Below, piece after piece: positions 1-62,931 of a stretch of DNA of 62,931 bases. The DNA lies in NCBI GenBank assembly GCA_963578705.1, contig CAUZDT010000001.1, forward strand, positions 1-62,931, written 5' to 3'. Both the position numbers and the translations under genes were made by a program. The notes under the pieces are model-generated. The model saw nothing but the letters and a program-made list of their open reading frames with translations. It made no database searches and was not told where the DNA came from. Position 1 is the first letter of the stretch. Every line of letters begins with the position of its first letter. The stretch is from Candidatus Thalassarchaeaceae archaeon (GTDB taxonomy: Archaea; Thermoplasmatota; Poseidoniia; MGIII; CG-Epi1).

Positions 1-81
1 CCTTGGGCAGAAAGCTGATTTCCGCTGCCTCCGCGGCAGTCACCATCTATTTTAAAGGTTCGGGAGGGGTGGAAACTGAGT

Positions 82-169
82 GCGGGGGTCGCATAGCCTG
101 GCCAATTGTGCCGGACTTAAGATCCGGTTCCTCAGGGATTCGTCGGTTCGAATCCGACCCCCCGCACCA
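82..169 (+). tRNA. tRNA-Leu (anticodon TAA), 3' CCA encoded
   Basis: Cloverleaf read by eye. Acceptor GCGGGGG/CCCCCGC. Anticodon arm CCGGA-CTTAAGA-TCCGG (anticodon TAA). Long variable arm typical of Leu. T arm GTCGG-TTCGAAT-CCGAC, discriminator A, then CCA. AT-rich box TATTTTAAA at 48..56 lies about 30 nt upstream. Confidence 0.9.
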
Positions 170-181
170 CCTTTCCTCCGT

Positions 182-565
182 TCAGCTACACGGCGGCACC
201 ATGCCCACCGCAAGCCGGTGCCGCCGCGCCGCGACGCGCCGGTAGAGCCAGCGCAGAACCGGCATCACGCCGGGAAACCGCGAGAGCAGCCAGAGCGGCC
301 AGCCCCACCAGACGTGGCGGCAGAGCTCCATGAGTGCGTCTGCGCCGCCGAGCACGCTGTCGTCGGGGAGCAGCAGCAAAAGCTCGTCCGGGGCGGCGGC
401 CGCGTCCGCCGCCCCGCCATCCTGGGCGAGCCGCTCGCGCACCCACTCCGCCTGCAGCTCCGCCAGCGAAAAGCCGGCGCGCTGCGCCAGCCCGCCCCAG
501 CGGGCGGCGAGCCCGTGGCAGAAGCCGCACTCGCCGTCATACAGCAGCCAGCCCGCCCCGGACAT
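182..565 (-). CDS. Thiol-disulfide oxidoreductase, DCC family (DUF393)
   Basis: ORF 182..622 carries the N-terminal LLYDGECGFC CxxC motif typical of DCC/DUF393 proteins. Start placed at the internal ATG (565), giving MSGAGWLLYDGECGFC. The ATG at 622 is an alternative. Confidence 0.7.
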   Translation of the reverse strand: MSGAGWLLYDGECGFCHGLAARWGGLAQRAGFSLAELQAEWVRERLAQDGGAADAAAAPDELLLLLPDDSVLGGADALMELCRHVWWGWPLWLLSRFPGVMPVLRWLYRRVAARRHRLAVGMVPPCS

Positions 566-649
566 AGCGCGCCAGCCGGCGTTCCGTAAAAGCACGTTGC
601 GTCGCCCGTGGGCGACCCGCATGGCGCTGCGCAGCTTAAATATCGTTCG

Positions 650-1267
650 TCAGAAAGGTGCGATGGTCCAGTAGGCCATCGCGAGCGCCAGGATACCGGC
701 GACGATGCCGCCCCAGGCAGCGCTGCTCCACGCCATAATTTTGGAGCCGTCGAGCGGCGGGAACGGAATCATGTTGAAGCCGCCTAGGATGATATTGATG
801 ATTACTAGGAAGCGTGCCAGCGCGCCGAGCCAGCCGAGCGGCCCGGCCGCGCCAGCCAGCAACAGGTAGAGCGGAAATGCCGCCAGCGCCAGCGCGACGT
901 TGGTGAGCGGCCCCACCGCAGCGATGTGGCCGTGCTGCCGCGGGGTGACGTGGCCGGCGACCATCACCGCTCCCGGCGCCGCAATCAGGAAGCCGAAGGC
1001 GCCCATCAGCAGCGCCAGCAGCAGCCCGTTACGGTTGCCGCGGTATTCGGCCCAGCAGCCGTATTTCTGTGCCATCCACTTGTGCGCCAGCTCGTGCAGC
1101 AGGAAGCCGGTCATCACCGCCGCGAACGACATCAGCAGTTTCACTGCAAAAATCGAGAGGTTCGCCCGCGCCGGGCCGAGTCCACCGGCGAGTGCCAGCG
1201 CCAGTGCGACCGTCAGTATTGCGACCGATTCGGCAATCTGTGCCTTTTCGTAGTCGGAAAAGAGCAT
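650..1267 (-). CDS. Site-2 protease family (peptidase M50) zinc metalloprotease, small archaeal type
   Basis: HELAHKWMAQKYG (HExxH) lies inside a multi-TM protein and the C-terminal part has a PFPPLDG-type motif. Start placed at ATG 1267 (MLFSDYEKAQIAES...). The ORF extends to 1447, but that extension is Arg/Gly-rich and unlike the rest. Confidence 0.75.
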   Translation of the reverse strand: MLFSDYEKAQIAESVAILTVALALALAGGLGPARANLSIFAVKLLMSFAAVMTGFLLHELAHKWMAQKYGCWAEYRGNRNGLLLALLMGAFGFLIAAPGAVMVAGHVTPRQHGHIAAVGPLTNVALALAAFPLYLLLAGAAGPLGWLGALARFLVIINIILGGFNMIPFPPLDGSKIMAWSSAAWGGIVAGILALAMAYWTIAPF

Positions 1268-1455
1268 CCCGCCCGGCCGGCGGTTAACCTGCAGTGGTTC
1301 GCCCCAGCCGGCGGTGAACGGGGAAGACTCGGTGCGATAGGTTGCCTGTCGCCCCCGCGAGCGGTCGCTCCACACGGCGCGCCACCCTGCCCCTGTCTTA
1401 AGGAATTTGGCCGGCGCGTGACGCAAGCGCTTAAGCGCGCCAGCCATCGGCGTGC

Positions 1456-1683
1456 GTGGAGGACGAGACGCTGCAGCTGCGCGCCCGCATCGCCGCGCTC
1501 GAGGCGGAGCTGGAGCAGCAGCGCGGAGCGCACGCCGCCGAGATGAAGCGGCTCAAGTCGGAGAACTACGCGGCGCTCGAGGCGTCGCAGACACGCTACC
1601 AGGGCGAGCTCGCTATCCAGCACGCCAACTTCGAGCGGCAGATTGTGGAGCTGAAAGCGCGTCTCAAGGCGTTCAACGTATGA
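1456..1683 (+). CDS. Hypothetical small coiled-coil protein (75 aa)
   Basis: GTG-initiated ORF with heptad-like sequence (LQLRARIAALEAELEQQ...IVELKARLKAF). Its TGA overlaps the ATG of the next gene (ATGA at 1680..1683), suggesting translational coupling. Confidence 0.55.
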   Translation: MEDETLQLRARIAALEAELEQQRGAHAAEMKRLKSENYAALEASQTRYQGELAIQHANFERQIVELKARLKAFNV

Positions 1684-2348
1684 ACTCCCAATTTTGGGCT
1701 GCCAACCTGCTCGGGATGGTGGTACTCTTCGCCCCGGCGTTCTGGCTTTTCCTGCGCACTATCGCCCCCGTCGAGGAGCAGCTGCAGGAACGCAAGCTCT
1801 ACCTGGCGTGCGGCGGCGGCGCTATTTTCGGGACAATAGCCGAGGTGCTGATGCTACTGGGCGGCTTCGACCTGCGCTCGTCCACCGTCGGCTACGCGTC
1901 GTTGCTGATTGTAGGGCCGGCGCTGGTGACGCTGGTGCTCTGGCTGGGGCTGCGGCTACGCACTTTCCGCGACGCGCGCTACGCCGGCTACTATGCGGCC
2001 GGCTTCGGCCTCTTCTTCGGCGCGGCGCATGAGTTCTGGAAGCTGCTGGTGCTCGAGGCTCGGCTTGGCGGGACGCTGCCGTTCCCTGGCGGGCTGCTCG
2101 ACGCCTGGTTCGGACTGGCGGCGACGGTGCTGCTGGGCGGCATGGCGCTCTGGCTTATGCCGGCGCTCCAGCGTGACAGCGGCGTCCGCACCGCCGCCCG
2201 GCTGGCGCTGCTCTACCTCGCCCTCGGCTTCCTGCGCATCTCGGCCATTGAGCGACCCGAGCCGGTGATTGACGCGGCGACGGCGCTCGCCTTCGCGGCG
2301 GGCGCCGCGGCGCTCTACCAGAAGGGCGCCGCGAGGCTGCCGGCGTGA
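1680..2348 (+). CDS. Hypothetical integral membrane protein (about 6 TM)
   Basis: Internal ATG of ORF 1452..2348 (MNSQFWAANLLGMVVLFAPAFWLFL...). Repeated hydrophobic segments. Start overlaps the upstream stop. The 5' part of the long ORF is Arg/Ala junk in another gene's space. Confidence 0.6.
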   Translation: MNSQFWAANLLGMVVLFAPAFWLFLRTIAPVEEQLQERKLYLACGGGAIFGTIAEVLMLLGGFDLRSSTVGYASLLIVGPALVTLVLWLGLRLRTFRDARYAGYYAAGFGLFFGAAHEFWKLLVLEARLGGTLPFPGGLLDAWFGLAATVLLGGMALWLMPALQRDSGVRTAARLALLYLALGFLRISAIERPEPVIDAATALAFAAGAAALYQKGAARLPA

Positions 2349-2506
2349 TTTTCACCATAGTCCTCGTCCTGCTGTTCATCGGGATCATCGCCGGGATTTT
2401 CCTGTGGCAGAAGCTCTACAACCCCGGGGAACTCTGCGCCAAGTGCTACCGCGTGCTCCCGTCAGGTGCGCGCGGGTGCACGTGGTGCGGCGAGTCGCGC
2501 GATTAA
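2345..2506 (+). CDS. Hypothetical small membrane-anchored zinc-ribbon protein (53 aa)
   Basis: Not in the ORF track (under 60 aa). GTG at 2345 overlaps the upstream TGA (GTGA). Translation is VIFTIVLVLLFIGIIAGIFLWQKLYNPGELCAKCYRVLPSGARGCTWCGESRD, i.e. one TM helix plus CxxC...CxxC. Confidence 0.5.
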   Translation: MIFTIVLVLLFIGIIAGIFLWQKLYNPGELCAKCYRVLPSGARGCTWCGESRD

Positions 2507-2587
2507 TTGGTGATTAATCCCGCCGTGGTTCCAGCATCCGCTGGTGGCGCCAGCCACTAGAAAGGCTGCGCCCGTTCCGAAGCAGAG

Positions 2588-3112
2588 TCAGCTCCGCTTC
2601 GGTTCGACAATTATCATCAGCGCCCAGCCAGTCACGCCGCCGGCGAGCAGTCCGGTAATCAGCCGGCGCAGGTTGGTCGACTCGTAGCCGGTCAGCAGCT
2701 GGATGGTCCCGTCGAGTCCTATAGGCACTAGCGCCAGCAATACCAGCGGTAGCGACAGCTCCGGGCGACGCCGCAAGGCGACGGTGAAGCCCAGCGCCAG
2801 CCCGGCAAAGATGCCTAGGTCGCGCGCGCAGAATGGCATCTGGTTACCCGCGTAGGCGTAGGAGCGGCTCGAAATCTGGTGGCAGTTTGCGTCGCCCAGC
2901 CAGTAGACCGCCGCGGCGACGGGGTTCATCGTGTCGAGCGTCTCCCGGTTATCGACGCGCCCGACGTAGCCCGACAGGTCCCCGGTCGCCCCCGGCTCGA
3001 GCAGCAGCGGCCCGCCAGTGACCAGCAGCACCCAGCCCCAGAGCAGCGCCAGCGCCACCTGCTCGCGGCGCGAAAGCGCGGCGACGAAGCGTGCCACTTG
3101 CGAAGCGGTCAC
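2588..3112 (-). CDS. DUF2085-family membrane protein
   Basis: Motif CHQISSRSYAYAGNQMPFCARDLGIFAG matches the DUF2085 pattern (CHQ..RS....PxCARxxGIY), followed by TM helices. Start set to the GTG at 3112, which overlaps the upstream gene's TGA (GTGA). The longer ORF (to 3322) overlaps that gene. Confidence 0.7.
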   Translation of the reverse strand: MTASQVARFVAALSRREQVALALLWGWVLLVTGGPLLLEPGATGDLSGYVGRVDNRETLDTMNPVAAAVYWLGDANCHQISSRSYAYAGNQMPFCARDLGIFAGLALGFTVALRRRPELSLPLVLLALVPIGLDGTIQLLTGYESTNLRRLITGLLAGGVTGWALMIIVEPKRS

Positions 3113-4113
3113 GCCTCGAACCGCTCGCGGTCGCCGAGCAATAACAGGAGCGCCGCCAGCGACAGCAAGCTGCCGAGCAGGAAGCCCCAGCTCAGGATGC
3201 CCGCCACCGCGCCGAACAGCGCCAGCCGGAAGTGGCGCTCGAGCAGCGCCGCGCCTCCCCCGAGTAGCGCCAGCAGCGCCATCACCGCTAGCACCGGCGC
3301 CTGCGCGGCGCTGGGCGGCCACGGTCGCGCGACGTTGCTGCGCTGGTCGGTGACGTCGTGGCCGTCGCCCGGCTCGAGCTGCGCGTTGAGCAGGTTGGTC
3401 GCGGCGGGCCGCAGGTCAATCCAGGTCGAGTCGGTGCGGTAGCCGGGGCTGAAGAATGTCACCTTCAGTTCGCCGCTGGTCAGGTTGTGCAGGAAGTAGC
3501 GCCCCTCTCCGTCGCTGAAGGTCTGCTGGCCGCCGGCGGCGACGCGCACGTTCTCGAGCGCGGTGCCGTTGACGTCAATCACCGAGCCGTAAAGGCTGGC
3601 TGTCGCCGGCTCGTCCCAGGGCGAGTCGTAGCCGCTCCACTTGATGGCGGTCGCGGTCGCCGCGAACAGGCCGAGCACCGCTACCGCGAGCAGCAACAGC
3701 CCCGCCAGCTGCGCCTTGCTGCGCGGGCCGTCGATGACCGACTGCAGCCGCTCGACGCGGTAGGCGGTCGAGAGCTCGTCCAGCAGCTCCAGCGCGCCGG
3801 GCGCGGCTGGCTCGGGCGGGACGGGCGGCTCGCTGGGGGGTGCGGGCTCCCCGTCAGGCGATGGGTCGCCTTGGGGGGGTTCGTCTTCCGCTTCGTCCTC
3901 CTCCGGTTCTTCCTCTGCGTCAGCCGTTTCCTCGTCGGGCGCTTCTTCTGCGACCGTTTCTTCGGCTGCTGGAGCCTCTTCTGCTGCAGGCGCTTCTTCG
4001 CCCGGGACGTCGAAGCCGTGGTCGCAGCTGGGGCAGGCGACCGACTGCCCCGGCCGGCGTCCGGTATCGAAGCGGATGAAACAGACGGGGCACTCCAACT
4101 GTTGCGTCACCAT
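3109..4113 (-). CDS. Hypothetical membrane protein: N-terminal zinc ribbon, acidic linker, TM, carboxypeptidase-regulatory-like domain, C-terminal TMs
   Basis: N-terminus is CPVCFIRF...CPSCDHGF (CxxC...CxxC). An Ala/Glu/Pro-rich acidic low-complexity stretch and a TM helix follow. Next comes LYGSVIDVNGTALENVRVAAGGQQTFSDGEGRYFLHNLTSGELKVTFFSPGY (CarboxypepD_reg-like pattern), then 2-3 TM helices. Confidence 0.65.
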   Translation of the reverse strand: MVTQQLECPVCFIRFDTGRRPGQSVACPSCDHGFDVPGEEAPAAEEAPAAEETVAEEAPDEETADAEEEPEEDEAEDEPPQGDPSPDGEPAPPSEPPVPPEPAAPGALELLDELSTAYRVERLQSVIDGPRSKAQLAGLLLLAVAVLGLFAATATAIKWSGYDSPWDEPATASLYGSVIDVNGTALENVRVAAGGQQTFSDGEGRYFLHNLTSGELKVTFFSPGYRTDSTWIDLRPAATNLLNAQLEPGDGHDVTDQRSNVARPWPPSAAQAPVLAVMALLALLGGGAALLERHFRLALFGAVAGILSWGFLLGSLLSLAALLLLLGDRERFEA

Positions 4114-4134
4114 CGGCGCGGACTTGCACCCGCG

Positions 4135-4143
4135 TTAAATAAA
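4135..4143. promoter_or_regulatory. Shared TATA-like box (TTAAATAAA) for divergent, apparently leaderless genes
   Basis: This is the only AT-rich element in the 49-nt spacer 4114..4162. Its centre is about 26 nt from the minus-strand ATG (4113) and about 24 nt from the plus-strand ATG (4163). Confidence 0.45.
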
Positions 4144-4162
4144 CGTGGCGACTCGCCGCGCC

Positions 4163-4960
4163 ATGGAACCGGCGATAGCGCTGCTGCTCGGCATCGTGCA
4201 GGGCCTTACGGAGTGGCTGCCGGTCAGCAGCAGCGGCCACCTGGTGATTTTCGAGCACTTCAGCGACGTGCGCCCGCCGCTATTCTTCAACATCGCGCTG
4301 CACCTCGGCACGCTGCTCGCCGCTGGCTGGCTGCTGCGCGCCGAAATCACGGGGGCGCTGCGCGCGACGCCTGGGGCACTGCGCGCGATGCGTGCTGGCA
4401 CGGCCGACCCCAACGAGCGCACCGTGCTGCTGGTGCTGCTGGCGAGCATCCCGACGGCGGTCATCGGCTACAGCTTCGACTCGCTCGCGAGCGGCTGGCT
4501 GGGCTCGCTGCAAATTACGGGAGCGGGGCTGCTGGTGACCGCCGGCGTGCTCTGGCTCTCGCGCGGTCGCAGCGGCACGCTCGATACCGCGAGCGTGCCG
4601 CTAGTCGTCGGCGTCTGGATGGGGCTGGCGCAGGGGCTGGCAGTGCTGCCGGGGCTCTCGCGCTCGGGGCTGACGATTGCGGCCGGCATGGTGGCCGGCA
4701 TGCGCCCCGTCGCAGCGGCACGACTCTCGTTCCTGATGTCGATGCCCGCCATCCTCGGCGCAACCGCCCTCGAGCTGCTGCAGGAGCGCGAGGGCGCGCT
4801 CGCGGGCGTCGCGCCGGCCGAGTTCGCGCTCGGGATAGCCGCCGCGGCCGTTACCGGCTTCCTCGCGCTGCGCTGGCTGCTGGCGCTCGTGGAGCAGCGC
4901 CGCTTCCATTGGTTCGCGCCCTACTGCGGGGTGGTCGGCCTGATTCTCCTGTCGCTCTAG
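4163..4960 (+). CDS. uppP: Undecaprenyl-diphosphate phosphatase (UppP/BacA family)
   Basis: GIVQGLTEWLPVSSSGHL signature near the N-terminus, multi-TM, later SRSG motif (PGLSRSGLTI). ATG 4163 preferred because of the TATA spacing. GTG 4145 is an alternative. Confidence 0.85.
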   Translation: MEPAIALLLGIVQGLTEWLPVSSSGHLVIFEHFSDVRPPLFFNIALHLGTLLAAGWLLRAEITGALRATPGALRAMRAGTADPNERTVLLVLLASIPTAVIGYSFDSLASGWLGSLQITGAGLLVTAGVLWLSRGRSGTLDTASVPLVVGVWMGLAQGLAVLPGLSRSGLTIAAGMVAGMRPVAAARLSFLMSMPAILGATALELLQEREGALAGVAPAEFALGIAAAAVTGFLALRWLLALVEQRRFHWFAPYCGVVGLILLSL

Positions 4961-5568
4961 GATTGCAGGATTTCGGTCTGGACGACCAGTTCGTATTTGC
5001 CTGAATAGAGTTGCGAGGCGAGCCCCTCCATCCCCGAGCCGGAGATGGTAATGGTCCACTCGCCCTCGACGTTCGGCAGCGGCGGTGTGTAAGGGCCGAT
5101 TTCCTTTTCGTTGTCGGTCCAGTAGACGATTTCGTAGCAGGGCGGTTCGCGGTCGTCACGGCAGAACTCCTCGCCGTCCGGGGTGCGGAAGGTGAGGTCG
5201 AGTGTCCCCGCCGGGCCTTCCTCGGGCTGCTCGCCGCCGATGAGCATGTAGTCAATCGTAATCTCGACTCGCAGGTAGCGCGCGCCCTGCGGCAGCTCAA
5301 ATTTGTTGGTATACTCGACCCAGGAGAGGTTCTGCAGCGCCTGCTGGAACTGGAGCGGGTCCTCGGCAATATCCAGCGCCGCCTCGATTAGCGTATCCTG
5401 GTCCTGGTCGGGGTCGGGCGCAAACTGTCCCTCGAAGCGGTTGAGCTCGACCTGCGTGTAGACCGCCTCCTGCTCGGGCACCAGCCGGTCCATCAGCCCG
5501 TTCATGGCCGGCACGTCGATGCAGCCCACCGTGGCGAGCATCAACGCGACAGCTAGCATCCGCTTCAT
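4957..5568 (-). CDS. Hypothetical secreted lipoprotein
   Basis: N-terminus MKRMLAVALMLATVGC resembles a signal peptide with a lipobox-like Cys. The rest is an acidic soluble domain with no recognisable motif. Confidence 0.6.
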   Translation of the reverse strand: MKRMLAVALMLATVGCIDVPAMNGLMDRLVPEQEAVYTQVELNRFEGQFAPDPDQDQDTLIEAALDIAEDPLQFQQALQNLSWVEYTNKFELPQGARYLRVEITIDYMLIGGEQPEEGPAGTLDLTFRTPDGEEFCRDDREPPCYEIVYWTDNEKEIGPYTPPLPNVEGEWTITISGSGMEGLASQLYSGKYELVVQTEILQS

Positions 5569-5743
5569 GGGCGCCCCGTGCGCTTAAGGGATTAAAGATT
5601 GACGGCGTCATTTGTTAATGTTGGGGCTGGAGGCGATAGCAGCCGCGTGTCGCGCGTAGCGGGACACGCTAGGCTGCGTTTGCCAGTCCGCGACCGAAGG
5701 GAGCGGGCGGCAGATTGATAACCCCACCATCGCCCTCGTCGCC

Positions 5744-7369
5744 GTGGAAGCGGAGGAGGCGCTGCGCGCAGCCGCATTGCAGGAGGCGGCGCGGCATGGT
5801 GCGGCGCAGCCGAAGTCGGTGCTGGGGAAGGTGCTCGGCACGCACGCCGAACTGCGGCCGCAGGCGCGCGAACTCGGCGCGGTCGCCGAGCGCATCGTTG
5901 CCGAAGTGAACGCGCTCTCGCCGGCAGAAGTGGCAGCGCAGGCGCCCGCCCCGCCGGAGCCTCGCCAGGCGACTGACGGCGGCCGTACGGGGCTCCCGTC
6001 GCTCGAGGCCGACGGTGCGGTGGTACTGCGCTTCGCGCCCGGTCCGAGCGGGCCGCTGCACCTCGGCCATTCGCGCGCAGTGGCGCTGAACCACGCCTAC
6101 CGCGAACTGCACGATGGCAAGCTCATCCTGCGGCTGGAGGACACCAACCCGGCGGCGGTCGACCCCGGGGCGTACGACCTCATCACTGCCGATATGGAGT
6201 GGCTCGGCGCGACGCCCGACGAGACTGTCGTCCAGTCGGACCGGCTCGAGATTTACTACGGCGACGCCCGCGAGCTGCTGTCGCGCGGTGCGTCCTACGT
6301 TTGCCATTGCGACGCCGAGGAGTGGCGCGAGCTGAAGCGCCAGAGCACCGCCTGCCCCTGCCGCCCCGGCGAGCCTGAAGTGCAGCTGGCGGCGTTCGAA
6401 GCGCTGCTCGCGGGGGGCGACGGCATCGTCGTCGTGAAAACCGACCTCGAAGACCGGAACCCGGCGCTGCGCGACTTCGTCGCCTTGCGGGTCGCTGAAA
6501 CACCGCACCCGCGGCAGGGCGATGCGTGGCGGCTCTGGCCGACCTACAACTTCGCGGTCGCGGTCGACGATTACCGGCTCGGCGTGACGCACGTGCTGCG
6601 CGGCAAGGACCACCTCAACAACACGCAGCGCCAGCAGTGGGTCTACCGTCACCTCGGCTGGGACGAGCCGCAGTTCATCCACTACGGACTGGTCTCGATT
6701 CCCGGCACGTTGCTCAAGACCAGCACCATCCGCGAAGGCCTCACTGCTGGGAAATACTCAGACTGGGACGACCCCCGGCTCGCGACGCTGGCGGCGCTAC
6801 GGCGACGCGGCTACCAGCCGCAGGCCATCATGGATTACTGGGTTGCCGCCGGTGTCAAGGAGGCCGACATCACGCTCTCGTGGCAGAACCTGGAGGCGGC
6901 CAACCGCGCGCTCGTCGAGCCCGAAGCGAAGCGGCTTTTCTGGGTGCCGGAACCGGTCGAGCTGCTGCTCGACGCACCGCAACCACTGGAGAAGCGGGCG
7001 CCGTTCCACCCCGACCGTGACGAGATGGGCGAGCGACGCGAAACGGTCGCGCCCGGCGCGACCGTTTTGCTGCCGGCAGCCGACGTGCAGAAGCTGGCGG
7101 AGGGCGACCTGCTACGGCTCAAGAACTTGTGCAACTGCCGGCTGCGCGACGGCCGGCTCGAGCACGCCGGTGACGACCCCGTCAAGGGCGTGCCAATCGT
7201 CCAGTGGTGCGCTGCGGGCACACCGCTGCAGCTGCTGCGGCCGGACGGCTCGACGGCCGACGGAATCGCGGAGCCGGCGGCCGCGGAACTGGAAGGCGAA
7301 GTGGTGCAGTTCGAGCGGGTCGGCTTCGTCAGGTTGGAGCGAGGGCAAGCGCCGTTCCTGCATCGCTGA
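5744..7369 (+). CDS. gltX: Glutamyl-tRNA synthetase, archaeal/eukaryal type
   Basis: LRFAPGPSGPLHLGHSRAVALN (HIGH region), LRLEDTNP, VLRGKDHLNNTQRQ. Length 541 aa with the N-terminal helical segment typical of archaeal GluRS. Confidence 0.92.
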   Translation: MEAEEALRAAALQEAARHGAAQPKSVLGKVLGTHAELRPQARELGAVAERIVAEVNALSPAEVAAQAPAPPEPRQATDGGRTGLPSLEADGAVVLRFAPGPSGPLHLGHSRAVALNHAYRELHDGKLILRLEDTNPAAVDPGAYDLITADMEWLGATPDETVVQSDRLEIYYGDARELLSRGASYVCHCDAEEWRELKRQSTACPCRPGEPEVQLAAFEALLAGGDGIVVVKTDLEDRNPALRDFVALRVAETPHPRQGDAWRLWPTYNFAVAVDDYRLGVTHVLRGKDHLNNTQRQQWVYRHLGWDEPQFIHYGLVSIPGTLLKTSTIREGLTAGKYSDWDDPRLATLAALRRRGYQPQAIMDYWVAAGVKEADITLSWQNLEAANRALVEPEAKRLFWVPEPVELLLDAPQPLEKRAPFHPDRDEMGERRETVAPGATVLLPAADVQKLAEGDLLRLKNLCNCRLRDGRLEHAGDDPVKGVPIVQWCAAGTPLQLLRPDGSTADGIAEPAAAELEGEVVQFERVGFVRLERGQAPFLHR

Positions 7370-7440
7370 TTCGCTGACGACAGATATTTAAAAACAGGGG
7401 CACACTTTTAACCCCATACGCTTGCCGTCCCGGCAGGTAG

Positions 7441-9405
<1,965 letters not shown>

Positions 9406-9421
9406 GGCTGCTCCGGCGCGA

Positions 9422-12043
9422 CTAGCTATATTCCGCTTCCATCCGGGTCTTGTAGTCCATGACCAGGGCATGCGCCCCGTCAATATCGTTAATGGACAGG
9501 ACCACGAGGTCATTCTCCCGGGCCGAATCCAGGGCAAACTTCAGCGCATCCTTTTCATCGCGGAATGTAGTAATTGCTGATTCATCTACGCCGAATTTCA
9601 TAAGGTATTTTTTATATAAATCAACTATTTCTCCGGGTTTTCTTCCCCGCAGGTAATATTCGAAAACAATAATCTGGTCGAATCCCTCACTAAGGATTTT
9701 TGAACATAGTTCAAAATCTACTTCCCGTCTGTCTCCCGGCAGGGAAACCGTCACTATCCTCCGCTCCGCCGGCAGGGCCAGCGCGAAGTCCTTCAGGGCC
9801 TGATAACCCGCCTGATTATGGGCGTAATCAATCAGGACCTTGAATGTCAGCATATCCTCCAGCGTCGTTCTTCCCGGGGTCTGGGAATAGGAAGGGAAGA
9901 AAGTACTGATTCCCGCCTTGATATTGTCGTCGCTGATACCGAGGGCAAAGGTTGCACCGACAGCTGCCAGCGTGTTCATGATGTTGAAGGCCGCTTTTCC
10001 ATCGAACGTGATGGGGATGTCGGCCAGCGGCAGCAGGGGGTATTTCCAAGGGCCCTTGTAGATGCAGACCTGGTTGTCTTCCAGGACTATGGAAATACCA
10101 TTGTTTTTCTTGTGGTCTCGGATTATCTCGTTCCGTGGGTCCAGGCTGTAATAAATCGTTTCGCCGCTGACGTACCGTTCCATCCGGGCTACCAAGGGGT
10201 CATCAGCATTCAGGATTGCGTGGCCGTCTTTCCTGACTATTTGCGGGATGACGCTCTTGACCTGGGCGAGCTGTTTCAACGTATCAATGCCTTTCAGCCC
10301 CAGGTGGTCGGGAGAGATGTTCGTGACGACCCCCACGTTGCACTCCCGGTAGCCCAGCCCGGCCCGCAGGATGCCTCCGCGCGCGCACTCCAGGACCGCC
10401 GCGTCAATCGTCGGGTCAGACAGCACCAGCCCGTGCGACTTGGGGCCGGTCATGTCCCCGGGGTAGATCAGCCGGTTCTTGATGTAGACCCCTTCGGTGG
10501 TGCACATCCCGACCGTCGAGCCGGCTCCCTTCAGGATGTGGTTGATGAGCCGCGTGGTCGTGGTCTTGCCATTTGTCCCGGTCACCGCAACGATGGGAAT
10601 CGTAGAGCGGACTCCGGGCGGGAAGAGCATATCGATGACCGGCTCCGCCACGTTCCGCGCCAGCCCCGAAGTCGGCTGCAGGTGCATCCGGAAACCGGGG
10701 GCGGCATTGATTTCGACAATGCCGCCCCCGTTCTCGCTCAGCGTCGTCGTCAGGTCGGGCGCGATTATGTCGACGCCGCCGATGTCAAGCCCAATCAGCC
10801 GAATTGCTCGCTCGGCGATGTGGACGTTCGCCGGATGGACCTCGTCGGTGATGTCCACCGCCGTGCCGCCCGTCGAGAGATTTGCGGTGGTTTTCAGCGT
10901 CAGTATCTCGCCTTTCGGAAGCACTGACTTCAGGATGTAACCAGCGTCCTCGATTAGCCGCTCAGTCTGGTGGTCAACCGTGATTTCGGTCAGGACGTTC
11001 TCGTGCCCGTAACCCCGCAGCGGGTTCTCGTTCTCCCGGTCAATCAGTGCCTGCAGGGTATCCTTGCCGTTGCCGATGACGTGCGCCGGGACACGGTGAG
11101 CTGCCGCGACCATTTTGCCGTTGATGACCAGCACCCGGTAGTCATTCCCCGCCAGCGTTTTTTCGATGATGACCCACCCCTTCCGGGATTGTAATTTTGC
11201 GGCGTCAAACGCCGTGGCGAAATGCTCCAGGTTGTTGACGCCTACCGTCACACCCCGGCCGTGGTTTCCATCCAACGGCTTGACGACCAGCGGATACTCG
11301 ATTTTCCTGATTGATTTTTTCGCATCCTCGAATTTTCGCGTGACGATGCCCCGGGCAACGGGAATTCCGTGGTCCTCAAGGATTTTCTTGGTTTCCCATT
11401 TGTCTGCGGCGTAATCGACGGCGATGCTCGCCGTCCGGTCTGTCATGGTGGCGCGGATTTTGCGCTGCTGATTTCCATAACCCAGCTGGACAAAAGAGCC
11501 CCGGTTCAGGCGGATGTAGGGAATCCCCCGCCTCACCGCTTCCGCGACGATGGAACCGGTGCTGGGGCCCAGCTTGTATTTTTCCCGCAGTTCCTTCAGC
11601 TCCTGTATAGCGGCTTCAATGTCAAAGTCCTTTTTCTCTACGAGGTTTTCACAGAGTTCCACTGCCAGAATTCCTGCCCGTTTCCCGGCTTCGCCTACGA
11701 CATATGAATAGATTACATTGTACACCCCTCGTTCGCTGGTTTCACGGGTCCTGCCGAATCCAGTCTCCATCTCCGCCAGAGTCTGGAGCTCAAGTGCGAC
11801 ATGCTCGGCCACATGCCCCATCCAAGTCCCCTTCTTCACCCGCTGGAAAAACCCACCCTTCGAGCCGATACTGCAACGGTGGTCGTAGAGCGACGGCAAC
11901 GCCTTCTTCAGGCGACCGTAGAAGCCCCTGATCTTGTTGGTCGGCGTCTCCTCGAGTTCGCCAATATCCAGGACTAACTGGATGCAGGGCCGGCGGGTCC
12001 AGTAGTTGGGCCCTGAAAGCGTGCGTATTTCGCGGATTTTCAT
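9422..12043 (-). CDS. cphA: Cyanophycin synthetase (CphA1-like: N domain + ATP-grasp + Mur-ligase-like domain)
   Basis: 873 aa, starting MKIREIRTLSGPNYW.... ATP-grasp region (PLVVKPLDGNHGRGV). Mur-ligase P-loop (VAVTGTNGKTTTTRL) and DYAHN motif. Architecture and length are typical of CphA. Visibly AT-richer and Lys/Ile-richer than its neighbours. Confidence 0.9.
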   Translation of the reverse strand: MKIREIRTLSGPNYWTRRPCIQLVLDIGELEETPTNKIRGFYGRLKKALPSLYDHRCSIGSKGGFFQRVKKGTWMGHVAEHVALELQTLAEMETGFGRTRETSERGVYNVIYSYVVGEAGKRAGILAVELCENLVEKKDFDIEAAIQELKELREKYKLGPSTGSIVAEAVRRGIPYIRLNRGSFVQLGYGNQQRKIRATMTDRTASIAVDYAADKWETKKILEDHGIPVARGIVTRKFEDAKKSIRKIEYPLVVKPLDGNHGRGVTVGVNNLEHFATAFDAAKLQSRKGWVIIEKTLAGNDYRVLVINGKMVAAAHRVPAHVIGNGKDTLQALIDRENENPLRGYGHENVLTEITVDHQTERLIEDAGYILKSVLPKGEILTLKTTANLSTGGTAVDITDEVHPANVHIAERAIRLIGLDIGGVDIIAPDLTTTLSENGGGIVEINAAPGFRMHLQPTSGLARNVAEPVIDMLFPPGVRSTIPIVAVTGTNGKTTTTRLINHILKGAGSTVGMCTTEGVYIKNRLIYPGDMTGPKSHGLVLSDPTIDAAVLECARGGILRAGLGYRECNVGVVTNISPDHLGLKGIDTLKQLAQVKSVIPQIVRKDGHAILNADDPLVARMERYVSGETIYYSLDPRNEIIRDHKKNNGISIVLEDNQVCIYKGPWKYPLLPLADIPITFDGKAAFNIMNTLAAVGATFALGISDDNIKAGISTFFPSYSQTPGRTTLEDMLTFKVLIDYAHNQAGYQALKDFALALPAERRIVTVSLPGDRREVDFELCSKILSEGFDQIIVFEYYLRGRKPGEIVDLYKKYLMKFGVDESAITTFRDEKDALKFALDSARENDLVVLSINDIDGAHALVMDYKTRMEAEYS

Positions 12044-12888
12044 TGGACCACTTCTTCGGCCGGTATCGCGATTTCTTCCCCGATATCCTCGTTCCGGATG
12101 GGTGTCTTCGTGGCGAAGTCGAAACCATCCCCGTCAGCCAGGACATGCATCATCAGCCCGAAAATCGAAATCGGTTTTCCCGCATGGCCATCGGCATAGC
12201 TGGAATAGGCCACTCCGCCCCCATCCAGGACCGTGACGGTCCCCCTTCCCATGACCGAAGCGACCGTACCGTTCTCGATGTAGAGTGCCGTATTTTCATC
12301 GATGCCCACGCCAAGATTCCGGGGATGCGACATGACCGCTGCCGCCAGCCTGTAAATCCGGTCCCGTTGCCTGAAATGCTGGTCGATTATCACGTCCTGG
12401 ATTAGCCCCAATCCTGCCGAAAGGCGAATTGATTTCCGGCGTGAATAGGTGAAAGGCATCCCACCGGCAACCATGACCGAGCTCATAATTGACGCGCCGG
12501 CGCTGGTCCCTCCCGTCGGAATCCCCTTCCGGAACTGCCTTGCGAGCGCCGCTTCCAGCCGGGTGCCGCCGATGGTGGCGGCCACTTTCACCTGGTTACC
12601 TCCCGAAATGAAAATCCCGGTGGCTTGCTTGATTAGCTCTATCGCCTCGGCCGAGTTGGCTTCCTCCCGCGACAGGATCGGAAGCACCTTGACCGAAGCA
12701 GCACCCATTCCGAAAAATATCTTCTGGTATTTTTCGCCGGTTTTCAGCGGGACCTGACTGGCGCAGGTGATGAGGGTGATGCGGCTCTGGGCGCCTCCGC
12801 ACAAGTCGAAGAAAAAGCGCAGGAGCCGGGCCCCCCGACCCTTTTTTTCGGCTCCGCCAATAACGAAAAGTTTCGTGGTTTCAGGCAT
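12040..12888 (-). CDS. cphB: Cyanophycinase (peptidase S51)
   Basis: 282 aa with LFVIGGAEKK, FISGGNQ and catalytic-Ser block GGTSAGASIM, typical of CphB/S51. Its stop overlaps the cphA start by 4 nt. Confidence 0.88.
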   Translation of the reverse strand: MPETTKLFVIGGAEKKGRGARLLRFFFDLCGGAQSRITLITCASQVPLKTGEKYQKIFFGMGAASVKVLPILSREEANSAEAIELIKQATGIFISGGNQVKVAATIGGTRLEAALARQFRKGIPTGGTSAGASIMSSVMVAGGMPFTYSRRKSIRLSAGLGLIQDVIIDQHFRQRDRIYRLAAAVMSHPRNLGVGIDENTALYIENGTVASVMGRGTVTVLDGGGVAYSSYADGHAGKPISIFGLMMHVLADGDGFDFATKTPIRNEDIGEEIAIPAEEVVQ

Positions 12889-12949
12889 GTTATGTTACGC
12901 TCGGCTGCGCGGAGTGATAATAGCCGCAGCCCACTATAAATCATAATAG

Positions 12950-13750
12950 TCAAGTTCCAATTTTAAACTCGGAAAGCAGCCCCCGCACGGTCGCAACTGC
13001 CGAGAGCGCCGCCAGGTGCGAAGTGCGCGGGTTGCGCAGGCTGGGCCGGTTTTCGACCTCGACGCGCATGCGGCCAAAGTCGCCCGCGACCGTGATTGTG
13101 TGGGTGTTGCGCTCCGCGTCCGGGTCGACGACGATGCGCACGCGCGTGCCTTCGGCGCCGAGCCCCGCCAGCCCCAGCGTCGCGGCGATATTGACGTTCT
13201 GTGGGAAGCGGCGGCACGCCTCGGCGGCGGTCCCGTCGAAGATGGTGCGCGGTTTGCGGATGCGCGCCAGCGCGCCGTTTTCCCACGCTTCGGTGCCCTC
13301 GAACATGCGCGGTGGCTTGCGCGTCTCCAGTTCGACGCGGCGCAGGTTGCCGACCTGCGCTGACTTTAGCCCGTCAAGCCCGGCGATGGCGCCCGACGGG
13401 ACGTGGAAGCGGCTGCCGCCCTTCTTCGCTGCGCGCTCGAGAGCGCGCAGCACCGATGGTTCGGTGAGCGCGCCGACCGACATCACGACCAGTTCGCAGC
13501 CCGCCTCGAGCACGGCGGGGCCGCGTGACCGCAGCGCGCCCTGTGATGCCGCCTCGACGACGACCTCGACTTCGTCGAGCATCGCGCCGAAGCTGGGGAC
13601 GCAAGTCACCTTGTCCATCGTGCGCGCCAGTTCGCGAGCGCGGGTGCGGGCGCGGTCCCAGATGATGATTTCACTGACGCCCGGCTCCGCCTGCAGGAAG
13701 CGCGCCAGCGTCGAGCCGATTGAGCCGCAGCCAATCAGCCCGAGTCGCAC
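12950..13750 (-). CDS. nadX: L-aspartate dehydrogenase
   Basis: MRLGLIGCGSIGSTL Rossmann start, SGAIAGLDGLKSA and NIAATL blocks, about 266 aa, as in NadX (Thermotoga/Archaeoglobus type). Confidence 0.8.
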   Translation of the reverse strand: MRLGLIGCGSIGSTLARFLQAEPGVSEIIIWDRARTRARELARTMDKVTCVPSFGAMLDEVEVVVEAASQGALRSRGPAVLEAGCELVVMSVGALTEPSVLRALERAAKKGGSRFHVPSGAIAGLDGLKSAQVGNLRRVELETRKPPRMFEGTEAWENGALARIRKPRTIFDGTAAEACRRFPQNVNIAATLGLAGLGAEGTRVRIVVDPDAERNTHTITVAGDFGRMRVEVENRPSLRNPRTSHLAALSAVATVRGLLSEFKIGT

Positions 13751-14829
13751 AGCCGCTCCATCACGCGCGGGAAATGCTCGGCGAACCGCTCGACCTCAGG
13801 TGTCGGCAGTGAAAAGGAGACGCGCACAAAGCGGTCGCCGAATCGTGCCGAAACATAATTCCCGGCCCGGATGAAAATCTGGTGGTCGTAGAGCAGTGCG
13901 TCCTGCACCACCTGCGGCGAAACCCCGCAATCGGCGATGTCGATGACCATCATGTTGGCTGCCGACGGGTAGACCGGCAGGTGCGCGCCGTCGACAGCGT
14001 CGACGGCGCGCTTGATAATGGCCTGATTGTGGCTGCAGATTTCGATGTTGCGCGACAGCCATTCCGGTTTCGTTTCGAGTGCGGCAATCGCGGCGCGCTG
14101 GCCGATGATTGAAATCCCCAAGTCGGAGACCATACTGCCGACGATGTCGTCGATGAACTCCTGCGGCGCCACCAGCGCCCCCACGCGCAGCCCCGCCAGG
14201 CCGCAGTTCTTGCTCACCGAGTAGGCGATGACCGTGCGCTCTGGCGCGAACTCGGTCGCGAGCGTATGCTCCGGCGCGAAGTCGCGGTAGGTGATGTCAT
14301 CGATAATCCACAGGTCGTGCTCGTGCGCGATTTCGCACAGCGCCCGCACCTCCTCGCGCGGGTAGGTCGAGCCGAGCGGGTTGAGCGGGTCAATCAGCAG
14401 GATGCTCTTCGTCTCGGGCGTAATCGCGGCCCGGACCGCGTCCAGGTCGAAGCGGCAGGTGCCGCCGTAAATCGGCAGGTCGGTGCACTCGGCGCCGCCC
14501 ATTTTCGCGAATTTGTGGATGATGAAGTAGGACGGGTCCGACGTAATCATGCGGCTCCCTGCCGGCTGCAGGTAGCGCATCAGGCAGTACAGGGCTTCGG
14601 TGCCGCCGTTGGTGAGGTGCATCCCGAAGTCTGGCAGGCCCAAATCCTCCAGGATGAGTTCGCGCAGCCGCGGCAGCCCCTCCACGAGCGGATACTTGTT
14701 GAACTCGTGGCTGGCAGCCGAGTCGCGGATTGCCTCTTCGATGGCGGGATGCGTCGGCAGATGGTTGGTGTTCTGCGCCATCCAGACGATGTCGTCGCGA
14801 CCGTGCGCATACGCGAAGTCATCGCTCAT
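13735..14829 (-). CDS. Pyridoxal-phosphate-dependent aminotransferase, class I/II (aspartate aminotransferase-like)
   Basis: 364 aa. SVSKNCGLAGLRVG (PLP-Lys block), NPLNPLGSTY, DDITYRDF. Overlaps the nadX start by 16 nt (same strand, operon-like). Confidence 0.8.
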   Translation of the reverse strand: MSDDFAYAHGRDDIVWMAQNTNHLPTHPAIEEAIRDSAASHEFNKYPLVEGLPRLRELILEDLGLPDFGMHLTNGGTEALYCLMRYLQPAGSRMITSDPSYFIIHKFAKMGGAECTDLPIYGGTCRFDLDAVRAAITPETKSILLIDPLNPLGSTYPREEVRALCEIAHEHDLWIIDDITYRDFAPEHTLATEFAPERTVIAYSVSKNCGLAGLRVGALVAPQEFIDDIVGSMVSDLGISIIGQRAAIAALETKPEWLSRNIEICSHNQAIIKRAVDAVDGAHLPVYPSAANMMVIDIADCGVSPQVVQDALLYDHQIFIRAGNYVSARFGDRFVRVSFSLPTPEVERFAEHFPRVMERLCDSG

Positions 14830-14915
14830 CGCGCGGCGACGCGTCGCCCCTGAATTAAGAGTGCGCCCAGAACGGCTGCCCCCGGCTTCATTAAGCGCCC
14901 GAGCGCTTCGCCGGC

Positions 14916-15818
14916 GTGCGCGCGCCCCTGCGACTCTGGCTGCGGTTCATCGGCGTCGAGTTCTGGCTGGTCGCGCTGGTGCCGTTCCAGATTGGTTTCA
15001 TCGTCGGCGCGCAGGAGTGGAGCAGCCGCGCCGGCCTGCTCGGGTTGGTAACGGTCGCGCTCCTGACGGCGAGCAGTTTCGTCCTGAACCACCTCTGCGA
15101 CCTCGAGACCGACCGGCGGAATCCCCGCAAGGCGTTCAGCCTGCTCGTGCGGGGCGACCTCACCCCGGCCGCCGGATGGGCGCTCTTTGGCGCGCTGCAG
15201 GTCGCGACGCTGGCGCTGGCGGCGTTCGCGGGACGCGATTTCCTGCTCTGCCTGCTCTGCCTCACGGCGATTTCGCTCGCCTACAACGTCGCGCCGCTGC
15301 GGCTCAAGGAGCGGCCCGGCCTCGATATAGCCTCCAACGGTGTCAGCCTCGGCTTCCTGCTGCCGCTGGCGGGCTGGTCGCTCTCGCAGCCGCTGGCGGA
15401 ATTCCCGCGACTCTACTTCGCCTCGGTCGTCTGCTACCTCGTCGCCTTCTACTGCCCCACGATGGCGGTCGACGTTGCCGCCGACCGCGCGGTCGGGACG
15501 ACCACCTTCGCGACGCGCTTCGGCGCGGTGGCGACGATGCGGCTCTCGTGGGCGGCGACGGCCGCCGGCGCCGGCCTGTTGCTCTGGAGCGGGGTGACCG
15601 ACGTGTTTCCGTGGGACAACAACCTGCTCTGGTGGACCGGCTGGATACTACTGCTGCAGCCGCTAGCGCACTGGCGTGAACTGCCGCCCAACGCGGCGCC
15701 GAGTTACGAGACGGTGCGCCGCGGCTCGATTATCCTCGCGACGATTGCGGCCGCGGCAACCACGTCGTTCCTCTGGCTCTACCTGGCCGGCTCTCCCGTC
15801 CCGCCCTTCAGGCGTTGA
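14916..15818 (+). CDS. UbiA-family prenyltransferase (specificity unknown; DGGGP-synthase-like size)
   Basis: Multi-TM. First Asp-rich motif is NHLCDLETDRRNPRK and the second is AVDVAADRAVG. About 300 aa. GTG start. Confidence 0.7.
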   Translation: MRAPLRLWLRFIGVEFWLVALVPFQIGFIVGAQEWSSRAGLLGLVTVALLTASSFVLNHLCDLETDRRNPRKAFSLLVRGDLTPAAGWALFGALQVATLALAAFAGRDFLLCLLCLTAISLAYNVAPLRLKERPGLDIASNGVSLGFLLPLAGWSLSQPLAEFPRLYFASVVCYLVAFYCPTMAVDVAADRAVGTTTFATRFGAVATMRLSWAATAAGAGLLLWSGVTDVFPWDNNLLWWTGWILLLQPLAHWRELPPNAAPSYETVRRGSIILATIAAAATTSFLWLYLAGSPVPPFRR

Positions 15819-15987
15819 CGAAGCCGAGAACCTTGCGGCAGTTTGCGCAGGAGATTGACATCACCTGTCCGCCGCCGGTATCCAGGTCGATGGTGCTGAA
15901 GCGGTAGGTATTGTCGACCACGCCGATGTCTTTCTTGCAGAAGGGGCATTTCTCGGGCGCGTCCGGGTCTGCCGAGCTGCTGAACAT
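15808..15987 (-). CDS. Hypothetical small zinc-ribbon protein (59 aa)
   Basis: This is the 3' end of the otherwise Ser/Arg-rich ORF 15808..16734. From ATG 15987 it reads MFSSSADPDAPEKCPFCKKDIGVVDNTYRFSTIDLDTGGGQVMSISCANCRKVLGFVNA (CxxC...CxxC, normal composition). TATA-like box about 25 nt upstream. Confidence 0.55.
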   Translation of the reverse strand: MFSSSADPDAPEKCPFCKKDIGVVDNTYRFSTIDLDTGGGQVMSISCANCRKVLGFVNA

Positions 15988-16008
15988 GAGTGCAGCGCAG
16001 GCTGCCGC

Positions 16009-16016
16009 ATATTTAT
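16009..16016. promoter_or_regulatory. Shared TATA-like box (ATATTTAT) for divergent, apparently leaderless genes
   Basis: This is the only AT-rich element in the 49-nt spacer 15988..16036. Its centre is about 25 nt from both the minus-strand ATG 15987 and the plus-strand GTG 16037. Confidence 0.4.
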
Positions 16017-16036
16017 GCGCGCGGTCGCTGCCCTTT

Positions 16037-16714
16037 GTGGCGGGACGGCTGCTGCTGGTGGGGACGGCGCACGTGATGGAGCTGGCGCTGCCGCTTGAGC
16101 GGGTGCTGCGCACTTTCGACCCCGACGTCGTCGCGCTCGAACTGGACCCACAACGCTGGGCGGCCTTGCGGGCGCCCGTCAGGCCACGCCGCGGGCCGTT
16201 GCTGCTGCGGCTACTCGCGTCGTTGCAGGAGCGGCTGGGTGAAATCCTGGGCGCGCCGCCCGGCAGCGACATGCTCGCCGCGGGCCGCACCGCGCAGCGA
16301 CTCGGCGCGCGGCTGGCGCTGGTCGACCTGCCGGTCATCCCGACGCTGCAGCGCGCCTGGCGGGCGCTTGGCTGGCGCGAGCGGCTGGCGCTGGCGCGCG
16401 AACTGCTGCCACCGCTGCTGGGCGCGGAAGCGCTGGCGAGCGGTCCACCGGCTGGCAAAAACCCGCTCGCGACCGGTGACTTCTCGCGCGAACTCGCCGA
16501 GTTCGCGCGCCGTTTCCCGTCGCTCCAGCGCGAGTTGATTGACCGCCGCGACCGCCACATGGCGCGGCGGCTGGTGGCGCTGCTGCGCGACGGCCAGCGC
16601 GTGGCGGCGGTCGTCGGCGAAGGGCACCTGCCGGGGCTGGAGCGGCGGCTCGCTCGTCTGTCTCCAGAGGTAATGCCGTTGCAGAGGTTGCTCACGCTAC
16701 GCGGAAACGGGTAA
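16037..16714 (+). CDS. TraB/PrgY/GumN-family protein
   Basis: LLLVGTAHVMELA near the N-terminus, VALELDPQR, IDRRDRHMARRL, VVGEGHLPGL: the TraB-family blocks. Start set at GTG 16037 (VAGRLLLVGTAHV). The ATG at 15986 would overlap the divergent gene's start. Confidence 0.7.
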   Translation: MAGRLLLVGTAHVMELALPLERVLRTFDPDVVALELDPQRWAALRAPVRPRRGPLLLRLLASLQERLGEILGAPPGSDMLAAGRTAQRLGARLALVDLPVIPTLQRAWRALGWRERLALARELLPPLLGAEALASGPPAGKNPLATGDFSRELAEFARRFPSLQRELIDRRDRHMARRLVALLRDGQRVAAVVGEGHLPGLERRLARLSPEVMPLQRLLTLRGNG

Positions 16715-16715
16715 C

Positions 16716-17390
16716 TTACTTGCTGGCACCGCAAGCGCTGCAGCCACCGCCGCCCGCCTCGCCACCGCCGCCCGCCTCGCCACCGCCGCCCGCCTTGCCA
16801 CCGCCGGCGCCCTTGCCGGGCTCGAAGTAGGGGTTCTCGCCCTGCTCGTGGTCGGTGACGTCGACGACCTCGCTGATTTCCGGGACTTTCTGCCGCAGGT
16901 AGGACTCGATTCCATGCTTGAGCGTCACGTCGGCCATGCCGCAGCCCTGGCAGCCGCCACCCATCTGGACATACGCCTTGCCCTCCTCGATCCGCTGCAG
17001 CGTGACGACACCGCCGTGGTTGGCGATGCTGGGGTTAATCTCGTTGACAAGCACTGCCTGCACGCGCTCAAAGAGTTCCTCGCCGCTCGCCGGGGTCATC
17101 TCACCCACGGCCGGCTCGCCGCTTGCAATCTGCGCGCGGATGGCGTCGCCGATTAGCTTGCCGATTTCGGGCCACGCCGCGTCGCCCTGCTTGGTTACGC
17201 TGACCGTGTCGCGCGCGATGGTGACCGCGCTGACGTCCGGCAGCGCGAACAGCGCCTCGGCCAGCGGCGCCCCTTCGGCCGCCGCGGCGGAAGTGAAACT
17301 AGCGTTGCCACCATGCAGGCTGTGGTCGACGACAAAACGGCACACCTGCTGGTCGGCGGTCGGCTCGCCCCGGATACGGATTTCGGCCAT
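16716..17390 (-). CDS. NifU/Nfu-type Fe-S cluster scaffold protein with Gly-rich repeat tail ending in CSAC
   Basis: An Nfu_N-like N-terminal half is followed by a NifU C-terminal domain (NPSIANHGGVVTL...VQMGGGCQGCGMADVTLK). The tail is GKGAGGGKAGGGGEAGGGGEAGGGGCSACGASK. Confidence 0.85.
   Translation of the reverse strand: MAEIRIRGEPTADQQVCRFVVDHSLHGGNASFTSAAAAEGAPLAEALFALPDVSAVTIARDTVSVTKQGDAAWPEIGKLIGDAIRAQIASGEPAVGEMTPASGEELFERVQAVLVNEINPSIANHGGVVTLQRIEEGKAYVQMGGGCQGCGMADVTLKHGIESYLRQKVPEISEVVDVTDHEQGENPYFEPGKGAGGGKAGGGGEAGGGGEAGGGGCSACGASK
16744..16815 (-). repeat. In-frame 18-nt tandem repeat (about 4 copies) encoding the GGGGEA/GGGKAG tail of Nfu
   Basis: Plus-strand units are CCACCGCCGCCCGCCTCG (16744, 16762), CCACCGCCGCCCGCCTTG (16780) and CCACCGCCGGCGCCCTTG (16798). 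Confidence 0.85.
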
Positions 17391-17416
17391 CGTGTGGGGT
17401 GTGTGCTATCGCGCTA

Positions 17417-18790
17417 TTAAGCGCTTGGTTCACCAAGTTTCAGCAGCCCCGGACTCGGCTCAGCGCAGCAATACCAGCTTTCAGAGAGTCGCGGTCCCGG
17501 CGTCGCCACCACCATCGGCGGCGGCGGTTGCCCCGCCGCGGAGCGCGCCACGCTCCAGAGCGCGTGGAAAAGCGTCGCATCGTCGCCCCCCTCTTCGGCG
17601 ACCGCGACCGCCTCGTGGTGCAGCGCGTCCATGTAGGGGTCGGGATGCTCCCAGCGGTGGCCGAAGTCCTTCTCGCGGAGCCCGCGCAAGTGCGGCGCCA
17701 TCTCGGGGTGGTCGAGCAGCGCCGACCCGGGCGGCAGCAGCAGCCGGATGGTGAACTGCACCGGCTCGATGGCTCCCACCAAGGCATTATCGGCGGCGAA
17801 CTCGAACAGCTCGAGATAGTCATCGAGCGTCGTCCATGGGGTGAAGGCGACCAGCGACGGTCGCATCGCAATCCCCGCCGCGCGCGTCGCCGCCAGCGCC
17901 CGCTTGACGTCGGAGCGCGTGTGCCCCTTGTCAAGGATTTCGAGCACGTGGTCGCTCAATGACTCAACCGCCGTGACGATGAACAGGCAGCCACACTCGG
18001 CCAGCTGAGGGAGCAAATCGGCGTGGTCCAGCAGGTGCTCGACCTTGGCGGTGATGTCGAATGTCAGCTGCGGGAACTCGGCGTGCAGCGCCTCGGCCAC
18101 CCGCAAGGCGTGCCGTGGGCCGTTCAGGAAATCAGGGTCGCCGAAGGTGATGTGGCGCGCCCCGCCGGCCACCTGCTTGCGCACCTGCTGCAGCACGTTC
18201 TCGACGGGGACGACAAAGAAACGGCCGTTGTAGACCGGCGTGACCGGGCAATGGCGGCAAGTGTACTTGCACCCCCGCGTTGCCTCGGCAAAGCCCGCCT
18301 GCACGGAATGGCCGTTGTCCAACAACTCGGCGTAGCCGCCCGCAAGGCCACTGCCGTCGGGAATCGGGTAATCCGGTCGCGCCAGCAGCGGCGCTGCCGG
18401 CATTGGCGCGGATTCGCCCCGCGCCAGCGCCTCACAGAGCGCCACCAGCGCCTGCTCCGACTCCCCGCCAAGGCAGCTGTCTGCAACGTTCGCGAGCAGC
18501 CATTCGCGGTTGAGCTGCGCGTAAAGGCCGTGGAAGCAGATGTGCGCCGCCGCGTTCAGCTCCCGAATGCGCCGGGCGACCGGCACCGCCAGCCGCAGCG
18601 CGGTGTGCATCGGGACCGAAATCGCGACCAGCTGCGCCTCGCGCACTGCCGCCTCGTCCAGCTCGCAGGTCGACAAGTCAATTACTTGCGGTGAGAAACC
18701 GGCACGTCGCAGGAACGCCGCCGGCCAAGCGATGCCGGCCGGTGCGTGCCCCAGCTCGTAGCACGAGAGCAGCAAGATGTCGCCGTGCAT
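17417..18790 (-). CDS. Radical SAM protein with N-terminal B12-binding-like domain and C-terminal CCAEP tail
   Basis: CX3CX2C motif in ATRGCKYTCRHCPV. The N-terminal about 130 aa look Rossmann-like (ILLLSCYELGHAP...VAISVPMHTA). The C-terminus is ...SESWYCCAEPSPGLLKLGEPSA. ATG 18790 preferred; a TTG at 18811 overlapping the upstream stop is an alternative. Confidence 0.8.
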   Translation of the reverse strand: MHGDILLLSCYELGHAPAGIAWPAAFLRRAGFSPQVIDLSTCELDEAAVREAQLVAISVPMHTALRLAVPVARRIRELNAAAHICFHGLYAQLNREWLLANVADSCLGGESEQALVALCEALARGESAPMPAAPLLARPDYPIPDGSGLAGGYAELLDNGHSVQAGFAEATRGCKYTCRHCPVTPVYNGRFFVVPVENVLQQVRKQVAGGARHITFGDPDFLNGPRHALRVAEALHAEFPQLTFDITAKVEHLLDHADLLPQLAECGCLFIVTAVESLSDHVLEILDKGHTRSDVKRALAATRAAGIAMRPSLVAFTPWTTLDDYLELFEFAADNALVGAIEPVQFTIRLLLPPGSALLDHPEMAPHLRGLREKDFGHRWEHPDPYMDALHHEAVAVAEEGGDDATLFHALWSVARSAAGQPPPPMVVATPGPRLSESWYCCAEPSPGLLKLGEPSA

Positions 18791-18807
18791 GGCGGGCGCG
18801 CCGCCGC

Positions 18808-20214
18808 TCAAACCTCGAACGCCGCTGCATCGGCCGCCGCGTCGCCGATGGCGCGCAGCCGCGCGAACTCGAAGATGCCGCTGTTGTGCCCGTCACTGAA
18901 GTCGAGCCGCACCGCGTAGCGGCCGACGCTGGCGCTGCTCGCGACCGTGATATCAGCAGGTATCTGCCCCGGCTGTAGTAGCTTCTCACCCGAGAACTCG
19001 TCGACACAGCCGGCGCAGGGGCATTCACTGCGCAGCGTGTGCGCCGGGATAATTTGCTCGGCACCGTCGCGCCACTTGACCTGCACCGCGCCGCCCGCCA
19101 CCACCGCCAGCTCCTGCGGCGCGGCGGGGTTGAGCGCCTCGCCCAGCGCCGTCGCGGAGGAACGCGCCATCGCTTCGCCCGCCAGCGCAGCGAACGCGTC
19201 GCCGATTTCGCCTTCCGCGATTGGTTCGCCAGCGTCCATCGCGGCGGCGATACTGGAGTTGAGCGGGATGCGCGCCAGCAACGGAATGTCTAGTTTCTGC
19301 GACGCGGCCGTGCCGCCGCCCTCGCGGAAGATGGGGTCATTGTGACCGCACTCGGGGCAGTGATAGTAGGCCATGTTCTCGACGATGCCAAGTATCGGAA
19401 CCTTGACCTGCTGGAACATGCGCAGCCCCTTCTCGGCGATGGTGTATGCCACTTCCTGCGGCGTCGTGACAATGATAGCTCCTGACAGCGGCACGGCTTG
19501 GGTAAGCGTCAGCTGTATGTCGCCGGTCCCCGGTGGCAAATCCACGAAAAGGTAGTCGAGTTCGCCCCACGCCACCGAGCCCAGGAACTGCTGCACCAGC
19601 TGCGACGCAATCGGTCCGCGCCATATCAGCGGCGTCTCGCTCGTCGTCAGGAAGCCCATCGACATCACCTTCAGCCCGTGCGCTTCGACCGGCTGCAGTA
19701 CCCCCTGCTGGCCTCCCGCCAGGCTATGGTCGCGCAGGCCGAGCATCGCCGGCACCGACGGGCCGTAGACGTCGACGTCCAGAATCCCAACGCGCGCGCC
19801 AGCCCGGGCACAGGCGAACGCCAGGTTGACCGCGACGGTCGACTTGCCGACGCCGCCCTTGCCGCTCGCGACAGCGATAATCTGCTTCACCTGTGCCAGC
19901 GCGGCGGGCGTCGTCGCCGCTTCCAGCGCCGGCAGCCGCGGCACCTCCCACGCCGCCTCGATATCAACGTGAGTAACGTCGTCGAGCGCCAGCAGCGCCT
20001 CGCGGCACTGCGCCGCCAGCGCATCGCCGTGTGGGGACGCGGGCGACGGCAGCCGCAGCGTGAAGCGCACGCGGCTGCCGCTGGCGGTCAGCCCGCGCAC
20101 GTAGCCCAGGCTGACGACGTCCCGCTTCAGTAGCGGGTCTCTGACTGCGCGCAGCACTTCTTCGGCTCCCATGGGCGACGCCACGGGACGCCCGTTGTAT
20201 TTGGAGTTTTTCAT
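18808..20214 (-). CDS. apbC: Mrp/NBP35/ApbC-family Fe-S cluster carrier ATPase fused to N-terminal DUF59 and C-terminal DUF971 domains
   Basis: DUF59-like N-terminus (VLRAVRDPLLKRDVVSLGYVRGL). Deviant Walker A (VASGKGGVGKST). CPECG motif. C-terminal about 90 aa (VQVKWRDGAEQIIPAHTLRSECPCAGCVDE...YAVRLDFSDGHNSGIFEF) match the DUF971 pattern. Confidence 0.85.
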   Translation of the reverse strand: MKNSKYNGRPVASPMGAEEVLRAVRDPLLKRDVVSLGYVRGLTASGSRVRFTLRLPSPASPHGDALAAQCREALLALDDVTHVDIEAAWEVPRLPALEAATTPAALAQVKQIIAVASGKGGVGKSTVAVNLAFACARAGARVGILDVDVYGPSVPAMLGLRDHSLAGGQQGVLQPVEAHGLKVMSMGFLTTSETPLIWRGPIASQLVQQFLGSVAWGELDYLFVDLPPGTGDIQLTLTQAVPLSGAIIVTTPQEVAYTIAEKGLRMFQQVKVPILGIVENMAYYHCPECGHNDPIFREGGGTAASQKLDIPLLARIPLNSSIAAAMDAGEPIAEGEIGDAFAALAGEAMARSSATALGEALNPAAPQELAVVAGGAVQVKWRDGAEQIIPAHTLRSECPCAGCVDEFSGEKLLQPGQIPADITVASSASVGRYAVRLDFSDGHNSGIFEFARLRAIGDAAADAAAFEV

Positions 20215-20348
20215 CAAATGCTGACGCTGGGCGCACTACATCACAATGTTGTTTCCGTCAAGCAACCGGCCGTCGGCGCAGGTTGCGCCCCGGGCGGAGT
20301 GAGGAGGTTTTGCGAGCGCCGCCGCCTGAGGCCGCTCGGAAAAGGTTG

Positions 20349-20469
<121 letters not shown>

Positions 20470-20491
20470 CGTCGGCTCGACCTTGGGGGGG

Positions 20492-20500
20492 TATTTAGAA
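20492..20500 (-). promoter_or_regulatory. TATA-like box (TTCTAAATA on minus strand) upstream of 5S rRNA
   Basis: AT-rich element centred about 27 nt upstream of the inferred 5S 5' end. Confidence 0.45.
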
Positions 20501-20532
20501 TTTAGCGCCCGGCGCCCGCTGGCGTCCGCGTT

Positions 20533-21432
20533 TCAGGCTTCGGCGGCCGCTTCGCGCACCTGCCGGATGCGCTCGGAAGCTTCGCGGCGGGCGATGCGCT
20601 CCTGCCGCCGCGACTCGCCGCGCTCCATGATGAGCTTCATGTACATCGCGTCGTGCTCCATCAGTGGCGAGTCGGAAATCATGATGACGTTGTAGTCGTT
20701 CTCGAGGATTACCTCGGCCAGGTGCTCGAACTTGATTTCGCCCCGCTTGACCGGCGCGTAGTGCCGCTCGTTGCCGTCGACGTCAAACTCGACTCCCGAG
20801 AAGTGGCAGTAGAACTTGTCGAGCCCGAGGTTGGCCTCGAAGAAGTCGAAGACGCGCTTGAAGCTCTCGCGGTCGTTGAGCCAGCGGTTGCCGCGTGCGT
20901 GGAGGTGGGGCCAGTTGATTATCGGCACCAGCCCGCGCACTCGCTGGCAGAGCTCGGTGATTTCGCGCAGCGTGCCGAACAGGTCCGGCCGCCCCGAGAG
21001 CTCGATGCCGATGCGCGGGCGGTGGTTGTGTTGCAGGTAGTGGTTGCGCAGCTCGCGGAAGGCTGGCACCAGCGCCTCGATGGCCTCGCGCGAGGAGTAG
21101 TTATGGTAGGGGCCGATGTGGGTGACGATGGTGCGCGCGCCAATCCTCGTCCCGATTTCGCCGGCGAACTGTAGGAACTTGCTTGACTTGTTGCGCATAT
21201 AGCCGTTGCCGAGGAAATCCATGTAGTAGGGCGCGTGAATAGCCATGTAGATATCGAGCGAATGGGCAATCTCGCCCAGCTCCTCGAAGTCATCCAGCTC
21301 GACGACGGCGCGGCCGCGCACCAGCTGGATTTCCATCGCGTGCAGCCCCAGCGCGTGGATGTCCTCGATGCCGTCGCGGATGGTGCGTCCCTTGCACGAG
21401 AGCGGTATCCCCGCCGGCCCGAAGCGTATCAT
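20533..21432 (-). CDS. Xylose-isomerase-like TIM-barrel protein (AP endonuclease family 2 / endonuclease IV-like)
   Basis: From ATG 21432: MIRFGPAGIP..., AMEIQ, IHAPYYMDF, THIGPY, IGIELSG, WPHLHARG, typical of archaeal Endo IV-like TIM barrels. Charged C-terminal tail. The 5' extension of the ORF (to 21648) overlaps the leuS promoter region and was dropped. Confidence 0.65.
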   Translation of the reverse strand: MIRFGPAGIPLSCKGRTIRDGIEDIHALGLHAMEIQLVRGRAVVELDDFEELGEIAHSLDIYMAIHAPYYMDFLGNGYMRNKSSKFLQFAGEIGTRIGARTIVTHIGPYHNYSSREAIEALVPAFRELRNHYLQHNHRPRIGIELSGRPDLFGTLREITELCQRVRGLVPIINWPHLHARGNRWLNDRESFKRVFDFFEANLGLDKFYCHFSGVEFDVDGNERHYAPVKRGEIKFEHLAEVILENDYNVIMISDSPLMEHDAMYMKLIMERGESRRQERIARREASERIRQVREAAAEA

Positions 21433-21454
21433 AGCTCGGCTCGCAGACCGGGGT

Positions 21455-21463
21455 TCTATTTTA
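21455..21463 (-). promoter_or_regulatory. TATA-like box (TAAAATAGA on minus strand) for the endonuclease IV-like gene
   Basis: Centre lies about 27 nt from ATG 21432, implying a leaderless or very short leader. Confidence 0.4.
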
Positions 21464-21474
21464 CCTGTTGGCCG

Positions 21475-21482
21475 TTTTATAA
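21475..21482 (+). promoter_or_regulatory. TATA-like box (TTTTATAA) for leuS
   Basis: Centre lies about 26 nt upstream of the in-frame GTG at 21505 chosen as the leuS start. Confidence 0.4.
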
Positions 21483-21504
21483 CGGAGCGCCGACTGCCGC
21501 GGCC

Positions 21505-24360
21505 GTGAGCGTCCCCGAGCGGGAAGCGAAGTGGCAGCAGCGCTGGACCGACGAGCGGCTCTTCGAGGCGGAGCCCGACCCCGGGCGAGAAAAATATTTC
21601 GTCAATTTCCCGTATCCATACGTCAACGGCTACCCGCACCTGGGGCACGGCTTCACGCTGCTACGCGCCGAGATGATGGCTCGCTACCAGCGCATGCGCG
21701 GGCGCAACGTGCTGTGGCCCTTCGCGTTCCACTGCACCGGCACCCCCATCGCCGCTGCGGCGCAGCGCGTCGCCGAAGGCGAGCCGGGGCAGCTGCGCGC
21801 GCTGGAGCAGATGGGCATCACCGGCGCGCTGGCGGAATCGCTGGCGGAGCCGCAGGCGTGGTTCGAGCACTTTCCCGAGCGGTTCCAGCAGGACTTGCAG
21901 TCGCTGGGGCTGGCGGTCGACTGGCGCCGCAGCTTCATCACCACCGACCAGAACCCGGCTTACGACGCGTTCATCCGCTGGCAGTTCAACCGGTTGCGCG
22001 AGGGCGACTACCTGCGCAAGGGGTCGTTTCCGGTCGTCTGGTGCCCTGAACGCGAGACGGTCGTCGGCGATCACGACCGCATCTCGGGCGAAGGCGAGAC
22101 ACCGCAGGAATACTGCCTGCTCAAGTTCCGCGGGGACGTGGGGACGCTGGTCGCGGCGACGCTGCGGCCCGAGACGGTCTTCGGGCAGACCAACCTGTGG
22201 GTTGACGGCAGCGGCACTTACGCGCGAGCGCGGGTCGATGGCGAGGTGTGGATTTGCTCGCAACAGATGCCGGCCAAACTGCGGCTGCAGGGCCACGAAG
22301 TCGAGGAATTCGGCACGATTACGGGCCGCGAGCTCATCGGGCAGCGCTACGCGCCGCCCGGAATCGACCGCGAGCTGATGGTACTGCCGGCCGATTTCTG
22401 CGACGCCGCCATCGGCTCCGGCATCGTGACGTCGGTCCCGAGCGACGCGCCGGACGACTGGCAGGGGCTGGCTGATCTGCAGGCGTCGGTGGAACTCTGT
22501 GCGAAGTGGGGTCTCAACCATAAATATATAAAAGAAATAGGGCCCCTCGCGATTATCGATTCGGGCGAGCTCGGCACCGTTCCGGCGCCCGCGCTCTGCC
22601 GGCAGATGGGCGTGCGCGACCAGCATGACCGCGCCCGGCTGGAGGAGGCGAAGCAGCAGCTCTACCTGCACAGCTTCCAGCACGGCACGATGCTCGACTC
22701 GGTCGGCATGGACTGCGCCGGCCTGCCGGTGGACGCGGCGCGCGAGAAGGTGCGCGCGGCGCTCATCGCCAGCGGCAACGCTGCGCGCTACTACGAGCTG
22801 ACCGGCCCCGCGCGCACCCGCTGGCTCACCGACTGCACCGTCAAAATAGTCGAGGACCAGTGGTTCCTGAAATACGACGACGAGGCGTGGACCGCGCGCA
22901 CCCGCGAGGCGCTCGACGCGATGACGCTCTTCCCGCGCAAGGCGCGCGCGCAGTTCGAGCACGTGCTGGGCTGGCTGCGCGACTGGGCCTGCGCGCGCGA
23001 GCAAGGCTTGGGAACGCGGCTGCCGTGGGACGCGAAGTGGGTCATCGAGTCATTGAGCGACTCGACCATCTACATGGCCTACTACACCGTCGCGCACCAC
23101 GTCAATTCGCTGCCGGCCAGTAAGCTGGGCGGGGAGCTGTTCGAGGCGCTCTTCGGCGACGGCGACCCTGCCGCGGTGCCGGGCCACGACGCGGCGCAGG
23201 TTGCAGAGTGGCGCGCCGAATTCGAATACTGGTATCCCTACGACCTGCGCGTGAGCGGCAAGGACCTTATCCAGAACCACTTGTCTTTCAGCCTGTTTAA
23301 CCATACCGCCATCTTCCCGCCCGAGAAGTGGCCGCGCGGCTTCGCGGTCAACGGCTGGGTGCTGGTCGACGGCGAGAAGATGTCCAAGTCGCGCGGTAAC
23401 TTCTACACCATCCGCCAGCTGATTGACCGCTACGGCGCCGACGCGACGCGACTGACGCTCTGCAACTCCGGTGAAGGGCTCGATGACCCCAACTGGGAGG
23501 CGAGCTTCGCTGATACCGCCGGCCGCAAGCTGGAGCGCTGGCTGCGCTTCGTCACCGAGAACGTCGGCAGCGGCCGCGACGAACCGCACCCCGCCGACGA
23601 CTGGTTCGCGGCGATACTCTCGCAGGCGGCGCACGATGCGCGGCGGGCGTGTGACCTAATGCGCTTCCGCACGGCGATGCGCCGGCTTTTCTTCGAGCTG
23701 CCGCGCCACTACCGCTGGTATCTGCGCCGTTGCGGAGCGCCGCGGCGCGACCTGCTCCACGACTACCTGTCGACCGTCACGCGCGGTCTCGCGCCGATAG
23801 TGCCGCACCTGGCCGAGGAGGCGTGGGAGCTGCTCGGCGGCGACGGTTTCGCCAGCGAAGCGCCCTACCCCGACGGCGAGCCGGCGCCCGCGACGCTGCT
23901 GCGCGGCGAAGCGCTGGTCCAGCGCACGCACGCCGACATCGTGGCCATCTTGAAGGTGGCGCGCATCGAGTCGCCGCAGGCGATTACGCTGCTGGTCGCG
24001 CCCGACTGGAAGTGGCAGGCGGTCGGCCTCGCCGCCGGGCTGGCCGACGAGCGCGGGCGCGTCAATATGCAATCGCTGATGAAGGCGGCGATGGCCGCGC
24101 TGCCCGCCGTGGTGCGGAAAGAGGCAGCCCCCTTCCTGAAGCAGTGGGCGCTGAAAGAGATTCCTGCGCTTGGCCCCGGCTGGGCGGCGCGCTACGGCGA
24201 GCAGCTCGACGAGGCGGCAGTGCTGGAGCAGGCGGCCGAATTCCTTGCCGCAACGTTCGGCTGCGAGGTGGCGGTTGCGCCTGCCGGAGACGCGACAGGC
24301 GACGCCGTTGGGAAGGCCCAGCAGGCGGCTCCATTGAGGCCTGCTATCTTCGTGAATTGA
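21505..24360 (+). CDS. leuS: Leucyl-tRNA synthetase, archaeal type
   Basis: EREAKWQQRW, FPYPYVNGYPHLGHGFT (HIGH), CP1 editing region, VDGEKMSKSRGNF (KMSKS). About 951 aa from GTG 21505. The upstream part of ORF 21235..24360 is antisense to the neighbouring gene. Confidence 0.93.
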   Translation: MSVPEREAKWQQRWTDERLFEAEPDPGREKYFVNFPYPYVNGYPHLGHGFTLLRAEMMARYQRMRGRNVLWPFAFHCTGTPIAAAAQRVAEGEPGQLRALEQMGITGALAESLAEPQAWFEHFPERFQQDLQSLGLAVDWRRSFITTDQNPAYDAFIRWQFNRLREGDYLRKGSFPVVWCPERETVVGDHDRISGEGETPQEYCLLKFRGDVGTLVAATLRPETVFGQTNLWVDGSGTYARARVDGEVWICSQQMPAKLRLQGHEVEEFGTITGRELIGQRYAPPGIDRELMVLPADFCDAAIGSGIVTSVPSDAPDDWQGLADLQASVELCAKWGLNHKYIKEIGPLAIIDSGELGTVPAPALCRQMGVRDQHDRARLEEAKQQLYLHSFQHGTMLDSVGMDCAGLPVDAAREKVRAALIASGNAARYYELTGPARTRWLTDCTVKIVEDQWFLKYDDEAWTARTREALDAMTLFPRKARAQFEHVLGWLRDWACAREQGLGTRLPWDAKWVIESLSDSTIYMAYYTVAHHVNSLPASKLGGELFEALFGDGDPAAVPGHDAAQVAEWRAEFEYWYPYDLRVSGKDLIQNHLSFSLFNHTAIFPPEKWPRGFAVNGWVLVDGEKMSKSRGNFYTIRQLIDRYGADATRLTLCNSGEGLDDPNWEASFADTAGRKLERWLRFVTENVGSGRDEPHPADDWFAAILSQAAHDARRACDLMRFRTAMRRLFFELPRHYRWYLRRCGAPRRDLLHDYLSTVTRGLAPIVPHLAEEAWELLGGDGFASEAPYPDGEPAPATLLRGEALVQRTHADIVAILKVARIESPQAITLLVAPDWKWQAVGLAAGLADERGRVNMQSLMKAAMAALPAVVRKEAAPFLKQWALKEIPALGPGWAARYGEQLDEAAVLEQAAEFLAATFGCEVAVAPAGDATGDAVGKAQQAAPLRPAIFVN

Positions 24361-24450
24361 CCCCTCTCTCCCGACGAAAATCGTGTTGCAATCTATATAT
24401 ACAGCCCCTGACTCGGCCGCCTCCCGGGTTTCTTTCCGGGAGTGATCACC

Positions 24451-26787
24451 ATGACTCAACAGCGACAATCGCTCAAAGTCCTGCTAGCCACCGCCATGCT
24501 GCTCTGCGGAGCATTCGCGGGGCTGCTTCTTGCAACCAGTGCGAGCGCTGATACCTACGACCGGGACGGCTTCGTCTTGGCTGATGGAGCGGGCCTCGCT
24601 GGCGCGACGGTCAGCGCGTTCAACACCGCGACCGGCGCTGTGACGACCACCTTGACGCTCGAGGACGGCTGGTACAGCCTCGACGACCTCGGGGATGGCG
24701 ACTACAAGTTCGGCTACGATATGGTGGGCTACCTCGCCGTCGTGAACGACGTCACCGTTGACGGCAGCGGCAGCATGGATGATGTTATCCTGGTCGCCAC
24801 GATGGGCGGCTCCGGCATCTTTGCCGGCAACGTCATTGATGGCTCCTCCGCCATCGATGGCGCCAGCGTCACGCTGGCAGGCGAGGAATCCGGCGACGAC
24901 TGGTGGGGCGGCAGCGCCGCTTACGAGCGCAGCGCAACCACGGACGCCGACGGGAACTTCAGCTTCAGCGGGCTCGCCAACGAGTCCTTCACGCTACGTG
25001 TCACCGCGAGCGGCTACTATTCCTCAATCGGTAGCTCAGCGGACGTCGTGCTTTCAGCGGTCAACGATGACAACCTGAAATATGTGCGCATCCTCGACGG
25101 CGACGGCAACACGCTGCGTGACGCCGAGGTTATGCTCTACGAGGCTTCGACCGCTACCTGGACCGCAGCCGCGAAGCTGGGCGGCGCGACACACGTCGTG
25201 CGCCCCAGTGCAGCGGCTAACGACAACTACATCTTCGCGTTCCACGCAGATTACGCAACCGGCGTAACCGTGGCTGGCGACGGCGCTGGCGAGAACCTGG
25301 AAATCGTGCTCGATACTGCTTCGAGCGGTACCCGGGTCGCGGCGCTGCCGGACATCCCGGCCGTCACCTCGAACATCCCGGTAATGGACGTTAGTGGCAT
25401 GATTGTGCTGCTGCAACTCAACCCCGGCCCGACGGCAGACGTCGTGGTCACCAGCGAGGCGAGCATGCTAGACGGCGCGTTTGTCGTCGCGGTCGATGAA
25501 GCGGTCAACTTCTCGGCGGCCGGCGCGAGCGCAACGGTCGGCATCACCCAGCTGGAGTGGAACTTCGGCGAGGGCGGCGCCAGCAGCTACGACCAGGAAG
25601 AGCTCAACCATTCCTGGAGCGCGGGCGGCAGCTACACGGTCAACCTGACCGCAATGGACCAGTATGGCAATGTGGACACCGCGAGCGTCACAATCCTGGT
25701 TGACGGCAATGCGCCCATTTCCAGCTTTACGACCACGGTCAAGGCTTCCATCGTGGACGAAGGCGCAGCCTACAATGACACCAACGTCAACGAGGATACC
25801 TCGACGCTGGTCTTCAACGGCTCCGGCTCGAGCGACGGAGAGAGCGAGATTGCCTCCTGGGCATGGGACTTCGGCGAAGAGGGCAGCGACAGCGGCTCAA
25901 TCGTCAGCAAGCAGTTCAGCGAGCCCGGGAACTACGAGATTACGCTAACCACCACCGACGTAGCTGGCAACAGCGCCTCGACCGGGGCGACTATCATCGT
26001 GAACGACATCACGATTCCGGACGCCCGCTTCACCTACTACTACGACATCGATGGTAACGGCACTATCGAGGAAGATGAGCAAGCCTTGCAGAAGGCGATG
26101 GAGGGTATGCCGGTGATTTTCAACGCGTCAAAGACCGAGGACAACTTCGACTCGCTGGCCAACCTCACCTTCAACTGGGAGTTCGGCGACGGCATGAACG
26201 CCTCCGGGGCGGTCATGGAGCACGTCTACGCCGAGCTGCAGGACGATGGATTCAATGTCGTCCTGACCGTCACCGACCGTGCCGGCAACGAAGCGGTCTT
26301 CGGCGCGCAGGTCGAGCCGGCACCGATGGTGCGGCCTGACCTCTACGTCTCCTCGCTCAACTTCACCAGCGACTCCCCGCAGGCGGGCGACAACCTCGTG
26401 ATGGAGGCGACGCTCAAGCTGCTGGAGGAGAACATCACCGGCAGTTTCCACGTCGCATTCTACGCTGACTCAATCGCAGCCGGCAACGAGTTCGCCAACG
26501 TCTCGGTCGACGGCGCCGACCTCAGTGCCGGCATCGAGCACTCCTATACCGTCACGGCTACGTGGAGTAACATCCCCGCAGGCCCGCACACGGTCATCAT
26601 CGTGGTCGACGCCGCCAACGCAATCGACGAGAGCAACGAGAAGGGTAACGTGGGCACTTTCCCGGTCACGGTCCAGGCTGCCGACGGCGGCCCTGAATGG
26701 AGCTCGATTAGCCTGATTGTTGCTATAGTGATGGCGGTATTCGGGGCGCTCGGCTACATCTACCGCGACCAGCTCTTCGGTAAGTAA
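24451..26787 (+). CDS. Large cell-surface protein: signal peptide, carboxypeptidase-regulatory-like domains, 3 PKD-like domains, CARDB-like domain, C-terminal TM anchor
   Basis: Signal-like N-terminus (LKVLLATAMLLCGAFAGLLLATSASA). Repeated patterns of the form ...DG.Y.L..L..G.Y. PKD-like blocks (FNGSGSSDGESEIASWAWDFGEEG...YEITLTTTDVAGN; FNASKTED...FNWEFGDG...VVLTVTDRAGN). CARDB-like block (PDLYVSSLNFTSDSPQAGDNLVMEATL...). C-terminal TM (ISLIVAIVMAVFGALGYIY). ATG 24451 is preceded by GGGAGTGATCACC (SD-like). GTG 24442 is an alternative. Confidence 0.75.
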   Translation: MTQQRQSLKVLLATAMLLCGAFAGLLLATSASADTYDRDGFVLADGAGLAGATVSAFNTATGAVTTTLTLEDGWYSLDDLGDGDYKFGYDMVGYLAVVNDVTVDGSGSMDDVILVATMGGSGIFAGNVIDGSSAIDGASVTLAGEESGDDWWGGSAAYERSATTDADGNFSFSGLANESFTLRVTASGYYSSIGSSADVVLSAVNDDNLKYVRILDGDGNTLRDAEVMLYEASTATWTAAAKLGGATHVVRPSAAANDNYIFAFHADYATGVTVAGDGAGENLEIVLDTASSGTRVAALPDIPAVTSNIPVMDVSGMIVLLQLNPGPTADVVVTSEASMLDGAFVVAVDEAVNFSAAGASATVGITQLEWNFGEGGASSYDQEELNHSWSAGGSYTVNLTAMDQYGNVDTASVTILVDGNAPISSFTTTVKASIVDEGAAYNDTNVNEDTSTLVFNGSGSSDGESEIASWAWDFGEEGSDSGSIVSKQFSEPGNYEITLTTTDVAGNSASTGATIIVNDITIPDARFTYYYDIDGNGTIEEDEQALQKAMEGMPVIFNASKTEDNFDSLANLTFNWEFGDGMNASGAVMEHVYAELQDDGFNVVLTVTDRAGNEAVFGAQVEPAPMVRPDLYVSSLNFTSDSPQAGDNLVMEATLKLLEENITGSFHVAFYADSIAAGNEFANVSVDGADLSAGIEHSYTVTATWSNIPAGPHTVIIVVDAANAIDESNEKGNVGTFPVTVQAADGGPEWSSISLIVAIVMAVFGALGYIYRDQLFGK

Positions 26788-26832
26788 GTCTGCAGGGGCT
26801 TTCAGTAGCGCCAGACCAGCCAGTACTCGGGC

Positions 26833-27825
26833 TCAGTGCCCGCGCGAAGCCATCTTCGTTTCCAGCGCTGCCTCTTCCAGGCCGTCCATCGCGCTGCCGA
26901 GGTCGCCCGAGACCCTTGCCACGACGTGAGGGTCGTCGAAGTGCGCTGTCGCTTCCACGATGGCGCGCGCGCGTTCGGCCGGGTCGTCAGACTTGAAGAT
27001 GCCCGAGCCGACGAATAGTCCATCCATCCCGAACTGCATCATCAGTGCCGCATCGGCCGGCGTCGCGATGCCGCCCGCGGTGAAGGTGACGACCGGTAGC
27101 CGCCCCAGCTTCGCAACTTCGTCCATCAGTTCGGTGACTTCCGCCTCGATTTGCGAGCGCGGCATCTCGAACGGAGTCGCACCGGATGATGAGCCGAGTT
27201 TGGTCACCACCTCGCGATCAAGTTCAAAATATTTGTCGACGACGTGGGTCGCCATCGCGGCGCGGTCGTCAGACTGCTGCACCGCCGCAATTTCGGCGTC
27301 AAGCAGCCGCGCATGGCGCATGGCTGCTACGATATTCCCCGTCCCCGCCTCGCCCTTGGTGCGAATCATGGCCGAGCCTTCCCAGACACGGCGCAGCCCC
27401 TCGCCGAGCGATGTGGCGCCGCAAACGAACGGGACGGTGAAGTTGCGCTTGATGACGTGGAAGTAGGGGTCGGCCGGCGTCAGCACTTCCGACTCGTCAA
27501 TCATGTCCACTCCGAGGGCCTCGAGCACGCGCGCTTCGGCGGTGTGGCCGATGCGGCATTTGGCCATCACTGGAATCGTGGTGCAGTCGATAATTTCGCG
27601 AATCTTCTGCGGCTCCGACATGCGCGCGACGCCGCCTTCGGCACGGATATCGGCCGGCACGCGCTCGAGCGCCATGACGGCGACGGCGCCGGCGTCCTCG
27701 GCGATGGCTGCCTGTGCAGCGTTGGTGACGTCCATGATGACGCCGCCTTTCTGCATGCGGGCGAAGCCGCGCTTAACCAGTTCAGGGCCGTGTCTCAGCG
27801 AATGCAGGTCGAGTTCGAGTGGCAT
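26833..27825 (-). CDS. pdxS: Pyridoxal 5'-phosphate synthase subunit PdxS
   Basis: [102 protein letters not shown]. Long (330 aa) archaeal form with an internal insertion. Confidence 0.95.
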
Positions 27826-27835
27826 GTTATGCTCC

Positions 27836-27912
27836 TGGTGGACCGGGCGGGATTTGAACCCGCGGCCTCCGCCTTGCGAAGGCGGCGATCTTCCGGGCTG
27901 ATCTACCGGCCC
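27836..27912 (-). tRNA. tRNA-Ala (anticodon CGC), 3' CCA encoded
   Basis: The reverse complement is GGGCCGGTAGATCAGCCCGGAAGATCGCCGCCTTCGCAAGGCGGAGGCCGCGGGTTCAAATCCCGCCCGGTCCACCA. Anticodon arm CCGCC-TTCGCAA-GGCGG. The G3:U70 Ala identity pair is present. Confidence 0.93.
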
Positions 27913-27958
27913 ATTCCCGGGGCGGCATTCCCTACCGGCAATAAGGTTTCACTTGTCG

Positions 27959-28762
27959 CTACGCCGCCAAGTGTTCCTGCGCCGCCTCGGCCAGCGCGTT
28001 GAAGAGCTCTTCATCATCAACCGATTCGTAGCCGCCGCCCTTGGCAAAGTGCAGGATATCCACCTCGAGCACATCCTCGCCGTCTTCGGCGGGTGACATC
28101 ACCGCATACTCTTCGCCCTCAACCTCGAGCGTGCCGTGGACCCGGAAGCGGTGTTCCCTGCCTTCGGAGTCAGTCAGCACTTCGATGTCGCCGGCATCGG
28201 GCGTTGCGGGAGCGTCTGCCGCAGCTTTGCTGCCGCCCATGAACGGAAGGCTCCAGCCACCTGCGGTGTCGGCGACGCTGATTTCGCGTCCCATCGCTTC
28301 CGACCAGCCGCTGATAATCGCTTCCTGGTCGAATCCCGAGCTGGCTTCAAGCTTGGTCCAGTTGTTGATGGCCCAGGGCGGTTTCTCGAACTTGTCGGCC
28401 AGCAGTCGCAGGAACATGCGCAGGTCGTTGGGGTTGGCGGTCCCGATTTTCAGCTGGAGATAGCAGTTACGCGGGACGCCGTAGAAGCCCTTGTATTTCT
28501 GCGCTGAAAGTCGCGCCTTGAAACCGGCGAAGCGGAACGCGGCGGTCCAGTTCATTTCGTCGAAGCCGCTCTCGCGCAGTTTCACCTTCGCTTCCGCGTC
28601 GATTTCCTGCGCACAAGTCCAGAACTGTTCGAAGAAATCGGTCAGCCAGACCAGTCCGAAAGTGCCTCGGCCAACTATTTCAAGCTGCCCCTTCAGCAGT
28701 AGCTTGCGCTTTGCCAGCGGGTGTTTCTGTCGAGGCTGCGCCAGTAATGTCACGACGTGCAT
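27959..28762 (-). CDS. Hypothetical protein with C-terminal DUF1292-like acidic domain
   Basis: 267 aa. The N-terminal about 170 aa have no recognisable motif. The C-terminal segment IEVLTDSEGREHRFRVHGTLEVEGEEYAVMSPAEDGEDVLEVDILHF...YESVDDEELFNAL follows the DUF1292 pattern. Confidence 0.55.
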   Translation of the reverse strand: MHVVTLLAQPRQKHPLAKRKLLLKGQLEIVGRGTFGLVWLTDFFEQFWTCAQEIDAEAKVKLRESGFDEMNWTAAFRFAGFKARLSAQKYKGFYGVPRNCYLQLKIGTANPNDLRMFLRLLADKFEKPPWAINNWTKLEASSGFDQEAIISGWSEAMGREISVADTAGGWSLPFMGGSKAAADAPATPDAGDIEVLTDSEGREHRFRVHGTLEVEGEEYAVMSPAEDGEDVLEVDILHFAKGGGYESVDDEELFNALAEAAQEHLAA

Positions 28763-28954
28763 TGCGCCGGCAGCATGGGGCTGGATAAAATGGCTCCGTC
28801 GCGGACCGCCAGCTTTAATTAGGTCCCTGTACCGGCCGGGCCGGCCTGCGGGCCATTACGGTAATCACTTTATCGACTCTCAACAAAGAGTCCAGGACCA
28901 GACGTTCGGACTTGTTTGAGAGGGGCTCAGGCCGCACAAGCAAAAGGTGGAAAA

Positions 28955-30262
28955 ATGACAGACCCCAACAGTAGTAAGTACGTTATCCAAGCCAGAATCA
29001 CGGCCAACGGCGTGGTTGAGCGATCCGACGTAGTCGGTGCAATCTTCGGTCAGACCGAAGGATTGCTCGGCGACGAACTGGACCTCCGGGACATGCAGAA
29101 ATCGGGCCGTATGGGCCGGATTGAAGTGGACATCAAGAGTAGCAATGGCAAGTCGATTGGCGAAATTACCATAGCCTCCAGTATGGACCAGGTGGAGACT
29201 TCGGTCTTCGCCGCCGCGCTCGAGACAGTCGAGCGCGTCGGTCCCTGCAAGGCGACCCTCAAGGTAAACACCCTCGAAGACAGCCGTGCCGGCAAGCGTG
29301 ACCAGATTATTGAGCGCGCCCGCGAGCTGCTGCTCGGCATCGTGACCGAGTCCCGCAGCGCCGGAGTCAACATTACCGACTCCGTCAGGCAGCTAATCCA
29401 GACCGATGAAATCGTCACCTATGGTGGCAAGCTCCCCGCGGGCCCCAACGTTGAGAAAAGCGACGCCATCATCCTGGTCGAGGGACGCAGCGACGTCCTG
29501 AACCTGCTGCGGCACAGCATCAAGAACGCTATCTCTGTCGAGGGGACCAATATCCCCAAGGAGATTGTCGAGCTCTGCAAGTCGCGCACCGTCACCGCTT
29601 TCGTCGATGGCGACCGCGGCGGCGAGATGATCCTGCGCGAGCTGTTCCAAGTCGCCGAGATTAATTATGTCGCGCGCGCACCAACCAACATCGAAGTCGA
29701 ACACCTCGGGCACAAGCAGATTATGAAGTGCCTGCGCGACAAGTCGACTACCGAGCTGTTCAAGGACCAGAACAAGTGGGCGCAAGATGGCAAGAAAAAG
29801 CGCTCGCGACGTGGCGGACGCAAGTCGAAGGCCAGCAAGGACACGAAAGCGCCCGCAGAGGCGCCAGCCGCTGAGCCCTCGGCAGCGGCGGAAGAGCCCG
29901 CGGCCCTGGCTGAGGCGCCTGCAGAGGAGCCAGCCGCTGAGCCAGAGGCAGTCAAGGCTGCCGCCCCCGCAGAAGCACAGGCGCTGCTCGAGCACCTTGA
30001 CGCGCTCAAGGGCAGCAAGAACGTGCGGCTGCTCTCGGGCGAGAAGCTGAGCGACGAACTCCCGATTACCAAGCTGCAGGAAAAGCTGCAGAAGAAGGGA
30101 AACAACGGCGTCACAGTACTGGTGATGGACGGTATCATCACTCAGCGGCTGGTCGACCTCGCCCCCGAGGCAGGTATCTCGACCGTCGTTGCCGAGAAGA
30201 AGGGACCACTGCCGCGGCAGCCGGTCGGCCTCTCACTCTACACCCGTAGCGACCTTAGCTAA
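28955..30262 (+). CDS. dnaG: Archaeal DNA primase DnaG (TOPRIM domain protein)
   Basis: KYVIQARITANGVVERSDVVGAIFGQTEGLLG N-terminus. TOPRIM (IILVEGRSDVLNLL...TAFVDGDRGGEMILREL). ATG 28955 is preceded by AAAAGGTGG (SD-like). An Ala/Glu/Pro low-complexity insertion precedes the C-terminal domain. Confidence 0.92.
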   Translation: MTDPNSSKYVIQARITANGVVERSDVVGAIFGQTEGLLGDELDLRDMQKSGRMGRIEVDIKSSNGKSIGEITIASSMDQVETSVFAAALETVERVGPCKATLKVNTLEDSRAGKRDQIIERARELLLGIVTESRSAGVNITDSVRQLIQTDEIVTYGGKLPAGPNVEKSDAIILVEGRSDVLNLLRHSIKNAISVEGTNIPKEIVELCKSRTVTAFVDGDRGGEMILRELFQVAEINYVARAPTNIEVEHLGHKQIMKCLRDKSTTELFKDQNKWAQDGKKKRSRRGGRKSKASKDTKAPAEAPAAEPSAAAEEPAALAEAPAEEPAAEPEAVKAAAPAEAQALLEHLDALKGSKNVRLLSGEKLSDELPITKLQEKLQKKGNNGVTVLVMDGIITQRLVDLAPEAGISTVVAEKKGPLPRQPVGLSLYTRSDLS

Positions 30263-30325
30263 GGCAGCCCGGCCGCTTTGGCAAATGGTTAAATCTGCCG
30301 GCAGCCGTCGCCAGTCGGCGAGAGC

Positions 30326-30553
30326 ATGGCAGATGATACCAGCATAGACGAAGAGGGCCTGCGGCGCTCAGCGCGTAGCCAGATAATTGTGGACACTATC
30401 GAGCGCAGTCTCGAGAAGATGATGTTCGTCGAAACGAACATGGCGCGCGAGATGGATTCCAAGGACCTGTTTCAGGTCAAGCGCGAAGCGGTCGCGGCGG
30501 TAGCCGAACTGCGCTACGCGCTCTCAATCCTGACCGGAAAGCTGGAAATCTGA
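30326..30553 (+). CDS. Hypothetical small helical protein (75 aa)
   Basis: ATG-initiated ORF of normal composition. Its stop overlaps the pyrF ATG (TGATG). No motif recognised. Confidence 0.5.
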   Translation: MADDTSIDEEGLRRSARSQIIVDTIERSLEKMMFVETNMAREMDSKDLFQVKREAVAAVAELRYALSILTGKLEI

Positions 30554-31179
30554 TGGGGTCCCGGCTGCTGCTGGCGCTGGACGAGACAGACCCGCAGCGT
30601 GCCTTTTCCGTAGCCGAAGCGGCAGCACCGCACTTGGCGGGCATCAAGGTCAACTGGCCGCTGCTGATGCAGGGCGGCTTCGAGACGGTCGCGAAGCTGG
30701 CGAAGCTGGCGCCGGTCATCTGCGACCTCAAGATAGCCGATATCCCGAACACGGCGCGCCTAATCGCCGAGGCGGCCTACGGTGCCGGCGCGGCCGGCAT
30801 CATTGCGCATGCGTTTCCCGGTGCCGGCCCGCTGCGCGCCATCCACGACGTGGCGCCCGAGCGCGACCTCTACGCCGTCATCACGATGTCGCACCCTGGC
30901 GGCGGCGAATTCTTCGACATCGCGGCGCTGGCCGCCGTCGCGCGCGACGGCGGCGCGACCGGCGTGGTTGCCCCGGCAACGCGGCCGGAAGACATCGTCG
31001 CCGTGCGGAAAGCGGTCGGCGACCTGAAAATCATCTCTCCTGGCGTCGGTGCGCAAGGGGGCGACCCGCGCGCGGCCATCACGGCTGGCGCCGACCTCAT
31101 AATCGTGGGGCGCGCCATTTACCAGGCCGACGACCCGGGCGCGGCGGCGCGGGAATTCGCCGCCGCGCTGGGCGACTAA
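30553..31179 (+). CDS. pyrF: Orotidine 5'-phosphate decarboxylase
   Basis: LLLALDETD, IKVNWPLL, VICDLKIADIPNT, IISPGVGAQGG, IIVGRAIY: the canonical OMPdecase blocks. 208 aa. Confidence 0.92.
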   Translation: MGSRLLLALDETDPQRAFSVAEAAAPHLAGIKVNWPLLMQGGFETVAKLAKLAPVICDLKIADIPNTARLIAEAAYGAGAAGIIAHAFPGAGPLRAIHDVAPERDLYAVITMSHPGGGEFFDIAALAAVARDGGATGVVAPATRPEDIVAVRKAVGDLKIISPGVGAQGGDPRAAITAGADLIIVGRAIYQADDPGAAAREFAAALGD

Positions 31180-31796
31180 TGCTCGCCGTCCGCGGGCTGC
31201 AGAAGGCGTTCGGCGCGCGGCGCGTGCTGCGCGGGCTTGACCTGTCGGTCGCCGACGGCGAAGTGGTGCTGCTGCAGGGCGAGAACGGTGCCGGCAAGTC
31301 GACGCTGCTGCGCATCCTCGCGACGCTCGACCACGCCGACAGCGGCGAAGCAATGGTGGACGGCTTTCCGCTGGGAGACGGCGTCGAAGTGCGGTCGCGC
31401 ATCGGCTTTGCCGGGCATCGCCCCGGCTTCTACGGCGAGTTGAGCGGCCGCGAAAACCTTGCGTTCTGGGCGCGGCTGCACCAGCTGCCGGAGCACGAAA
31501 CCGACCTTGGCGCTACGCTCGAGCGCATCGGCCTCAAGGCGTTTGCCAATGACCGCACCTCCATCTATTCCCGGGGAATGCTGCAACGGCTGGCGCTGGC
31601 GCGCGCGTCGCTACACCGACCGACGACGCTGCTGCTCGACGAGCCGTTCGCCGCGCTCGACTCCGCCGGGCGCGAGCTGCTACGCACGCTCATTGCCGAG
31701 TGGCGCGACGATGGCCGGGCGGTGCTGGTGGTGGCGCACGGCAGCGGCCTCACGGCGGACCGCACGCTGGCGCTCGCCGACGGGGTGCTGGCGTGA
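31179..31796 (+). CDS. ABC transporter ATP-binding protein, CcmA-like
   Basis: Walker A GENGAGKSTLLRILA, signature-like SRGMLQRLALARA, Walker B LLLDEPFAALD. Short (205 aa), as in CcmA. Start overlaps the pyrF stop (TAATG). Confidence 0.8.
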   Translation: MLAVRGLQKAFGARRVLRGLDLSVADGEVVLLQGENGAGKSTLLRILATLDHADSGEAMVDGFPLGDGVEVRSRIGFAGHRPGFYGELSGRENLAFWARLHQLPEHETDLGATLERIGLKAFANDRTSIYSRGMLQRLALARASLHRPTTLLLDEPFAALDSAGRELLRTLIAEWRDDGRAVLVVAHGSGLTADRTLALADGVLA

Positions 31797-32452
31797 GCTC
31801 GCTGGCGGCGCTGGTGTGCAAGGAGCTGCGCGTCGAGTTGCGGTCGCTGCAGGGTACCGTCGCGGCGGCGATGCTGGTGCTGGCGCTGCTGCTGCTGCTG
31901 CGCTTCACGCTTACGAACGACGAAATCGCCCGCGCACGGTTGGCGCCCGCCATCCTCTGGAGCGTGCTACTCTTTGCCGGGCTCGGCCTGCTGACGCACA
32001 CCGCCTTGCGCGAAGGCGACCGCGGCACCGGCGAGATGCTGCGGCTGGCGCCGCTCCCGCGCGCGACGCTGTTCCTCGGCGCCTGGGTTGGCAACCTGCT
32101 GCTGCTCTCAGGGCTGACGCTGCTTGCTTTCGGATTTTATATACTGCTCTTTGAGAACTCATTCGGCTCCGCATGGCCCTCTGCGCTCGCAATCCTGCTG
32201 CTTTCGGCGGTCGGCGTTTCCGCCGCCGGGACGCTCACGACGCAGGCGGCAGCGCCGCTGCCCGGCGCGTGGATGCTCGGGACGCTGCTCGCCATCCCAC
32301 TGCTGCTCTTTACCGTGGTCGAAGCGTCACTGCGCGCGTTGCAGGCGCTGCTGCTCGATGACGCGGGCATTGCGACCGCGCTGACGCTGCTGCTGCTCTA
32401 CGACCTGGCATTCCTGGCGGGCGGCGCGTGGCTCAGCGAACTGGCCGACTAG
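31793..32452 (+). CDS. ABC transporter permease, CcmB-like (heme exporter B family pattern)
   Basis: GTG 31793 overlaps the upstream TGA. About 219 aa and 6 [11 protein letters not shown]..., [35 protein letters not shown] resemble CcmB blocks. Assigned from pattern memory only. Confidence 0.6.
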
Positions 32453-32832
32453 CGCCGCTTAAGAGATAGCGCGGCGGAGTTGATGCAAAAGCGGAGTCCG
32501 GTCGGCTCAGGTCCGTCGGGGAAGACGTGCCCCAAGTGTGACTCGCAGCCGGCGCAGACTACCTCGGTGCGGTGCACCCCGAGCGAGTCGTCCTCGCGCT
32601 CGGCGACCGCCCTGTCGGCGACCGGCGCGCTGAAGCTGGGCCAGCCGCCCCCCGAGTCGAATTTCGTTTCCGAGTCGAACAGCTCCGCGCCGCACGCTGC
32701 GCAACGGTAGCTGCCGGCGTCGTGGCAGTCCCAGTATTCGTTGGCGAAAGGCGGCTCGGTCACGCTGCAGCGGCAGACTTCGTATTGCTCCGGGCTCAGT
32801 CGCGTGCGCCATTCAGCGTCGGAAATTTTCAT
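32449..32832 (-). CDS. msrB: Peptide-methionine (R)-S-oxide reductase
   Basis: [39 protein letters not shown]: canonical MsrB with both Zn CxxC pairs. Confidence 0.93.
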
Positions 32833-32854
32833 CGGCAGGTCGCCTTGCGGGGTT

Positions 32855-34030
32855 TCACAGCACTCCTGCTGCCTTGCCGCCCGCTTCGAAAGCGCCCAGC
32901 GCTTCGTCCAGGTCGTCGCGCACGAGCCCGGCGTTCATGATGACACGGATGCGCGCCTTGTCGCGCGCGACCATCGGGAAGACGATGGGCAGCGCGAAGA
33001 CGTCGCGCTTCAGCAGCTCCGTGCTCAGTGCCTGCGCTTGCTTGGCGGAGCCGCACATGGCAGGGATTATGGGAGTAGTGGAATCACCGGTGTCGTAGCC
33101 CAGCTGCTGCAGCCCGCTGCGGAAGTAGTCGGTATTCTTCCAGAGTTTCTCGACGTGCTGCGGCTCTTCATCGAGCACGTCCAGCGCGGCGGTGCAGGCG
33201 GCGACCGTCGCGGGCGGCGCCGACCCCGAGAGCAGGAAGGTGCGCGACTTGTTGAAGGCGTATTTTGCGAGATGCTCGCTGCCGGCGGCGAGTCCGCCGA
33301 CGACGCCGAACGCCTTGGAGAAAGTCCCCATCTCGATATCGATCTTGTCCTCGACCCCGTAGTGGACTCCGATACCGCGACCGCCGCCCAGCACACCTTC
33401 GCCGTGCGCGTCGTCGGTGTAGGTCATCGCGCCATGCTCTCCGGCGAGCGCGCAGATTTCGTCGAGCGGAGCCGTGTCGCCATCCATCGAGAAGACGCCA
33501 TCGGTGATGATGAGCCGGCGCCCCGTGTCGGGAGCCTTGCGCAGCAGGTCTTCCAGCCCACCCATGTCGTTGTGCGCGTAGATGTTGCGCGCCGCCTTCG
33601 TCAACCGCACGCCGTCAATAATCGAGCCGTGGTTCAGCTCGTCAGTAAAGAGATGGTCGCCCTTGCCCACCAGCTGCGGAATCAGCCCGGCGTTGGCGGC
33701 GAAGCCAGTCTGGTAGTAGATGGCGGCATCGCGGCGCTTGAACTCGGCGATGCGCTGCTCCAGCCGGACATGCAGGTCCATGTTGCCGGCAATCGGCCGC
33801 ACGCTGCCCGAGCCGGCACCGTGGCTGCGGACAGCCGCAATCGCGGCCTCCTTCAGCCGCGGATGGTTGCTCAGGTTCAGGTAGTTGTTCGAGCAGAGCA
33901 TCAGCCGCTCGCGCCCGCCAACCCGGCAGCGGGGCGCCGACGGGCCTTCCAGCACTGGCGGCCGCCAGTCGAGGCTCGCCGCGACCAGCGCTTCGTATTC
34001 GTCGCGCATCCAGCCCGTGGGGTCGCTCAT
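32855..34030 (-). CDS. kbl: Glycine C-acetyltransferase (2-amino-3-ketobutyrate CoA ligase)
   Basis: Alpha-oxoamine synthase family: [38 protein letters not shown] (PLP Lys). The kbl call rests on the 4-nt overlap with the upstream L-threonine dehydrogenase. Confidence 0.85.
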
Positions 34031-34992
34031 GTTTCTCCCGGACCGCGCCGCAGGTTTTCAAGCATGTCGTCGACCATCTCCTCCAGCCCGAAGTGGGGCG
34101 CCCAGCCCCACTCATCGCGCGCTGCGGAGTCGTCGACCGCGTCGGGCCACGAGTCGGCTATCGCCTGTCGCGCGTCGGGCGCGTAGCGGCATTCGAAGCC
34201 GGGGACGCGCTGCGCGATAGCGTCTGCCAGTTCGCTGGCGGAGAAGGACATCGCACCGAGATTGAAGTCGGAGTGGTGCTGCAAGGCATCGAGCGGTGCG
34301 TCCATCAGGTCGAGCGTGCCCTTGAGCGCGTCCGGCATGTACATCATCGGCAGCCGCGTTTCCAGGTTGACGAAGCATTCGTAGCTGCCGTCGCGCAACG
34401 CCCCGTGGAAGATGGCGATGGCATAGTCTGTGGTCCCGCCACCCGGGGCCGCCTGCCACGAAATGAGTCCGGGGTAGCGCACCCCGCGCACGTCGACCCC
34501 GTAGCGCTGGAAGTAGTAGTCGCAGAGGATTTCACCGGCGACCTTGGTGACGCCGTACATCGTGCTCGGGTGGAGCGGCGTCTCCTGCGGAGCCACCGCC
34601 GGCGTATCGGGGCCGAAGACCGCTATCGAGCTCGGGCAGAACAAGCGTTGCCCCCGCTCGCGGGCGACCTCGAGCACGTTGCGCAGGCCGTTGAGGTTGA
34701 CCTCGTAGCAGAGGCCGGGATTATTCTCGCCGCCGACCGAGAGGATTGCGGCGAGGTGGTAGACTGTGTCGATATCGTGCACCGCGACAGCTTGCGCGTA
34801 GCCCGTGACGTCGGTGACGTCGCCCTTCGCCGACGGGCCGCCCTCCGCGACTTCGGGCGCGAGCGGGCTGGAGCGGTACATCGCGACGACGTCCCCGGCG
34901 GGGAAGCGCTCTCGCAAGGCGAGCACCAGCTCGGTCCCGATTTGCCCTGCGGCGCCGGTCACCAGTATCCGGCGCTGTTCGCGGGTGGACAT
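34027..34992 (-). CDS. tdh: L-threonine 3-dehydrogenase, NAD-dependent epimerase/dehydratase (SDR) type
   Basis: ILVTGAAGQIGTEL, PSSIAVFG, TMYGVTKVAGEILCDYY, VRYPGLISW...PGGGTTDYA, LPMMYMPD: blocks of the UDP-galactose-4-epimerase-like TDH. Start at ATG 34992. Confidence 0.85.
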   Translation of the reverse strand: MSTREQRRILVTGAAGQIGTELVLALRERFPAGDVVAMYRSSPLAPEVAEGGPSAKGDVTDVTGYAQAVAVHDIDTVYHLAAILSVGGENNPGLCYEVNLNGLRNVLEVARERGQRLFCPSSIAVFGPDTPAVAPQETPLHPSTMYGVTKVAGEILCDYYFQRYGVDVRGVRYPGLISWQAAPGGGTTDYAIAIFHGALRDGSYECFVNLETRLPMMYMPDALKGTLDLMDAPLDALQHHSDFNLGAMSFSASELADAIAQRVPGFECRYAPDARQAIADSWPDAVDDSAARDEWGWAPHFGLEEMVDDMLENLRRGPGET

Positions 34993-35067
34993 GCGTCCGC
35001 CATTATGGCGCACTATTTTAGGCTGGAGCGCACGCAACTTCCTTTTAGCGGCCGCGCCTCGCCCTGC

Positions 35068-35739
35068 ATGGCGCTACGCACGCCGCTGATGGTCGTCAAC
35101 CTGAAGACCTACCCGCAAGGCCACGGTGATGCGGGCTTCGCACTCTGCCGCGAGATGGCCGCCGTCGCGGAAGCTTCGGGCGCCTGCCTTGCGGCTGCGA
35201 CCAGCGCGCTCGATCTGCGGCGCTTCGCGCACAAGGGCGGCGTTCCGGTACTGGCGCAGCACATTGACGCCGCACCGGCCGGCGCGCATACCGGCGCGGT
35301 GCTGCCGGAAGCGGCCGTCGCAGCGGGCGCGGTCGGCACGCTGGTCAACCACGCCGAGCGGCAGCTCGACTGGCCCACTACCGAGGCAACGCTGGCGCGC
35401 GCCCGCGAGGCGGGGCTGGCGACCGTACTCTGCACCGCCGACGTCGAAGCGACCGCACGCGGTGCTGCGCTACGGCCGGACTACGTCGCGGTCGAGCCGC
35501 CCGAACTCATCGGCGGTGACATCTCGGTCTCGACTGCGCGCCCCGAGGTCATCAGCGACTCAGTCGCGGCGGTGGCCGGGACCGGCGTCCCGGTGCTCTG
35601 CGGCGCCGGCGTCAAGACCCGCGCCGACGTCGCGAAAGCGATGGAACTGGGCGCGGCAGGCATCCTGCTGGCGTCGGGCGTCGTGAAGGCGGAGGACCCG
35701 GGAGCGGTCCTCGCGGAGCTGGTTCAGGGACTGTCATAA
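35068..35739 (+). CDS. tpiA: Triosephosphate isomerase, archaeal type
   Basis: Internal ATG of ORF 34093..35739. MVVNLKTYPQG, LVNHAERQL, YVAVEPPELIGG, VLCGAGV, GILLASGVVKA. About 223 aa, typical of archaeal TIM. Confidence 0.9.
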   Translation: MALRTPLMVVNLKTYPQGHGDAGFALCREMAAVAEASGACLAAATSALDLRRFAHKGGVPVLAQHIDAAPAGAHTGAVLPEAAVAAGAVGTLVNHAERQLDWPTTEATLARAREAGLATVLCTADVEATARGAALRPDYVAVEPPELIGGDISVSTARPEVISDSVAAVAGTGVPVLCGAGVKTRADVAKAMELGAAGILLASGVVKAEDPGAVLAELVQGLS

Positions 35740-35830
35740 ACTATTAATATAAGGCTGGTTGACAACCGCCGGTTGCCTACCGGGTCTCATTGTAGCTCCC
35801 GAGGGTAACCCAGCAAAAATGGTGAAAAAA

Positions 35831-36097
35831 ATGACAGTCGGAATTGGCCCCTTGGGCGAGATGGTCCTGCTCGAGCTGGAGGAAGCCGCGGAGAAGACAG
35901 ATAGCGGTTTCCTGCTGCCCGAAGCAGCGCGCGAAAAGATGAACGTCGGCCTCGTGGCAGGCGTCGGCCCTGACGCAGAACACGTCAAGGCGGGCGACCG
36001 CGTGGTCTATAAGAAATATGCCGGGACGGAGATTACCTGGCAGGACAAGGATTACCTACTCCTCAAGTCGAAAGACTTGCAGGCGAAGGTGCTTTAG
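35831..36097 (+). CDS. groES: Co-chaperonin GroES (Cpn10)
   Basis: [44 protein letters not shown]...[14 protein letters not shown] follows the GroES pattern. ATG 35831 is preceded by GGTGA plus a 5-nt spacer. ATG 35819 is an alternative. Confidence 0.88.
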
Positions 36098-37774
<1,677 letters not shown>

Positions 37775-37787
37775 TCCCGTTTGTTAC

Positions 37788-37829
37788 AAAAAAACCTGAA
37801 CTGAACCGGCGGCGGGCGTCAGGCCGCCG
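37788..37829 (-). terminator. Hairpin plus T7 tract downstream of the minus-strand pccB-bcp-FMN-protein operon
   Basis: A 7-bp GC stem (37807..37813 with 37823..37829) lies immediately after the stop at 37832. On the minus strand it is followed by TTTTTTT (A-run 37788..37794 on plus). Confidence 0.5.
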
Positions 37830-37831
37830 CC

Positions 37832-38482
37832 CTATGATAGTCTGATTTTCGACAGGTAGTCAGGCATCTCGATATCGCTTGCCAGCCCCGCTGCCGGCTC
37901 TGGCTCGCCAAGGCCGGTCATGATTGGGACCACCCCGGCCCAGACCGGCTGATCCCGGTCTGCCGGTTCGTCACCGACGGGGATAGCACGAATCTTGGCT
38001 GCGCCTTCCCGGATATCCATCCAGAGCACGCTAGTCGCTTTCAGTTCCGACTCAGTCGGCTGGCGCACTTCGCCCCAGCGGCCGCGTGCGATGCGCTCCA
38101 TGAGCTTCTCAAGCGCCAGCAGTTTTTCCCCGGAGTCATCAACGCTCCGGGCCGTCCCAAAAAGCATCACCGAGCGGTAGTTGACCGAGTGGTTAAAAGC
38201 CGAGCGCGACAGCACGATGCCGTCGAGCAGGCTCACAGTCAGGCAGACCCTGCACTCCGCTTGCGTCCGCAATGCCCGGCTGGCGGCGGAGCCGTGCCAG
38301 AAAACGCGCTCACCATCGCGCCAGAAAAGCGTCGGCGTCACCAGCGGCGCGCCGTCGAGCACATACCCGACGTGGCAGAGCAGCGCTGCGTCCAGGATGG
38401 CGTTGACCGTCACGCGGTCGAAGCTGCCGCGTTCGGAGTGCCGCATGGGCTGGCTGCGGCCGGTCCGCTCGAGGTCAGCCAC
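37832..38482 (-). CDS. Pyridoxamine 5'-phosphate oxidase-related FMN-binding protein (Pyridox_ox_2-like)
   Basis: RHSERGSFDRVTVNAILDAALLCHVGYVLDGAPLVTPTLFWRDGERVFWHGSAASR matches the flavin-nucleotide-binding split-barrel family pattern. Confidence 0.7.
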   Translation of the reverse strand: MADLERTGRSQPMRHSERGSFDRVTVNAILDAALLCHVGYVLDGAPLVTPTLFWRDGERVFWHGSAASRALRTQAECRVCLTVSLLDGIVLSRSAFNHSVNYRSVMLFGTARSVDDSGEKLLALEKLMERIARGRWGEVRQPTESELKATSVLWMDIREGAAKIRAIPVGDEPADRDQPVWAGVVPIMTGLGEPEPAAGLASDIEMPDYLSKIRLS

Positions 38483-38951
38483 GCTGCGCTTTCAGCTCCG
38501 CCAGCACCTTCGCCGCGTGCCCCTTGGCGCGTACGTTGGGCCACGCTCGCGCGACCGTGCCGTCAGGGGCCACGAGGAAGGTCGAGCGCGCGACGCCCAT
38601 GTATTCGCGGCCGTAGTTCTTCTTCAGTCGCCATGCCCCGTAAGGCGCCATCACCGCACGGTCCGGGTCGGCGAGCAGGCGCACGCCGAGGCCGTATTTC
38701 GCGATGAAGTTGCAGTGCTTCTGCGGCGAATCGGGTGAGACACCGACGATGTTGCACTCGAGCGCTGCAAACTCGGCGGCGAGCGCCGTGAATTCCTGCG
38801 CCTCGATGGTGCAACCCGGCGTATCATCGCGCGGATAGAAGTAGAGCAGTAGCCAGCGGTCGGCGAAGTCGGCCAGCGCAACGGCCGTACCGTCCTGGTC
38901 AACCGCTTCAAAGCGGGGTGCAGGGTCTCCAGCTTGTAGGATTTCAGTCAT
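38475..38951 (-). CDS. bcp: Thioredoxin-dependent thiol peroxidase (Bcp/PrxQ peroxiredoxin)
   Basis: From ATG 38951: AGDPAPRFEAVDQDG, LLYFYPRDDTPGCTIEA (peroxidatic Cys). About 158 aa. Confidence 0.9.
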   Translation of the reverse strand: MTEILQAGDPAPRFEAVDQDGTAVALADFADRWLLLYFYPRDDTPGCTIEAQEFTALAAEFAALECNIVGVSPDSPQKHCNFIAKYGLGVRLLADPDRAVMAPYGAWRLKKNYGREYMGVARSTFLVAPDGTVARAWPNVRAKGHAAKVLAELKAQRG

Positions 38952-38971
38952 ATTTTTCACATCGATGAGTA

Positions 38972-40516
38972 TTAAAGTGGAATGTTGCCGTGCTTGCGCT
39001 TCGGGCACGGTTCGCGCTTGCTCCCAAAGCGCTCGAGCCCGCGCAGCAGTTCAACGCGCGTATCGCGCGGGAAAATGACGCGGTCGATGTACCCCATTTC
39101 GGCGGCAATCCAGGGCGACGCGAACTTCTCGCGATACTCTTCGGTCAGCTCGCGCCGCTTCCGGTCGGGGTCGCTGGCGGCGGCCAGTTCCTTGCGGAAG
39201 ATGATATTCACTGCCCCCTCGGAGCCCATCACCGCGATTTCAGCGGTCGGCCACGCCAGGTTCAGGTCGGCACGGATGTGCTTGGACGCCATCACGTCAT
39301 ACGCGCCGCCGTACGCCTTGCGCGTTATCACCGTCAGCTTCGGGACGGTCGCCTCGGCGAAGGCGTAGAGCAGCTTGGCACCGTGGCGGATGATGCCGCC
39401 ATGCTCCTGCTCGCGCCCCGGCAGGAAGCCGGGGACGTCGACTAATGTAATGAGGGGCAGGTTGAACGCGTCGCAGAATCGCACGAAGCGCGCCCCCTTC
39501 ACCGACGCGTCGATGTCGAGACAGCCCGCTAGGTGTTGCGGCTGGTTGGCGACGATGCCGACCGGGCAGCCGCCGAGGCGCGCGAAGCCGATAACCAGGT
39601 TCTGCGCCCAGTCTGGCTGAAGCTCGAGAAAATCCTCCTCGTCGGCGACTGCCGTGATGATGTCGCGGATGTCGTAAGGGGTATTCGGGTTGTCGGGCAT
39701 CAGCGCGTCGAGTTGCGGTAGCACTTCGTCGCCTGACGGGGATTCCCGCCGTGGCGGCTGCTCGAGATTGTTCTGCGGCAGGAATGCGAGCAGCCGCCTC
39801 AGTTCGGCGAAGGCGGCTTGCTCGTCGGCCGCGGTCAAGTGCGCGACGCCCGAGAGCGACGAGTGGGTCTGCGCGCCGCCCAGTTCCTCGAAACCGATTT
39901 CCTCGTGCGTCACCGTCTTGATGACGTCGGGTCCGGTGATGAACATGTGCGAAGTGCCTTCGGCCATGATGACGAAGTCGGTCATTGCCGGGCTGTAGAC
40001 TGCGCCGCCGGCGCACGCCCCCAGAATCAGGGAGATTTGCGGGACGACTCCCGACAACTGGACGTTGCGCCAGAAAATCTCGGCGTAGCCCCCGAGCGAG
40101 ACGACGCCTTCCTGGATGCGCGCGCCGCCCGAGTCGTTGAGCCCGATGACCGGCGCCCCCATGCGCGTCGCGAGGTCCATCACCTTACAAATCTTCTTGG
40201 CGTGCACTTCCCCCAGCGCGCCGCCGAAGACCGTAAAATCCTGCGCGAAGAGATAGACGGGCCGTCCCTCGATGGTGCCGTGGCCCGTGACGACTCCGTC
40301 GCCGGGCGGCCGCCGCTTCTCCATCCCGAAGCCCGCCGTGCGGTGCTTCGCCAGCGCGTCCAGCTCGACGAAGCTGCCGTCGTCGAGCAGCGCCTCCATC
40401 CGCTCGCGCGCGGTGAGCTTGCCCCGCGCGTGTTGCTTCTCGACTCGCGCCGCGTCGGAGCGCTGCGCTTCCGCCAGCCGCTGCTCCAGCTCCTCGATGC
40501 GCTCGCGGGTCGTCAT
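38972..40516 (-). CDS. Acyl-CoA carboxylase carboxyltransferase subunit (propionyl-CoA carboxylase beta / methylmalonyl-CoA carboxyltransferase 12S type)
   Basis: From ATG 40516: RIEELEQR...[62 protein letters not shown]. 514 aa. The 146-codon 5' extension in the ORF track was rejected. Confidence 0.9.
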
Positions 40517-40591
40517 CGGCTGGCAGCGGCTGGCGGCTATAACGGTGGCTGCGCCCGCTAACGCTAAACCCCCGCCCTCGCTCGCGGTAGC

Positions 40592-41854
40592 GTGAGCGAC
40601 CTGCAGGGCGTGCGCGGGACCCGCGACTTCTACCCCGACGAGATGCGGCTGCGCAGCTGGCTCTTCTCGCACTTCCGCGCTGCGGCGCAGTTGCACGGCT
40701 TCGAGGAGTATGACGCGCCGGTGCTCGAGCACGAAGCGCTCTATACCCGCAAGGCGGGCGAGGACATCGTCAGGCAGCTCTACGGCTTCGAGGACAAGGG
40801 CGGCCGCCGCGTCGCGCTGCGCCCCGAGATGACGCCGTCGCTGGCGCGGATGGTGCTGGCGCGCGCCGGAGCGCTGCCGGTGCCCATCAAGTGGTTCTCG
40901 ATTCCGCAGTGCTGGCGCTACGAGCGGATGCAGCGCGGGCGCGGACGCGAGCACTACCAGTGGAACGTCGATATCTGGGGTAGCGGTGGCGTCGAAGCCG
41001 ATGTCGAGCTGCTGGCGGTGCTCTGCACTTTCTTCGGCCGCGTCGGACTGGCGCCTGACGCAGTCGGAATCTGCGTCAGCAGCCGCAAGGTGCTACAGGA
41101 AGTACTCGACTCGGTCGGCGTCGCGGGTGAGCAGTTCGCCGCGGTCTGCATTGTCGTTGACAAGCTCGGCAAGCTGCCGCCGGACGAGGCGGCAGCGCAG
41201 CTTGGGAAGCTGGGGCTCGACAACACGGCGGTCGCGACTATCCAGCGCGTGCTCGGGCTGCGCGACCTGGATGCGCTCGCCGCTGCCCTGGGCGACGACA
41301 GCGGTGCCGTGGCGGAGCTGCGCGCGCTATGGGCGCTGGCGGAGGGCTACGGCCTGACGGAGTGGCTCGAGTTCGACGGCTCCATTGTGCGCGGGCTGGC
41401 CTACTACACCGGCCCCGTCTTCGAGGCGCACGACCGCAGCGGCGAGCTGCGCGCGGTCTGTGGCGGTGGCCGCTACGACCGGCTGCTTTCGTCCTTCGGC
41501 GGGAAGGACCTGCCGGCGACCGGTTTCGGCTTCGGCGACATGGTCATCCTGGAACTGCTCAAGGACCGCGGCCGGCTGCCGCAGCTGGCCGGCAGCGTGC
41601 AGGACGTGGTCTTCGCGCTCAACCCCGAGCTGCGGCCGGCGGCGATGGACGTCGCCGGCCGCTTGCGGGCGCAGGGGCGCAGCGTCGATCTGGTGCTCGA
41701 GGAGAAACGGCTCAAGTGGGCGCTGAAGCACGCCGACCGCTGCGGCGCGGAACGGCTGCTGCTGCTCGCGCCGAAGGAGTGGGAGCGCGGCGTGGTGAAG
41801 GTGCGAGACCTCGCCAGTGGCGCGGAGAGCGAGGTCGCGCCCGGCGCGCTCTGA
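40592..41854 (+). CDS. hisS: Histidyl-tRNA synthetase
   Basis: [48 protein letters not shown] (motif 2), GGGRYD, GFGFGD. GTG start. Confidence 0.93.
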
Positions 41855-41896
41855 ACCGACGCAAATATTGAAAAACGGCTGCCGGTACGGAGCTGC

Positions 41897-42571
41897 ATGG
41901 AAATGGACAATCGGCGGATTTTTCGCATCGTCGCGCTGGCGCTGGTCGGCTACTACTGGCTGCTGGCGGTCGTCATCGGTTCCGACGGCCCCGCCGCGGG
42001 ACGCTGGGCGGGCGGGCTCTCCTTCCTGTCGAACTGGAACCTGACCTTGAACCTGCTGGTGGCGCTGGGCGCCATCAAGTACGAATTTGACGGCCAGAAG
42101 CGGCTTGACATCCCTATTCTCGGCGCTGCCATGGGCATCAACATAATCGTCGTGCTGCTCTACTGGGTCCTGCGGGCGATGGGCGCGCTCGGCGAGGTGC
42201 AGGCGTATGATTCCTTCGCCGCCCTGTTCCAGAACTACTACGTCCATCTCGGGACATCAATTATCCTGTTCGTCGAGGCGGTGCACTACAGTCAGCCGTT
42301 CGAGGTGTGGAAGCGCTCATACGGGATATACATGGTCATCTTCTTCGGCTACATCTTCTGGATGGAGGCGTTCGTCTCGCAGCGGGACAGTTTCCCGTGC
42401 GGTGAGGTGAACTGCGGCTTTCCCTACGAGTTCCTGAACGACCTGACCACCACCGGCCGCATCATATTCTACGGCGGAATCTTCGTTATGGGTAACCTCG
42501 CCTTCGCCGGCAGCTACTGGCTGGCGCAATTCTGGGAAGAGCGCCGGGGTTCCAGGGACGCGACCGAGTAG
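41897..42571 (+). CDS. Integral membrane protein, FAR-17a/AIG1-like (Pr6Pr-like) pattern
   Basis: About 6 TM. LSFLSNWNLTLNLLVA, YYVHLGTSIILFVE and FPYEFLN resemble AIG1/ADTRP-family blocks. Assignment is from memory and tentative. Confidence 0.45.
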   Translation: MEMDNRRIFRIVALALVGYYWLLAVVIGSDGPAAGRWAGGLSFLSNWNLTLNLLVALGAIKYEFDGQKRLDIPILGAAMGINIIVVLLYWVLRAMGALGEVQAYDSFAALFQNYYVHLGTSIILFVEAVHYSQPFEVWKRSYGIYMVIFFGYIFWMEAFVSQRDSFPCGEVNCGFPYEFLNDLTTTGRIIFYGGIFVMGNLAFAGSYWLAQFWEERRGSRDATE

Positions 42572-42573
42572 CT

Positions 42574-43323
42574 TCAGCGCCCCAGCCGCGCCCGGAGCGC
42601 TTGCGCCCGCTCATCGAGCGACTCGCGCAGCTTCGCGCGCACCAGCCCATTGCGCTCCTGCCAGGCAGCCATGCGGGTGCGCAGCCGGCGCGAATGCCAG
42701 TAGTCGCCTGCCTCTTCGGAGAGCGCGGTGATGGCGTCCATGATTTCATCGGTGAACTCGCGCAGTGCCTCGTGGTTCGCCTCCTTTGCCGTGAAATAGA
42801 GCGGGTCGCCGAACTCGTAGTAGAAACGGCGCCAGAGCCGCGGGACGCGCTTGCCGACTGGGATAACGCGGTCGGTCTCCCGGATAGCGACCGGCACGAC
42901 CGCCGCGCCGGTGGCGGCCGCCAGCCGTGCGGCGCCGGTGCGGCCGCGCCCCAGCTGCCCGTCGCGTGACCGGGTCCCCTCGGGGAAGATGCCGACCGCG
43001 CCGCCGTCGCGCAGGATGGCTTCGGCCTCGTCCAGCGCGTCGCTGGCGTCGCCGTCGCGGTTGACCGGGATGACGCCCATGCGGCCGAAGAGCGCGCCGC
43101 GGATGCGGCCTTCGAAATGCTCCTGCTTGGAGAGGTAGATGACCTCGCGCGAAGTGGCGGTCATGATGAACGCCGGGTCGATGTGCGAGAGGTGGTTGGC
43201 GGCGATAATTACCGGCCCGTCGGGCGGCACCGCTTCCTGCCCGCGATATCGCGGCCGGAAGCAGAGGTGCAGCGCGCGGCCGAGCGTCTGCCTGACGATG
43301 TTGTAGTCGCGCGACTCGCCCAT
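42574..43323 (-). CDS. plsC: 1-acyl-sn-glycerol-3-phosphate acyltransferase-like (PlsC family)
   Basis: IIAANHLSHIDP (HX4D acyltransferase motif), IFPEGTRSRDG, VVPVAI: the classical PlsC blocks I, III and IV. Confidence 0.85.
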   Translation of the reverse strand: MGESRDYNIVRQTLGRALHLCFRPRYRGQEAVPPDGPVIIAANHLSHIDPAFIMTATSREVIYLSKQEHFEGRIRGALFGRMGVIPVNRDGDASDALDEAEAILRDGGAVGIFPEGTRSRDGQLGRGRTGAARLAAATGAAVVPVAIRETDRVIPVGKRVPRLWRRFYYEFGDPLYFTAKEANHEALREFTDEIMDAITALSEEAGDYWHSRRLRTRMAAWQERNGLVRAKLRESLDERAQALRARLGR

Positions 43324-43479
43324 CGAGTGCGGCAGCCGGCCCGGGTTCTTAATCCTTGAGCGCGGACGAAGCGTGTTTCGGCGACAGCCGAATCACCGCG
43401 CTGCGAAGCGAGCGGTGAGGTCAGGCCGCATCCGTGGAGTCGGCGACCGGAACGGGAGCTGACTGACGCAATAGCCGAA

Positions 43480-43746
43480 TCAGAGCAGCGACTGCTCGAG
43501 CAGCTCGACCGACTGGATGCCGGCCAGCGTCGCCAGCCCGCCCTCGACTTCATCAGTCAGCCCGGCGCGGTCGGGGCCGATAACCAACGCGTCAATCGTC
43601 ATCAGCCCGAAGGCGAAGGGCGAAACCTCGTGCGCGCCCAGTTTTGCGTCGGCCGGCAGTGTCGCCGGCAGCGCCGCGACGACCGCCGCGGTATCGACTG
43701 CCGGGGATTCCGGCATCAGCCTGTATTTCAGAGCAACTTCGCCCAT
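43480..43746 (-). CDS. Translation elongation factor aEF-1 beta
   Basis: From ATG 43746: MGEVALKYRLMPESPAVD...VSPFAFGLMTIDALVIGPD.AG.TDEVE..L..I.GIQSVE. 88 aa, typical aEF-1beta pattern. Confidence 0.85.
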   Translation of the reverse strand: MGEVALKYRLMPESPAVDTAAVVAALPATLPADAKLGAHEVSPFAFGLMTIDALVIGPDRAGLTDEVEGGLATLAGIQSVELLEQSLL

Positions 43747-43806
43747 GGCGGCGCCACCGCAGGCGGGGCGATATAGCAGTTTCGTGGTCCAGAATAGCAT
43801 TATTAA

Positions 43807-44175
<369 letters not shown>

Positions 44176-44202
44176 TAGCGCAGGCAGCGAGGGGGGCGCA
44201 GC

Positions 44203-44817
44203 ATGGAAGATAGCGACCTGCGTCTCGGCGGCTGGAACCGGCCGCGCCGCATCACGCTGGCGCGCATCTTTGGCCTGCTAATCACGGCCGGGCTGGTGGT
44301 GGTGCTGGTCGGCCCGCAGCTGGTTGACCCTTTCACGGCAAGGGTGGGCAACATCGAGCCGCAGTGGCAGCATACCAACGAGGTCGACTCGCAGAAATAC
44401 AATGGCCTGCTGAAACTACGGACGCAGGAATACGAGTCCGTCGACGGAAAAACCGGGCTGCTCTACGTCATCGCGCTCAGCTCGCTGGTCCCGCTCACTG
44501 ACCTGCCGCTCGATCTGGAATCGTCGGTCGCCGACCGCGTGCAGGAGGAGGCGGAGCTGCAGCAGGCCGAGCTGACCAACGGCCGCCGCGTCGGCACGCT
44601 TGCCATCTCGCAGGGTCACACCGCCGAGCTGCTGCAGTGGGATGCCAGCGTGACCGGCACCTCGGGCTTTTTTGGCTGGTTCAAGGGCGGGGGCAACCTG
44701 CAGGTGCGCGCTGCCTACTGGGAGGTCGAGCTGGGGCTGGTCATCTGCGTCGCCTTCGGGACCGAGACGCTCCGCATCGATGAGGCGACCCGCATGATGC
44801 AGGCGGTGCAGGCATGA
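44203..44817 (+). CDS. Hypothetical single-pass membrane protein
   Basis: One N-terminal TM (ITLARIFGLLITAGLVVVLVG) is followed by a soluble domain. The stop overlaps the tfs ATG (ATGA). Confidence 0.55.
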   Translation: MEDSDLRLGGWNRPRRITLARIFGLLITAGLVVVLVGPQLVDPFTARVGNIEPQWQHTNEVDSQKYNGLLKLRTQEYESVDGKTGLLYVIALSSLVPLTDLPLDLESSVADRVQEEAELQQAELTNGRRVGTLAISQGHTAELLQWDASVTGTSGFFGWFKGGGNLQVRAAYWEVELGLVICVAFGTETLRIDEATRMMQAVQA

Positions 44818-45113
44818 TGATTTGCCCCGGCTGCAAGGGGTTGCTCTACCCGCAAGGCGACCAGCTGGCGTGCCGCCGCTGCGGCCATACGCAGGCGAAG
44901 GGCGCGGCGCAGGTGGTCGACCATGAGCGCGAAAAGCAGGAGCAGGTGGTGATGGACTCGATCGACGGGACGCTGCCGAAAACCACTATCATCTGCGACA
45001 AGTGCGGCCACGGCGAGGCGACCTGGGTCCTGCGGCAGACGCGCGCCGCCGACGAGCCGGCGACGCGCATCTACCAATGCACCGGCTGTCGCCACAAGTG
45101 GCGCGAATACTAG
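44814..45113 (+). CDS. tfs: Transcription factor S (TFIIS-like zinc-ribbon; RpoM/TFS family)
   Basis: N-terminal ribbon CPGC...CRRCG. C-terminal TFIIS ribbon CDKCGHGEATWVLRQTRAADEPATRIYQCTGCRHKW. Confidence 0.9.
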   Translation: MMICPGCKGLLYPQGDQLACRRCGHTQAKGAAQVVDHEREKQEQVVMDSIDGTLPKTTIICDKCGHGEATWVLRQTRAADEPATRIYQCTGCRHKWREY

Positions 45114-47479
45114 GCGAGCCGTCCGCCCGCCTCGAGCAGCCGGTTGCGCAGCACTGACTGCAACTCCTCGAGCAGTTCCTGCGCTGCTTCGCCCTGCGAG
45201 GCGCGGCACAACAGTTCGAGCTCGACCCCTTCGTCGCCGTGCGGTTTTGCGACGACCATCGCGAGGTAGACCGTCTCGTCGAGGTTCGAGCGCGCCGCGA
45301 GGTAGCTGATGTCGCCCCCCTTTTCGTGGCGTTGCCCGCAGACCGCCAACCCCGTCAGGCCCTCCAGCGCTTCCGTCGCGGCAGCGAGGCTGACCGCGTC
45401 GAGCCGCAGCTCGTCGCTGGCGCTCTGCTCGCGATGCTCGGCGCGCAGCTCGCCGTGCTCCTTTTCGGAGAGCGGCAGCGGCACCAGATAGCAACCCGGC
45501 AGCGCCGCGTCGACCGCGCCTAGGCTGGCTGTGCAGTGCTGCCCGGTCGCGTCGCGATACTGCGCCACCAGCACCGCCCGCGACGGGTCGCGGCCGAGCG
45601 GGCTGAAGGCGAAGCTGACGCTGGTGCGTTCGCCCGCCGCCAGCAGTCCCGGGCGGACCACGCCGTCGGCGGGCGCCTCCAGCGCGAGGCCGCTGCCTTC
45701 TAGCTTGAGTCGCAGCACTACGCCCTCCAGCTGCTCGTCGCTGGCGTTGTGCAGTTGCGCCTGCAGCTTCACCCCTTCCTTGTCGGCGCTGAACGCCAGC
45801 TGCTCCAGCCGTAATTGCTCGAAGCGGTCGGACATCTCGACGAAGGCGGTGATGCCCTCGACCCGCTCGCGGATGCGACCGCACGCTGCCAGCGACGCCG
45901 CCTCCTGCTCACGCACGTCCTGTAACAGCTCGGGCTGGCCGGCGGCGGAGCCGGAGGTCATCCAGTCCAGCGCCACCTGCTTCGCGCCCTGCTCGACCTG
46001 TTTGCGGCGGGTGCGCAGCTCCTTCAGCAGCGCCCGCACCCGCTTGCGCTCGGCAGGGAGCGCCGCGAGCGCCTCCTCGATGTAGGTGAGCTTGCGCTCC
46101 AGCTCCTCGCTGCCTTCGCGGTCGCCGAATGAGTCGGCCACCTTGCGGAGCCGCGCGAGGTATTCGCTGATTTCCTTGTCGAGCGCGCCCGGCGCGCCGG
46201 TGCCCGACAGCGACAGGTGCAATGAATAGAAAGGGTAGAGCCGGCTCGCAAGCGCCTCGGGCTGGCCTTTGGGCAGCCCCAGTTGTTGCATGAAGCGCGG
46301 AAGCTGGTCGATGTAGCCGACGTGCAGCTGGTGCAACGCCTCGAGCTCGGCCTGCAGCGTTTCGAGCGCGCTGAACGCCTCCTTGAGCGCGTCGAAGCGG
46401 CCGCCCGCTTTCGCCTCCGCCTGCTCGAGCGCGTGCGCGACGCCCTCCGGCTCCGGCTCGTAAGCAGTGACCTTGCGATAGAGCTGCCGCACCTGCGCCA
46501 GCAGCTCGCTTACCCCGCGCTTCAGGAACTCGCCGTTGCGGAACCAGCAGACGCGGCTACCGATGCCGGCGACCAGCTCGCCGCCGTGGCCCGGCAGCGC
46601 GAGGCAGCCGATTTCCTCGCGGCTGTAGTAGGTCTCGAGCACCAGCCCCTCGCGGTCGAGCAGCCGCAGCTCCCACCTGCCGAACACCTCGCCGCCCGCG
46701 ACCAGCGCCGCCAGCTCGCCCGAGGCGGTCGCGGCGGCGGTCTCGACGAATTTCTCCTCCTCGACCTGCCAGAGCAGCTGGCCGTTGACCTCGAAACAGT
46801 GGACGCCGCCGTCAGTCGCGACCAGCAGCGCGCCGCCGCCGCGGGTGAAACGCAGGCTGCGCAGAGGCCCCACTTCCTCGCGCCAGAGCAGCTGCCCGCC
46901 ACTGGTGAGGCAGTAGACCTGCTTGCCCGAGGAGCAGGCGACATGCTGCGCGTTGGCGTCAACCCCCAGCACCAGCTGCCCGCTGCGCAGCTCCCACTGC
47001 TGCGCGCCGGCGCTATCGTAGCAGCGCACACCGCGCTCGAAACCGCAGAGGCAATCCCCGTCGGGGGCGAACGCCACCCCGCCGACGAAGCTGCCCGCCG
47101 TGACCTCCCACTGCGGCTCGCCGTCGCGGTCGAGCAGCACCAGCTGGTCCCCGTTGGCGACCAGCGTGCGGCTGCCGTCGGGCGCGAGCGCGACGTCATG
47201 GACGTCGCGCTCGGTCGTGTAAGCCCACTTGGGGTTGCCCCACAGGTCGTAGCAGTGCAGCCCGTCGAACGCCACCAGCACGATGCGGCTGCTGTCAGCC
47301 GCCATGCGCACCATGCGGTTGCCCTCATGCTCGACCGCCGCCAGCTGCTGCCGCTGGCTGTAGGTGAAGAGGGTGCTGACGGTGATGGCGGCGACCATCT
47401 CGCCGCTGGAATCGCACGCGAGGTCGACGACCGGTGCGCCCACTTTCTGCTTCGCGAACGGCTTGAAGCTGCCGAACAT
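45110..47479 (-). CDS. Hypothetical 789-aa cytoplasmic protein: N-terminal PQQ-like beta-propeller repeats, central coiled coil, C-terminal uncharacterised domains
   Basis: No signal peptide. The first about 330 aa show repeated blades of the form ...G...W....G (GNPKWAYTTE, GEPQWEVTAG, GAQQWELRSG, GQLLWREEVG, GQLLWQVEEE). A long helical region follows (EALHQLH..., KRVRALLKELRTRRKQVEQ). The start overlaps the stop of the upstream ABC ATPase (TAATG). Confidence 0.7.
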   Translation of the reverse strand: MFGSFKPFAKQKVGAPVVDLACDSSGEMVAAITVSTLFTYSQRQQLAAVEHEGNRMVRMAADSSRIVLVAFDGLHCYDLWGNPKWAYTTERDVHDVALAPDGSRTLVANGDQLVLLDRDGEPQWEVTAGSFVGGVAFAPDGDCLCGFERGVRCYDSAGAQQWELRSGQLVLGVDANAQHVACSSGKQVYCLTSGGQLLWREEVGPLRSLRFTRGGGALLVATDGGVHCFEVNGQLLWQVEEEKFVETAAATASGELAALVAGGEVFGRWELRLLDREGLVLETYYSREEIGCLALPGHGGELVAGIGSRVCWFRNGEFLKRGVSELLAQVRQLYRKVTAYEPEPEGVAHALEQAEAKAGGRFDALKEAFSALETLQAELEALHQLHVGYIDQLPRFMQQLGLPKGQPEALASRLYPFYSLHLSLSGTGAPGALDKEISEYLARLRKVADSFGDREGSEELERKLTYIEEALAALPAERKRVRALLKELRTRRKQVEQGAKQVALDWMTSGSAAGQPELLQDVREQEAASLAACGRIRERVEGITAFVEMSDRFEQLRLEQLAFSADKEGVKLQAQLHNASDEQLEGVVLRLKLEGSGLALEAPADGVVRPGLLAAGERTSVSFAFSPLGRDPSRAVLVAQYRDATGQHCTASLGAVDAALPGCYLVPLPLSEKEHGELRAEHREQSASDELRLDAVSLAAATEALEGLTGLAVCGQRHEKGGDISYLAARSNLDETVYLAMVVAKPHGDEGVELELLCRASQGEAAQELLEELQSVLRNRLLEAGGRLA

Positions 47480-48411
47480 TAGTCCTCCTCCCGCATCAGG
47501 TAGTAGACGTCCTTGAGCGAGACCGGCGCGGTGACGTAGTCCTGCACCCGCTCGCCCAGCAGCTTCAGCACCCTGCGCGAAATGCGGTGCACCGCCTGCT
47601 CGTCGGCGGCGAAATAGCGCAGCGTCATCTCGTAGCGTCGCAACGGCTGCGCCACCTTTGCGGCGAGGGCGTCATCAACGTCGCGCTTCAGGTTCACCTC
47701 GACCGTGAATCGGTAGGGCACCTCATCCATAAGCTTGCGCACCGAGGTGAAGCGGTGGACGCGGCCGCCCTCCTGCAGCACCAAGATGCGGTCGCAGAGC
47801 CGGTCGACGACATACGGGTCGTGGTCGACCATCAGCAGCGTCAGGTCCTGGAACGCCTCCAGCTCCTCGAGCATGCCAATCACCTTCTCACGCCGCGACA
47901 GGTCGAGGTTCGCGACGACCTCGTCGAGGAAAAGCACCCGCGGCTGCTTCAGGAAGGCGATGGCGAGTCGCAGCATCGCTTTCTGCCCTTCGGAGAAGCC
48001 TTCCAGCCGGCGGTCCCACATCGCGTAGAGGCCGGTCCGCTTCAGGAACGGGATGACGGTTTCGGGCGGCTTCTGCAGTACCGTCGCGAAGAACTCGATG
48101 GTCTGCCGCAGCGTCAGCTTGGCCTGGAAGTTCAGCGCCGGCGAGATGAACGCGAAGGCACGCCGCGACCGCTCGCTCTGGCGCCAGCTGAAGACGTCCT
48201 GCCCGAAGATGCGCACCCGGCCGGCGTCGGGGCGGTAAATCGTCGCGATGGTGCGCAGCAGCGTGGTCTTGCCGCAGCCGTTGGGGCCGATAATCGCGAC
48301 GTGCTGCCCCTTCTCGACGCTGAAGGAGACGTCGTCGATGACCCGTACGGGCGGCCGGCGCCAGCCGCCGGGGAACTCCTTGACCACGTTTTCGACCTCG
48401 ACTGCCAGCAT
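47479..48411 (-). CDS. ABC transporter ATP-binding protein (atypical signature, C-terminal extension)
   Basis: From ATG 48411: Walker A GPNGCGKTTLL, degenerate signature FSEGQKAMLRLA, Walker B VLFLDEVVANLD, H-loop MVDHD, plus a C-terminal domain of about 100 aa. The start overlaps the permease stop (ATGA). Confidence 0.85.
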   Translation of the reverse strand: MLAVEVENVVKEFPGGWRRPPVRVIDDVSFSVEKGQHVAIIGPNGCGKTTLLRTIATIYRPDAGRVRIFGQDVFSWRQSERSRRAFAFISPALNFQAKLTLRQTIEFFATVLQKPPETVIPFLKRTGLYAMWDRRLEGFSEGQKAMLRLAIAFLKQPRVLFLDEVVANLDLSRREKVIGMLEELEAFQDLTLLMVDHDPYVVDRLCDRILVLQEGGRVHRFTSVRKLMDEVPYRFTVEVNLKRDVDDALAAKVAQPLRRYEMTLRYFAADEQAVHRISRRVLKLLGERVQDYVTAPVSLKDVYYLMREED

Positions 48412-49298
48412 CAGTAGAACTCCAGCGTCCCCCAGCTCTGCGCCTTGCGCTCGAGGTACTTGTAGAGCAGCCCGGCGACGACCCCCGTGACGAAGATGCC
48501 GACCAGCATCGGCTCGAGGTAGGTCGCCCACAGCACGTCGAAGCCGGGCTTCGGGCCGGGGACCAGCACCATGTCGCGCAGGAAGACCAGCCCGGTAATT
48601 ATCGGAATATGCGTCTTGAGCCAGATTGAGACGCCGGTGCCGAGGTAGCCGTCGAGTGCCTCGATGGGAAAGTAGTAGCCGCTCAGCACCTTGAGCGCCG
48701 TCACGACCATGTTGGCGAAGGGCGTGATGCGCTTGGAGACGATGTTGAGCGACGCGACCAGCAGCGAGACCATCAGCATGAATACCCAGATTAGCAGGAA
48801 AACCCCGACGATGAGCGGCAAATCCCCCAGCCCGAAGCCGGCGAAGAGCCCGCGCTGTCCCGGCATCCCGCCCTGCGCCAGGTCGACCACCAGCAGCACC
48901 GGCAGGACGATGAAGAGCGTCGTCAGCAACGTCTTGACCATCGAGGCGATGTTGCGTGCCAGCAGCAGCGTCGAGAGGCTGACGTTGTTCGTCACTAGGA
49001 AGCCGATGGTGCCGCGCGACGCCTCTTCCGGCAGCGCCGCGACCGTATCATCGTAGGCGCGCTGGTAGAGCGCCCAGAAGAGCACCCCCATCAGCAGGAA
49101 GCCCTGCAGCCCGTAGTCAATGCCGAGCTCCCCCGGGTCGGCGGCGTCATCGACGAACGCCCCCAGCACGGTGAAGGCGACGATTATCAGCAGCATGTCG
49201 ATGACGTCGGTCACCAGCTGGAACTTGTAGTTCAGGTCCACTTGCAGGTTGCGCTTGACCGCGCCCTTGAGGACCTTCGCATAGTGGAATGGATGCAT
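48411..49298 (-). CDS. ABC-2 type transporter permease
   Basis: 295 aa, about 6 TM, with EEASRGTIGFLV-type block after TM1/2, as in ABC-2 exporters. First gene of a three-gene overlapping operon. Confidence 0.75.
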   Translation of the reverse strand: MHPFHYAKVLKGAVKRNLQVDLNYKFQLVTDVIDMLLIIVAFTVLGAFVDDAADPGELGIDYGLQGFLLMGVLFWALYQRAYDDTVAALPEEASRGTIGFLVTNNVSLSTLLLARNIASMVKTLLTTLFIVLPVLLVVDLAQGGMPGQRGLFAGFGLGDLPLIVGVFLLIWVFMLMVSLLVASLNIVSKRITPFANMVVTALKVLSGYYFPIEALDGYLGTGVSIWLKTHIPIITGLVFLRDMVLVPGPKPGFDVLWATYLEPMLVGIFVTGVVAGLLYKYLERKAQSWGTLEFY

Positions 49299-49418
49299 CG
49301 TTCGCCTGCGGGAAAGGGGCGAGCGCGGCGCGATTAATAAGCCATGGAGCCGCGCCCGCCGCCTGTCCCGGGCGTGCGGTGGCGAACAGGGAACTAATCG
49401 GCGCTAAGTAATGATAAG

Positions 49419-49428
49419 TTTTTATAAG
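49419..49428 (+). promoter_or_regulatory. TATA-like box (TTTTTATAAG) for the antitoxin-toxin pair
   Basis: Centre lies about 24 nt upstream of ATG 49448, implying a leaderless transcript. Confidence 0.4.
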
Positions 49429-49447
49429 TCCCGCTGGTTCGCCTTCC

Positions 49448-49681
49448 ATGATTAACGCCCTGATTAAGCTTGATGAGCGCAGCAATCGCGTGCTCAACAT
49501 CATCAAGGCCCAGCTCGGCCTGCGCAACAAGTCCGAAGCGGTGCAAGTGGCGGTCCAGGCCTACGAGACCGAACATCTTGAACCCGAGTTGCGCCCCTCT
49601 TACGTCGCGCGGCTCAAGGAACTCCAGGATGAAGAATCGGTCGAAGTGGCGGATTTCGCCGAGCGCTACGAACTGCCGTGA
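49448..49681 (+). CDS. Putative type II antitoxin (DUF2683-like)
   Basis: 77 aa. INALIKLDERSNRVLNIIKAQLGLRNKSEAVQVAVQAYE resembles the archaeal DUF2683 pattern (...NR.LN..KA..G.K.KSEA...). Sits 6 nt upstream of a RelE-like gene. Confidence 0.6.
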   Translation: MINALIKLDERSNRVLNIIKAQLGLRNKSEAVQVAVQAYETEHLEPELRPSYVARLKELQDEESVEVADFAERYELP

Positions 49682-49687
49682 AGCGCC

Positions 49688-49957
49688 ATGACGCGCTACA
49701 GGCTGGCAATCAGGAAGTCGCTCGACAAGCGGCTGGCCAGGCTCGCCCGACGCGACCGGGCGCTGTTGCGGGCGGTCTGGAAAAAGGTCGAACGGCTGCG
49801 TGCCGACCCGCACCTCGGCAAGCCGCTTCGCGCGCCGATGCAGAACCTGCGGCGAGTGCACCTGCCGGGCTCATACGTACTGATTTACACCATCGATGAA
49901 GCGCAGCGCACCATCACTCTCTACGACCTGGCGCCTCACGACAGGGTCTATCGCTAG
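49688..49957 (+). CDS. relE: Type II toxin, RelE/ParE superfamily mRNA interferase
   Basis: 89 aa. Y.L.I.KS..K.L.RL...D...L...I..L..DPH.GKPL........RRV....YVLIY.ID, the typical RelE/StbE pattern. Confidence 0.75.
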   Translation: MTRYRLAIRKSLDKRLARLARRDRALLRAVWKKVERLRADPHLGKPLRAPMQNLRRVHLPGSYVLIYTIDEAQRTITLYDLAPHDRVYR

Positions 49958-50090
49958 CGTCAGAAACCACGAAGTCGCCGCGCCCCGCGCTCCGCCGGCC
50001 TCCACGGAGCAGCCAGCAGCGAAGCCACCTATATCTGCTCTTTCGTAAAAAACGGGCCACCACTTGAGGATTAATCACTCGGCGGGACAA

Positions 50091-50167
50091 TGGAGCCACC
50101 GGAGGGAGTTGAACCCTCGACCTGCCGCTTACAAGGCGGCCGCTCTGGCCGGCTGAGCTACGGTGGC
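50091..50167 (-). tRNA. tRNA-Thr (anticodon TGT), 3' CCA encoded
   Basis: The reverse complement is GCCACCGTAGCTCAGCCGGCCAGAGCGGCCGCCTTGTAAGCGGCAGGTCGAGGGTTCAACTCCCTCCGGTGGCTCCA. Acceptor GCCACCG/CGGTGGC. Anticodon arm GCCGC-CTTGTAA-GCGGC. Confidence 0.92.
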
Positions 50168-50293
50168 CCGGTGTGCCGAGAGCGGCGCGGCAATAGCGGT
50201 TTCGTCGGGTGCGGCGCGGGTGCGGCAGCGGCGCAATGGGGGGCGGCGCGCAGCGCTGAAACGCCGTTATCGTCGGGCGCCGTTGCCGAACGC

Positions 50294-50301
50294 TATAAAT
50301 A
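50294..50301 (+). promoter_or_regulatory. TATA box (TATAAATA) of the S12-S7-EF2-EF1alpha-S10 operon
   Basis: A strong AT-rich octamer about 50 nt upstream of the S12 start implies a leader of about 25 nt. That leader contains GGGGAG (SD-like) 8 nt before the TTG start. Confidence 0.5.
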
Positions 50302-50348
50302 CAGACCCCTTCTGCGCGAAAACCTCCGCTCGTCGGGGAGATGCAAAT

Positions 50349-50777
50349 TTGGCCAGGGGACTCTACACCGCCGCGCAAGCTCGCAAGAACCGCCAGAAGC
50401 AACGCTGGAACGACCGCTACTATCGCAAGCGGGTCCTGCGGCTGAAGCAGAAGGCGGACCCGCTGCAGGGCGCGCCGCAGGCGAAAGGCATCGTGGTCGA
50501 GAAGGTCGGGGTCGAGGCTAAACAGCCCAATTCCGGCATCCGCAAGTGTGTGCGAGTGCAGCTCATCAAGAACGGCCGGCAGGTGACCGCGCTGGCGCCG
50601 GGCAACCTCGCCATCAGCTTCATCGACGAACACGATGAAGTGGTCATCGAAGGCGTCGGCGGACGGATGGGACGCTCGTACGGTGACCTCTCCGGCGTGC
50701 GCTACCGGGTCCTGAAGGTCAACAACGTCTCGCTGCGCGAGATGGTTCGCGGGCGCAAGGAGAAGCCGATTCGGTGA
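50349..50777 (+). CDS. rps12: 30S ribosomal protein S12 (uS12)
   Basis: [80 protein letters not shown] 50349 is the only plausible in-frame start, giving about 142 aa. The ORF's 5' part is junk. Confidence 0.9.
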
Positions 50778-51421
50778 GCGTGGTCGCAGAGGCCGAGGCG
50801 ACCGGGGCGGACGCAGCTCCCGAGACGGAGCCGGAAGCACCGCCCGAGCCGGAGCTGCCGGTGCTGCCGCTCTTCGGCAAGTGGGACCTCAGCGAGGTCG
50901 AGGTGGAGGACCCGACGCTGCGCAAGTACATCAACCTCAACGCTTTCCAGGTGCCGCACACCGGCGGCCGCCACGCGCGGACGCGGTTCGGCAAGCATCG
51001 CATGACTGTCGTCGAGCGCCTCATCAACAACCTGATGCGCTCCGAGCGCTACACCGGCAAGAAGGCGCAAGCCTACAAGGTGCTGCGCAACTCGTTCGAC
51101 ATCGTCCACGCCAAGAAGAAGCAGAATCCGATGCAGGTGCTGGTGCGCGCGCTCGAGAACAGCGCGCCGCGCGCCGAAGTGGTTTCGCTGCGGTACGGCG
51201 GCATCCGGGTCTACAGCGGCGTCGACGTCTCGCCGGCGCGACGGCTCGAGACTGCGATTGGCAACATCTGCCGCGGCGCGATTGCGGCAGCCCCCAAGCA
51301 GCGCTCAATCGAGAAGGCGCTGGCGCGCGAAATCATGCTCGCCGCCGAAGGGAACCCTGCCTCTTTTGCAGTGGCCAAGAAGGATGACAAGGAGCGCCAG
51401 GCGGAAGCCGCGCACAACTGA
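50774..51421 (+). CDS. rps7: 30S ribosomal protein S7 (uS7) with acidic N-terminal extension
   Basis: [34 protein letters not shown]....VVERLIN.LMR, GKK..A..V......IV. GTG overlaps the S12 stop (GTGA). The first about 30 aa are Glu/Ala/Pro-rich. Confidence 0.9.
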
Positions 51422-51426
51422 GGACC

Positions 51427-53622
51427 ATGGGCCGCAAGGAAGACAACGTCAAGCGCGCGCAGGCGCTGTTCCGCGAGCTGGGGCAGATTCGCAACATCGG
51501 CACCGCGGCGCATATCGACCACGGCAAGACCACGCTCTCGGACAATCTGATTTTCGGCGCCGGAATGATGTCGGAAGACCTCGCCGGCAAGCAGCTGATG
51601 CTCGATTTCGACGAGCAGGAATCGGCGCGCGGCATCACCATCAACGCCGCCAACGCCTCAATGGTCCACGAGCACAAGGGCACCGATTACCTCATCAATC
51701 TTATCGACACCCCGGGGCACGTTGATTTCGGCGGTGACGTTACCCGCGCGATGCGCGCGCTCGACGGCGTGATTATTGTCGTCTGCGCGGTCGAGGGCAT
51801 CATGCCACAAACCGAGACGGTCATCCGGCAGGCGTTGAAGGAGAAGGTCAAGCCGGTGCTTTTCATTAACAAGGTGGACCGGCTGATTGCCGAGTTACAG
51901 GTTACGCCCGAGGACATGCAGCAGCGGTTCGGGAAGATTATCACCGAGGTCAACAATCTCATCATGGGGCAGGTGCCCAAGGAATTCCGCAAGGAGTGGA
52001 AGCTGGACGCAGCTGCCGGTATGGTCGCCTTCGGGTCAGCCTACCACAACTGGGCCACATCTATCCCGTTCATGCAGAAGAAGGGGATCTCCTTCAAACA
52101 AATTTACGATTACATGATGGAGGAGGACCGCAAGGGCCTTGCACACGCCGCACCGCTGCACGAAGTGCTGCTCGACATGATTGTCGAGAAGATGCCTTCG
52201 GCCGAGGTGGCGCAGAAGTACCGCATCCCGCACATCTGGCACGGTGACCCCGACTCGGCCGCCGGCAAGGCGATGGTATCCGCCGACGACAAGGGAGTCA
52301 CGACTTTCATGGTCACCAAGGTGGTCATCGACCCGCACGCGGGCGAAATCGCCGTCGGGCGGCTCTTTTCGGGCACAATCGCCAAGGGCGACCAGCTCTA
52401 CATTTCCGGGATGTCCGCCCCCAACCGGGTCCAGTCGGTGGGCGTCTTTGTCGGCGCCGACCGGATTGCGACTGAGCAGGTGACCGCCGGCAACATCGTC
52501 GCCATCGCCGGGCTGCGCGACGCCATCTCCGGCTCGACCGCCACCTCCCAGCAGGACCTTGAGCCGTTCGAGCGCATCGTCCACCACTCGGAGCCGGTCG
52601 TCACGACCGCCATCGAGGCGAAGCATACGCGCGACCTGCCGAAGCTGGTCGAGGTGCTGCGCGCAGTCTCCAAGGCCGACCCCTCAATCCAGATTGATTC
52701 CAACCTCGAGACGGGCGAGCACCTGATGTCGGGGATGGGCGAGCTGCACCTTGAAATCACCGAGTATCGCATCGCCAAGGAGCACGGCGTCGAGATTACC
52801 ACCTCACCGCCCATCGTGGTCTACCGCGAGGCAGTCATGGAACCCTCGCCAGGCGTATTCGAGGGCAAATCGCCCAACAAGCACAACCGTTTCTTCGTCA
52901 CTGTCGAGCCGCTCGAGCCGGACGTGCTCGCCGCCATCCAGGACGGCACAATCCCGTCAGGCGACATCAAGAAGTCGCGCGAAGTGGCGCGGCAGCTGAT
53001 GGAGTACGACTGGGACCGCCCCATCGCACGCGGCGTGCTCTGCATCGAGAACGGCTGCGTCTTCATCGACGCCACCAAGGGCGTGCAGAACCTGTTCGAG
53101 ACGCGCGAACTGCTAATCGAGGCGTTCAAGGAAGTCGTCAACCGCGGCCCCCGCTCGCACGAGCGGTTGCTCGGCGTCAAGGTACTGTTGCGCGACGCCA
53201 AGCTGCACGAGGACGCCATCCATCGCGGCCCGGCACAGACGATCCCTGCCGTCCGCAACGCCATTAACGGCTCGATGCTCATGGCGGGTGTGGCGCTGAT
53301 GGAGCCGAAGCAGAAAGTCTACATCAGCGTCCCGCAGGACCAGATGGGAGCCGTCACGGGCGAGATGTCGCAGCGCCGCTCAGTAATTGCCGGGATGGAA
53401 ACTGAAGGCGACCTCGCTACGATTACGGCCAAGGCGCCAGTCAAGGAAATGTTCGGCTTCGCGGGCGAGATTCGCTCGGCGACCGCCGGCCGCGCGCTCT
53501 GGTCCACCGAGTTCGCCGGCTACGAGCCGCTGCCGCGCGAGCTGCTGGATGATGTCACGGCCGAAATCCGGGAGCGGAAAGGGCTGAAACCCGAGGTTCC
53601 GAAACCCGAAAACTACGCCTGA
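51427..53622 (+). CDS. fusA: Translation elongation factor aEF-2
   Basis: IRNIGTAAHIDHGKTTLSDNL, INLIDTPGHVDFGGDV, NKVDRLI, GELHLE, and C-terminal diphthamide-region block EDAIHRGPAQ. 731 aa. Confidence 0.97.
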   Translation: MGRKEDNVKRAQALFRELGQIRNIGTAAHIDHGKTTLSDNLIFGAGMMSEDLAGKQLMLDFDEQESARGITINAANASMVHEHKGTDYLINLIDTPGHVDFGGDVTRAMRALDGVIIVVCAVEGIMPQTETVIRQALKEKVKPVLFINKVDRLIAELQVTPEDMQQRFGKIITEVNNLIMGQVPKEFRKEWKLDAAAGMVAFGSAYHNWATSIPFMQKKGISFKQIYDYMMEEDRKGLAHAAPLHEVLLDMIVEKMPSAEVAQKYRIPHIWHGDPDSAAGKAMVSADDKGVTTFMVTKVVIDPHAGEIAVGRLFSGTIAKGDQLYISGMSAPNRVQSVGVFVGADRIATEQVTAGNIVAIAGLRDAISGSTATSQQDLEPFERIVHHSEPVVTTAIEAKHTRDLPKLVEVLRAVSKADPSIQIDSNLETGEHLMSGMGELHLEITEYRIAKEHGVEITTSPPIVVYREAVMEPSPGVFEGKSPNKHNRFFVTVEPLEPDVLAAIQDGTIPSGDIKKSREVARQLMEYDWDRPIARGVLCIENGCVFIDATKGVQNLFETRELLIEAFKEVVNRGPRSHERLLGVKVLLRDAKLHEDAIHRGPAQTIPAVRNAINGSMLMAGVALMEPKQKVYISVPQDQMGAVTGEMSQRRSVIAGMETEGDLATITAKAPVKEMFGFAGEIRSATAGRALWSTEFAGYEPLPRELLDDVTAEIRERKGLKPEVPKPENYA

Positions 53623-53696
53623 TTTTCCGACGAGAAGCGAGTTAATCTTTATTTACCCCCTGTCCTGCGGCCCCACCTGACCAAAGGAGGTCAAAA

Positions 53697-54986
53697 ATGG
53701 CAAGCAAACCCCACCTGAATGTAGTATTCATCGGTCACGTCGACCACGGCAAGTCTACCTCAGTCGGCCGACTCCTTCTGGAGACCGGTGCAATCGAACA
53801 GCACCTTATTGACAAGTATCGCAAGGAAGCTGAAGAGCGCGGCAAGGGCGGCTTCGAGCTGGCGTACGTGATGGATAACCTGAAAGAAGAACGCGAGCGT
53901 GGCGTCACGATTGACGTAGCACACAAGAAGTTCGAGACCGACAAGACCTATTTCACGATCATCGATGCCCCGGGGCACCGAGATTTCGTCAAGAACATGA
54001 TTACCGGTACCTCGCAGGCTGACGCCGCAGTGCTGGTGGTCGCAGCCGACGACGGCATCAAGGCGCAGACCAAGGAGCACCTCTGGCTCGCCAAGGTGAT
54101 GGGCGTCGAGCAGCTGATTGTCTCCATCAACAAGATGGATATCACCAAGCCAGCCTACTCCGAGAAGCGTTTCGAGGAGGTCAAGGCTGACCTCGAGAAG
54201 ATGCTCAAGATGGTTGGCTTCCGCGACGAGCAGGTGACCCTCCTGCCCGCTTCCGGCTGGAAAGCGGACAACATCGCCGCCAAGAGTGACAACCTCAGCT
54301 GGTGGAGCGGCGACACGCTGCTCGCCGCGCTCAACAAGCTCTCACCCCCTAAGGGGCAGGAGGGTGATTCGCTACGTCTGCCAATCCAGGACGTCTACAA
54401 GATTTCGGGTATCGGCGCTGTGCCGGTCGGCCGGGTCGAGACTGGAGTCCTCAAGCCGGGCATGAAAGTCAGCTTCCGCCCCTCCACCCATCAGGGCGGT
54501 AAGGTCGGCGAAGTCAAGTCGGTCGAGATGCACCACGCCGAGGTTCCGCAAGCGGTGCCGGGCGACAACGTCGGCTTCAACCTGCGTGGCATTTCGCACA
54601 CCGATATCCGCCGCGGCGATGTCTGCGGCCCCGAGAACGATCCGCCCACCGTGGCGCGTGCGTTCAAGGCACAGGTCATGATTCTGGACCACCCCAACGT
54701 GATTACCAAGGGGTACACCCCGGTATTCCACTGCCACACCGCACAGGTGGCGTGCACCTTCGACACCCTGCTGGCGAAGATGGACCCCCGCACCGGACAG
54801 GTGACCGAGGAAAATCCCGACTTCCTGAAGAAGGGCGACGCGGCAATGGTGCTCATCAAGCCCACCAAGCCGCTCGCAATTGAGGAACAGGCCAAGTTCA
54901 AGCAGCTTTCGCGCTTCGCTATCCGTGACATGGGTAAGACCGTCGCGGCCGGCATGTGCCTCAAGATTGAGGAGTCCTGGGACTGA
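53697..54986 (+). CDS. tuf: Translation elongation factor aEF-1 alpha
   Basis: [72 protein letters not shown] 6 nt upstream, plus an AT-rich TTAATCTTTATTTA that may be an internal promoter. Confidence 0.97.
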
Positions 54987-54994
54987 ACTGAGGA

Positions 54995-55318
54995 ATGGCG
55001 AAGGGAGATACACGGGCCTGCATCTCCCTGCACGCCCTCGACCACGGCTCGGTTGATCTGGTCTGCGAGCAGATTCGCACCATCTCCGACCGCACCGGCG
55101 TCCAGATGACCGGGCCGATCCCGCTCCCGACGCGCAAGCTGCGCGTGCCCGTGCGGAAATCCCCCGACGGCGAAGGCTCCGAGACGTGGGACCGCTGGGA
55201 AGCGCGGCTCCACAAGCGACTCATCTACATTGACGCCGACGACCGTGCACTGCGCCAGCTGATGCGCATCCAGATACCCGACGGCGTCAAGATTTCCATC
55301 CAGATTCAGTCGAAGTAG
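54995..55318 (+). CDS. rps10: 30S ribosomal protein S10 (uS10)
   Basis: [48 protein letters not shown]: archaeal S10 pattern. 107 aa. Confidence 0.93.
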
Positions 55319-55322
55319 TCGC

Positions 55323-57074
55323 CTACAGGTACGGCGACAGCAGCATGCAGAACATCACCGCCGAGCCGTAGAGCGGGAGCCACGAGAAGCGCGCGACCTG
55401 CACGACGGCGTTCGCGGCGGCCGAGATGCGGTCCTGCATCCCCTGCCCCAGGATTTCGACGCCGTCGACCGTGACGCGCCCCATCGCGCTCTCGGCCGGC
55501 GCGAGGTCCGCCAGCGCCTCCGCCAGCGCCGCCTGCGCCGCGGGGAGAATGAAGTCGACGCCCAAGAGCGGGTTGTGGCCGCCGGGACGGATGTTGACGT
55601 AATGGTTGTCGGTCGTCGCCAGCAGCAGCGTATCGACGCTGTCAGCGAGGCCTTCCCGCAAGGCGGCGTTCATGCCGGGGGCGAAGCCGTTGGCGTCCCA
55701 TAGCAGCAGCGCGCTGGTCGCGCCACCCGTTTCGAGCGCGAGCACGCGCAGCCCGCCGGGGCCGATGCCGTGCTCCAGGTCCTCCCCCGGCAGCCGCGCG
55801 ACTCCGGCACGCAGTTCACCGACGGGAGCGGCGCGGCAGCGCTCGGCCGCCGTGCCCATCGCCTCTGCCAAAGCACTGCCGGCGTCGGTGCCGACCGGTA
55901 GTGGGGGGCGGCCCCAGCCCTCCTGGTTGTGCAGGTCGACAAGCAAGCGCTCGCCGTCGCCGCGGGTGGCGCTGCCTTCGAGGATTGAGCCGAGCACGGG
56001 GTGGATATCGTCGCTGTCGTCCGGCTCGGCAAAGAGCAGCAAGTCTTCCCCAAGGCCGAGCACGTGCGCGCCCGGTGTCGCGCCAGCCGACGTGGCGGGG
56101 CGGCCGCCGCCGCCGTGCGCGGCGCCGGCGGCCGCCTCCGCCATCGCGACGCCGATGCGGTTGACGTCCTCGGCGCGCAGCGGGTTCTGGTCATTGGTCG
56201 TCGCGCCATGCAGCGCGAAGCCAAGACCAGGGAGTTCGGGGTCAATCTTCGACGGCAGGTTGCTGCCGCCCAGCTCGCCGAGCGGGCCGGGGTGCAGCCC
56301 GGGAATGGCGAGGAACGCCAGCGGCTCCCCGTCACGGCGCAGCGACGCCCAGCCGCTCTCGACGCGCACCGTCTGACAGATTTCTCGCAAGGCGCGCGTC
56401 AGCCGCCGCCCGTCGCCGGTCGAGTAGAATTCGATGAACGCCGCCATGTGCCGCATACCCGAAATGCCGACCGCACGCTGATAGGGGGTGTCGACGAAGA
56501 AGAGGAAGCCGTAACTGGCGGCGGTGAACGTGACCAACGAAACGAGGCCGACGTTGAGCCAGTGCTCGGAGTTGTCGCCGAAGAGCCCCCACAGCGACGC
56601 CAGCGGCGCCACCATCGCGAGCGAAAGGGCGACCCAGCCCGGCGCGGAGCCGTGGGTGCGCAGCGTGAGATACCAGAGCCCGCCGGTCGCGCCGACGCCA
56701 AACGCCAGCCCGCCCATAGTCGAGAACCACCACTCACCGCCAGCGAGGGTGCAGAAGAGCATAATCAGCGCGCCGGTCGCGCCGGTCTGCAAGCCGTAGC
56801 GCAGCGGGTAGCGGCCGTCCCACGTCCACGCGAGGTTGGCGGCGAGCGTTGCGACCAGCAGCGGCGGCAGCGCCAGCGCGACCGCGCCGAGCAGCAGCCG
56901 GTCGGAGACCGCCTCGGTGATGAGCGGGTAGTCGCGCAGCCCGATTACCGCCAGCGCCAGCGTCGCGGCAGCGAAGAGCGCGCCGCTCAGTTCGCGGCGC
57001 GGGGTGTGCAGCAGGTAGCCCGAGAGTCGTGCGGGGGGCGGCACATCGGGGTCGATGACGAGCTCGGGGGCCAT
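55323..57074 (-). CDS. Large archaeal membrane protein, DUF2070-like (N-terminal about 7 TM, C-terminal soluble domain)
   Basis: 583 aa with multiple N-terminal TM helices and then a soluble half. Size and topology match my recollection of DUF2070/COG3356. No catalytic motif recognised. The ATG directly abuts the GGGPS stop (TGAATG). Confidence 0.5.
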   Translation of the reverse strand: MAPELVIDPDVPPPARLSGYLLHTPRRELSGALFAAATLALAVIGLRDYPLITEAVSDRLLLGAVALALPPLLVATLAANLAWTWDGRYPLRYGLQTGATGALIMLFCTLAGGEWWFSTMGGLAFGVGATGGLWYLTLRTHGSAPGWVALSLAMVAPLASLWGLFGDNSEHWLNVGLVSLVTFTAASYGFLFFVDTPYQRAVGISGMRHMAAFIEFYSTGDGRRLTRALREICQTVRVESGWASLRRDGEPLAFLAIPGLHPGPLGELGGSNLPSKIDPELPGLGFALHGATTNDQNPLRAEDVNRIGVAMAEAAAGAAHGGGGRPATSAGATPGAHVLGLGEDLLLFAEPDDSDDIHPVLGSILEGSATRGDGERLLVDLHNQEGWGRPPLPVGTDAGSALAEAMGTAAERCRAAPVGELRAGVARLPGEDLEHGIGPGGLRVLALETGGATSALLLWDANGFAPGMNAALREGLADSVDTLLLATTDNHYVNIRPGGHNPLLGVDFILPAAQAALAEALADLAPAESAMGRVTVDGVEILGQGMQDRISAAANAVVQVARFSWLPLYGSAVMFCMLLSPYL

Positions 57075-57833
57075 TCAGCCGGCGTGCACCGCCCCGATAA
57101 TGGGCTGCAGCTCCTCCTTGACCATCGACGACCGCTCGACCAGCGTTCCCGTCACCACCATGTCGGCGCCCGCCGCCACCGCCGCGGCCGCCGCGTCAAC
57201 GGTGCGGATGCCGCCGCCGACAATCAGCAGCGCCTTAATCGCCTCGCGGACGGCGGCGACAATCGCCGGCGGCACTGGCTCGCTAGCGCCCGAGCCCGCC
57301 TCGAGGTAGATGAAACGCATGCCGAACAGCTCGCCCGCCATCGCATGCGCGACCGCCGGCGCCGGGTCGTCGCGCGGCAGCGGCTTCGCCTTGCCGACGC
57401 GCGCCGCGGCCATACCGGGCTCGACAATCAGGTATGCCATCGAGAGCGGCTGGAGCCCAGACTGGTGGACCATCGCGGCGCTCGCAATCTGTTCGCCGAC
57501 GAGGAAGCGCCGCTCGGTGCTGTTGAGCAGCGACATGAAGAAAATCGCGTCCGCCTTCGTGGAGACCGCCTTGGCGACGGTCGGGAAGAGGATTACCGGT
57601 AGGTGCGACTGCTCCTTGATTTCAACCACCGCCGCGTCGACCCGGTCGAGCGAGAGGCCGGTCGAGCCGCCGACCATGATGACGTCGGTGCCCGCCTCAG
57701 CTGCGCCGCGCGCCATGTGCCCAATGGTGGCGGTATCGCTCTTGCCGGGGTCGAGCAGCGTCAGGTGTAACGGCCGCTCGCGGCGCAATTTCAGCAGTCG
57801 CTGGTAGACTTCCAAACGCGTGGACAGCGCCAA
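57075..57833 (-). CDS. Geranylgeranylglyceryl phosphate synthase (PcrB/GGGPS family)
   Basis: HLTLLDPGK, IMVGGS, ILFP, FFMSLLNS, YLIVEPG, FIYLEAGSGA, LIVGGGIRT, MVVTGT: the GGGPS blocks. TTG start at 57833. Confidence 0.88.
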   Translation of the reverse strand: MALSTRLEVYQRLLKLRRERPLHLTLLDPGKSDTATIGHMARGAAEAGTDVIMVGGSTGLSLDRVDAAVVEIKEQSHLPVILFPTVAKAVSTKADAIFFMSLLNSTERRFLVGEQIASAAMVHQSGLQPLSMAYLIVEPGMAAARVGKAKPLPRDDPAPAVAHAMAGELFGMRFIYLEAGSGASEPVPPAIVAAVREAIKALLIVGGGIRTVDAAAAAVAAGADMVVTGTLVERSSMVKEELQPIIGAVHAG

Positions 57834-57852
57834 GGGCCCCCTAAAAGCGGTT

Positions 57853-58557
57853 TCACTCCCAGTCGAAGTCGAAATCTTCCTCTTTTTCCTCGACTACCGC
57901 CACCGCTCCAGCCACAACCGGGGCGGCCGCGACCGCGACCGGCTCTACTGCAACCGCGACCGGCTCGGCAGCCGCCACCACCACTTCGGCCGCCGCGGGC
58001 TCCGCAACCTCGGCCGCCTTCTGGGGGTCGGGGAAGCTGGCCATACGGCGGCCGGGGAGCTGCGCCATGCCCTCGTCGGGAGTCATCTCGTTGCGCAGCT
58101 TCAGCACGGTGTCCTTGTCGACCTGGACGTAGGTGTCGGCGTAATCGCCGCCGCCGACGAAGACAGGGTAGCTGACGTATTCACGCCGCCGTCGCGCAGC
58201 GCGCACCGGGCGCGGGGGGAGCGGGACCCGCGGTTGCGCGGCCGCCGGCGCAGGCACCGCGCCGGCGGCTGTAGTAACGGCAAGCGGACCGGCGACCGCG
58301 TCAATCGAGGGCTTGCGCCGCCGCTTGCGCCGCTGGCCGCCGCCCTGCGGGGCGGAGGTGCGCAGCCACATCAGGAAGAAGATTGCCGCCAGCAGTGTCA
58401 TTGCCAGCACCGCGGCGACGCCAGTCTCGATGACGCCGAGCACGGTCAGGAATATGACTGCCAGCACCACCATAATCGAGACTGCCATCAGCAGCAGCAC
58501 CGGACGGCCACCGGCTGGCGGCTGGCGCTTGCGTCCCTGTTTCTTCCTGCGAGCCAT
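57853..58557 (-). CDS. Hypothetical two-TM membrane protein with Ala/Val/Pro/Glu-rich region and acidic C-terminus (...EEKEEDFDFDWE)
   Basis: This is the only credible part of the 802-aa ORF 57853..60261, the rest being antisense to thrS. From ATG 58557 it reads MARRKKQGRKRQ, then two TM helices, a basic patch, YVSYPVFVGGGDYADTYVQVDKDTVLKL, low complexity and an acidic aromatic tail. Confidence 0.55.
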   Translation of the reverse strand: MARRKKQGRKRQPPAGGRPVLLLMAVSIMVVLAVIFLTVLGVIETGVAAVLAMTLLAAIFFLMWLRTSAPQGGGQRRKRRRKPSIDAVAGPLAVTTAAGAVPAPAAAQPRVPLPPRPVRAARRRREYVSYPVFVGGGDYADTYVQVDKDTVLKLRNEMTPDEGMAQLPGRRMASFPDPQKAAEVAEPAAAEVVVAAAEPVAVAVEPVAVAAAPVVAGAVAVVEEKEEDFDFDWE

Positions 58558-58713
58558 GGTTCGACGGGCGCCGAGCACTCTCGACTTGGTATAAGGGTTA
58601 CCCGGGGGCAGCCCTTTATCCGGCAGGCGCGTCGCGGAAACATGAAGCTGGCGCCAGTGCACGCCGGGAGCCCCCGCCCCGAAGGACGCGACCGCCAGAC
58701 GGGCGGCGACTGA

Positions 58714-60666
58714 ATGGCGTTGATTACCGTTGACGTCGGGACCGACGCCGCCCACGAATACGCTCGCGGCATCACCGCCGGCGAGGTTATTGCCAACGTC
58801 CACGGGCGCAAGTCCGGTGCGGTCGCCGCGCTCGTCGACGGCGAGGAGCGCGACTTCTCGCACGTCCTCGACGGCGATTGCACCGTCACCCCCATCCCCG
58901 GCGAGTCCGACGCGGGGCTCTACATCCTGCGCCATTCGTGCGCGCATCTGCTGGCACAGGCGGTCACCGAGCTCCACTCCGACGCGAAGCCGACCATTGG
59001 GCCGCCCATCGAGCACGGCTTCTACTACGACTTCCAGATGGACCCAGTCAGCGAAGAGCAGCTGCGCGCCATCGGGAAGCGCATGAAGCAGCTGGTGAAG
59101 CAGAACCTCAGGCTCGAGCGCGAGGAGCTCGGCAACGCCGCGCTGCGCAAGCTCTTTGGCGACAATAAGTTCAAGCTCGAAATCCTCGACGACAAGCTCG
59201 GCCACGACGTCGGCTCGTCCGCCTACCGGCAGGGCGACTTTGTCGACCTCTGCCGCGGGCCGCACGTTCCCAGCACGGCGCACTTGCGCTGGTTCAAGCT
59301 CACCAGCACCAGTCAGGCGTACTGGCGCGCCGACCGCGAACGCGTATCGCTGGTGCGCATCTACGGCCTCTGCTACGCGACGAAGGATGGCCTCCGGACC
59401 CGCGAGCGCCAGCTCGAGGAAGCGGCGAAGCGCGACCACCGCAAAATCGGCCGCGAGATGGAGCTCTACATGATTGACGAGCTGCTCGGCAAGGGGCTGC
59501 CGGTCTGGCTCCCGCACGGCGAAGTGCTCAAGGGCGAAATCGAGCGCTACGCTGTCGAGACCGAGGAGACGTACGGCTACGTCCGCGTCACGACGCCGGT
59601 CCTCGGCAAGCAGCAGCTCTTCGAGGCGAGCGGCCACCTGCCGCACTACGCCGACTCGATGTATCCGCCGATGGAGATGGACGACGGCACCTACTACCTG
59701 AAGGCGATGAACTGCCCCATGCACCACCTCGTCTTCCGCCACCGCAAGCGCAGCTACCGTGAGCTGCCGCTGCGCATCGCTGAATACGGCACCGTCTACC
59801 GCAACGAGCTTTCGGGAACGCTCAGTGGGCTGCTGCGCGTGCGCATGCTCTCGATGAATGACGCACATATCTACTGCACGCTCGAGCAAGTCGCCGCCGA
59901 AGTAGCAGCCAACATTCGCATGGCACAGGACTACTACGCCACCTTCGGCTTCAACGACTACAGCTTTTGCCTCTCGCTCTGGGACCCGGAAAAGAAGGAA
60001 AAATACATCGACCAGCCGCAAAACTGGGAAGCGACGCAGGACCACCTGCGGGGCATCCTCGACGACCTCGGCGTCGAATACGAGGAAGCCATCGGCGAAG
60101 CGGCCTTCTACGGGCCGAAGGTCGACATCCAGTTCACCACCGCGCTCGGCCGCGAGGAGTCGATAGCGACAATCCAGCTCGACTTCGCCGCCAAGGAGCG
60201 CTTCGGGCTGGGCTTCATGGACGAAACCGGCACGGAGAACGGCGAGGTGTTCGTCATCCACCGCGCGCCGCTATCGACCCACGAGCGCTTCGTCGCGTTC
60301 CTCACCGAGCAGTGGATGGGCAACTTCCCGACCTGGCTCGCGCCGGTGCAGGTGCAGGTTATCACCATCTCCGAAAAGCACCGCGACTATGCCGCAAAGG
60401 TACGCGATGCGCTGGCGGCAGCCGGCATCCGTGTGCGGGTCGACGACTCGGACCACACCATCGGCAAGAAAATCCGCACGCACCGCAAGATGCGTCCGGC
60501 CTACATGCTCATCCTCGGCGACGAGGAGGTCGCGGGCAACACCGTCGGTATTCGCGCCCGCGACGGGGGGCAGCGCAATGGCGTCCCGCTCGCCGACTTC
60601 GTCGCGGCCCTCGTTGCCGAGGTCGCGAGCCGTAGCCCGGAGCTGCGGCTCGTGTCGGGCGAGTAG
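58714..60666 (+). CDS. thrS: Threonyl-tRNA synthetase (with TGS and editing domains)
   Basis: TGS-like N-terminus, HSCAHLLAQA (editing-domain Zn/His block), RDHRKIGRE, MNCPMH, FVIHRAPLSTHERF, and a C-terminal anticodon-binding domain. 650 aa. Confidence 0.95.
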   Translation: MALITVDVGTDAAHEYARGITAGEVIANVHGRKSGAVAALVDGEERDFSHVLDGDCTVTPIPGESDAGLYILRHSCAHLLAQAVTELHSDAKPTIGPPIEHGFYYDFQMDPVSEEQLRAIGKRMKQLVKQNLRLEREELGNAALRKLFGDNKFKLEILDDKLGHDVGSSAYRQGDFVDLCRGPHVPSTAHLRWFKLTSTSQAYWRADRERVSLVRIYGLCYATKDGLRTRERQLEEAAKRDHRKIGREMELYMIDELLGKGLPVWLPHGEVLKGEIERYAVETEETYGYVRVTTPVLGKQQLFEASGHLPHYADSMYPPMEMDDGTYYLKAMNCPMHHLVFRHRKRSYRELPLRIAEYGTVYRNELSGTLSGLLRVRMLSMNDAHIYCTLEQVAAEVAANIRMAQDYYATFGFNDYSFCLSLWDPEKKEKYIDQPQNWEATQDHLRGILDDLGVEYEEAIGEAAFYGPKVDIQFTTALGREESIATIQLDFAAKERFGLGFMDETGTENGEVFVIHRAPLSTHERFVAFLTEQWMGNFPTWLAPVQVQVITISEKHRDYAAKVRDALAAAGIRVRVDDSDHTIGKKIRTHRKMRPAYMLILGDEEVAGNTVGIRARDGGQRNGVPLADFVAALVAEVASRSPELRLVSGE

Positions 60667-60726
60667 TCCGAAGCGGCCTTTTCCGACGGCTGTGCCATCG
60701 CAAAACTGTTCGCTTTGCTCATGACG

Positions 60727-60785
60727 CAACCGGTCGCCGGCTGTCGCCAGCGACCGGTTGCTCGACCAAAATAAAAAGAAAATAG
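60727..60785. terminator. Bidirectional terminator-like element between thrS and tRNA-Ser
   Basis: A perfect 11-bp inverted repeat CAACCGGTCGC (60727..60737) / GCGACCGGTTG (60750..60760) is followed by an A-rich run at 60768..60784. On the minus strand that run reads CTATTTTCTTTTTATTTTGG immediately after the tRNA-Ser 3' end. Confidence 0.55.
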
Positions 60786-60871
60786 TGGCGCAGAGGGAGG
60801 GATTTGAACCCCCGTGAGCGATGCTCACCGGCTTTCAAGGCCGGCGCCATACCGGGCTAGGCGACCTCTGC
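60786..60871 (-). tRNA. tRNA-Ser (anticodon TGA), 3' CCA encoded
   Basis: The reverse complement is GCAGAGGTCGCCTAGCCCGGTATGGCGCCGGCCTTGAAAGCCGGTGAGCATCGCTCACGGGGGTTCAAATCCCTCCCTCTGCGCCA. Anticodon arm CCGGC-CTTGAAA-GCCGG. Long variable arm typical of Ser. Confidence 0.92.
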
Positions 60872-60944
60872 AAAAATGAATCGTGCTGGCGCAGCCAAAG
60901 AGGGCGGGCAAAAAGGACTGGCCGCTGTCTTCTCGACGACAGAC

Positions 60945-61175
60945 CTAGCGGCGGCCTCGTGCCATCGGGGACCGGCTTACATCGCCACTCTTGTCGATGT
61001 AGTACAGATAGCCGTCTTCCCTCGAGACACCAGCGGTCGCCACCAGTTCGGGACCGCCACCAGTTCTTTTTCCACCACGGGCCATTGCTGTTCTCCAGAC
61101 GTGCCCGTCCTTGCCCAGGTAATAGAGGTACCCGGCCTGCTTGCTTACTCCGGTTGATTTGACTACTTCAGCCAT
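60945..61175 (-). CDS. Hypothetical small basic protein made of two tandem about 33-aa repeats (GYLYY..K.G.V.R..MARG)
   Basis: 76 aa. Repeat 1 is GVSKQAGYLYYLGKDGHVWRTAMARGGK and repeat 2 is GVSREDGYLYYIDKSGDVSRSPMARGRR. Normal codon composition and ATG start. Confidence 0.6.
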   Translation of the reverse strand: MAEVVKSTGVSKQAGYLYYLGKDGHVWRTAMARGGKRTGGGPELVATAGVSREDGYLYYIDKSGDVSRSPMARGRR

Positions 61176-61287
61176 GGGGAGTCACTGGAGCCCGAGTCGC
61201 AATTTGTCCTATATAAGTTTACCCCTGTTCACGACGACGCTATCGTCGAGAGCCATACCGCCTTAAATCCGCCCGGAATCGGGAGGT

Positions 61288-61521
61288 ATGGCGGTCGGCT
61301 TTATCCTCATCAAGACTGAGCCCTCCAAAGAGCAGCAGGTCTACGAAGCGCTCGGAAGCGTGGAGGAAATCGTGGAGCTGCACCCGCTCTTTGGCGAATT
61401 TGACCTGATGGCCAAGATCAACACCGACGATTTCTACGACCTGGGACAGGTGGTGGTGCAGAAGATTCGCACCGTCGAGGGAGTCCAGGACACGCAGACC
61501 CATCCGGCGACCAAGCTCTGA
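61288..61521 (+). CDS. Stand-alone Lrp/AsnC ligand-binding (RAM) domain protein
   Basis: 77 aa. AVGFILIKTEPSKEQQVYEALGSVEEIVELHPLFGEFDLMAKINTDDFYDLGQVVVQKIRTVEGVQDTQTH matches the AsnC_trans_reg domain without an HTH. Confidence 0.8.
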   Translation: MAVGFILIKTEPSKEQQVYEALGSVEEIVELHPLFGEFDLMAKINTDDFYDLGQVVVQKIRTVEGVQDTQTHPATKL

Positions 61522-61593
61522 ACGGCCGGCAGCGGCCGCCGCCGTTTTCGACGGCAGCCTAATAAGGCACAGCTAAATCGCCGGGTGATAACT

Positions 61594-62085
61594 ATGTTTA
61601 CCACGGAGCTGCTGGGTTATTTGTGGAATTTTGAATTCTTCGTAGCCGCATTCCTGTTCGGCCTCGGACTGGCTACGCTCGGCTCAGGCCTGTTCACCGC
61701 CTACTTCGGCGCCGGCAAGTCGCAGCAGATTGGCTTCGGGCTGATTGTAATGGCGATACTTGTGCTGGGCCTGCAGTACCACCAGACCTACATCGCCGAC
61801 CCGGCGACCTTCGACGCGGCCAACTTCCGCTACGGCCTCATCGCGGCAATCGCGGCGATGGTTGGCATGGGGGCCGGGATGTTTGCAGTGCTCTTCATCC
61901 TGATGAAGGTCGACACCGTGGATGACCTCGAAGACCTCGATCTGGAAGACCTCGAAGACCTCGACCTTGACGAGGAACTGAAGAAGCTCGAAGAGGAACT
62001 GGCAGCCGCGGACGGCGGCGACGTTTCTGACGACGGAGGCGATGACGCCCCCACCGAGGACGCTGACAAGGAGGACAAGGCATGA
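61594..62085 (+). CDS. Hypothetical membrane protein (about 4 TM) with acidic DLEDLEDLDL repeat tail
   Basis: Hydrophobic N-terminal two-thirds, then VDDLEDLDLEDLEDLDLDEELKKLEEELAAADGGDVSDDGGDD.... ATG 61594 chosen; GTG 61585 is an alternative. Confidence 0.6.
   Translation: MFTTELLGYLWNFEFFVAAFLFGLGLATLGSGLFTAYFGAGKSQQIGFGLIVMAILVLGLQYHQTYIADPATFDAANFRYGLIAAIAAMVGMGAGMFAVLFILMKVDTVDDLEDLDLEDLEDLDLDEELKKLEEELAAADGGDVSDDGGDDAPTEDADKEDKA
61924..61971 (+). repeat. In-frame short tandem repeat (GAAGACCTCGA-based, 12/24-nt period) encoding (DLE/DLD)n
   Basis: The sequence gacctcgaagacctcgatctggaagacctcgaagacctcgaccttgac is directly visible. Confidence 0.8.
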
Positions 62086-62372
62086 GCGCAGAAATGACGC
62101 TGGCACTAACCCTCTTCACGGTCGGCTTCGCAATCGTGCTGCTCGGAATGGGCGCGCTGGTGGCGTACTACGGCAGCAAGAAGACGCGCTACGCCGGGTT
62201 TGGGTTCATCCTGCTCGGGGCAGTCGCAACCGGGTACTGGAACTCGCAGTCGTTTGCAGGCGGCGCCTGGGCCGAGGTGGCGATGCTCGACTCGATGCTG
62301 GCGGTCGCGGGCGGTTTCGCCGGCGCGATTGTGGGCGTGATAATCTTCCTCGTGGCGATTATCAAGTCCTGA
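62082..62372 (+). CDS. Hypothetical small membrane protein, paralogue of the N-terminal part of the preceding gene
   Basis: 96 aa, 3 TM. LGMGALVAYYGSKKTRYAGFGFILLGAVATGYW parallels LGSGLFTAYFGAGKSQQIGFGLIVMAILVLGLQY in the upstream protein. The start overlaps the upstream stop (ATGA). Confidence 0.6.
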   Translation: MSAEMTLALTLFTVGFAIVLLGMGALVAYYGSKKTRYAGFGFILLGAVATGYWNSQSFAGGAWAEVAMLDSMLAVAGGFAGAIVGVIIFLVAIIKS

Positions 62373-62383
62373 AACCTTAAAGT

Positions 62384-62931
62384 ATGGCAGTTCGCCGTGC
62401 CGCCGTGGCTTCACTCTGGAGCGCGGGCAAACCCGGCGAGGATGATGACGGCGAGCCCGAGGACGCTGAATTAATCGCTGAAGCGGCCGAAGAGACAGAA
62501 GCCGCCGAGCCGATAGCTGAATCCAGGGAGGATGCTGACGCGCCCGATGAAGATGCGGAGGACGCAGCCCCGGAGGAGGCGGAAGCCGAGCCCGAAGAGG
62601 CCGGCGAGGAGCTGGACCTCTCCAGCGATGCGCTGCAACCTGAGCGGGACGAGCCGGTCGCGGCGCCTTCTGCTTTCCCACCATTGCTACAGCGCGCCGA
62701 AAATCTCGACATGCGCGTCGTCGGCGCCATTGGCGCGGTTGCCATTTTGCTGCTGACTGCCGTCGCGGTCGTGATGCTGGGCGGCGCGGTCGAGGTGACG
62801 GTACCCCGTGAGCGGTACGGTGATTCTGCGACTTACGCGGTGACGGGGCAGGTTAACCTCGAGAGCCCGGTCGGCATCCCGCTGCCGTTCCTGGGCGAAG
62901 ACATCGAAGTTAACGAGATCCACGTTGACTG
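62384..62931 (+). CDS. Hypothetical protein, 3'-truncated by window end: acidic N-terminal region, one TM, extracytoplasmic start
   Basis: Open frame from ATG 62384 to the window end with no stop, so it is absent from the ORF track. It reads MAVRRAAVASLW..., then a very acidic Glu/Asp/Ala/Pro stretch, then TM VVGAIGAVAILLLTAVAVVMLGG. Confidence 0.55.
   Translation, partial: MAVRRAAVASLWSAGKPGEDDDGEPEDAELIAEAAEETEAAEPIAESREDADAPDEDAEDAAPEEAEAEPEEAGEELDLSSDALQPERDEPVAAPSAFPPLLQRAENLDMRVVGAIGAVAILLLTAVAVVMLGGAVEVTVPRERYGDSATYAVTGQVNLESPVGIPLPFLGEDIEVNEIHVD

Follow-up and report, generated by a model that had tools for sequence, protein, structure and literature searches.

A bacterial-origin cphB-cphA1 cyanophycin operon, probably functional, as a fixed module in marine Poseidoniia

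How does an archaeal contig come to carry a complete pair of genes for making and degrading cyanophycin, and are these genes likely to serve that purpose in their present host? CphA has been described as bacteria-specific in one published survey, and our literature search found no paper describing cyanophycin synthesis in archaea, in keeping with the initial annotation of this locus, which was aware of no characterised case there. In public Poseidoniia MAG records, the two genes already bear the names cyanophycin synthetase and cyanophycinase. We analysed a 62,931-nt stretch of DNA (hereafter, the window) and its relatives. We consider it probable (about 75%) that the locus holds a cphB-cphA1 operon that is functional in cyanophycin metabolism, came from bacteria and is now a fixed module in marine Poseidoniia (MGII/MGIII); the function is assigned by homology, motifs and purifying selection.

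An ORF check agreed with the initial annotation on the layout of the locus, namely a two-gene cphB-cphA operon situated between gyrB and nadX, with an 873-aa synthetase and a cyanophycinase bearing the GGTSAGA motif (Table 1). The cphB stop and the cphA1 start codons share a 4-nt ATGA overlap. The cphA and gyrB genes are convergent and separated by 16 nt, while nadX lies upstream on the same strand as cphBA across a 61-nt gap.

Table 1. Features of the cphBA locus and its flanks (window coordinates)
Feature	Coordinates	Strand	Description
gyrB	7444..9405	+	Host flank outside the module; NF011501, NF004189 and TIGR01059 above cut-offs
gyrB stop/cphA stop junction	9406..9421	no strand	16 nt
cphA1	9422..12043	-	Predicted cyanophycin synthetase 1, 873 aa; N, ATP-grasp (G) and Mur-ligase-like (M) domains
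cphB	12040..12888	-	Predicted intracellular-type cyanophycinase, S51 serine peptidase, 282 aa
5' element of the module (putative promoter region)	12889..12949	-	61 nt, directly after the nadX stop codon
nadX, L-aspartate dehydrogenase	12950..13750	-	Host-composition flank; TIGR03855 231.6 bits vs 206.55, PF01958
Aminotransferase gene	13735..14829		Upstream of nadX, 16-nt overlap with nadX

The housekeeping, translation and lipid genes of the window are archaeal in type, its exact or 90%-cluster protein matches bear the names Candidatus Poseidoniia or Marine Group III, and the gyrB 90% cluster carries Candidatus Poseidoniia names. Judged from these proteins, the window belongs to a marine planktonic archaeon of the class Poseidoniia (Marine Group II/III), as the earlier claim of an archaeal host had it.

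The family assignments held against curated cut-offs. CphA matched TIGR02068 as a whole-protein equivalog (1165.8 bits, cut-off 850) and NF010623 over residues 1–867 (1135.6 bits, cut-off 877), and CphB matched TIGR02069 (254.8 bits, cut-off 126.6) together with PF03575 (Peptidase_S51). The domains of CphA are PF18921 (Cyanophycin_syn N domain, 23–136), RimK/ATP-grasp (212–447), Mur_ligase_M (487–697) and Mur_ligase_C (734–849). Residues 1–854 are colinear end to end with CphA1 of Synechocystis sp. UTEX2470 (7LG5/7TXU; 867 bits to 7LG5), which is of the same length class and N-G-M architecture and has the same Cx19HxxEH motif, G-domain His, M-domain Asp-His and P-loop. In the window protein, the zinc-peptidase motif Cx19HxxEH of the N domain reads CSIGSKGGFFQRVKKGTWMGHVAEH (residues 57–81, C57..H81), H261 of the G domain lies in KPLDGNHGRG, and the M domain has D579-H580 in NISPDHLG and the P-loop GTNGKT at 489. 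We observed that C57..H81, H261 and D579-H580 are the counterparts of the catalytic residues and motif of SuCphA1, C59/H79/E82/H83, H267 and D585/H586, and that every archaeal copy keeps all the catalytic and substrate residues named for that enzyme (PMC9262961). H261, D579-H580 and GTNGKT are kept in the window CphA and six related copies. By the N-domain motif, the window CphA should belong to the primer-independent CphA1 subtype. It differs from the Synechocystis enzyme in having an archaeal host and in its divergence, as its best relatives outside its own clade are 63–66% identical.

CphB scored only 32 bits against the PepE model, below the cut-off of 156, and aligned with the solved cyanophycinases 7UQV (E 4e-52) and 3EN0 (E 1e-50). 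All archaeal CphB copies have Ser129 (GTSAGA), His171 (DQHF) and Glu198 (GIDE), together with Arg175/177/180. These match the Ser-His-Glu triad and the Arg-rich substrate pocket of 3EN0, which we take to be S132, H174 and E201 with R178/R180/R183, mapped onto the 3EN0 chain by a 20-residue tag offset. The window protein thus resembles 3EN0 (Synechocystis) and 7UQV/7UQW in its triad and in the Arg cluster of DQHF..R.R..R, but its identity to them is roughly 40%, and it belongs to a clade of archaeal and L029-type sequences (L029 being the Marinimicrobia contig described below) that sits on a long branch with at most 47% identity to any other cyanophycinase found. A secretion signal is the feature separating extracellular CphE from intracellular-type CphB; the N-terminus of the window protein, MPETTKLFVIGGAE (MPETTKLFVIGGAEKKGRGARLL), has by eye no hydrophobic stretch or signal peptide.

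The island occupies the same site in relatives whose flanks show a dS of 0.2–0.36, and its divergence equals that of the flanks; in L001 and L113–L115 the synteny is identical to that of the window and CphA is 92% identical. Between archaeal lineages, dN/dS was 0.06–0.09 for cphA and 0.11–0.17 for cphB, values alike to those of the flanking genes (gyrB, 0.07–0.11; nadX, 0.17–0.24). In the closest pair, the window and L117, cphB gave 0.43 with few substitutions. The cphBA genes are therefore under strong purifying selection and selectively maintained. With 147 members in its 90% cluster, as compared with 130 for gyrB, 128 for nadX and 111 for gltX, CphB is as common as core genes. Its clusters lie at 96, 82–87 and 76% identity; those at 96, 82 and 76% are the three largest, with ∼140–148 members each. 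The island site is empty in L030 and L031, from a relative with 73% GyrB identity, and nadX is missing from the syntenic site in both.

The module is also found in at least two further Poseidoniia lineages, in other genomic contexts. We designate the archaeal contexts A (window lineage), B (L120/L110) and C (L112/L116). An exact match to a Poseidoniia protein identifies L116 as archaeal, and the taxonomy of lineages B and C is given by one exact protein match and by cluster names. Homology of the window with the other contexts (L112, L116, L120) starts exactly at the nadX boundary, 12950, and the 5' element is common to all three. Within it are the boxes CTATTAT (twice) and TTTATA, along with two conserved strings, TCCGCG and CGTAACATA. 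Four of the six aligned archaeal copies (window, L113, L117 and L112) share an identical 19-nt string, CTATTATGATTTATAGTGG, which has one mismatch in L120 (CTATCATG...) and lacks its first base in L116 in the 66-nt stretch taken. This string is kept between the window and lineage C although dS of cphB and cphA exceeds 1 for this comparison. The element shows no conservation in L029, the Marinimicrobia contig, and has no Rfam match. This A+T-rich element with TATA-like boxes is a candidate archaeal promoter of cphBA.

At the other end, the gyrB–cphA junction recurs in L113 and L114 with one mismatch, while L111, L117 and L118 have at that spot a ∼118-nt spacer and a 204-aa HlyIII gene. The first ∼75 nt of the spacer are homologous to the cphA 3' flank of L110, which has a different genomic context. 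Since the 3' element that belongs to the module is absent from the window junction, this junction probably marks a deletion. We found no integrase domain among the window ORFs scanned, no tRNA adjoining the island (the nearest is >9 kb away) and no flanking direct repeats at 9406–9421 and 12889–12949, so the island lacks the marks of a classical mobile genomic island. A Pfam scan of 46 window ORFs revealed no isoaspartyl dipeptidase (IaaA, IadA or CphZ). Both absences had been remarked on in the initial annotation.

The base composition was compared with that of the 39 other window genes of at least 150 aa. The GC contents of cphA and cphB were 0.569 and 0.582 against 0.662 ± 0.037 (z −2.5 and −2.1), and the GC3 values were 0.717 and 0.689 against 0.840 ± 0.045 (z −2.7 and −3.3), with 0.86 for gyrB and 0.85 for nadX. 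The synonymous-codon likelihoods, −1.09 and −1.18 against −0.868 ± 0.082, were the lowest of 41 genes; overall, the z-scores of cphBA ranged from −2.1 to −3.8. Tetranucleotide deviation peaked in the 3.5-kb segment starting at 9501 (0.402 vs 0.189 ± 0.047). The two genes are the most compositionally deviant of the window and are foreign by composition in this genome. The distinctness claimed initially was therefore borne out by GC, GC3, codon and tetranucleotide analysis alike, but the spot values of 32–65% G+C quoted for the island are unrepresentative, the mean being 57–58%. As for the Lys/Ile-rich proteins described earlier, Ile is indeed raised (8.4 and 8.9% vs 4.5%), as is Lys (6.2 and 4.6% vs 3.4%), and Ala is lower, whereas the Arg and Val contents do not differ from those of the neighbours. 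Across contigs, the GC of cphBA follows that of the host and lags only in the high-GC lineage. With GC3 raised from a donor-like 0.33 to 0.72 and the host at 0.84, amelioration of the operon at third codon positions is about three-quarters complete.

The nearest non-archaeal copy of CphA, with 84% identity, resides on a Marinimicrobia contig, L029/L002 (CAZSIH010000052.1), whose operon also has cphB first and the 4-nt overlap; the CphB proteins are 68–70% identical. Clustering as such is usual, since cphA and cphB lie together in 81% of the bacterial genomes having both genes (PMC10206079). The L029 contig has 38% GC, its cphA is native to it with a GC3 of 0.33, and its FadE shares 85–87% identity with proteins named Marinimicrobia. 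CphA relatives one tier further out, at 63–66% identity, are without exception Marinimicrobia/Neomarinimicrobiota. In trees made by neighbour joining (NJ) only, CphA of the archaea and of the L029 type formed a clade (100% bootstrap) sister to other Marinimicrobia (100%), and the archaeal copies were monophyletic at 96%. When GC-sensitive residues (GARP/FYMINK) were masked, archaeal monophyly fell to 41.5% and the internal order weakened; a single acquisition by archaea, to which the shared 5' element also points, is therefore favoured but not proven. The archaeal copies are set apart from L029/L002 by their own conserved upstream element, by a higher, host-tracking GC and by archaeal chromosomal contexts, and purifying selection acts on them, whereas the operon is being lost from some donor-type strains.

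As the nearest relative is native in Marinimicrobia and the archaeal copies are nested there, the phylogeny supports transfer of cphBA from these bacteria to archaea; the direct donor could be an unsampled lineage. Nesting in the donor clade, atypical composition and an empty syntenic site in a relative are all found together, and the bacterial origin proposed in the initial annotation agrees with this phylogeny. Its view that the acquisition was relatively recent holds only in part and is not supported in that wording: relatives share the site and diverge in step with their flanks, purifying selection is strong, GC3 has moved far from the donor value, and at least two further Poseidoniia lineages have the same module with the shared upstream element.

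Could the island instead be a bacterial fragment joined to an archaeal contig during assembly or binning? The abrupt 3.5-kb composition dip and the very short junctions (16 and 61 nt) might suggest it. However, five assemblies made independently, with different samples and pipelines, contain both exact junctions at 99.7–100% identity (ENA ERZ27247708, ERZ27247711 and ERZ27247714; JGI 3300031811; Logan SRR9039920), three further assemblies show the same synteny in a species of 90% identity, and a GC3 of 0.72 is far above the bacterial 0.33. Such reproducibility contradicts a chimeric contig, the objection foreseen initially, and we give it practically no credence. An ancient, vertically inherited archaeal trait, whose composition shift would reflect gene-specific constraints, is very improbable and already contradicted. 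The archaeal clade, its conserved synteny and the several sub-lineages of CphB clusters fit that account, and the initial annotation had taken a deep archaeal clade with the same synteny as evidence against transfer. An archaeal clade with conserved synteny does exist, but instead of being deep it is shallow, it lies within a bacterial phylum at 84% amino-acid identity to a bacterial protein, the site is empty in L030 and L031, the deviation reaches synonymous sites (GC3, codon likelihood), and the operon's GC follows the host with a lag confined to the high-GC lineage.

L029-type Marinimicrobia may have received the operon from Poseidoniia, or both from an unsampled donor: CphA distances among the L029 type, lineage A and lineage C are nearly equal (81–87%), branching inside their clade is unresolved after masking, some strains of the L029 type have a decaying operon (truncated in L002, with a deletion in L119), and CphB of the clade is distant from all others. 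We regard this as unlikely, since the sister group of the clade is entirely Marinimicrobia, so that a Marinimicrobia-to-archaea route needs one transfer and the reverse two. The L029 FadE tiers (85–87% and ∼61%) parallel those of CphA (84% and 64%), which fits vertical descent within the phylum; by composition, cphBA fits its surroundings on L029 but is foreign in the window, and L029 has no archaeal 5' element. It is also rather improbable that the operon is kept for another use, such as scavenging of external cyanophycin through CphB or synthesis of a variant polymer (Lys-rich or with another cationic side chain) by CphA. Cyanophycinase has been reported in Culexarchaeia, some Euryarchaeota and Asgard archaea, with scavenging of external cyanophycin proposed (PMC9723716), the substrate specificity of CphA is not readable from sequence, and no dipeptidase was seen in the window. 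Against this, CphA is the more constrained gene with all three active sites intact, and CphB, with no signal peptide on inspection and coupled to cphA, shows the usual storage-type arrangement. Those archaea resemble our host in having an S51 cyanophycinase, but they have it alone; the complete synthetase coupled to the peptidase in the window implies endogenous synthesis.

On the preferred reading of a bacterial-origin operon, the donor would be a Marinimicrobia (SAR406) lineage of the dark ocean. One acquisition was probably followed by spread or rearrangement among several Poseidoniia lineages; in the high-GC window lineage, the module would have landed between nadX and gyrB and then been inherited vertically, with amelioration ongoing and the 3' element presumably lost by deletion along with the adjacent hlyIII gene relative to sister strains. 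Transcription would start from the A+T-rich element with its TATA-like boxes, conserved among archaeal copies only, and the ATGA overlap would couple translation of the two genes. From its family membership and conserved residues, CphA1 is predicted to polymerise Asp and Arg with ATP: the G domain would extend the poly-Asp backbone, the M domain would place Arg on each Asp side chain, and the N domain would hold the polymer and, because its metallopeptidase motif is complete, should supply the enzyme with primers by its own cleavage and so make it primer-independent. CphB, as a cytoplasmic Ser-His-Glu peptidase, would convert the granule into beta-Asp-Arg dipeptides, to be split by an isoaspartyl dipeptidase encoded elsewhere.

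The window operon can thus be placed as an archaeal addition to the known cyanophycin system, and its role is likely the storage of nitrogen, carbon and arginine in a feast-and-famine heterotroph. We lean towards the view that cyanophycin is a genuine storage polymer, made and mobilised by several lineages of meso-/bathypelagic Poseidoniia (MGII/MGIII), which are abundant and uncultured plankton, and that the Marinimicrobia-derived cphBA gained an archaeal promoter and spread as a unit. If true, cyanophycin production would be seen in Archaea for the first time, and a previously unconsidered reservoir of nitrogen and arginine would exist in the dark-ocean microbial loop.

From the ORF listing, we observed that cphB and cphA are joined by an ATGA overlap and lie between gyrB and nadX, and the GGTSAGA motif is also visible in the sequence. 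CphA matched the curated cyanophycin synthetase equivalog TIGR02068 with 1165.8 bits (cut-off 850) and contains the Cyanophycin_syn N, ATP-grasp and Mur-ligase M and C domains, while CphB matched both Peptidase_S51 and the cyanophycinase equivalog TIGR02069 (254.8 bits; cut-off 126.6). Every testable membership feature of CphA1, the primer-independent subtype, and of CphB was present in the two proteins. The two-gene operon proposed in the initial annotation was thus confirmed. As had also been noted there, the ORFs and tRNAs of the window include no integrase and no tRNA close to the island, and neither of its boundaries has a repeat. Flanking direct or inverted repeats were also considered as integration scars, and nothing of this kind was present at the boundaries. 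The cphBA locus does not conform to the criteria of a classical integrative island.

Positions of the genes and regions discussed, in the window and in the metagenome loci (L numbers) compared with it
Sequence	Feature	Position	Strand	Remark
Window	segment compared with L117	5744-9405		
Window	gyrB	7444..9405	+	convergent with cphA; 16 nt separate both stop codons
Window	site of hlyIII in relatives	9406-9421		
Window	cphA	9422..12043	-	873 aa
Window	cphB	12040..12888	-	282 aa
Window	nadX	12950..13750	-	same strand as cphB, 61 nt upstream of it; overlaps aminotransferase gene
Window	5S rRNA gene	20348-20468	-	
Window	DUF1292-containing protein	27959-28762	-	GC3 0.75
Window	DnaG-like Toprim protein	28916-30262	+	GC3 0.75
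Window	DUF1292/Toprim region	27959-30262		GC drops to 0.59
Window	Cpn10/GroES	35759-36097	+	GC 0.57, GC3 0.68
Window	Cpn60/GroEL	36107-37774	+	GC 0.61, GC3 0.79
Window	177-aa gene	38475-39008		GC3 0.74
L111	hlyIII	10631-11245		
L117	hlyIII	7080-7694		
L117	segment compared with window	7727-11182		
L118	hlyIII	3880-4494		
L120	301-aa cyanophycinase call	346-1251		
L029	region compared with L002 and L119	3605-7285		
L002	shortened cphA	2540-4780		
L119	deletion locus	2066-3139		
L030	gyrB-aminotransferase site	7001-10966		
L031	gyrB-aminotransferase site	354-3112		

The window carries archaeal-type genes for GltX, ribosomal proteins S12/S7/S10, aEF-2, aEF-1alpha, GGGP synthase (PcrB), a DnaG-type primase and other housekeeping functions. 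In exact-sequence look-ups, its GyrB, GltX, NadX, CphA and CphB each fell in 90% clusters with members named 'Candidatus Poseidoniia archaeon', 'Candidatus Poseidoniales archaeon', 'Marine Group III euryarchaeote' or unclassified Methanobacteriota, and the source samples were marine water-column and hydrothermal-plume metagenomes, Tara among them. Therefore, we concluded that the host belongs to the MGII/MGIII radiation of Thermoplasmatota; it is a planktonic archaeon that has not been cultured, and its GC is high (65.5%). The 63-kb window also has a 5S rRNA gene standing alone, 16S and 23S rRNA genes being absent from it. The initial annotation had allowed for a chimeric contig. The window CphA, exact or as a one-residue variant, was found on contigs of five independent assemblies (ENA ERZ27247708, ERZ27247711 and ERZ27247714; JGI 3300031811; Logan SRR9039920), which are 99.7–100% identical to the window across 6–14.6 kb and have both junction sequences exact in each case. 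A species ~90% identical in DNA shows the same order, aminotransferase–nadX–cphB–cphA–gyrB, in three further assemblies. The contig is not an assembly artefact or a chimera.

The composition of the island was compared with that of the 39 other window genes of at least 150 aa. GC was 0.569 for cphA and 0.582 for cphB against 0.662 ± 0.037 for the other genes, and GC3 was 0.717 (z −2.7) and 0.689 (z −3.3) against 0.840 ± 0.045. The synonymous-codon likelihoods, −1.09 for cphA and −1.18 for cphB (other genes −0.868 ± 0.082), were the lowest among the 41 genes, and in the scan of 63 kb the tetranucleotide deviation was highest in the 3.5-kb segment starting at 9501 (0.402 vs 0.189 ± 0.047). The atypical composition, earlier judged from spot counts, therefore holds when properly computed by all four measures. 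The residue bias proposed with it held in part: the two proteins have more Ile and Lys and less Ala than the others, but Arg and Val are no different. Elsewhere in the window, the Cpn10–Cpn60 genes form a second bacterial-looking, AT-richer pair with GC3 under the window norm of 0.84. The GC3 of the DUF1292 and Toprim genes is near the low end of the remaining genes, with only the 177-aa gene lower.

By its genomic context, cphBA occurs in at least three settings in archaea. In lineage A (host GC 0.65), to which the window belongs, the module has nadX on the left and gyrB on the right, and CphA is 92–100% identical to that of the window (L113–115, L121–125; also L111, L117 and L118, where a 204-aa HlyIII gene precedes gyrB). 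In lineage B (L120, L110; host GC ~0.51; CphA 90%), the left gene has a C-terminus like geranylgeranyl reductase and a different gene lies on the right. In lineage C (L112, L116; host GC 0.45–0.50; CphA 84%), a cation-efflux or GNAT gene is on the left and small ORFs are on the right. The homology of lineages B and C to the window starts at precisely the nadX stop codon (12950), and the module shares a 61-nt element, CTATTATGATTTATAGTGG ... GCTATTAT ... TCCGCG ... CGTAACATA, which is nearly invariant although synonymous sites between lineages A (window) and C are saturated (dS above 1). This conservation was not found in the Marinimicrobia contig. Within the element, CTATTAT boxes occur twice at a distance of 26 nt, and upstream of the cphB ATG there are a TTTATA box (~45 nt) and a TATTAT box (~30 nt). 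We read the element as a putative promoter/operator, of archaeal type, for the module. The possibility that this leader is a structured RNA or a riboswitch was considered and rejected: Rfam gave no match at E ≤ 1, and the GGCTGCG/CGCAGCC hairpin of the window is not kept in lineages B and C. For L120, the 301-aa cyanophycinase call was likewise dismissed as an ORF-calling artefact, as an ATG within the conserved upstream element (CTATCATGATT) is in frame there; in the window this ATG is not in frame, and the conserved cphB start is MP(E/K)TTKLF.

At the other end, L117 and L110 share ~75 nt past the cphA stop, including the A/T-rich AAATTTCTTTAATAA stretch, whereas the window and L113 have a 16-nt junction in its place. 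This suggests that the window type arose by a deletion in which the 3′ element was lost. In very close relatives (cphA 97% identical), cphA and gyrB are separated by hlyIII, which has a GC3 of 0.77, plus a spacer of ~118 nt. The HlyIII 90% cluster has 147 members, and hence the hlyIII-bearing form may be the commoner one. Co-transfer of this hlyIII (L111/L117) with the operon from Marinimicrobia was rejected, as its product is only 32% identical to HlyIII of L029, a Marinimicrobia contig.

Among 8000 homologues, CphA identities ran from 100–90% (archaeal) to a next level of 84% and then dropped to 63–66%, a tier consisting of Marinimicrobia/Neomarinimicrobiota by the names from the genome scan. 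One 84% group (P0012/P0013, from L029 and L002) lies on a 38%-GC contig that encodes a TetR regulator and bacterial genes for beta-oxidation. FadE of this contig is 85–87% identical to Marinimicrobia-named proteins, the next tier (~61%) being Marinimicrobia again, and its cphA (GC 0.40, GC3 0.33) has the native composition there. Another 84% group, P0014, was ruled out as Marinimicrobia and assigned to a mid-GC Poseidoniia lineage by the contexts of L112 and L116, which have the archaeal 5′ element in common; the zinc-ribbon protein of L116 is identical to one in a Poseidoniia MAG. In a neighbour-joining CphA tree (200 bootstraps), the archaeal copies and the L029 type formed a clade at 100%, with all other Marinimicrobia as its sister group, again at 100%, and the archaeal copies, with the L112/L116 lineage labelled as archaeal, were monophyletic at 96%. 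Of the deep archaeal clade with shared synteny that the initial annotation had considered as pointing to vertical inheritance, one half is seen: synteny is kept within an archaeal clade, but this clade is shallow and lies inside a bacterial group.

When GC-sensitive residues were masked, the archaea-plus-L029 clade held at 99.5% and its internal branching order was lost. A transfer in the opposite direction, from archaea to Marinimicrobia, or from a third donor could draw on this loss of order, and we consider either improbable. The CphA tiers, the tree and the native composition of the L029 cphA identify Marinimicrobia as the donor clade, in agreement with the proposed bacterial-to-archaeal acquisition, and a single Marinimicrobia-to-archaea transfer is the most parsimonious reading. 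Some donor-type Marinimicrobia strains are losing the operon: compared with L029, cphA of L002 is without ~130 N-terminal codons, and a 3.7-kb deletion in L119 takes the 3′ part of cphB and the whole cphA.

The transfer had been described as relatively recent, and this was not borne out. Between the window and L113, identities are 92% for CphA and CphB, 95% for GyrB, 92.5% for NadX and 95% for the aminotransferase. As the synteny is shared at a flank dS of 0.22–0.36, the island was present before the species split. The dS of cphA in this comparison (0.58) is above that of the flanks, which fits ongoing directional change. The GC of cphBA tracks that of the host (0.40 in Marinimicrobia, 0.49–0.51 in mid-GC and 0.57–0.59 in high-GC archaea) and lags behind it in the high-GC lineage only. 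On the assumption of an L029-like GC3 (0.33) in the donor and an equilibrium of 0.84 in the host, the window cphA (GC3 0.72) is about three-quarters ameliorated. The acquisition is therefore not very recent, nor is it confined to this genome. In L030 and L031, from a more distant Poseidoniia relative (GyrB 73%, GC 0.36), gyrB is directly convergent with the aminotransferase gene, and both nadX and cphBA are missing between them; this is therefore an empty site. It may be that nadX entered here earlier, by an insertion of its own. These two were the only informative loci of the GyrB-query metagenome scan, in which the back-translated motifs were too conserved: 78 of the 80 loci came from unrelated organisms (51–59% identity), several of them in human-gut or fermentation metagenomes. 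In the comparison of the window with L117, nadX, the aminotransferase gene and cphA have a dS of 0.15–0.17, but gyrB has one of 0.33. Past gyrB, the window continues with gltX and L117 with a UDP-glucose dehydrogenase gene. The discordance at gyrB suggests a recombination or rearrangement breakpoint.

The alignment of CphA with Synechocystis CphA1 (7LG5; 867 bits) runs from one end to the other. In SuCphA1, the experimentally important residues are C59, H79, E82 and H83 of the N domain, H267 of the G domain and D585/H586 of the M domain, and the N-domain Cx19HxxEH is a primer-generating zinc peptidase (PMC9262961). The corresponding residues of the window CphA are C57, H77, E80, H81, H261 and D579/H580; all are present in it and in six related copies, and the P-loop is kept. 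CphB aligns with solved cyanophycinases, retains Ser129, His171, Glu198 and the R175/R177/R180 cluster, and by eye has no signal peptide. The identity of both proteins to solved CphA1 and CphB structures is enough to fix their fold. Among the archaeal copies, dN/dS is 0.06–0.09 for cphA and 0.11–0.17 for cphB, the same range as for gyrB and nadX, and with 147 members, the 90% cluster of CphB matches the clusters of the flanking core genes in size.

Judged from the conserved residues, the biochemistry is expected to be conventional. The best-supported mechanism is the canonical one, in which CphA1 would polymerise Asp and Arg in an ATP-dependent, primer-independent manner and a cytoplasmic CphB would depolymerise the product to beta-Asp-Arg, the two genes probably being translationally coupled. 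As stated in the initial annotation for isoaspartyl dipeptidase, the window has no IaaA, IadA or CphZ-like gene, and the last dipeptidase step is hence unaccounted for; a recognisable dipeptidase is absent from many cphA1-bearing bacteria too (PMC10206079). The neighbouring aspartate dehydrogenase and aminotransferase genes are suggestive, yet they are host genes. For a particle-associated heterotroph with a feast-and-famine life, the system may serve as a store of N, C and arginine.

In the literature, cyanophycin systems are treated as a bacterial trait, whereas the present operon sits in an archaeon. A survey of the Mur family described CphA as specific to bacteria (10.1101/2022.11.30.518518), and in the main large-scale survey of cyanophycin genes, the genomes were drawn solely from bacterial RefSeq (PMC10206079). 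The only archaeal discussion in the literature searched, the Culexarchaeia paper, remarks that cyanophycin degradation in archaea has received hardly any attention, and mentions only cyanophycinase homologues in a few archaea, for scavenging (PMC9723716). No paper found in that search ties cyanophycin to MGII/MGIII or Marinimicrobia genomes. The gene calls are not new, since automatic annotations exist in GenBank ('cyanophycin synthetase [Candidatus Poseidoniia archaeon]', MDP7590310.1 and MCH2417289.1) and UniProt (UniRef100_A0A7C8DID3, 'Marine Group III euryarchaeote'). What is new is the recognition, origin and population-level fixation of the archaeal cphBA, which is an archaeal member of a known system and no new kind of system.

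The presence of a complete, selectively maintained synthetase and peptidase operon in Poseidoniia across many marine metagenomes would extend cyanophycin to the third domain of life. The archaeal CphA contradicts the stated taxonomic limit and concerns abundant uncultured archaea of the ocean; with two genes, archaeal cyanophycin is open to a direct and cheap test. Marinimicrobia and Poseidoniia co-occur in the dark ocean, and the operon cleanly illustrates a transfer between domains from one group to the other; across its donor-type, intermediate-GC and high-GC copies, amelioration can be followed as it proceeds. These results suggest that uncultured Poseidoniia heterotrophs buffer their nitrogen and arginine supply between particle encounters.

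Follow-up and report, generated by a model that had tools for sequence, protein, structure and literature searches.

The closest characterised relative of the radical SAM protein described here is, as judged by its sequence, ArsL. In arsinothricin biosynthesis, this enzyme transfers SAM's 3-amino-3-carboxypropyl moiety (ACP) to As(III) held by its cysteine tail. The products of ArsL are MTA and ACP, and its chemistry involves an Fe-C(gamma) organometallic species that is attacked by a nucleophile. The tail binds As(III) and does not contain an auxiliary cluster, a variant in which only the vicinal CC dyad was kept is active, and SAM, reductant, and As(III) were all that was supplied when the enzyme was reconstituted. 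Among the Fe-S cluster carriers, NfuA serves LipA and MiaB, and the NfuA-LipA pair is the precedent for a carrier that serves one radical SAM enzyme. HCF101 of plants and apicomplexans consists of a DUF59 domain, a P-loop ATPase with a CxxC motif, and a DUF971 domain. The CUAEP/CCAEP-tail family, to which the radical SAM protein belongs, was called uncharacterised in Haft's 2022 preprint. Literature searches did not reveal a paper giving the family a function, in agreement with the preliminary description of the locus.

Genes and domains of the locus

Within the window, which is the entire stretch of 62,931 nucleotides analysed, three genes on the minus strand are tightly packed and encode a Mrp-type carrier, a radical SAM protein (rSAM), and an Nfu-type carrier. 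The stop codon of Mrp and the TTG start codon of rSAM overlap by 4 nt; if translation starts instead at the ATG at 18790, as in close homologues, a gap of 17 nt follows Mrp. Between rSAM and Nfu there are 26 nt. Coordinates and spacing are as described before (same strand, overlapping or at most 26 nt apart). Purifying selection acts on all three genes in the archaeal lineage, with dN/dS values of 0.07-0.18 for pairs with a dS of at least 0.3. The near-identical pairs of the window and L001 reach 0.34, and the comparisons with L002 and L003 gave 0.13-0.18, from which we conclude that gene function has been retained.

The Mrp gene (18808..20214, minus strand) encodes an HCF101-type Fe-S cluster carrier with DUF59 (PF01883), Mrp/NBP35 P-loop ATPase (PF10609), and DUF971 (PF06155) domains. 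Profile searches confirmed the earlier assignment with 54 bits for FeS_assembly_P/DUF59, 321 bits for ParA/NUBPL, and 80.6 bits for GBBH-like_N/DUF971. The protein contains the Walker A motif GKGGVGKS (19840-19863), the cluster-bridging CPEC (19348-19359), and the CPCAGC of the DUF971 domain (19006-19023). With 321 bits it stays below the cut-off of the ApbC model (348) and is thus no ApbC equivalog. The fusion is no oddity; nearly all of the best 120 Mrp homologues listed have the same three domains, and the architecture is the common HCF101 type.

The rSAM gene (17417..18811, minus strand, or from the ATG at 18790) encodes a CCAEP-tail protein, the cysteine variant of the CUAEP/CCAEP-tail (seleno)protein family. 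The assignment to this family, which comprises more than 8000 clusters at 90% identity, holds at the level of the NCBIfam model (NF040546 rSAM_CUAEP, 619.2 bits; cut-off 500). The protein is composed of an N-terminal Rossmann B12-binding-like domain (Pfam B12-binding, 35.3 bits, cut-off 32.1), a radical SAM barrel (Radical_SAM, 58.5 bits), a C-terminal helical domain, and a tail. The CX3CX2C motif CKYTCRHC (residues 181-188; 18248..18271, minus strand), which like the B12-like N-terminus had been recognised before, is the predicted site of the SAM-cleaving [4Fe-4S] cluster; it does not vary in any of the 81 family members compared or in the ArsL-family proteins. Two motifs of the N-terminal domain are specific to the family. 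SCYELGH (18746..18766, minus strand) is located at the end of beta-strand 1 according to the secondary structure of the model. Its C17 is found in 78 and its H22 in 80 of the 81 members; in the ArsL family these residues are replaced by N/I and F/Y. PMHT (M68-H69-T70; 18602..18613, minus strand) follows beta-strand 3 and is invariant in all 81 members, whereas the ArsL family has L-F-D there. The AF2 model of rSAM (pLDDT 94.3) is structurally best matched by AprD4, and further fold neighbours are OxsB, TsrM, MiaB, and also TokK and MgmA.

The tail motif WYCCAEP comprises residues 446-452 (17456..17476, minus strand). The first cysteine had been proposed to be the position of selenocysteine, but it is the second one, C449, that aligns with selenocysteine in most homologues. 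The respective codon is TGA in 59 of 76 loci and TGC or TGT in the other 17, and the AEPT..Q reading frame is conserved past this codon. Unlike most members of the family, the window protein is thus a Cys (CC) variant like those of the 17 loci. Residues 441-450 have a pLDDT of about 85 in the model, and the tail is therefore predicted to be docked and not floppy. The second-best NCBIfam match of rSAM is the model NF040542 of ArsL, which is an RCCLKC-tail radical SAM protein (281 bits, E = 1.5e-83, cut-off 450). Compared with the Bacillus cereus RCCLKC-tail protein, rSAM shows 37% identity end to end and the vicinal CC dyads align. An active-site scaffold of E19, D45, R179-G180, D225, D227, H259, E283, W326, and R356 is common to rSAM and the ArsL family. 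Judged by these alignments, the CUAEP/CCAEP-tail family is the sister of ArsL. The preliminary description had mentioned neither this kinship, nor the selenocysteine at the second tail position in most members, nor the ATP-grasp partner described below.

The Nfu gene (16716..17390, minus strand) encodes an Fe-S carrier of the Nfu type, in which Nfu_N and NifU domains (PF08712, PF01106) and a CxxC in the sequence GGCQGC (16941-16958) are present. With 101 bits it remains far from the cut-off of the NfuA model (269) and is thus no NfuA equivalog. The tail, GKGAGGGKAGGGGEAGGGGEAGGGGCSACGASK, is formed by a Gly-rich linker (16731..16811, minus strand) ending, as read before, with CSAC (16731-16742) and then GASK. 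At the DNA level the linker is a tandem repeat with a unit of 18 nt and 3.6 copies (16743-16806), its length varies among the window, L001, L002, L003, and L090, and the CSACGASK is invariant. None of the 28 bacterial Nfu proteins linked to rSAM has the Gly-rich CSAC tail, and one MGII Nfu without adjoining rSAM has a different Cys-rich tail. Compared with these homologues, the CSAC tail is lineage-specific, and its distribution lends no support to a cooperation with the CC tail of rSAM, as suggested earlier.

Partner genes and origin of the archaeal arrangement

The gene neighbourhood was compared across 80 related loci, which represent about 17 groups at the phylum level. In 31 of these, Nfu directly adjoins rSAM, and 28 of the 31 are bacterial and belong to many phyla; in the bacteria it usually follows rSAM in the same orientation and at a distance of less than 200 nt. 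Where Nfu is absent, YggX, IscA-type, or CDGSH genes are found instead. An Fe-S or iron trafficker is present within 2.5 kb of rSAM in 43 of the 75 evaluable loci. The near flank (359 kb) contains 69 partner genes, and in the control, 769 kb of flank farther away than 2.5 kb, there is not a single Fe-S/iron trafficker gene. Because of the bacterial Nfu genes, their substitutes elsewhere, and the empty far flank, the coupling of Nfu to rSAM is real. In contrast, Mrp-DUF971 is linked to rSAM only in three archaeal loci. Therefore, the proposed coupling of Fe-S delivery to rSAM stands for Nfu but not for Mrp, whose link is confined to one archaeal lineage, and the triad does not represent a coherent conserved system.

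The commonest conserved partner, present in 35 of the 80 loci, is an ATP-grasp gene of the L-amino-acid-ligase type. Its product contains the domains ATPgrasp_N, ATP-grasp_4, and LAL_C2 and, among PDB entries, is most similar to the L-amino acid ligase BL00235 (140 bits) and then to BacD (72 bits); it scores far below every equivalog cut-off. An ATP-grasp ligase gene is also found nearby in the ArsL-family loci of Klebsiella, Pantoea, and Bacillus. About a third of the loci, including all nine of the Gemmatimonadota, do not have a partner nearby. DUF169 is a further neighbour of the family, no cobalamin-related genes are among the conserved neighbours, and ars genes were never found beside a CUAEP-family rSAM in the loci examined.

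The window belongs to an archaeon of Marine Group II (MGII, Poseidoniia). In other Poseidoniia (the MGII loci L087, L088, and L089) Mrp adjoins Nfu without rSAM, and the ancestral locus order is LeuRS - TIM-barrel gene - Mrp(DUF59-P-loop-DUF971) - Nfu. Mrp and Nfu therefore are a pre-existing housekeeping pair, into which the rSAM gene has been inserted, and not the dedicated delivery pair envisaged before. In one sublineage, a bacterial-type CCAEP-tail rSAM gene is found between Mrp and Nfu, and the resulting order of rSAM and then Nfu matches the order in many bacterial phyla. Based on an NJ tree, the rSAM gene was probably inserted after transfer from bacteria, and the linkage to the ligase would have been lost secondarily. 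In the sister sublineage (L003 and L090) the ATP-grasp gene, the usual third partner, follows Nfu. In the window's own sublineage the ligase gene is absent from the 63-kb window, yet rSAM is under purifying selection. The window Nfu is marginally closer to the native MGII Nfu (189 bits) than to the bacterial rSAM-linked Nfu proteins (up to 159 bits), and it may thus simply be the general cellular Nfu here.

Possible chemistry of the radical SAM protein

The family's links with Nfu, ArsL, and an amino-acid ligase lead to a testable idea of the function of rSAM. We tentatively propose, giving it somewhat less than an even chance, an ArsL-like ACP transfer in an enzyme whose clusters are served by Nfu and other Fe-S carriers. 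The SAM chemistry would generate methylthioadenosine and a cluster-bound ACP species, which would be captured by a soft nucleophilic atom that the docked C-terminal Cys-Sec/Cys dyad holds or presents. This atom could be a chalcogen or a metalloid, although the gene context makes arsenic unlikely. A gamma-substituted 2-aminobutyrate would result, which the partner ATP-grasp ligase would condense with another amino acid in most organisms. The rSAM cluster(s) would be loaded or rebuilt by Nfu (with Mrp upstream) in the window, and by YggX, IscA-type, or CDGSH proteins in other phyla. Such a supply could be needed because the organometallic chemistry damages the cluster, or because a putative second metal centre at C17, H22, H69, H187, H297, and the tail is consumed. 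The smaller number of tail ligands and the longer linker compared with ArsL, as detailed below, count against ACP transfer, and the family-specific invariant His and Cys residues together with the B12-binding-like domain would allow quite different chemistry. The partnerless loci, the window without a ligase, and a window Nfu that may serve the whole cell also count against it.

It is unlikely, but would be in accordance with the unusually close and diverse linkage of its gene with those of Fe-S carriers, that rSAM inserts sulfur or selenium in the manner of LipA, BioB, and MiaB. A second Fe-S cluster on C17, the family-specific histidines, and the tail Cys-Sec would then lose its sulfide in each turnover and be rebuilt by Nfu, IscA, or Mrp, as the sacrificial cluster of Escherichia coli LipA is rebuilt by NfuA. 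MiaB is among the fold neighbours (TM 0.55-0.64), many of the family-specific invariants are Cys or His (C17, H22, H69, H187, H297), and C17 follows beta-strand 1, the place of the first auxiliary-cluster cysteine of the methylthiotransferases. However, those enzymes have three cysteines in the N-terminal domain, where rSAM has one, C275 is located at the start of a barrel strand in the model and thus probably far from the active site, and the sister ArsL binds its substrate with the tail and does not have an auxiliary cluster. Sulfur insertion can coexist with ACP chemistry, since ACP and a cluster sulfide would give a homocysteine-type product. Distinctly unlikely is a pure juxtaposition, by which rSAM landed between general Fe-S carriers and has a function unrelated to Fe-S trafficking. 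The Mrp-Nfu pairs without rSAM in MGII, the restriction of the Mrp-rSAM linkage to three archaeal loci, and the bit scores of the window Nfu are in favour of it, but it is hard to reconcile with the closely spaced bacterial Nfu genes, and with substitutes for missing Nfu that do not occur beyond 2.5 kb. Juxtaposition is the better reading for Mrp.

The B12-binding match above cut-off, a weak NCBIfam similarity to PhpK, HpnR, and other B12-rSAM families, the fold neighbours OxsB, TsrM, TokK, and MgmA, and the family-specific invariant residues on the cofactor-binding edge of the Rossmann domain could also indicate a cobalamin-dependent class B enzyme. It would methylate or alkylate a tail-held substrate or heteroatom, as PhpK does with phosphorus. 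This is very unlikely, because ArsL, which shares this N-terminal domain (at 37% identity), was reconstituted with nothing but SAM, reductant, and As(III), and because cobalamin-related genes are missing among the conserved neighbours. Furthermore, AprD4, which matches the structure best, is a diol dehydratase and not a methylase, and it is not known to use cobalamin. Similarly small is the chance that the tail binds no substrate and acts as a redox-active (selenenyl)sulfide arm, which would complete a canonical reaction initiated by 5'-dA by donating a hydrogen atom or electrons. The vicinal C-U dyad on the C-terminal tail of mammalian thioredoxin reductase (GCUG) is such a redox centre, selenocysteine is favoured in the family (59 of 76), and swinging-arm thiols had been proposed in the preliminary description. 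In contrast, the aligned CC dyad of the homologous ArsL binds substrate, the C-U dyads of the prokaryotic selenoproteins HgcA, SAO system, and MerT have been read as binders of soft metals, and the docking of the rSAM tail is predicted with fair confidence.

Comparison with known systems

The CUAEP family and ArsL both have an N-terminal Rossmann-like domain, a CX3CX2C radical SAM barrel, and a C-terminal domain with a vicinal Cys-Cys in its tail that aligns with the CC/CU dyad, and an ATP-grasp ligase gene is found near both sister families. In contrast to ArsL, the CUAEP-family tail W[FY]C[UC]AEP follows a linker that is about 45 residues longer and offers two thiol/selenol ligands, one usually selenocysteine, where ArsL offers three. 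C17, H22, M68-H69-T70, Y97, H187, H297, and R317 are missing in ArsL. The ArsL genes are located in arsenic islands with ArsR, ArsM, ACR3, ArsC, an aquaporin, and a CobW GTPase, whereas the CUAEP-family genes are found beside Nfu, YggX, IscA, CDGSH, and DUF169. Within NF040546, rSAM is a full-length member with every family invariant and the tail motif; it is archaeal and nested within bacterial diversity, is flanked by Mrp, and does not have an ATP-grasp partner. The ATP-grasp partner of the family compares with the L-amino acid ligases BL00235, BacD, and DdaF, which are partners in 'warhead' amino-acid pathways. The window Mrp has the same domain order as HCF101, an architecture common in archaea and bacteria, but among the HCF101/Mrp-NBP35-ApbC carriers it is only in the window's lineage that an rSAM gene is found between Mrp and Nfu. 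Similarly, among NFU1/Nfu-type carriers, the Gly-rich tail ending with CSACGASK is found only in this archaeal lineage. The tight genetic pairing of Nfu with one particular radical SAM enzyme resembles the NfuA-LipA system.

Gene organisation and the selenocysteine-tail family

The three genes are arranged head-to-tail on the minus strand, and the tight same-strand packing, the domains and the motifs of the preliminary description are confirmed by Pfam searches and motif coordinates. The Mrp gene (18808-20214, minus strand, 468 residues) encodes FeS_assembly_P/DUF59 (PF01883), NUBPL/Mrp P-loop (PF10609), and GBBH-like_N/DUF971 (PF06155) domains with a Walker A motif GKGGVGKS, a CPEC pair, and CPCAGC. 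DUF59, a P-loop ATPase with Walker A and CxxC motifs, and DUF971 mark this protein as HCF101-type, and with 321.4 bits it stays below the cut-off of 348 of the ApbC equivalog model NF008669. The Mrp stop overlaps the TTG start of the radical SAM gene (17417-18811, minus strand, 464 residues, alternative ATG at 18790), which matches Radical_SAM (PF04055, 58.5 bits) and marginally B12-binding, and which is separated by 26 nt from the Nfu gene (16716-17390, minus strand, 224 residues). The latter combines Nfu_N (PF08712, 53.4 bits) with a NifU domain (PF01106, 76.1 bits) carrying the CxxC in GGCQGC and is accordingly Nfu-type (NFU1-like); the NfuA equivalog model TIGR03341 matches the C-terminal half alone (100.9 bits versus 269). 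A stand-alone 5S rRNA gene (20348-20468, minus strand; Rfam RF00001, 96.5 bits) is located directly upstream of Mrp on the same strand, and other rRNA genes were not found in the window. The terminal part of a long shadow ORF (15808-15990, minus strand) reads plausibly as a small zinc-ribbon protein (...CPFCKK...CANCRK...); it overlaps the annotated start of an opposite-strand TraB/GumN-family gene and has no Pfam match.

The radical SAM protein belongs to the CUAEP/CCAEP-tail family, as had been proposed. It scores 619.2 bits against NF040546 (curated cut-off 500, E = 4.4e-186), with residues 12-453 aligned to model positions 1-462 of 468, and it has both the CX3CX2C motif (CKYTCRHC, residues 181-188) and the W-[F/Y]-C-[U/C]-A-E-P tail (WYCCAEP, residues 446-452) within a C-terminal end reading ...SESWYCCAEPSPGLLKLGEPSA. 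The second-ranked model, NF040542 for the arsinothricin enzyme ArsL, gives 281.4 bits and remains under its cut-off of 450. This is a very large family. Of the 8000 clusters (90% identity) that were scored, 7984 pass E <= 1e-10, and in total there are more than 8000 such clusters from many soil and marine phyla.

Most family members in the protein databases appear to stop at ...PRLTEPWFC, because the next codon, as read in the DNA of 80 related loci in reference genomes, is TGA in 59 of the 76 loci that carry the tail motif; the other 17 have TGC or TGT. Since AEPT..Q is kept in frame after the TGA codon, NF040546 is predominantly a selenoprotein family and the protein of the window is a cysteine variant. 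It is the second residue of the cysteine pair that is replaced by selenocysteine in the relatives, and not the first as had been stated before. A contig labelled Nitrosotalea sp. (L019) also contains the TGA form, but its gene groups with Dormibacterota and Rokubacteria in the tree, and it is probably mis-binned rather than evidence of selenocysteine use in a thaumarchaeon. The preliminary description knew of no function for the family, which is still the case: it was termed uncharacterised in the Haft 2022 preprint, and our literature searches found no later publication characterising NF040546, also not under another name. The same preprint remarks on the rarity of C-U dyads, whose other occurrences are in putative soft-metal handlers, namely HgcA, the SAO system, and MerT.

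The natural cysteine variants, such as the archaeal gene of the window and those of Nitrospira, sidestep the problem of selenoprotein expression, and a practical entry point is offered by a cultured aerobic thermophile, Thermomicrobium roseum DSM 5159. Its family member TRD_RS12835 (49% identity; L085, megaplasmid NC_011961) is a solitary gene between a PLP-dependent aminotransferase gene, which is transcribed divergently, and an MFS transporter gene.

Conserved partners and the archaeal locus

Both by tblastn with the Nfu of the window and by unbiased ORF clustering, an Nfu gene was found to adjoin the radical SAM gene in 31 of the 80 loci, and of the 73 loci whose downstream sequence is long enough, 27 have it immediately downstream on the same strand. 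This linkage extends over Rokubacteria/Methylomirabilota, Acidobacteriota, Nitrospirota, Planctomycetota, Ignavibacteria, SAR324, and archaea. Where Nfu is missing, the radical SAM gene is often flanked by YggX (Iron_traffic, eight loci) or an IscA/HesB-type gene (five loci), both confirmed by Pfam. Altogether, 43 of the 75 evaluable loci encode an Fe-S or iron trafficker at a distance of at most 2.5 kb. Up to 2.5 kb from the radical SAM genes, 359 kb in all, the trafficker families gave 69 matches, compared with none in 769 kb of farther flank that served as internal control. Two further neighbours of this iron and Fe-S group, likewise confirmed by Pfam, are CDGSH (11 loci, together with Nfu) and DUF169 (13-14 loci). 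Literature searches on DUF169 gave only incidental mentions, one in the vicinity of HgcA-like genes of Nitrospina and one in a list of selenium co-occurrence. In three Planctomycetota loci (L004, L014, and L042) the DUF169 gene directly follows the radical SAM gene, and these and L034 encode, 1-2 kb downstream on the same strand, a PLP enzyme that on reading its sequence, not by HMM search, resembles ornithine/DAP/arginine decarboxylases. This arrangement gives another hint to an amino-acid product.

The second widespread partner is an ATP-grasp gene. In the sister archaeal sublineage (L003, L090, and L091) the order is Mrp - radical SAM - Nfu - ATP-grasp - TPR, and a Rokubacteria contig likewise has this ATP-grasp gene after NifU. 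Shadow frames in high-GC DNA mask this gene, and it was recovered by stricter ORF re-clustering and targeted tblastn, which detected it in 35 of the 80 loci, 34 times within about 2 kb of the radical SAM gene and once at 6 kb. The proteins share 37-75% identity across phyla, co-occur with Nfu in 27 loci, and consist of ATPgrasp_N, ATP-grasp_4, and LAL_C2 domains. Among solved structures they match best the L-amino acid ligase BL00235 (140 bits) and BacD, an alanine-anticapsin ligase, and the NCBIfam hits agree with this. Thus, the widely conserved module comprises the ATP-grasp ligase, the radical SAM enzyme, and Nfu, and not Mrp, radical SAM enzyme, and Nfu.

The window itself has no copy of the ligase; the ATP-grasp domain of a cyanophycin synthetase matches weakly and nothing else does. 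Because the ligase-bearing L003 is basal to the clade of the window and its close archaeal relatives L001 and L002 in a neighbour-joining tree, we conclude that the ligase linkage was lost secondarily in this clade, with the radical SAM gene staying under selection. The cyanophycin synthetase (873 residues) adjoins a cyanophycinase-like gene (282 residues) at 9422-12888 on the minus strand, followed by an aspartate-dehydrogenase-like gene and an aminotransferase, and the same pair is present in L002; the names of the synthetase, the cyanophycinase-like, and the aspartate-dehydrogenase-like gene come from sequence reading and not from HMM searches.

Mrp-DUF971 is linked to the radical SAM gene in three archaeal loci only. 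In the syntenic loci of other Poseidoniia, whose Mrp proteins are 55-58% identical, no radical SAM gene is present: the order is LeuRS - TIM barrel - Mrp - Nfu - TPR, and Mrp and Nfu are 36-53 nt apart. Therefore, Mrp and Nfu are a housekeeping pair that predates the insertion of the radical SAM gene. The DUF59-Mrp-DUF971 architecture, known from HCF101, is common to nearly all of the best 120 Mrp homologues listed. We therefore reject Mrp-DUF971 as a conserved partner and the Mrp-Nfu pair as a dedicated delivery system. Of the operon suggested before, the linkage to Nfu stands and the dedicated pair does not; likewise, the expected conservation of the neighbourhood holds for Nfu but not for Mrp-DUF971, and the triad is a lineage-specific arrangement instead of a conserved unit.

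The closest genome match to the radical SAM protein (99% identity) comes from a marine MAG labelled 'Methanobacteriota archaeon', and the Mrp homologues at 83-87% identity are labelled, where named, Candidatus Poseidoniia or Thermoplasmatota; the host is accordingly a Marine Group II (MGII) archaeon. In the neighbour-joining tree, which was rooted on ArsL-family proteins, the bacterial radical SAM sequences group largely by phylum and the four archaeal ones are nested among them as a single clade, a topology that fits a transfer from bacteria into one archaeal lineage. The window would then show a bacterial gene precisely inserted into an archaeal Fe-S carrier operon. Similarity comparisons of the Nfu of the window lean slightly to native MGII Nfu over the Nfu of the bacterial cassettes. 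All three genes are under purifying selection within the archaeal lineage, with dN/dS values against L002 and L003 of 0.13-0.18 for the radical SAM gene, about 0.08 for Nfu, and 0.09-0.15 for Mrp.

The Nfu of the window ends in the tail GKGAGGGKAGGGGEAGGGGEAGGGGCSACGASK, in which an 18-nt tandem repeat (16743-16806, minus strand, 3.6 copies, 97% matches) codes for the linker. CSACGASK is invariant in the window, L001, L002, L003, and L090 and the Gly-rich linker varies in length, which would fit a flexible linker with a functional end; the length differences among such close relatives suggest replication slippage. All 28 bacterial Nfu proteins linked to the radical SAM gene end at ...NPYY.P.K without a CSAC tail, so that it cannot be regarded as a family-wide trait of such Nfu proteins. 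An MGII Nfu from a locus without the radical SAM gene (L087, 6411-7097) has a different Cys-rich tail, GCGCS...GCGCSH, ending ...SGCGCSSGSSPDSHSQGSGCGCSH, and the Nfu of a third Poseidoniia lineage (L089) has none. Judged from these proteins, C-terminal Cys-rich extensions of Nfu recur in this archaeal class with or without the radical SAM gene. Hence this tail belongs to the archaeal Nfu lineage instead of the radical SAM system, and the earlier idea that the tails of both proteins cooperate finds no support.

Predicted structure and candidate chemistry

An AlphaFold2 model of the radical SAM protein based on 121 sequences has a pLDDT of 94.3 and a pTM of 0.92. Residues 441-450, which include the CC dyad, have a pLDDT of about 85, and therefore the tail is predicted to be docked. 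Foldseek retrieved generic relatives (AprD4, OxsB, TsrM, MiaB, MgmA, and TokK) with TM scores of about 0.55-0.66; neither sequence nor fold searches found a solved ArsL or CUAEP structure, only generic class-B-like neighbours. Within the Rossmann-like domain of the model, C17 comes after beta-strand 1 and M68-H69 after beta-strand 3, and this predicted edge is the cofactor-binding edge in related enzymes.

The closest characterised relative is ArsL. It has a canonical CX3CX2C motif and binds SAM in the usual bidentate mode, yet its products are MTA and a 3-amino-3-carboxypropyl (ACP) species, and a [Fe3S4-Fe-ACP]3+ organometallic intermediate attacked by an arsenic nucleophile has been proposed. 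Its C-terminal cysteines bind As(III) and hold no auxiliary cluster, and a variant in which the vicinal CC dyad alone is kept shows high activity with methylarsenite. No other radical SAM enzyme of canonical fold is so far known to cleave SAM at C(gamma). Only from 37% identity and the shared scaffold do we infer ArsL-type chemistry for the protein of the window. Reductive SAM cleavage at C(gamma) would yield a cluster-bound ACP group. A soft nucleophile that the Cys-Sec/Cys tail holds would capture this group, and the resulting gamma-substituted 2-aminobutyrate would, in most organisms, then be condensed by the partner ligase; the Fe-S carriers would load or rebuild the cluster or clusters of the enzyme. 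We prefer this scheme tentatively and rate its chance at slightly below even.

The linkage to Nfu and other traffickers could also mean that the enzyme consumes a sacrificial auxiliary cluster, which would be compatible with ACP chemistry. The three N-terminal cysteines of the MiaB/RimO type are absent, however: C17 alone is conserved, D45 and M68-H69 take the place of cysteines after beta-strands 2 and 3, and MiaB-family models reach at most 22 bits, and we consider such a cluster unlikely. That the genes are just juxtaposed is the best explanation for Mrp, given the Poseidoniia with the pair alone, but not for Nfu, which recurs across phyla, and as an account of the whole neighbourhood it is rather improbable. 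The B12-binding-type Rossmann domain (PF02310, 35.3 bits versus a cut-off of 32.1) and the fold matches to OxsB, TsrM, and TokK would suit a cobalamin-dependent alkylation; ArsL works without added cobalamin with a homologous N-terminal domain, and this possibility seems remote. It is similarly hard to believe that the tail is redox-only, considering that the aligned dyad of ArsL binds substrate.

Within the ACP scheme, the gene context argues against arsenic as the captured atom and hints at sulfur, selenium, or cluster-derived chemistry. One could go further and suppose that CUAEP/CCAEP enzymes, the ATP-grasp ligase, and Nfu constitute a widespread undescribed pathway, in which the Fe-C(gamma) ACP group is captured by sulfur or selenium on the Cys-Sec tail, possibly from a carrier-replenished Fe-S centre, so that a C-S or C-Se bond and a (seleno)homocysteine-like amino acid are formed, from which the ligase would make a small thiol or selenol dipeptide. 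This is a bold proposal that we consider improbable. If it were true, capture by sulfur or selenium would be a second case in nature of a canonical radical SAM fold employing noncanonical ACP chemistry, and the tail would be the first substrate-holding one with selenocysteine. The conserved partners, namely Nfu, the other Fe-S/iron traffickers, and the L-amino-acid ligase, turn the question of function into concrete experiments.

Comparison with ArsL

The plasmid-borne RCCLKC-tail proteins of the ArsL family can be aligned to the radical SAM protein of the window from end to end at 37% identity, including the vicinal Cys-Cys dyads. Invariant residues common to both families are spread over the cluster loop and a large part of the barrel and the N-terminal domain, whereas C17, H22, M68-H69-T70, Y97, H187, H297, and R317 are specific to the CUAEP family, in which C275 is mostly conserved. 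The CUAEP linker before the tail is about 45 residues longer. The RCCLKC tail (CCxxC) provides three As(III)-binding cysteines, of which the third is missing in WYCCAEP. RCCLKC genes are found in arsenic islands together with ArsR, ArsM, ACR3, ArsC/D/A, an aquaporin, and a CobW GTPase, whereas no ars genes are among the conserved neighbours in the 80 CUAEP loci or beside the gene of the window. Based on the sub-threshold NF040542 score, the different tail, and the missing ars context, we reject orthology to ArsL.

The ArsL-family loci also contain an ATP-grasp_4 ligase, and therefore the pairing of a tail-bearing radical SAM enzyme with an ATP-grasp ligase is common to both sister families. 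Plasmids of B. cereus (pAH820_272, L086), K. pneumoniae (L092), and P. agglomerans (L093) encode this ligase with the RCCLKC gene, a CobW-type GTPase, and an aquaporin/MIP channel, and the two enterobacterial plasmids additionally ArsM and an MFS transporter. Their gene content suggests that arsinothricin-type clusters may produce the arsenical amino acid in a ligated (peptide) form. If the CUAEP/CCAEP family has ArsL chemistry, noncanonical ACP transfer would be common in nature and not the curiosity of one antibiotic pathway, and the Cys-Sec tail would be a new kind of substrate-holding device. The window adds an archaeal cysteine variant without the ligase, which is convenient for biochemistry, but the main interest is in the NF040546 family, a sister of ArsL that is very widespread, bears selenocysteine in most members, and has Nfu and an amino-acid ligase as conserved partners.
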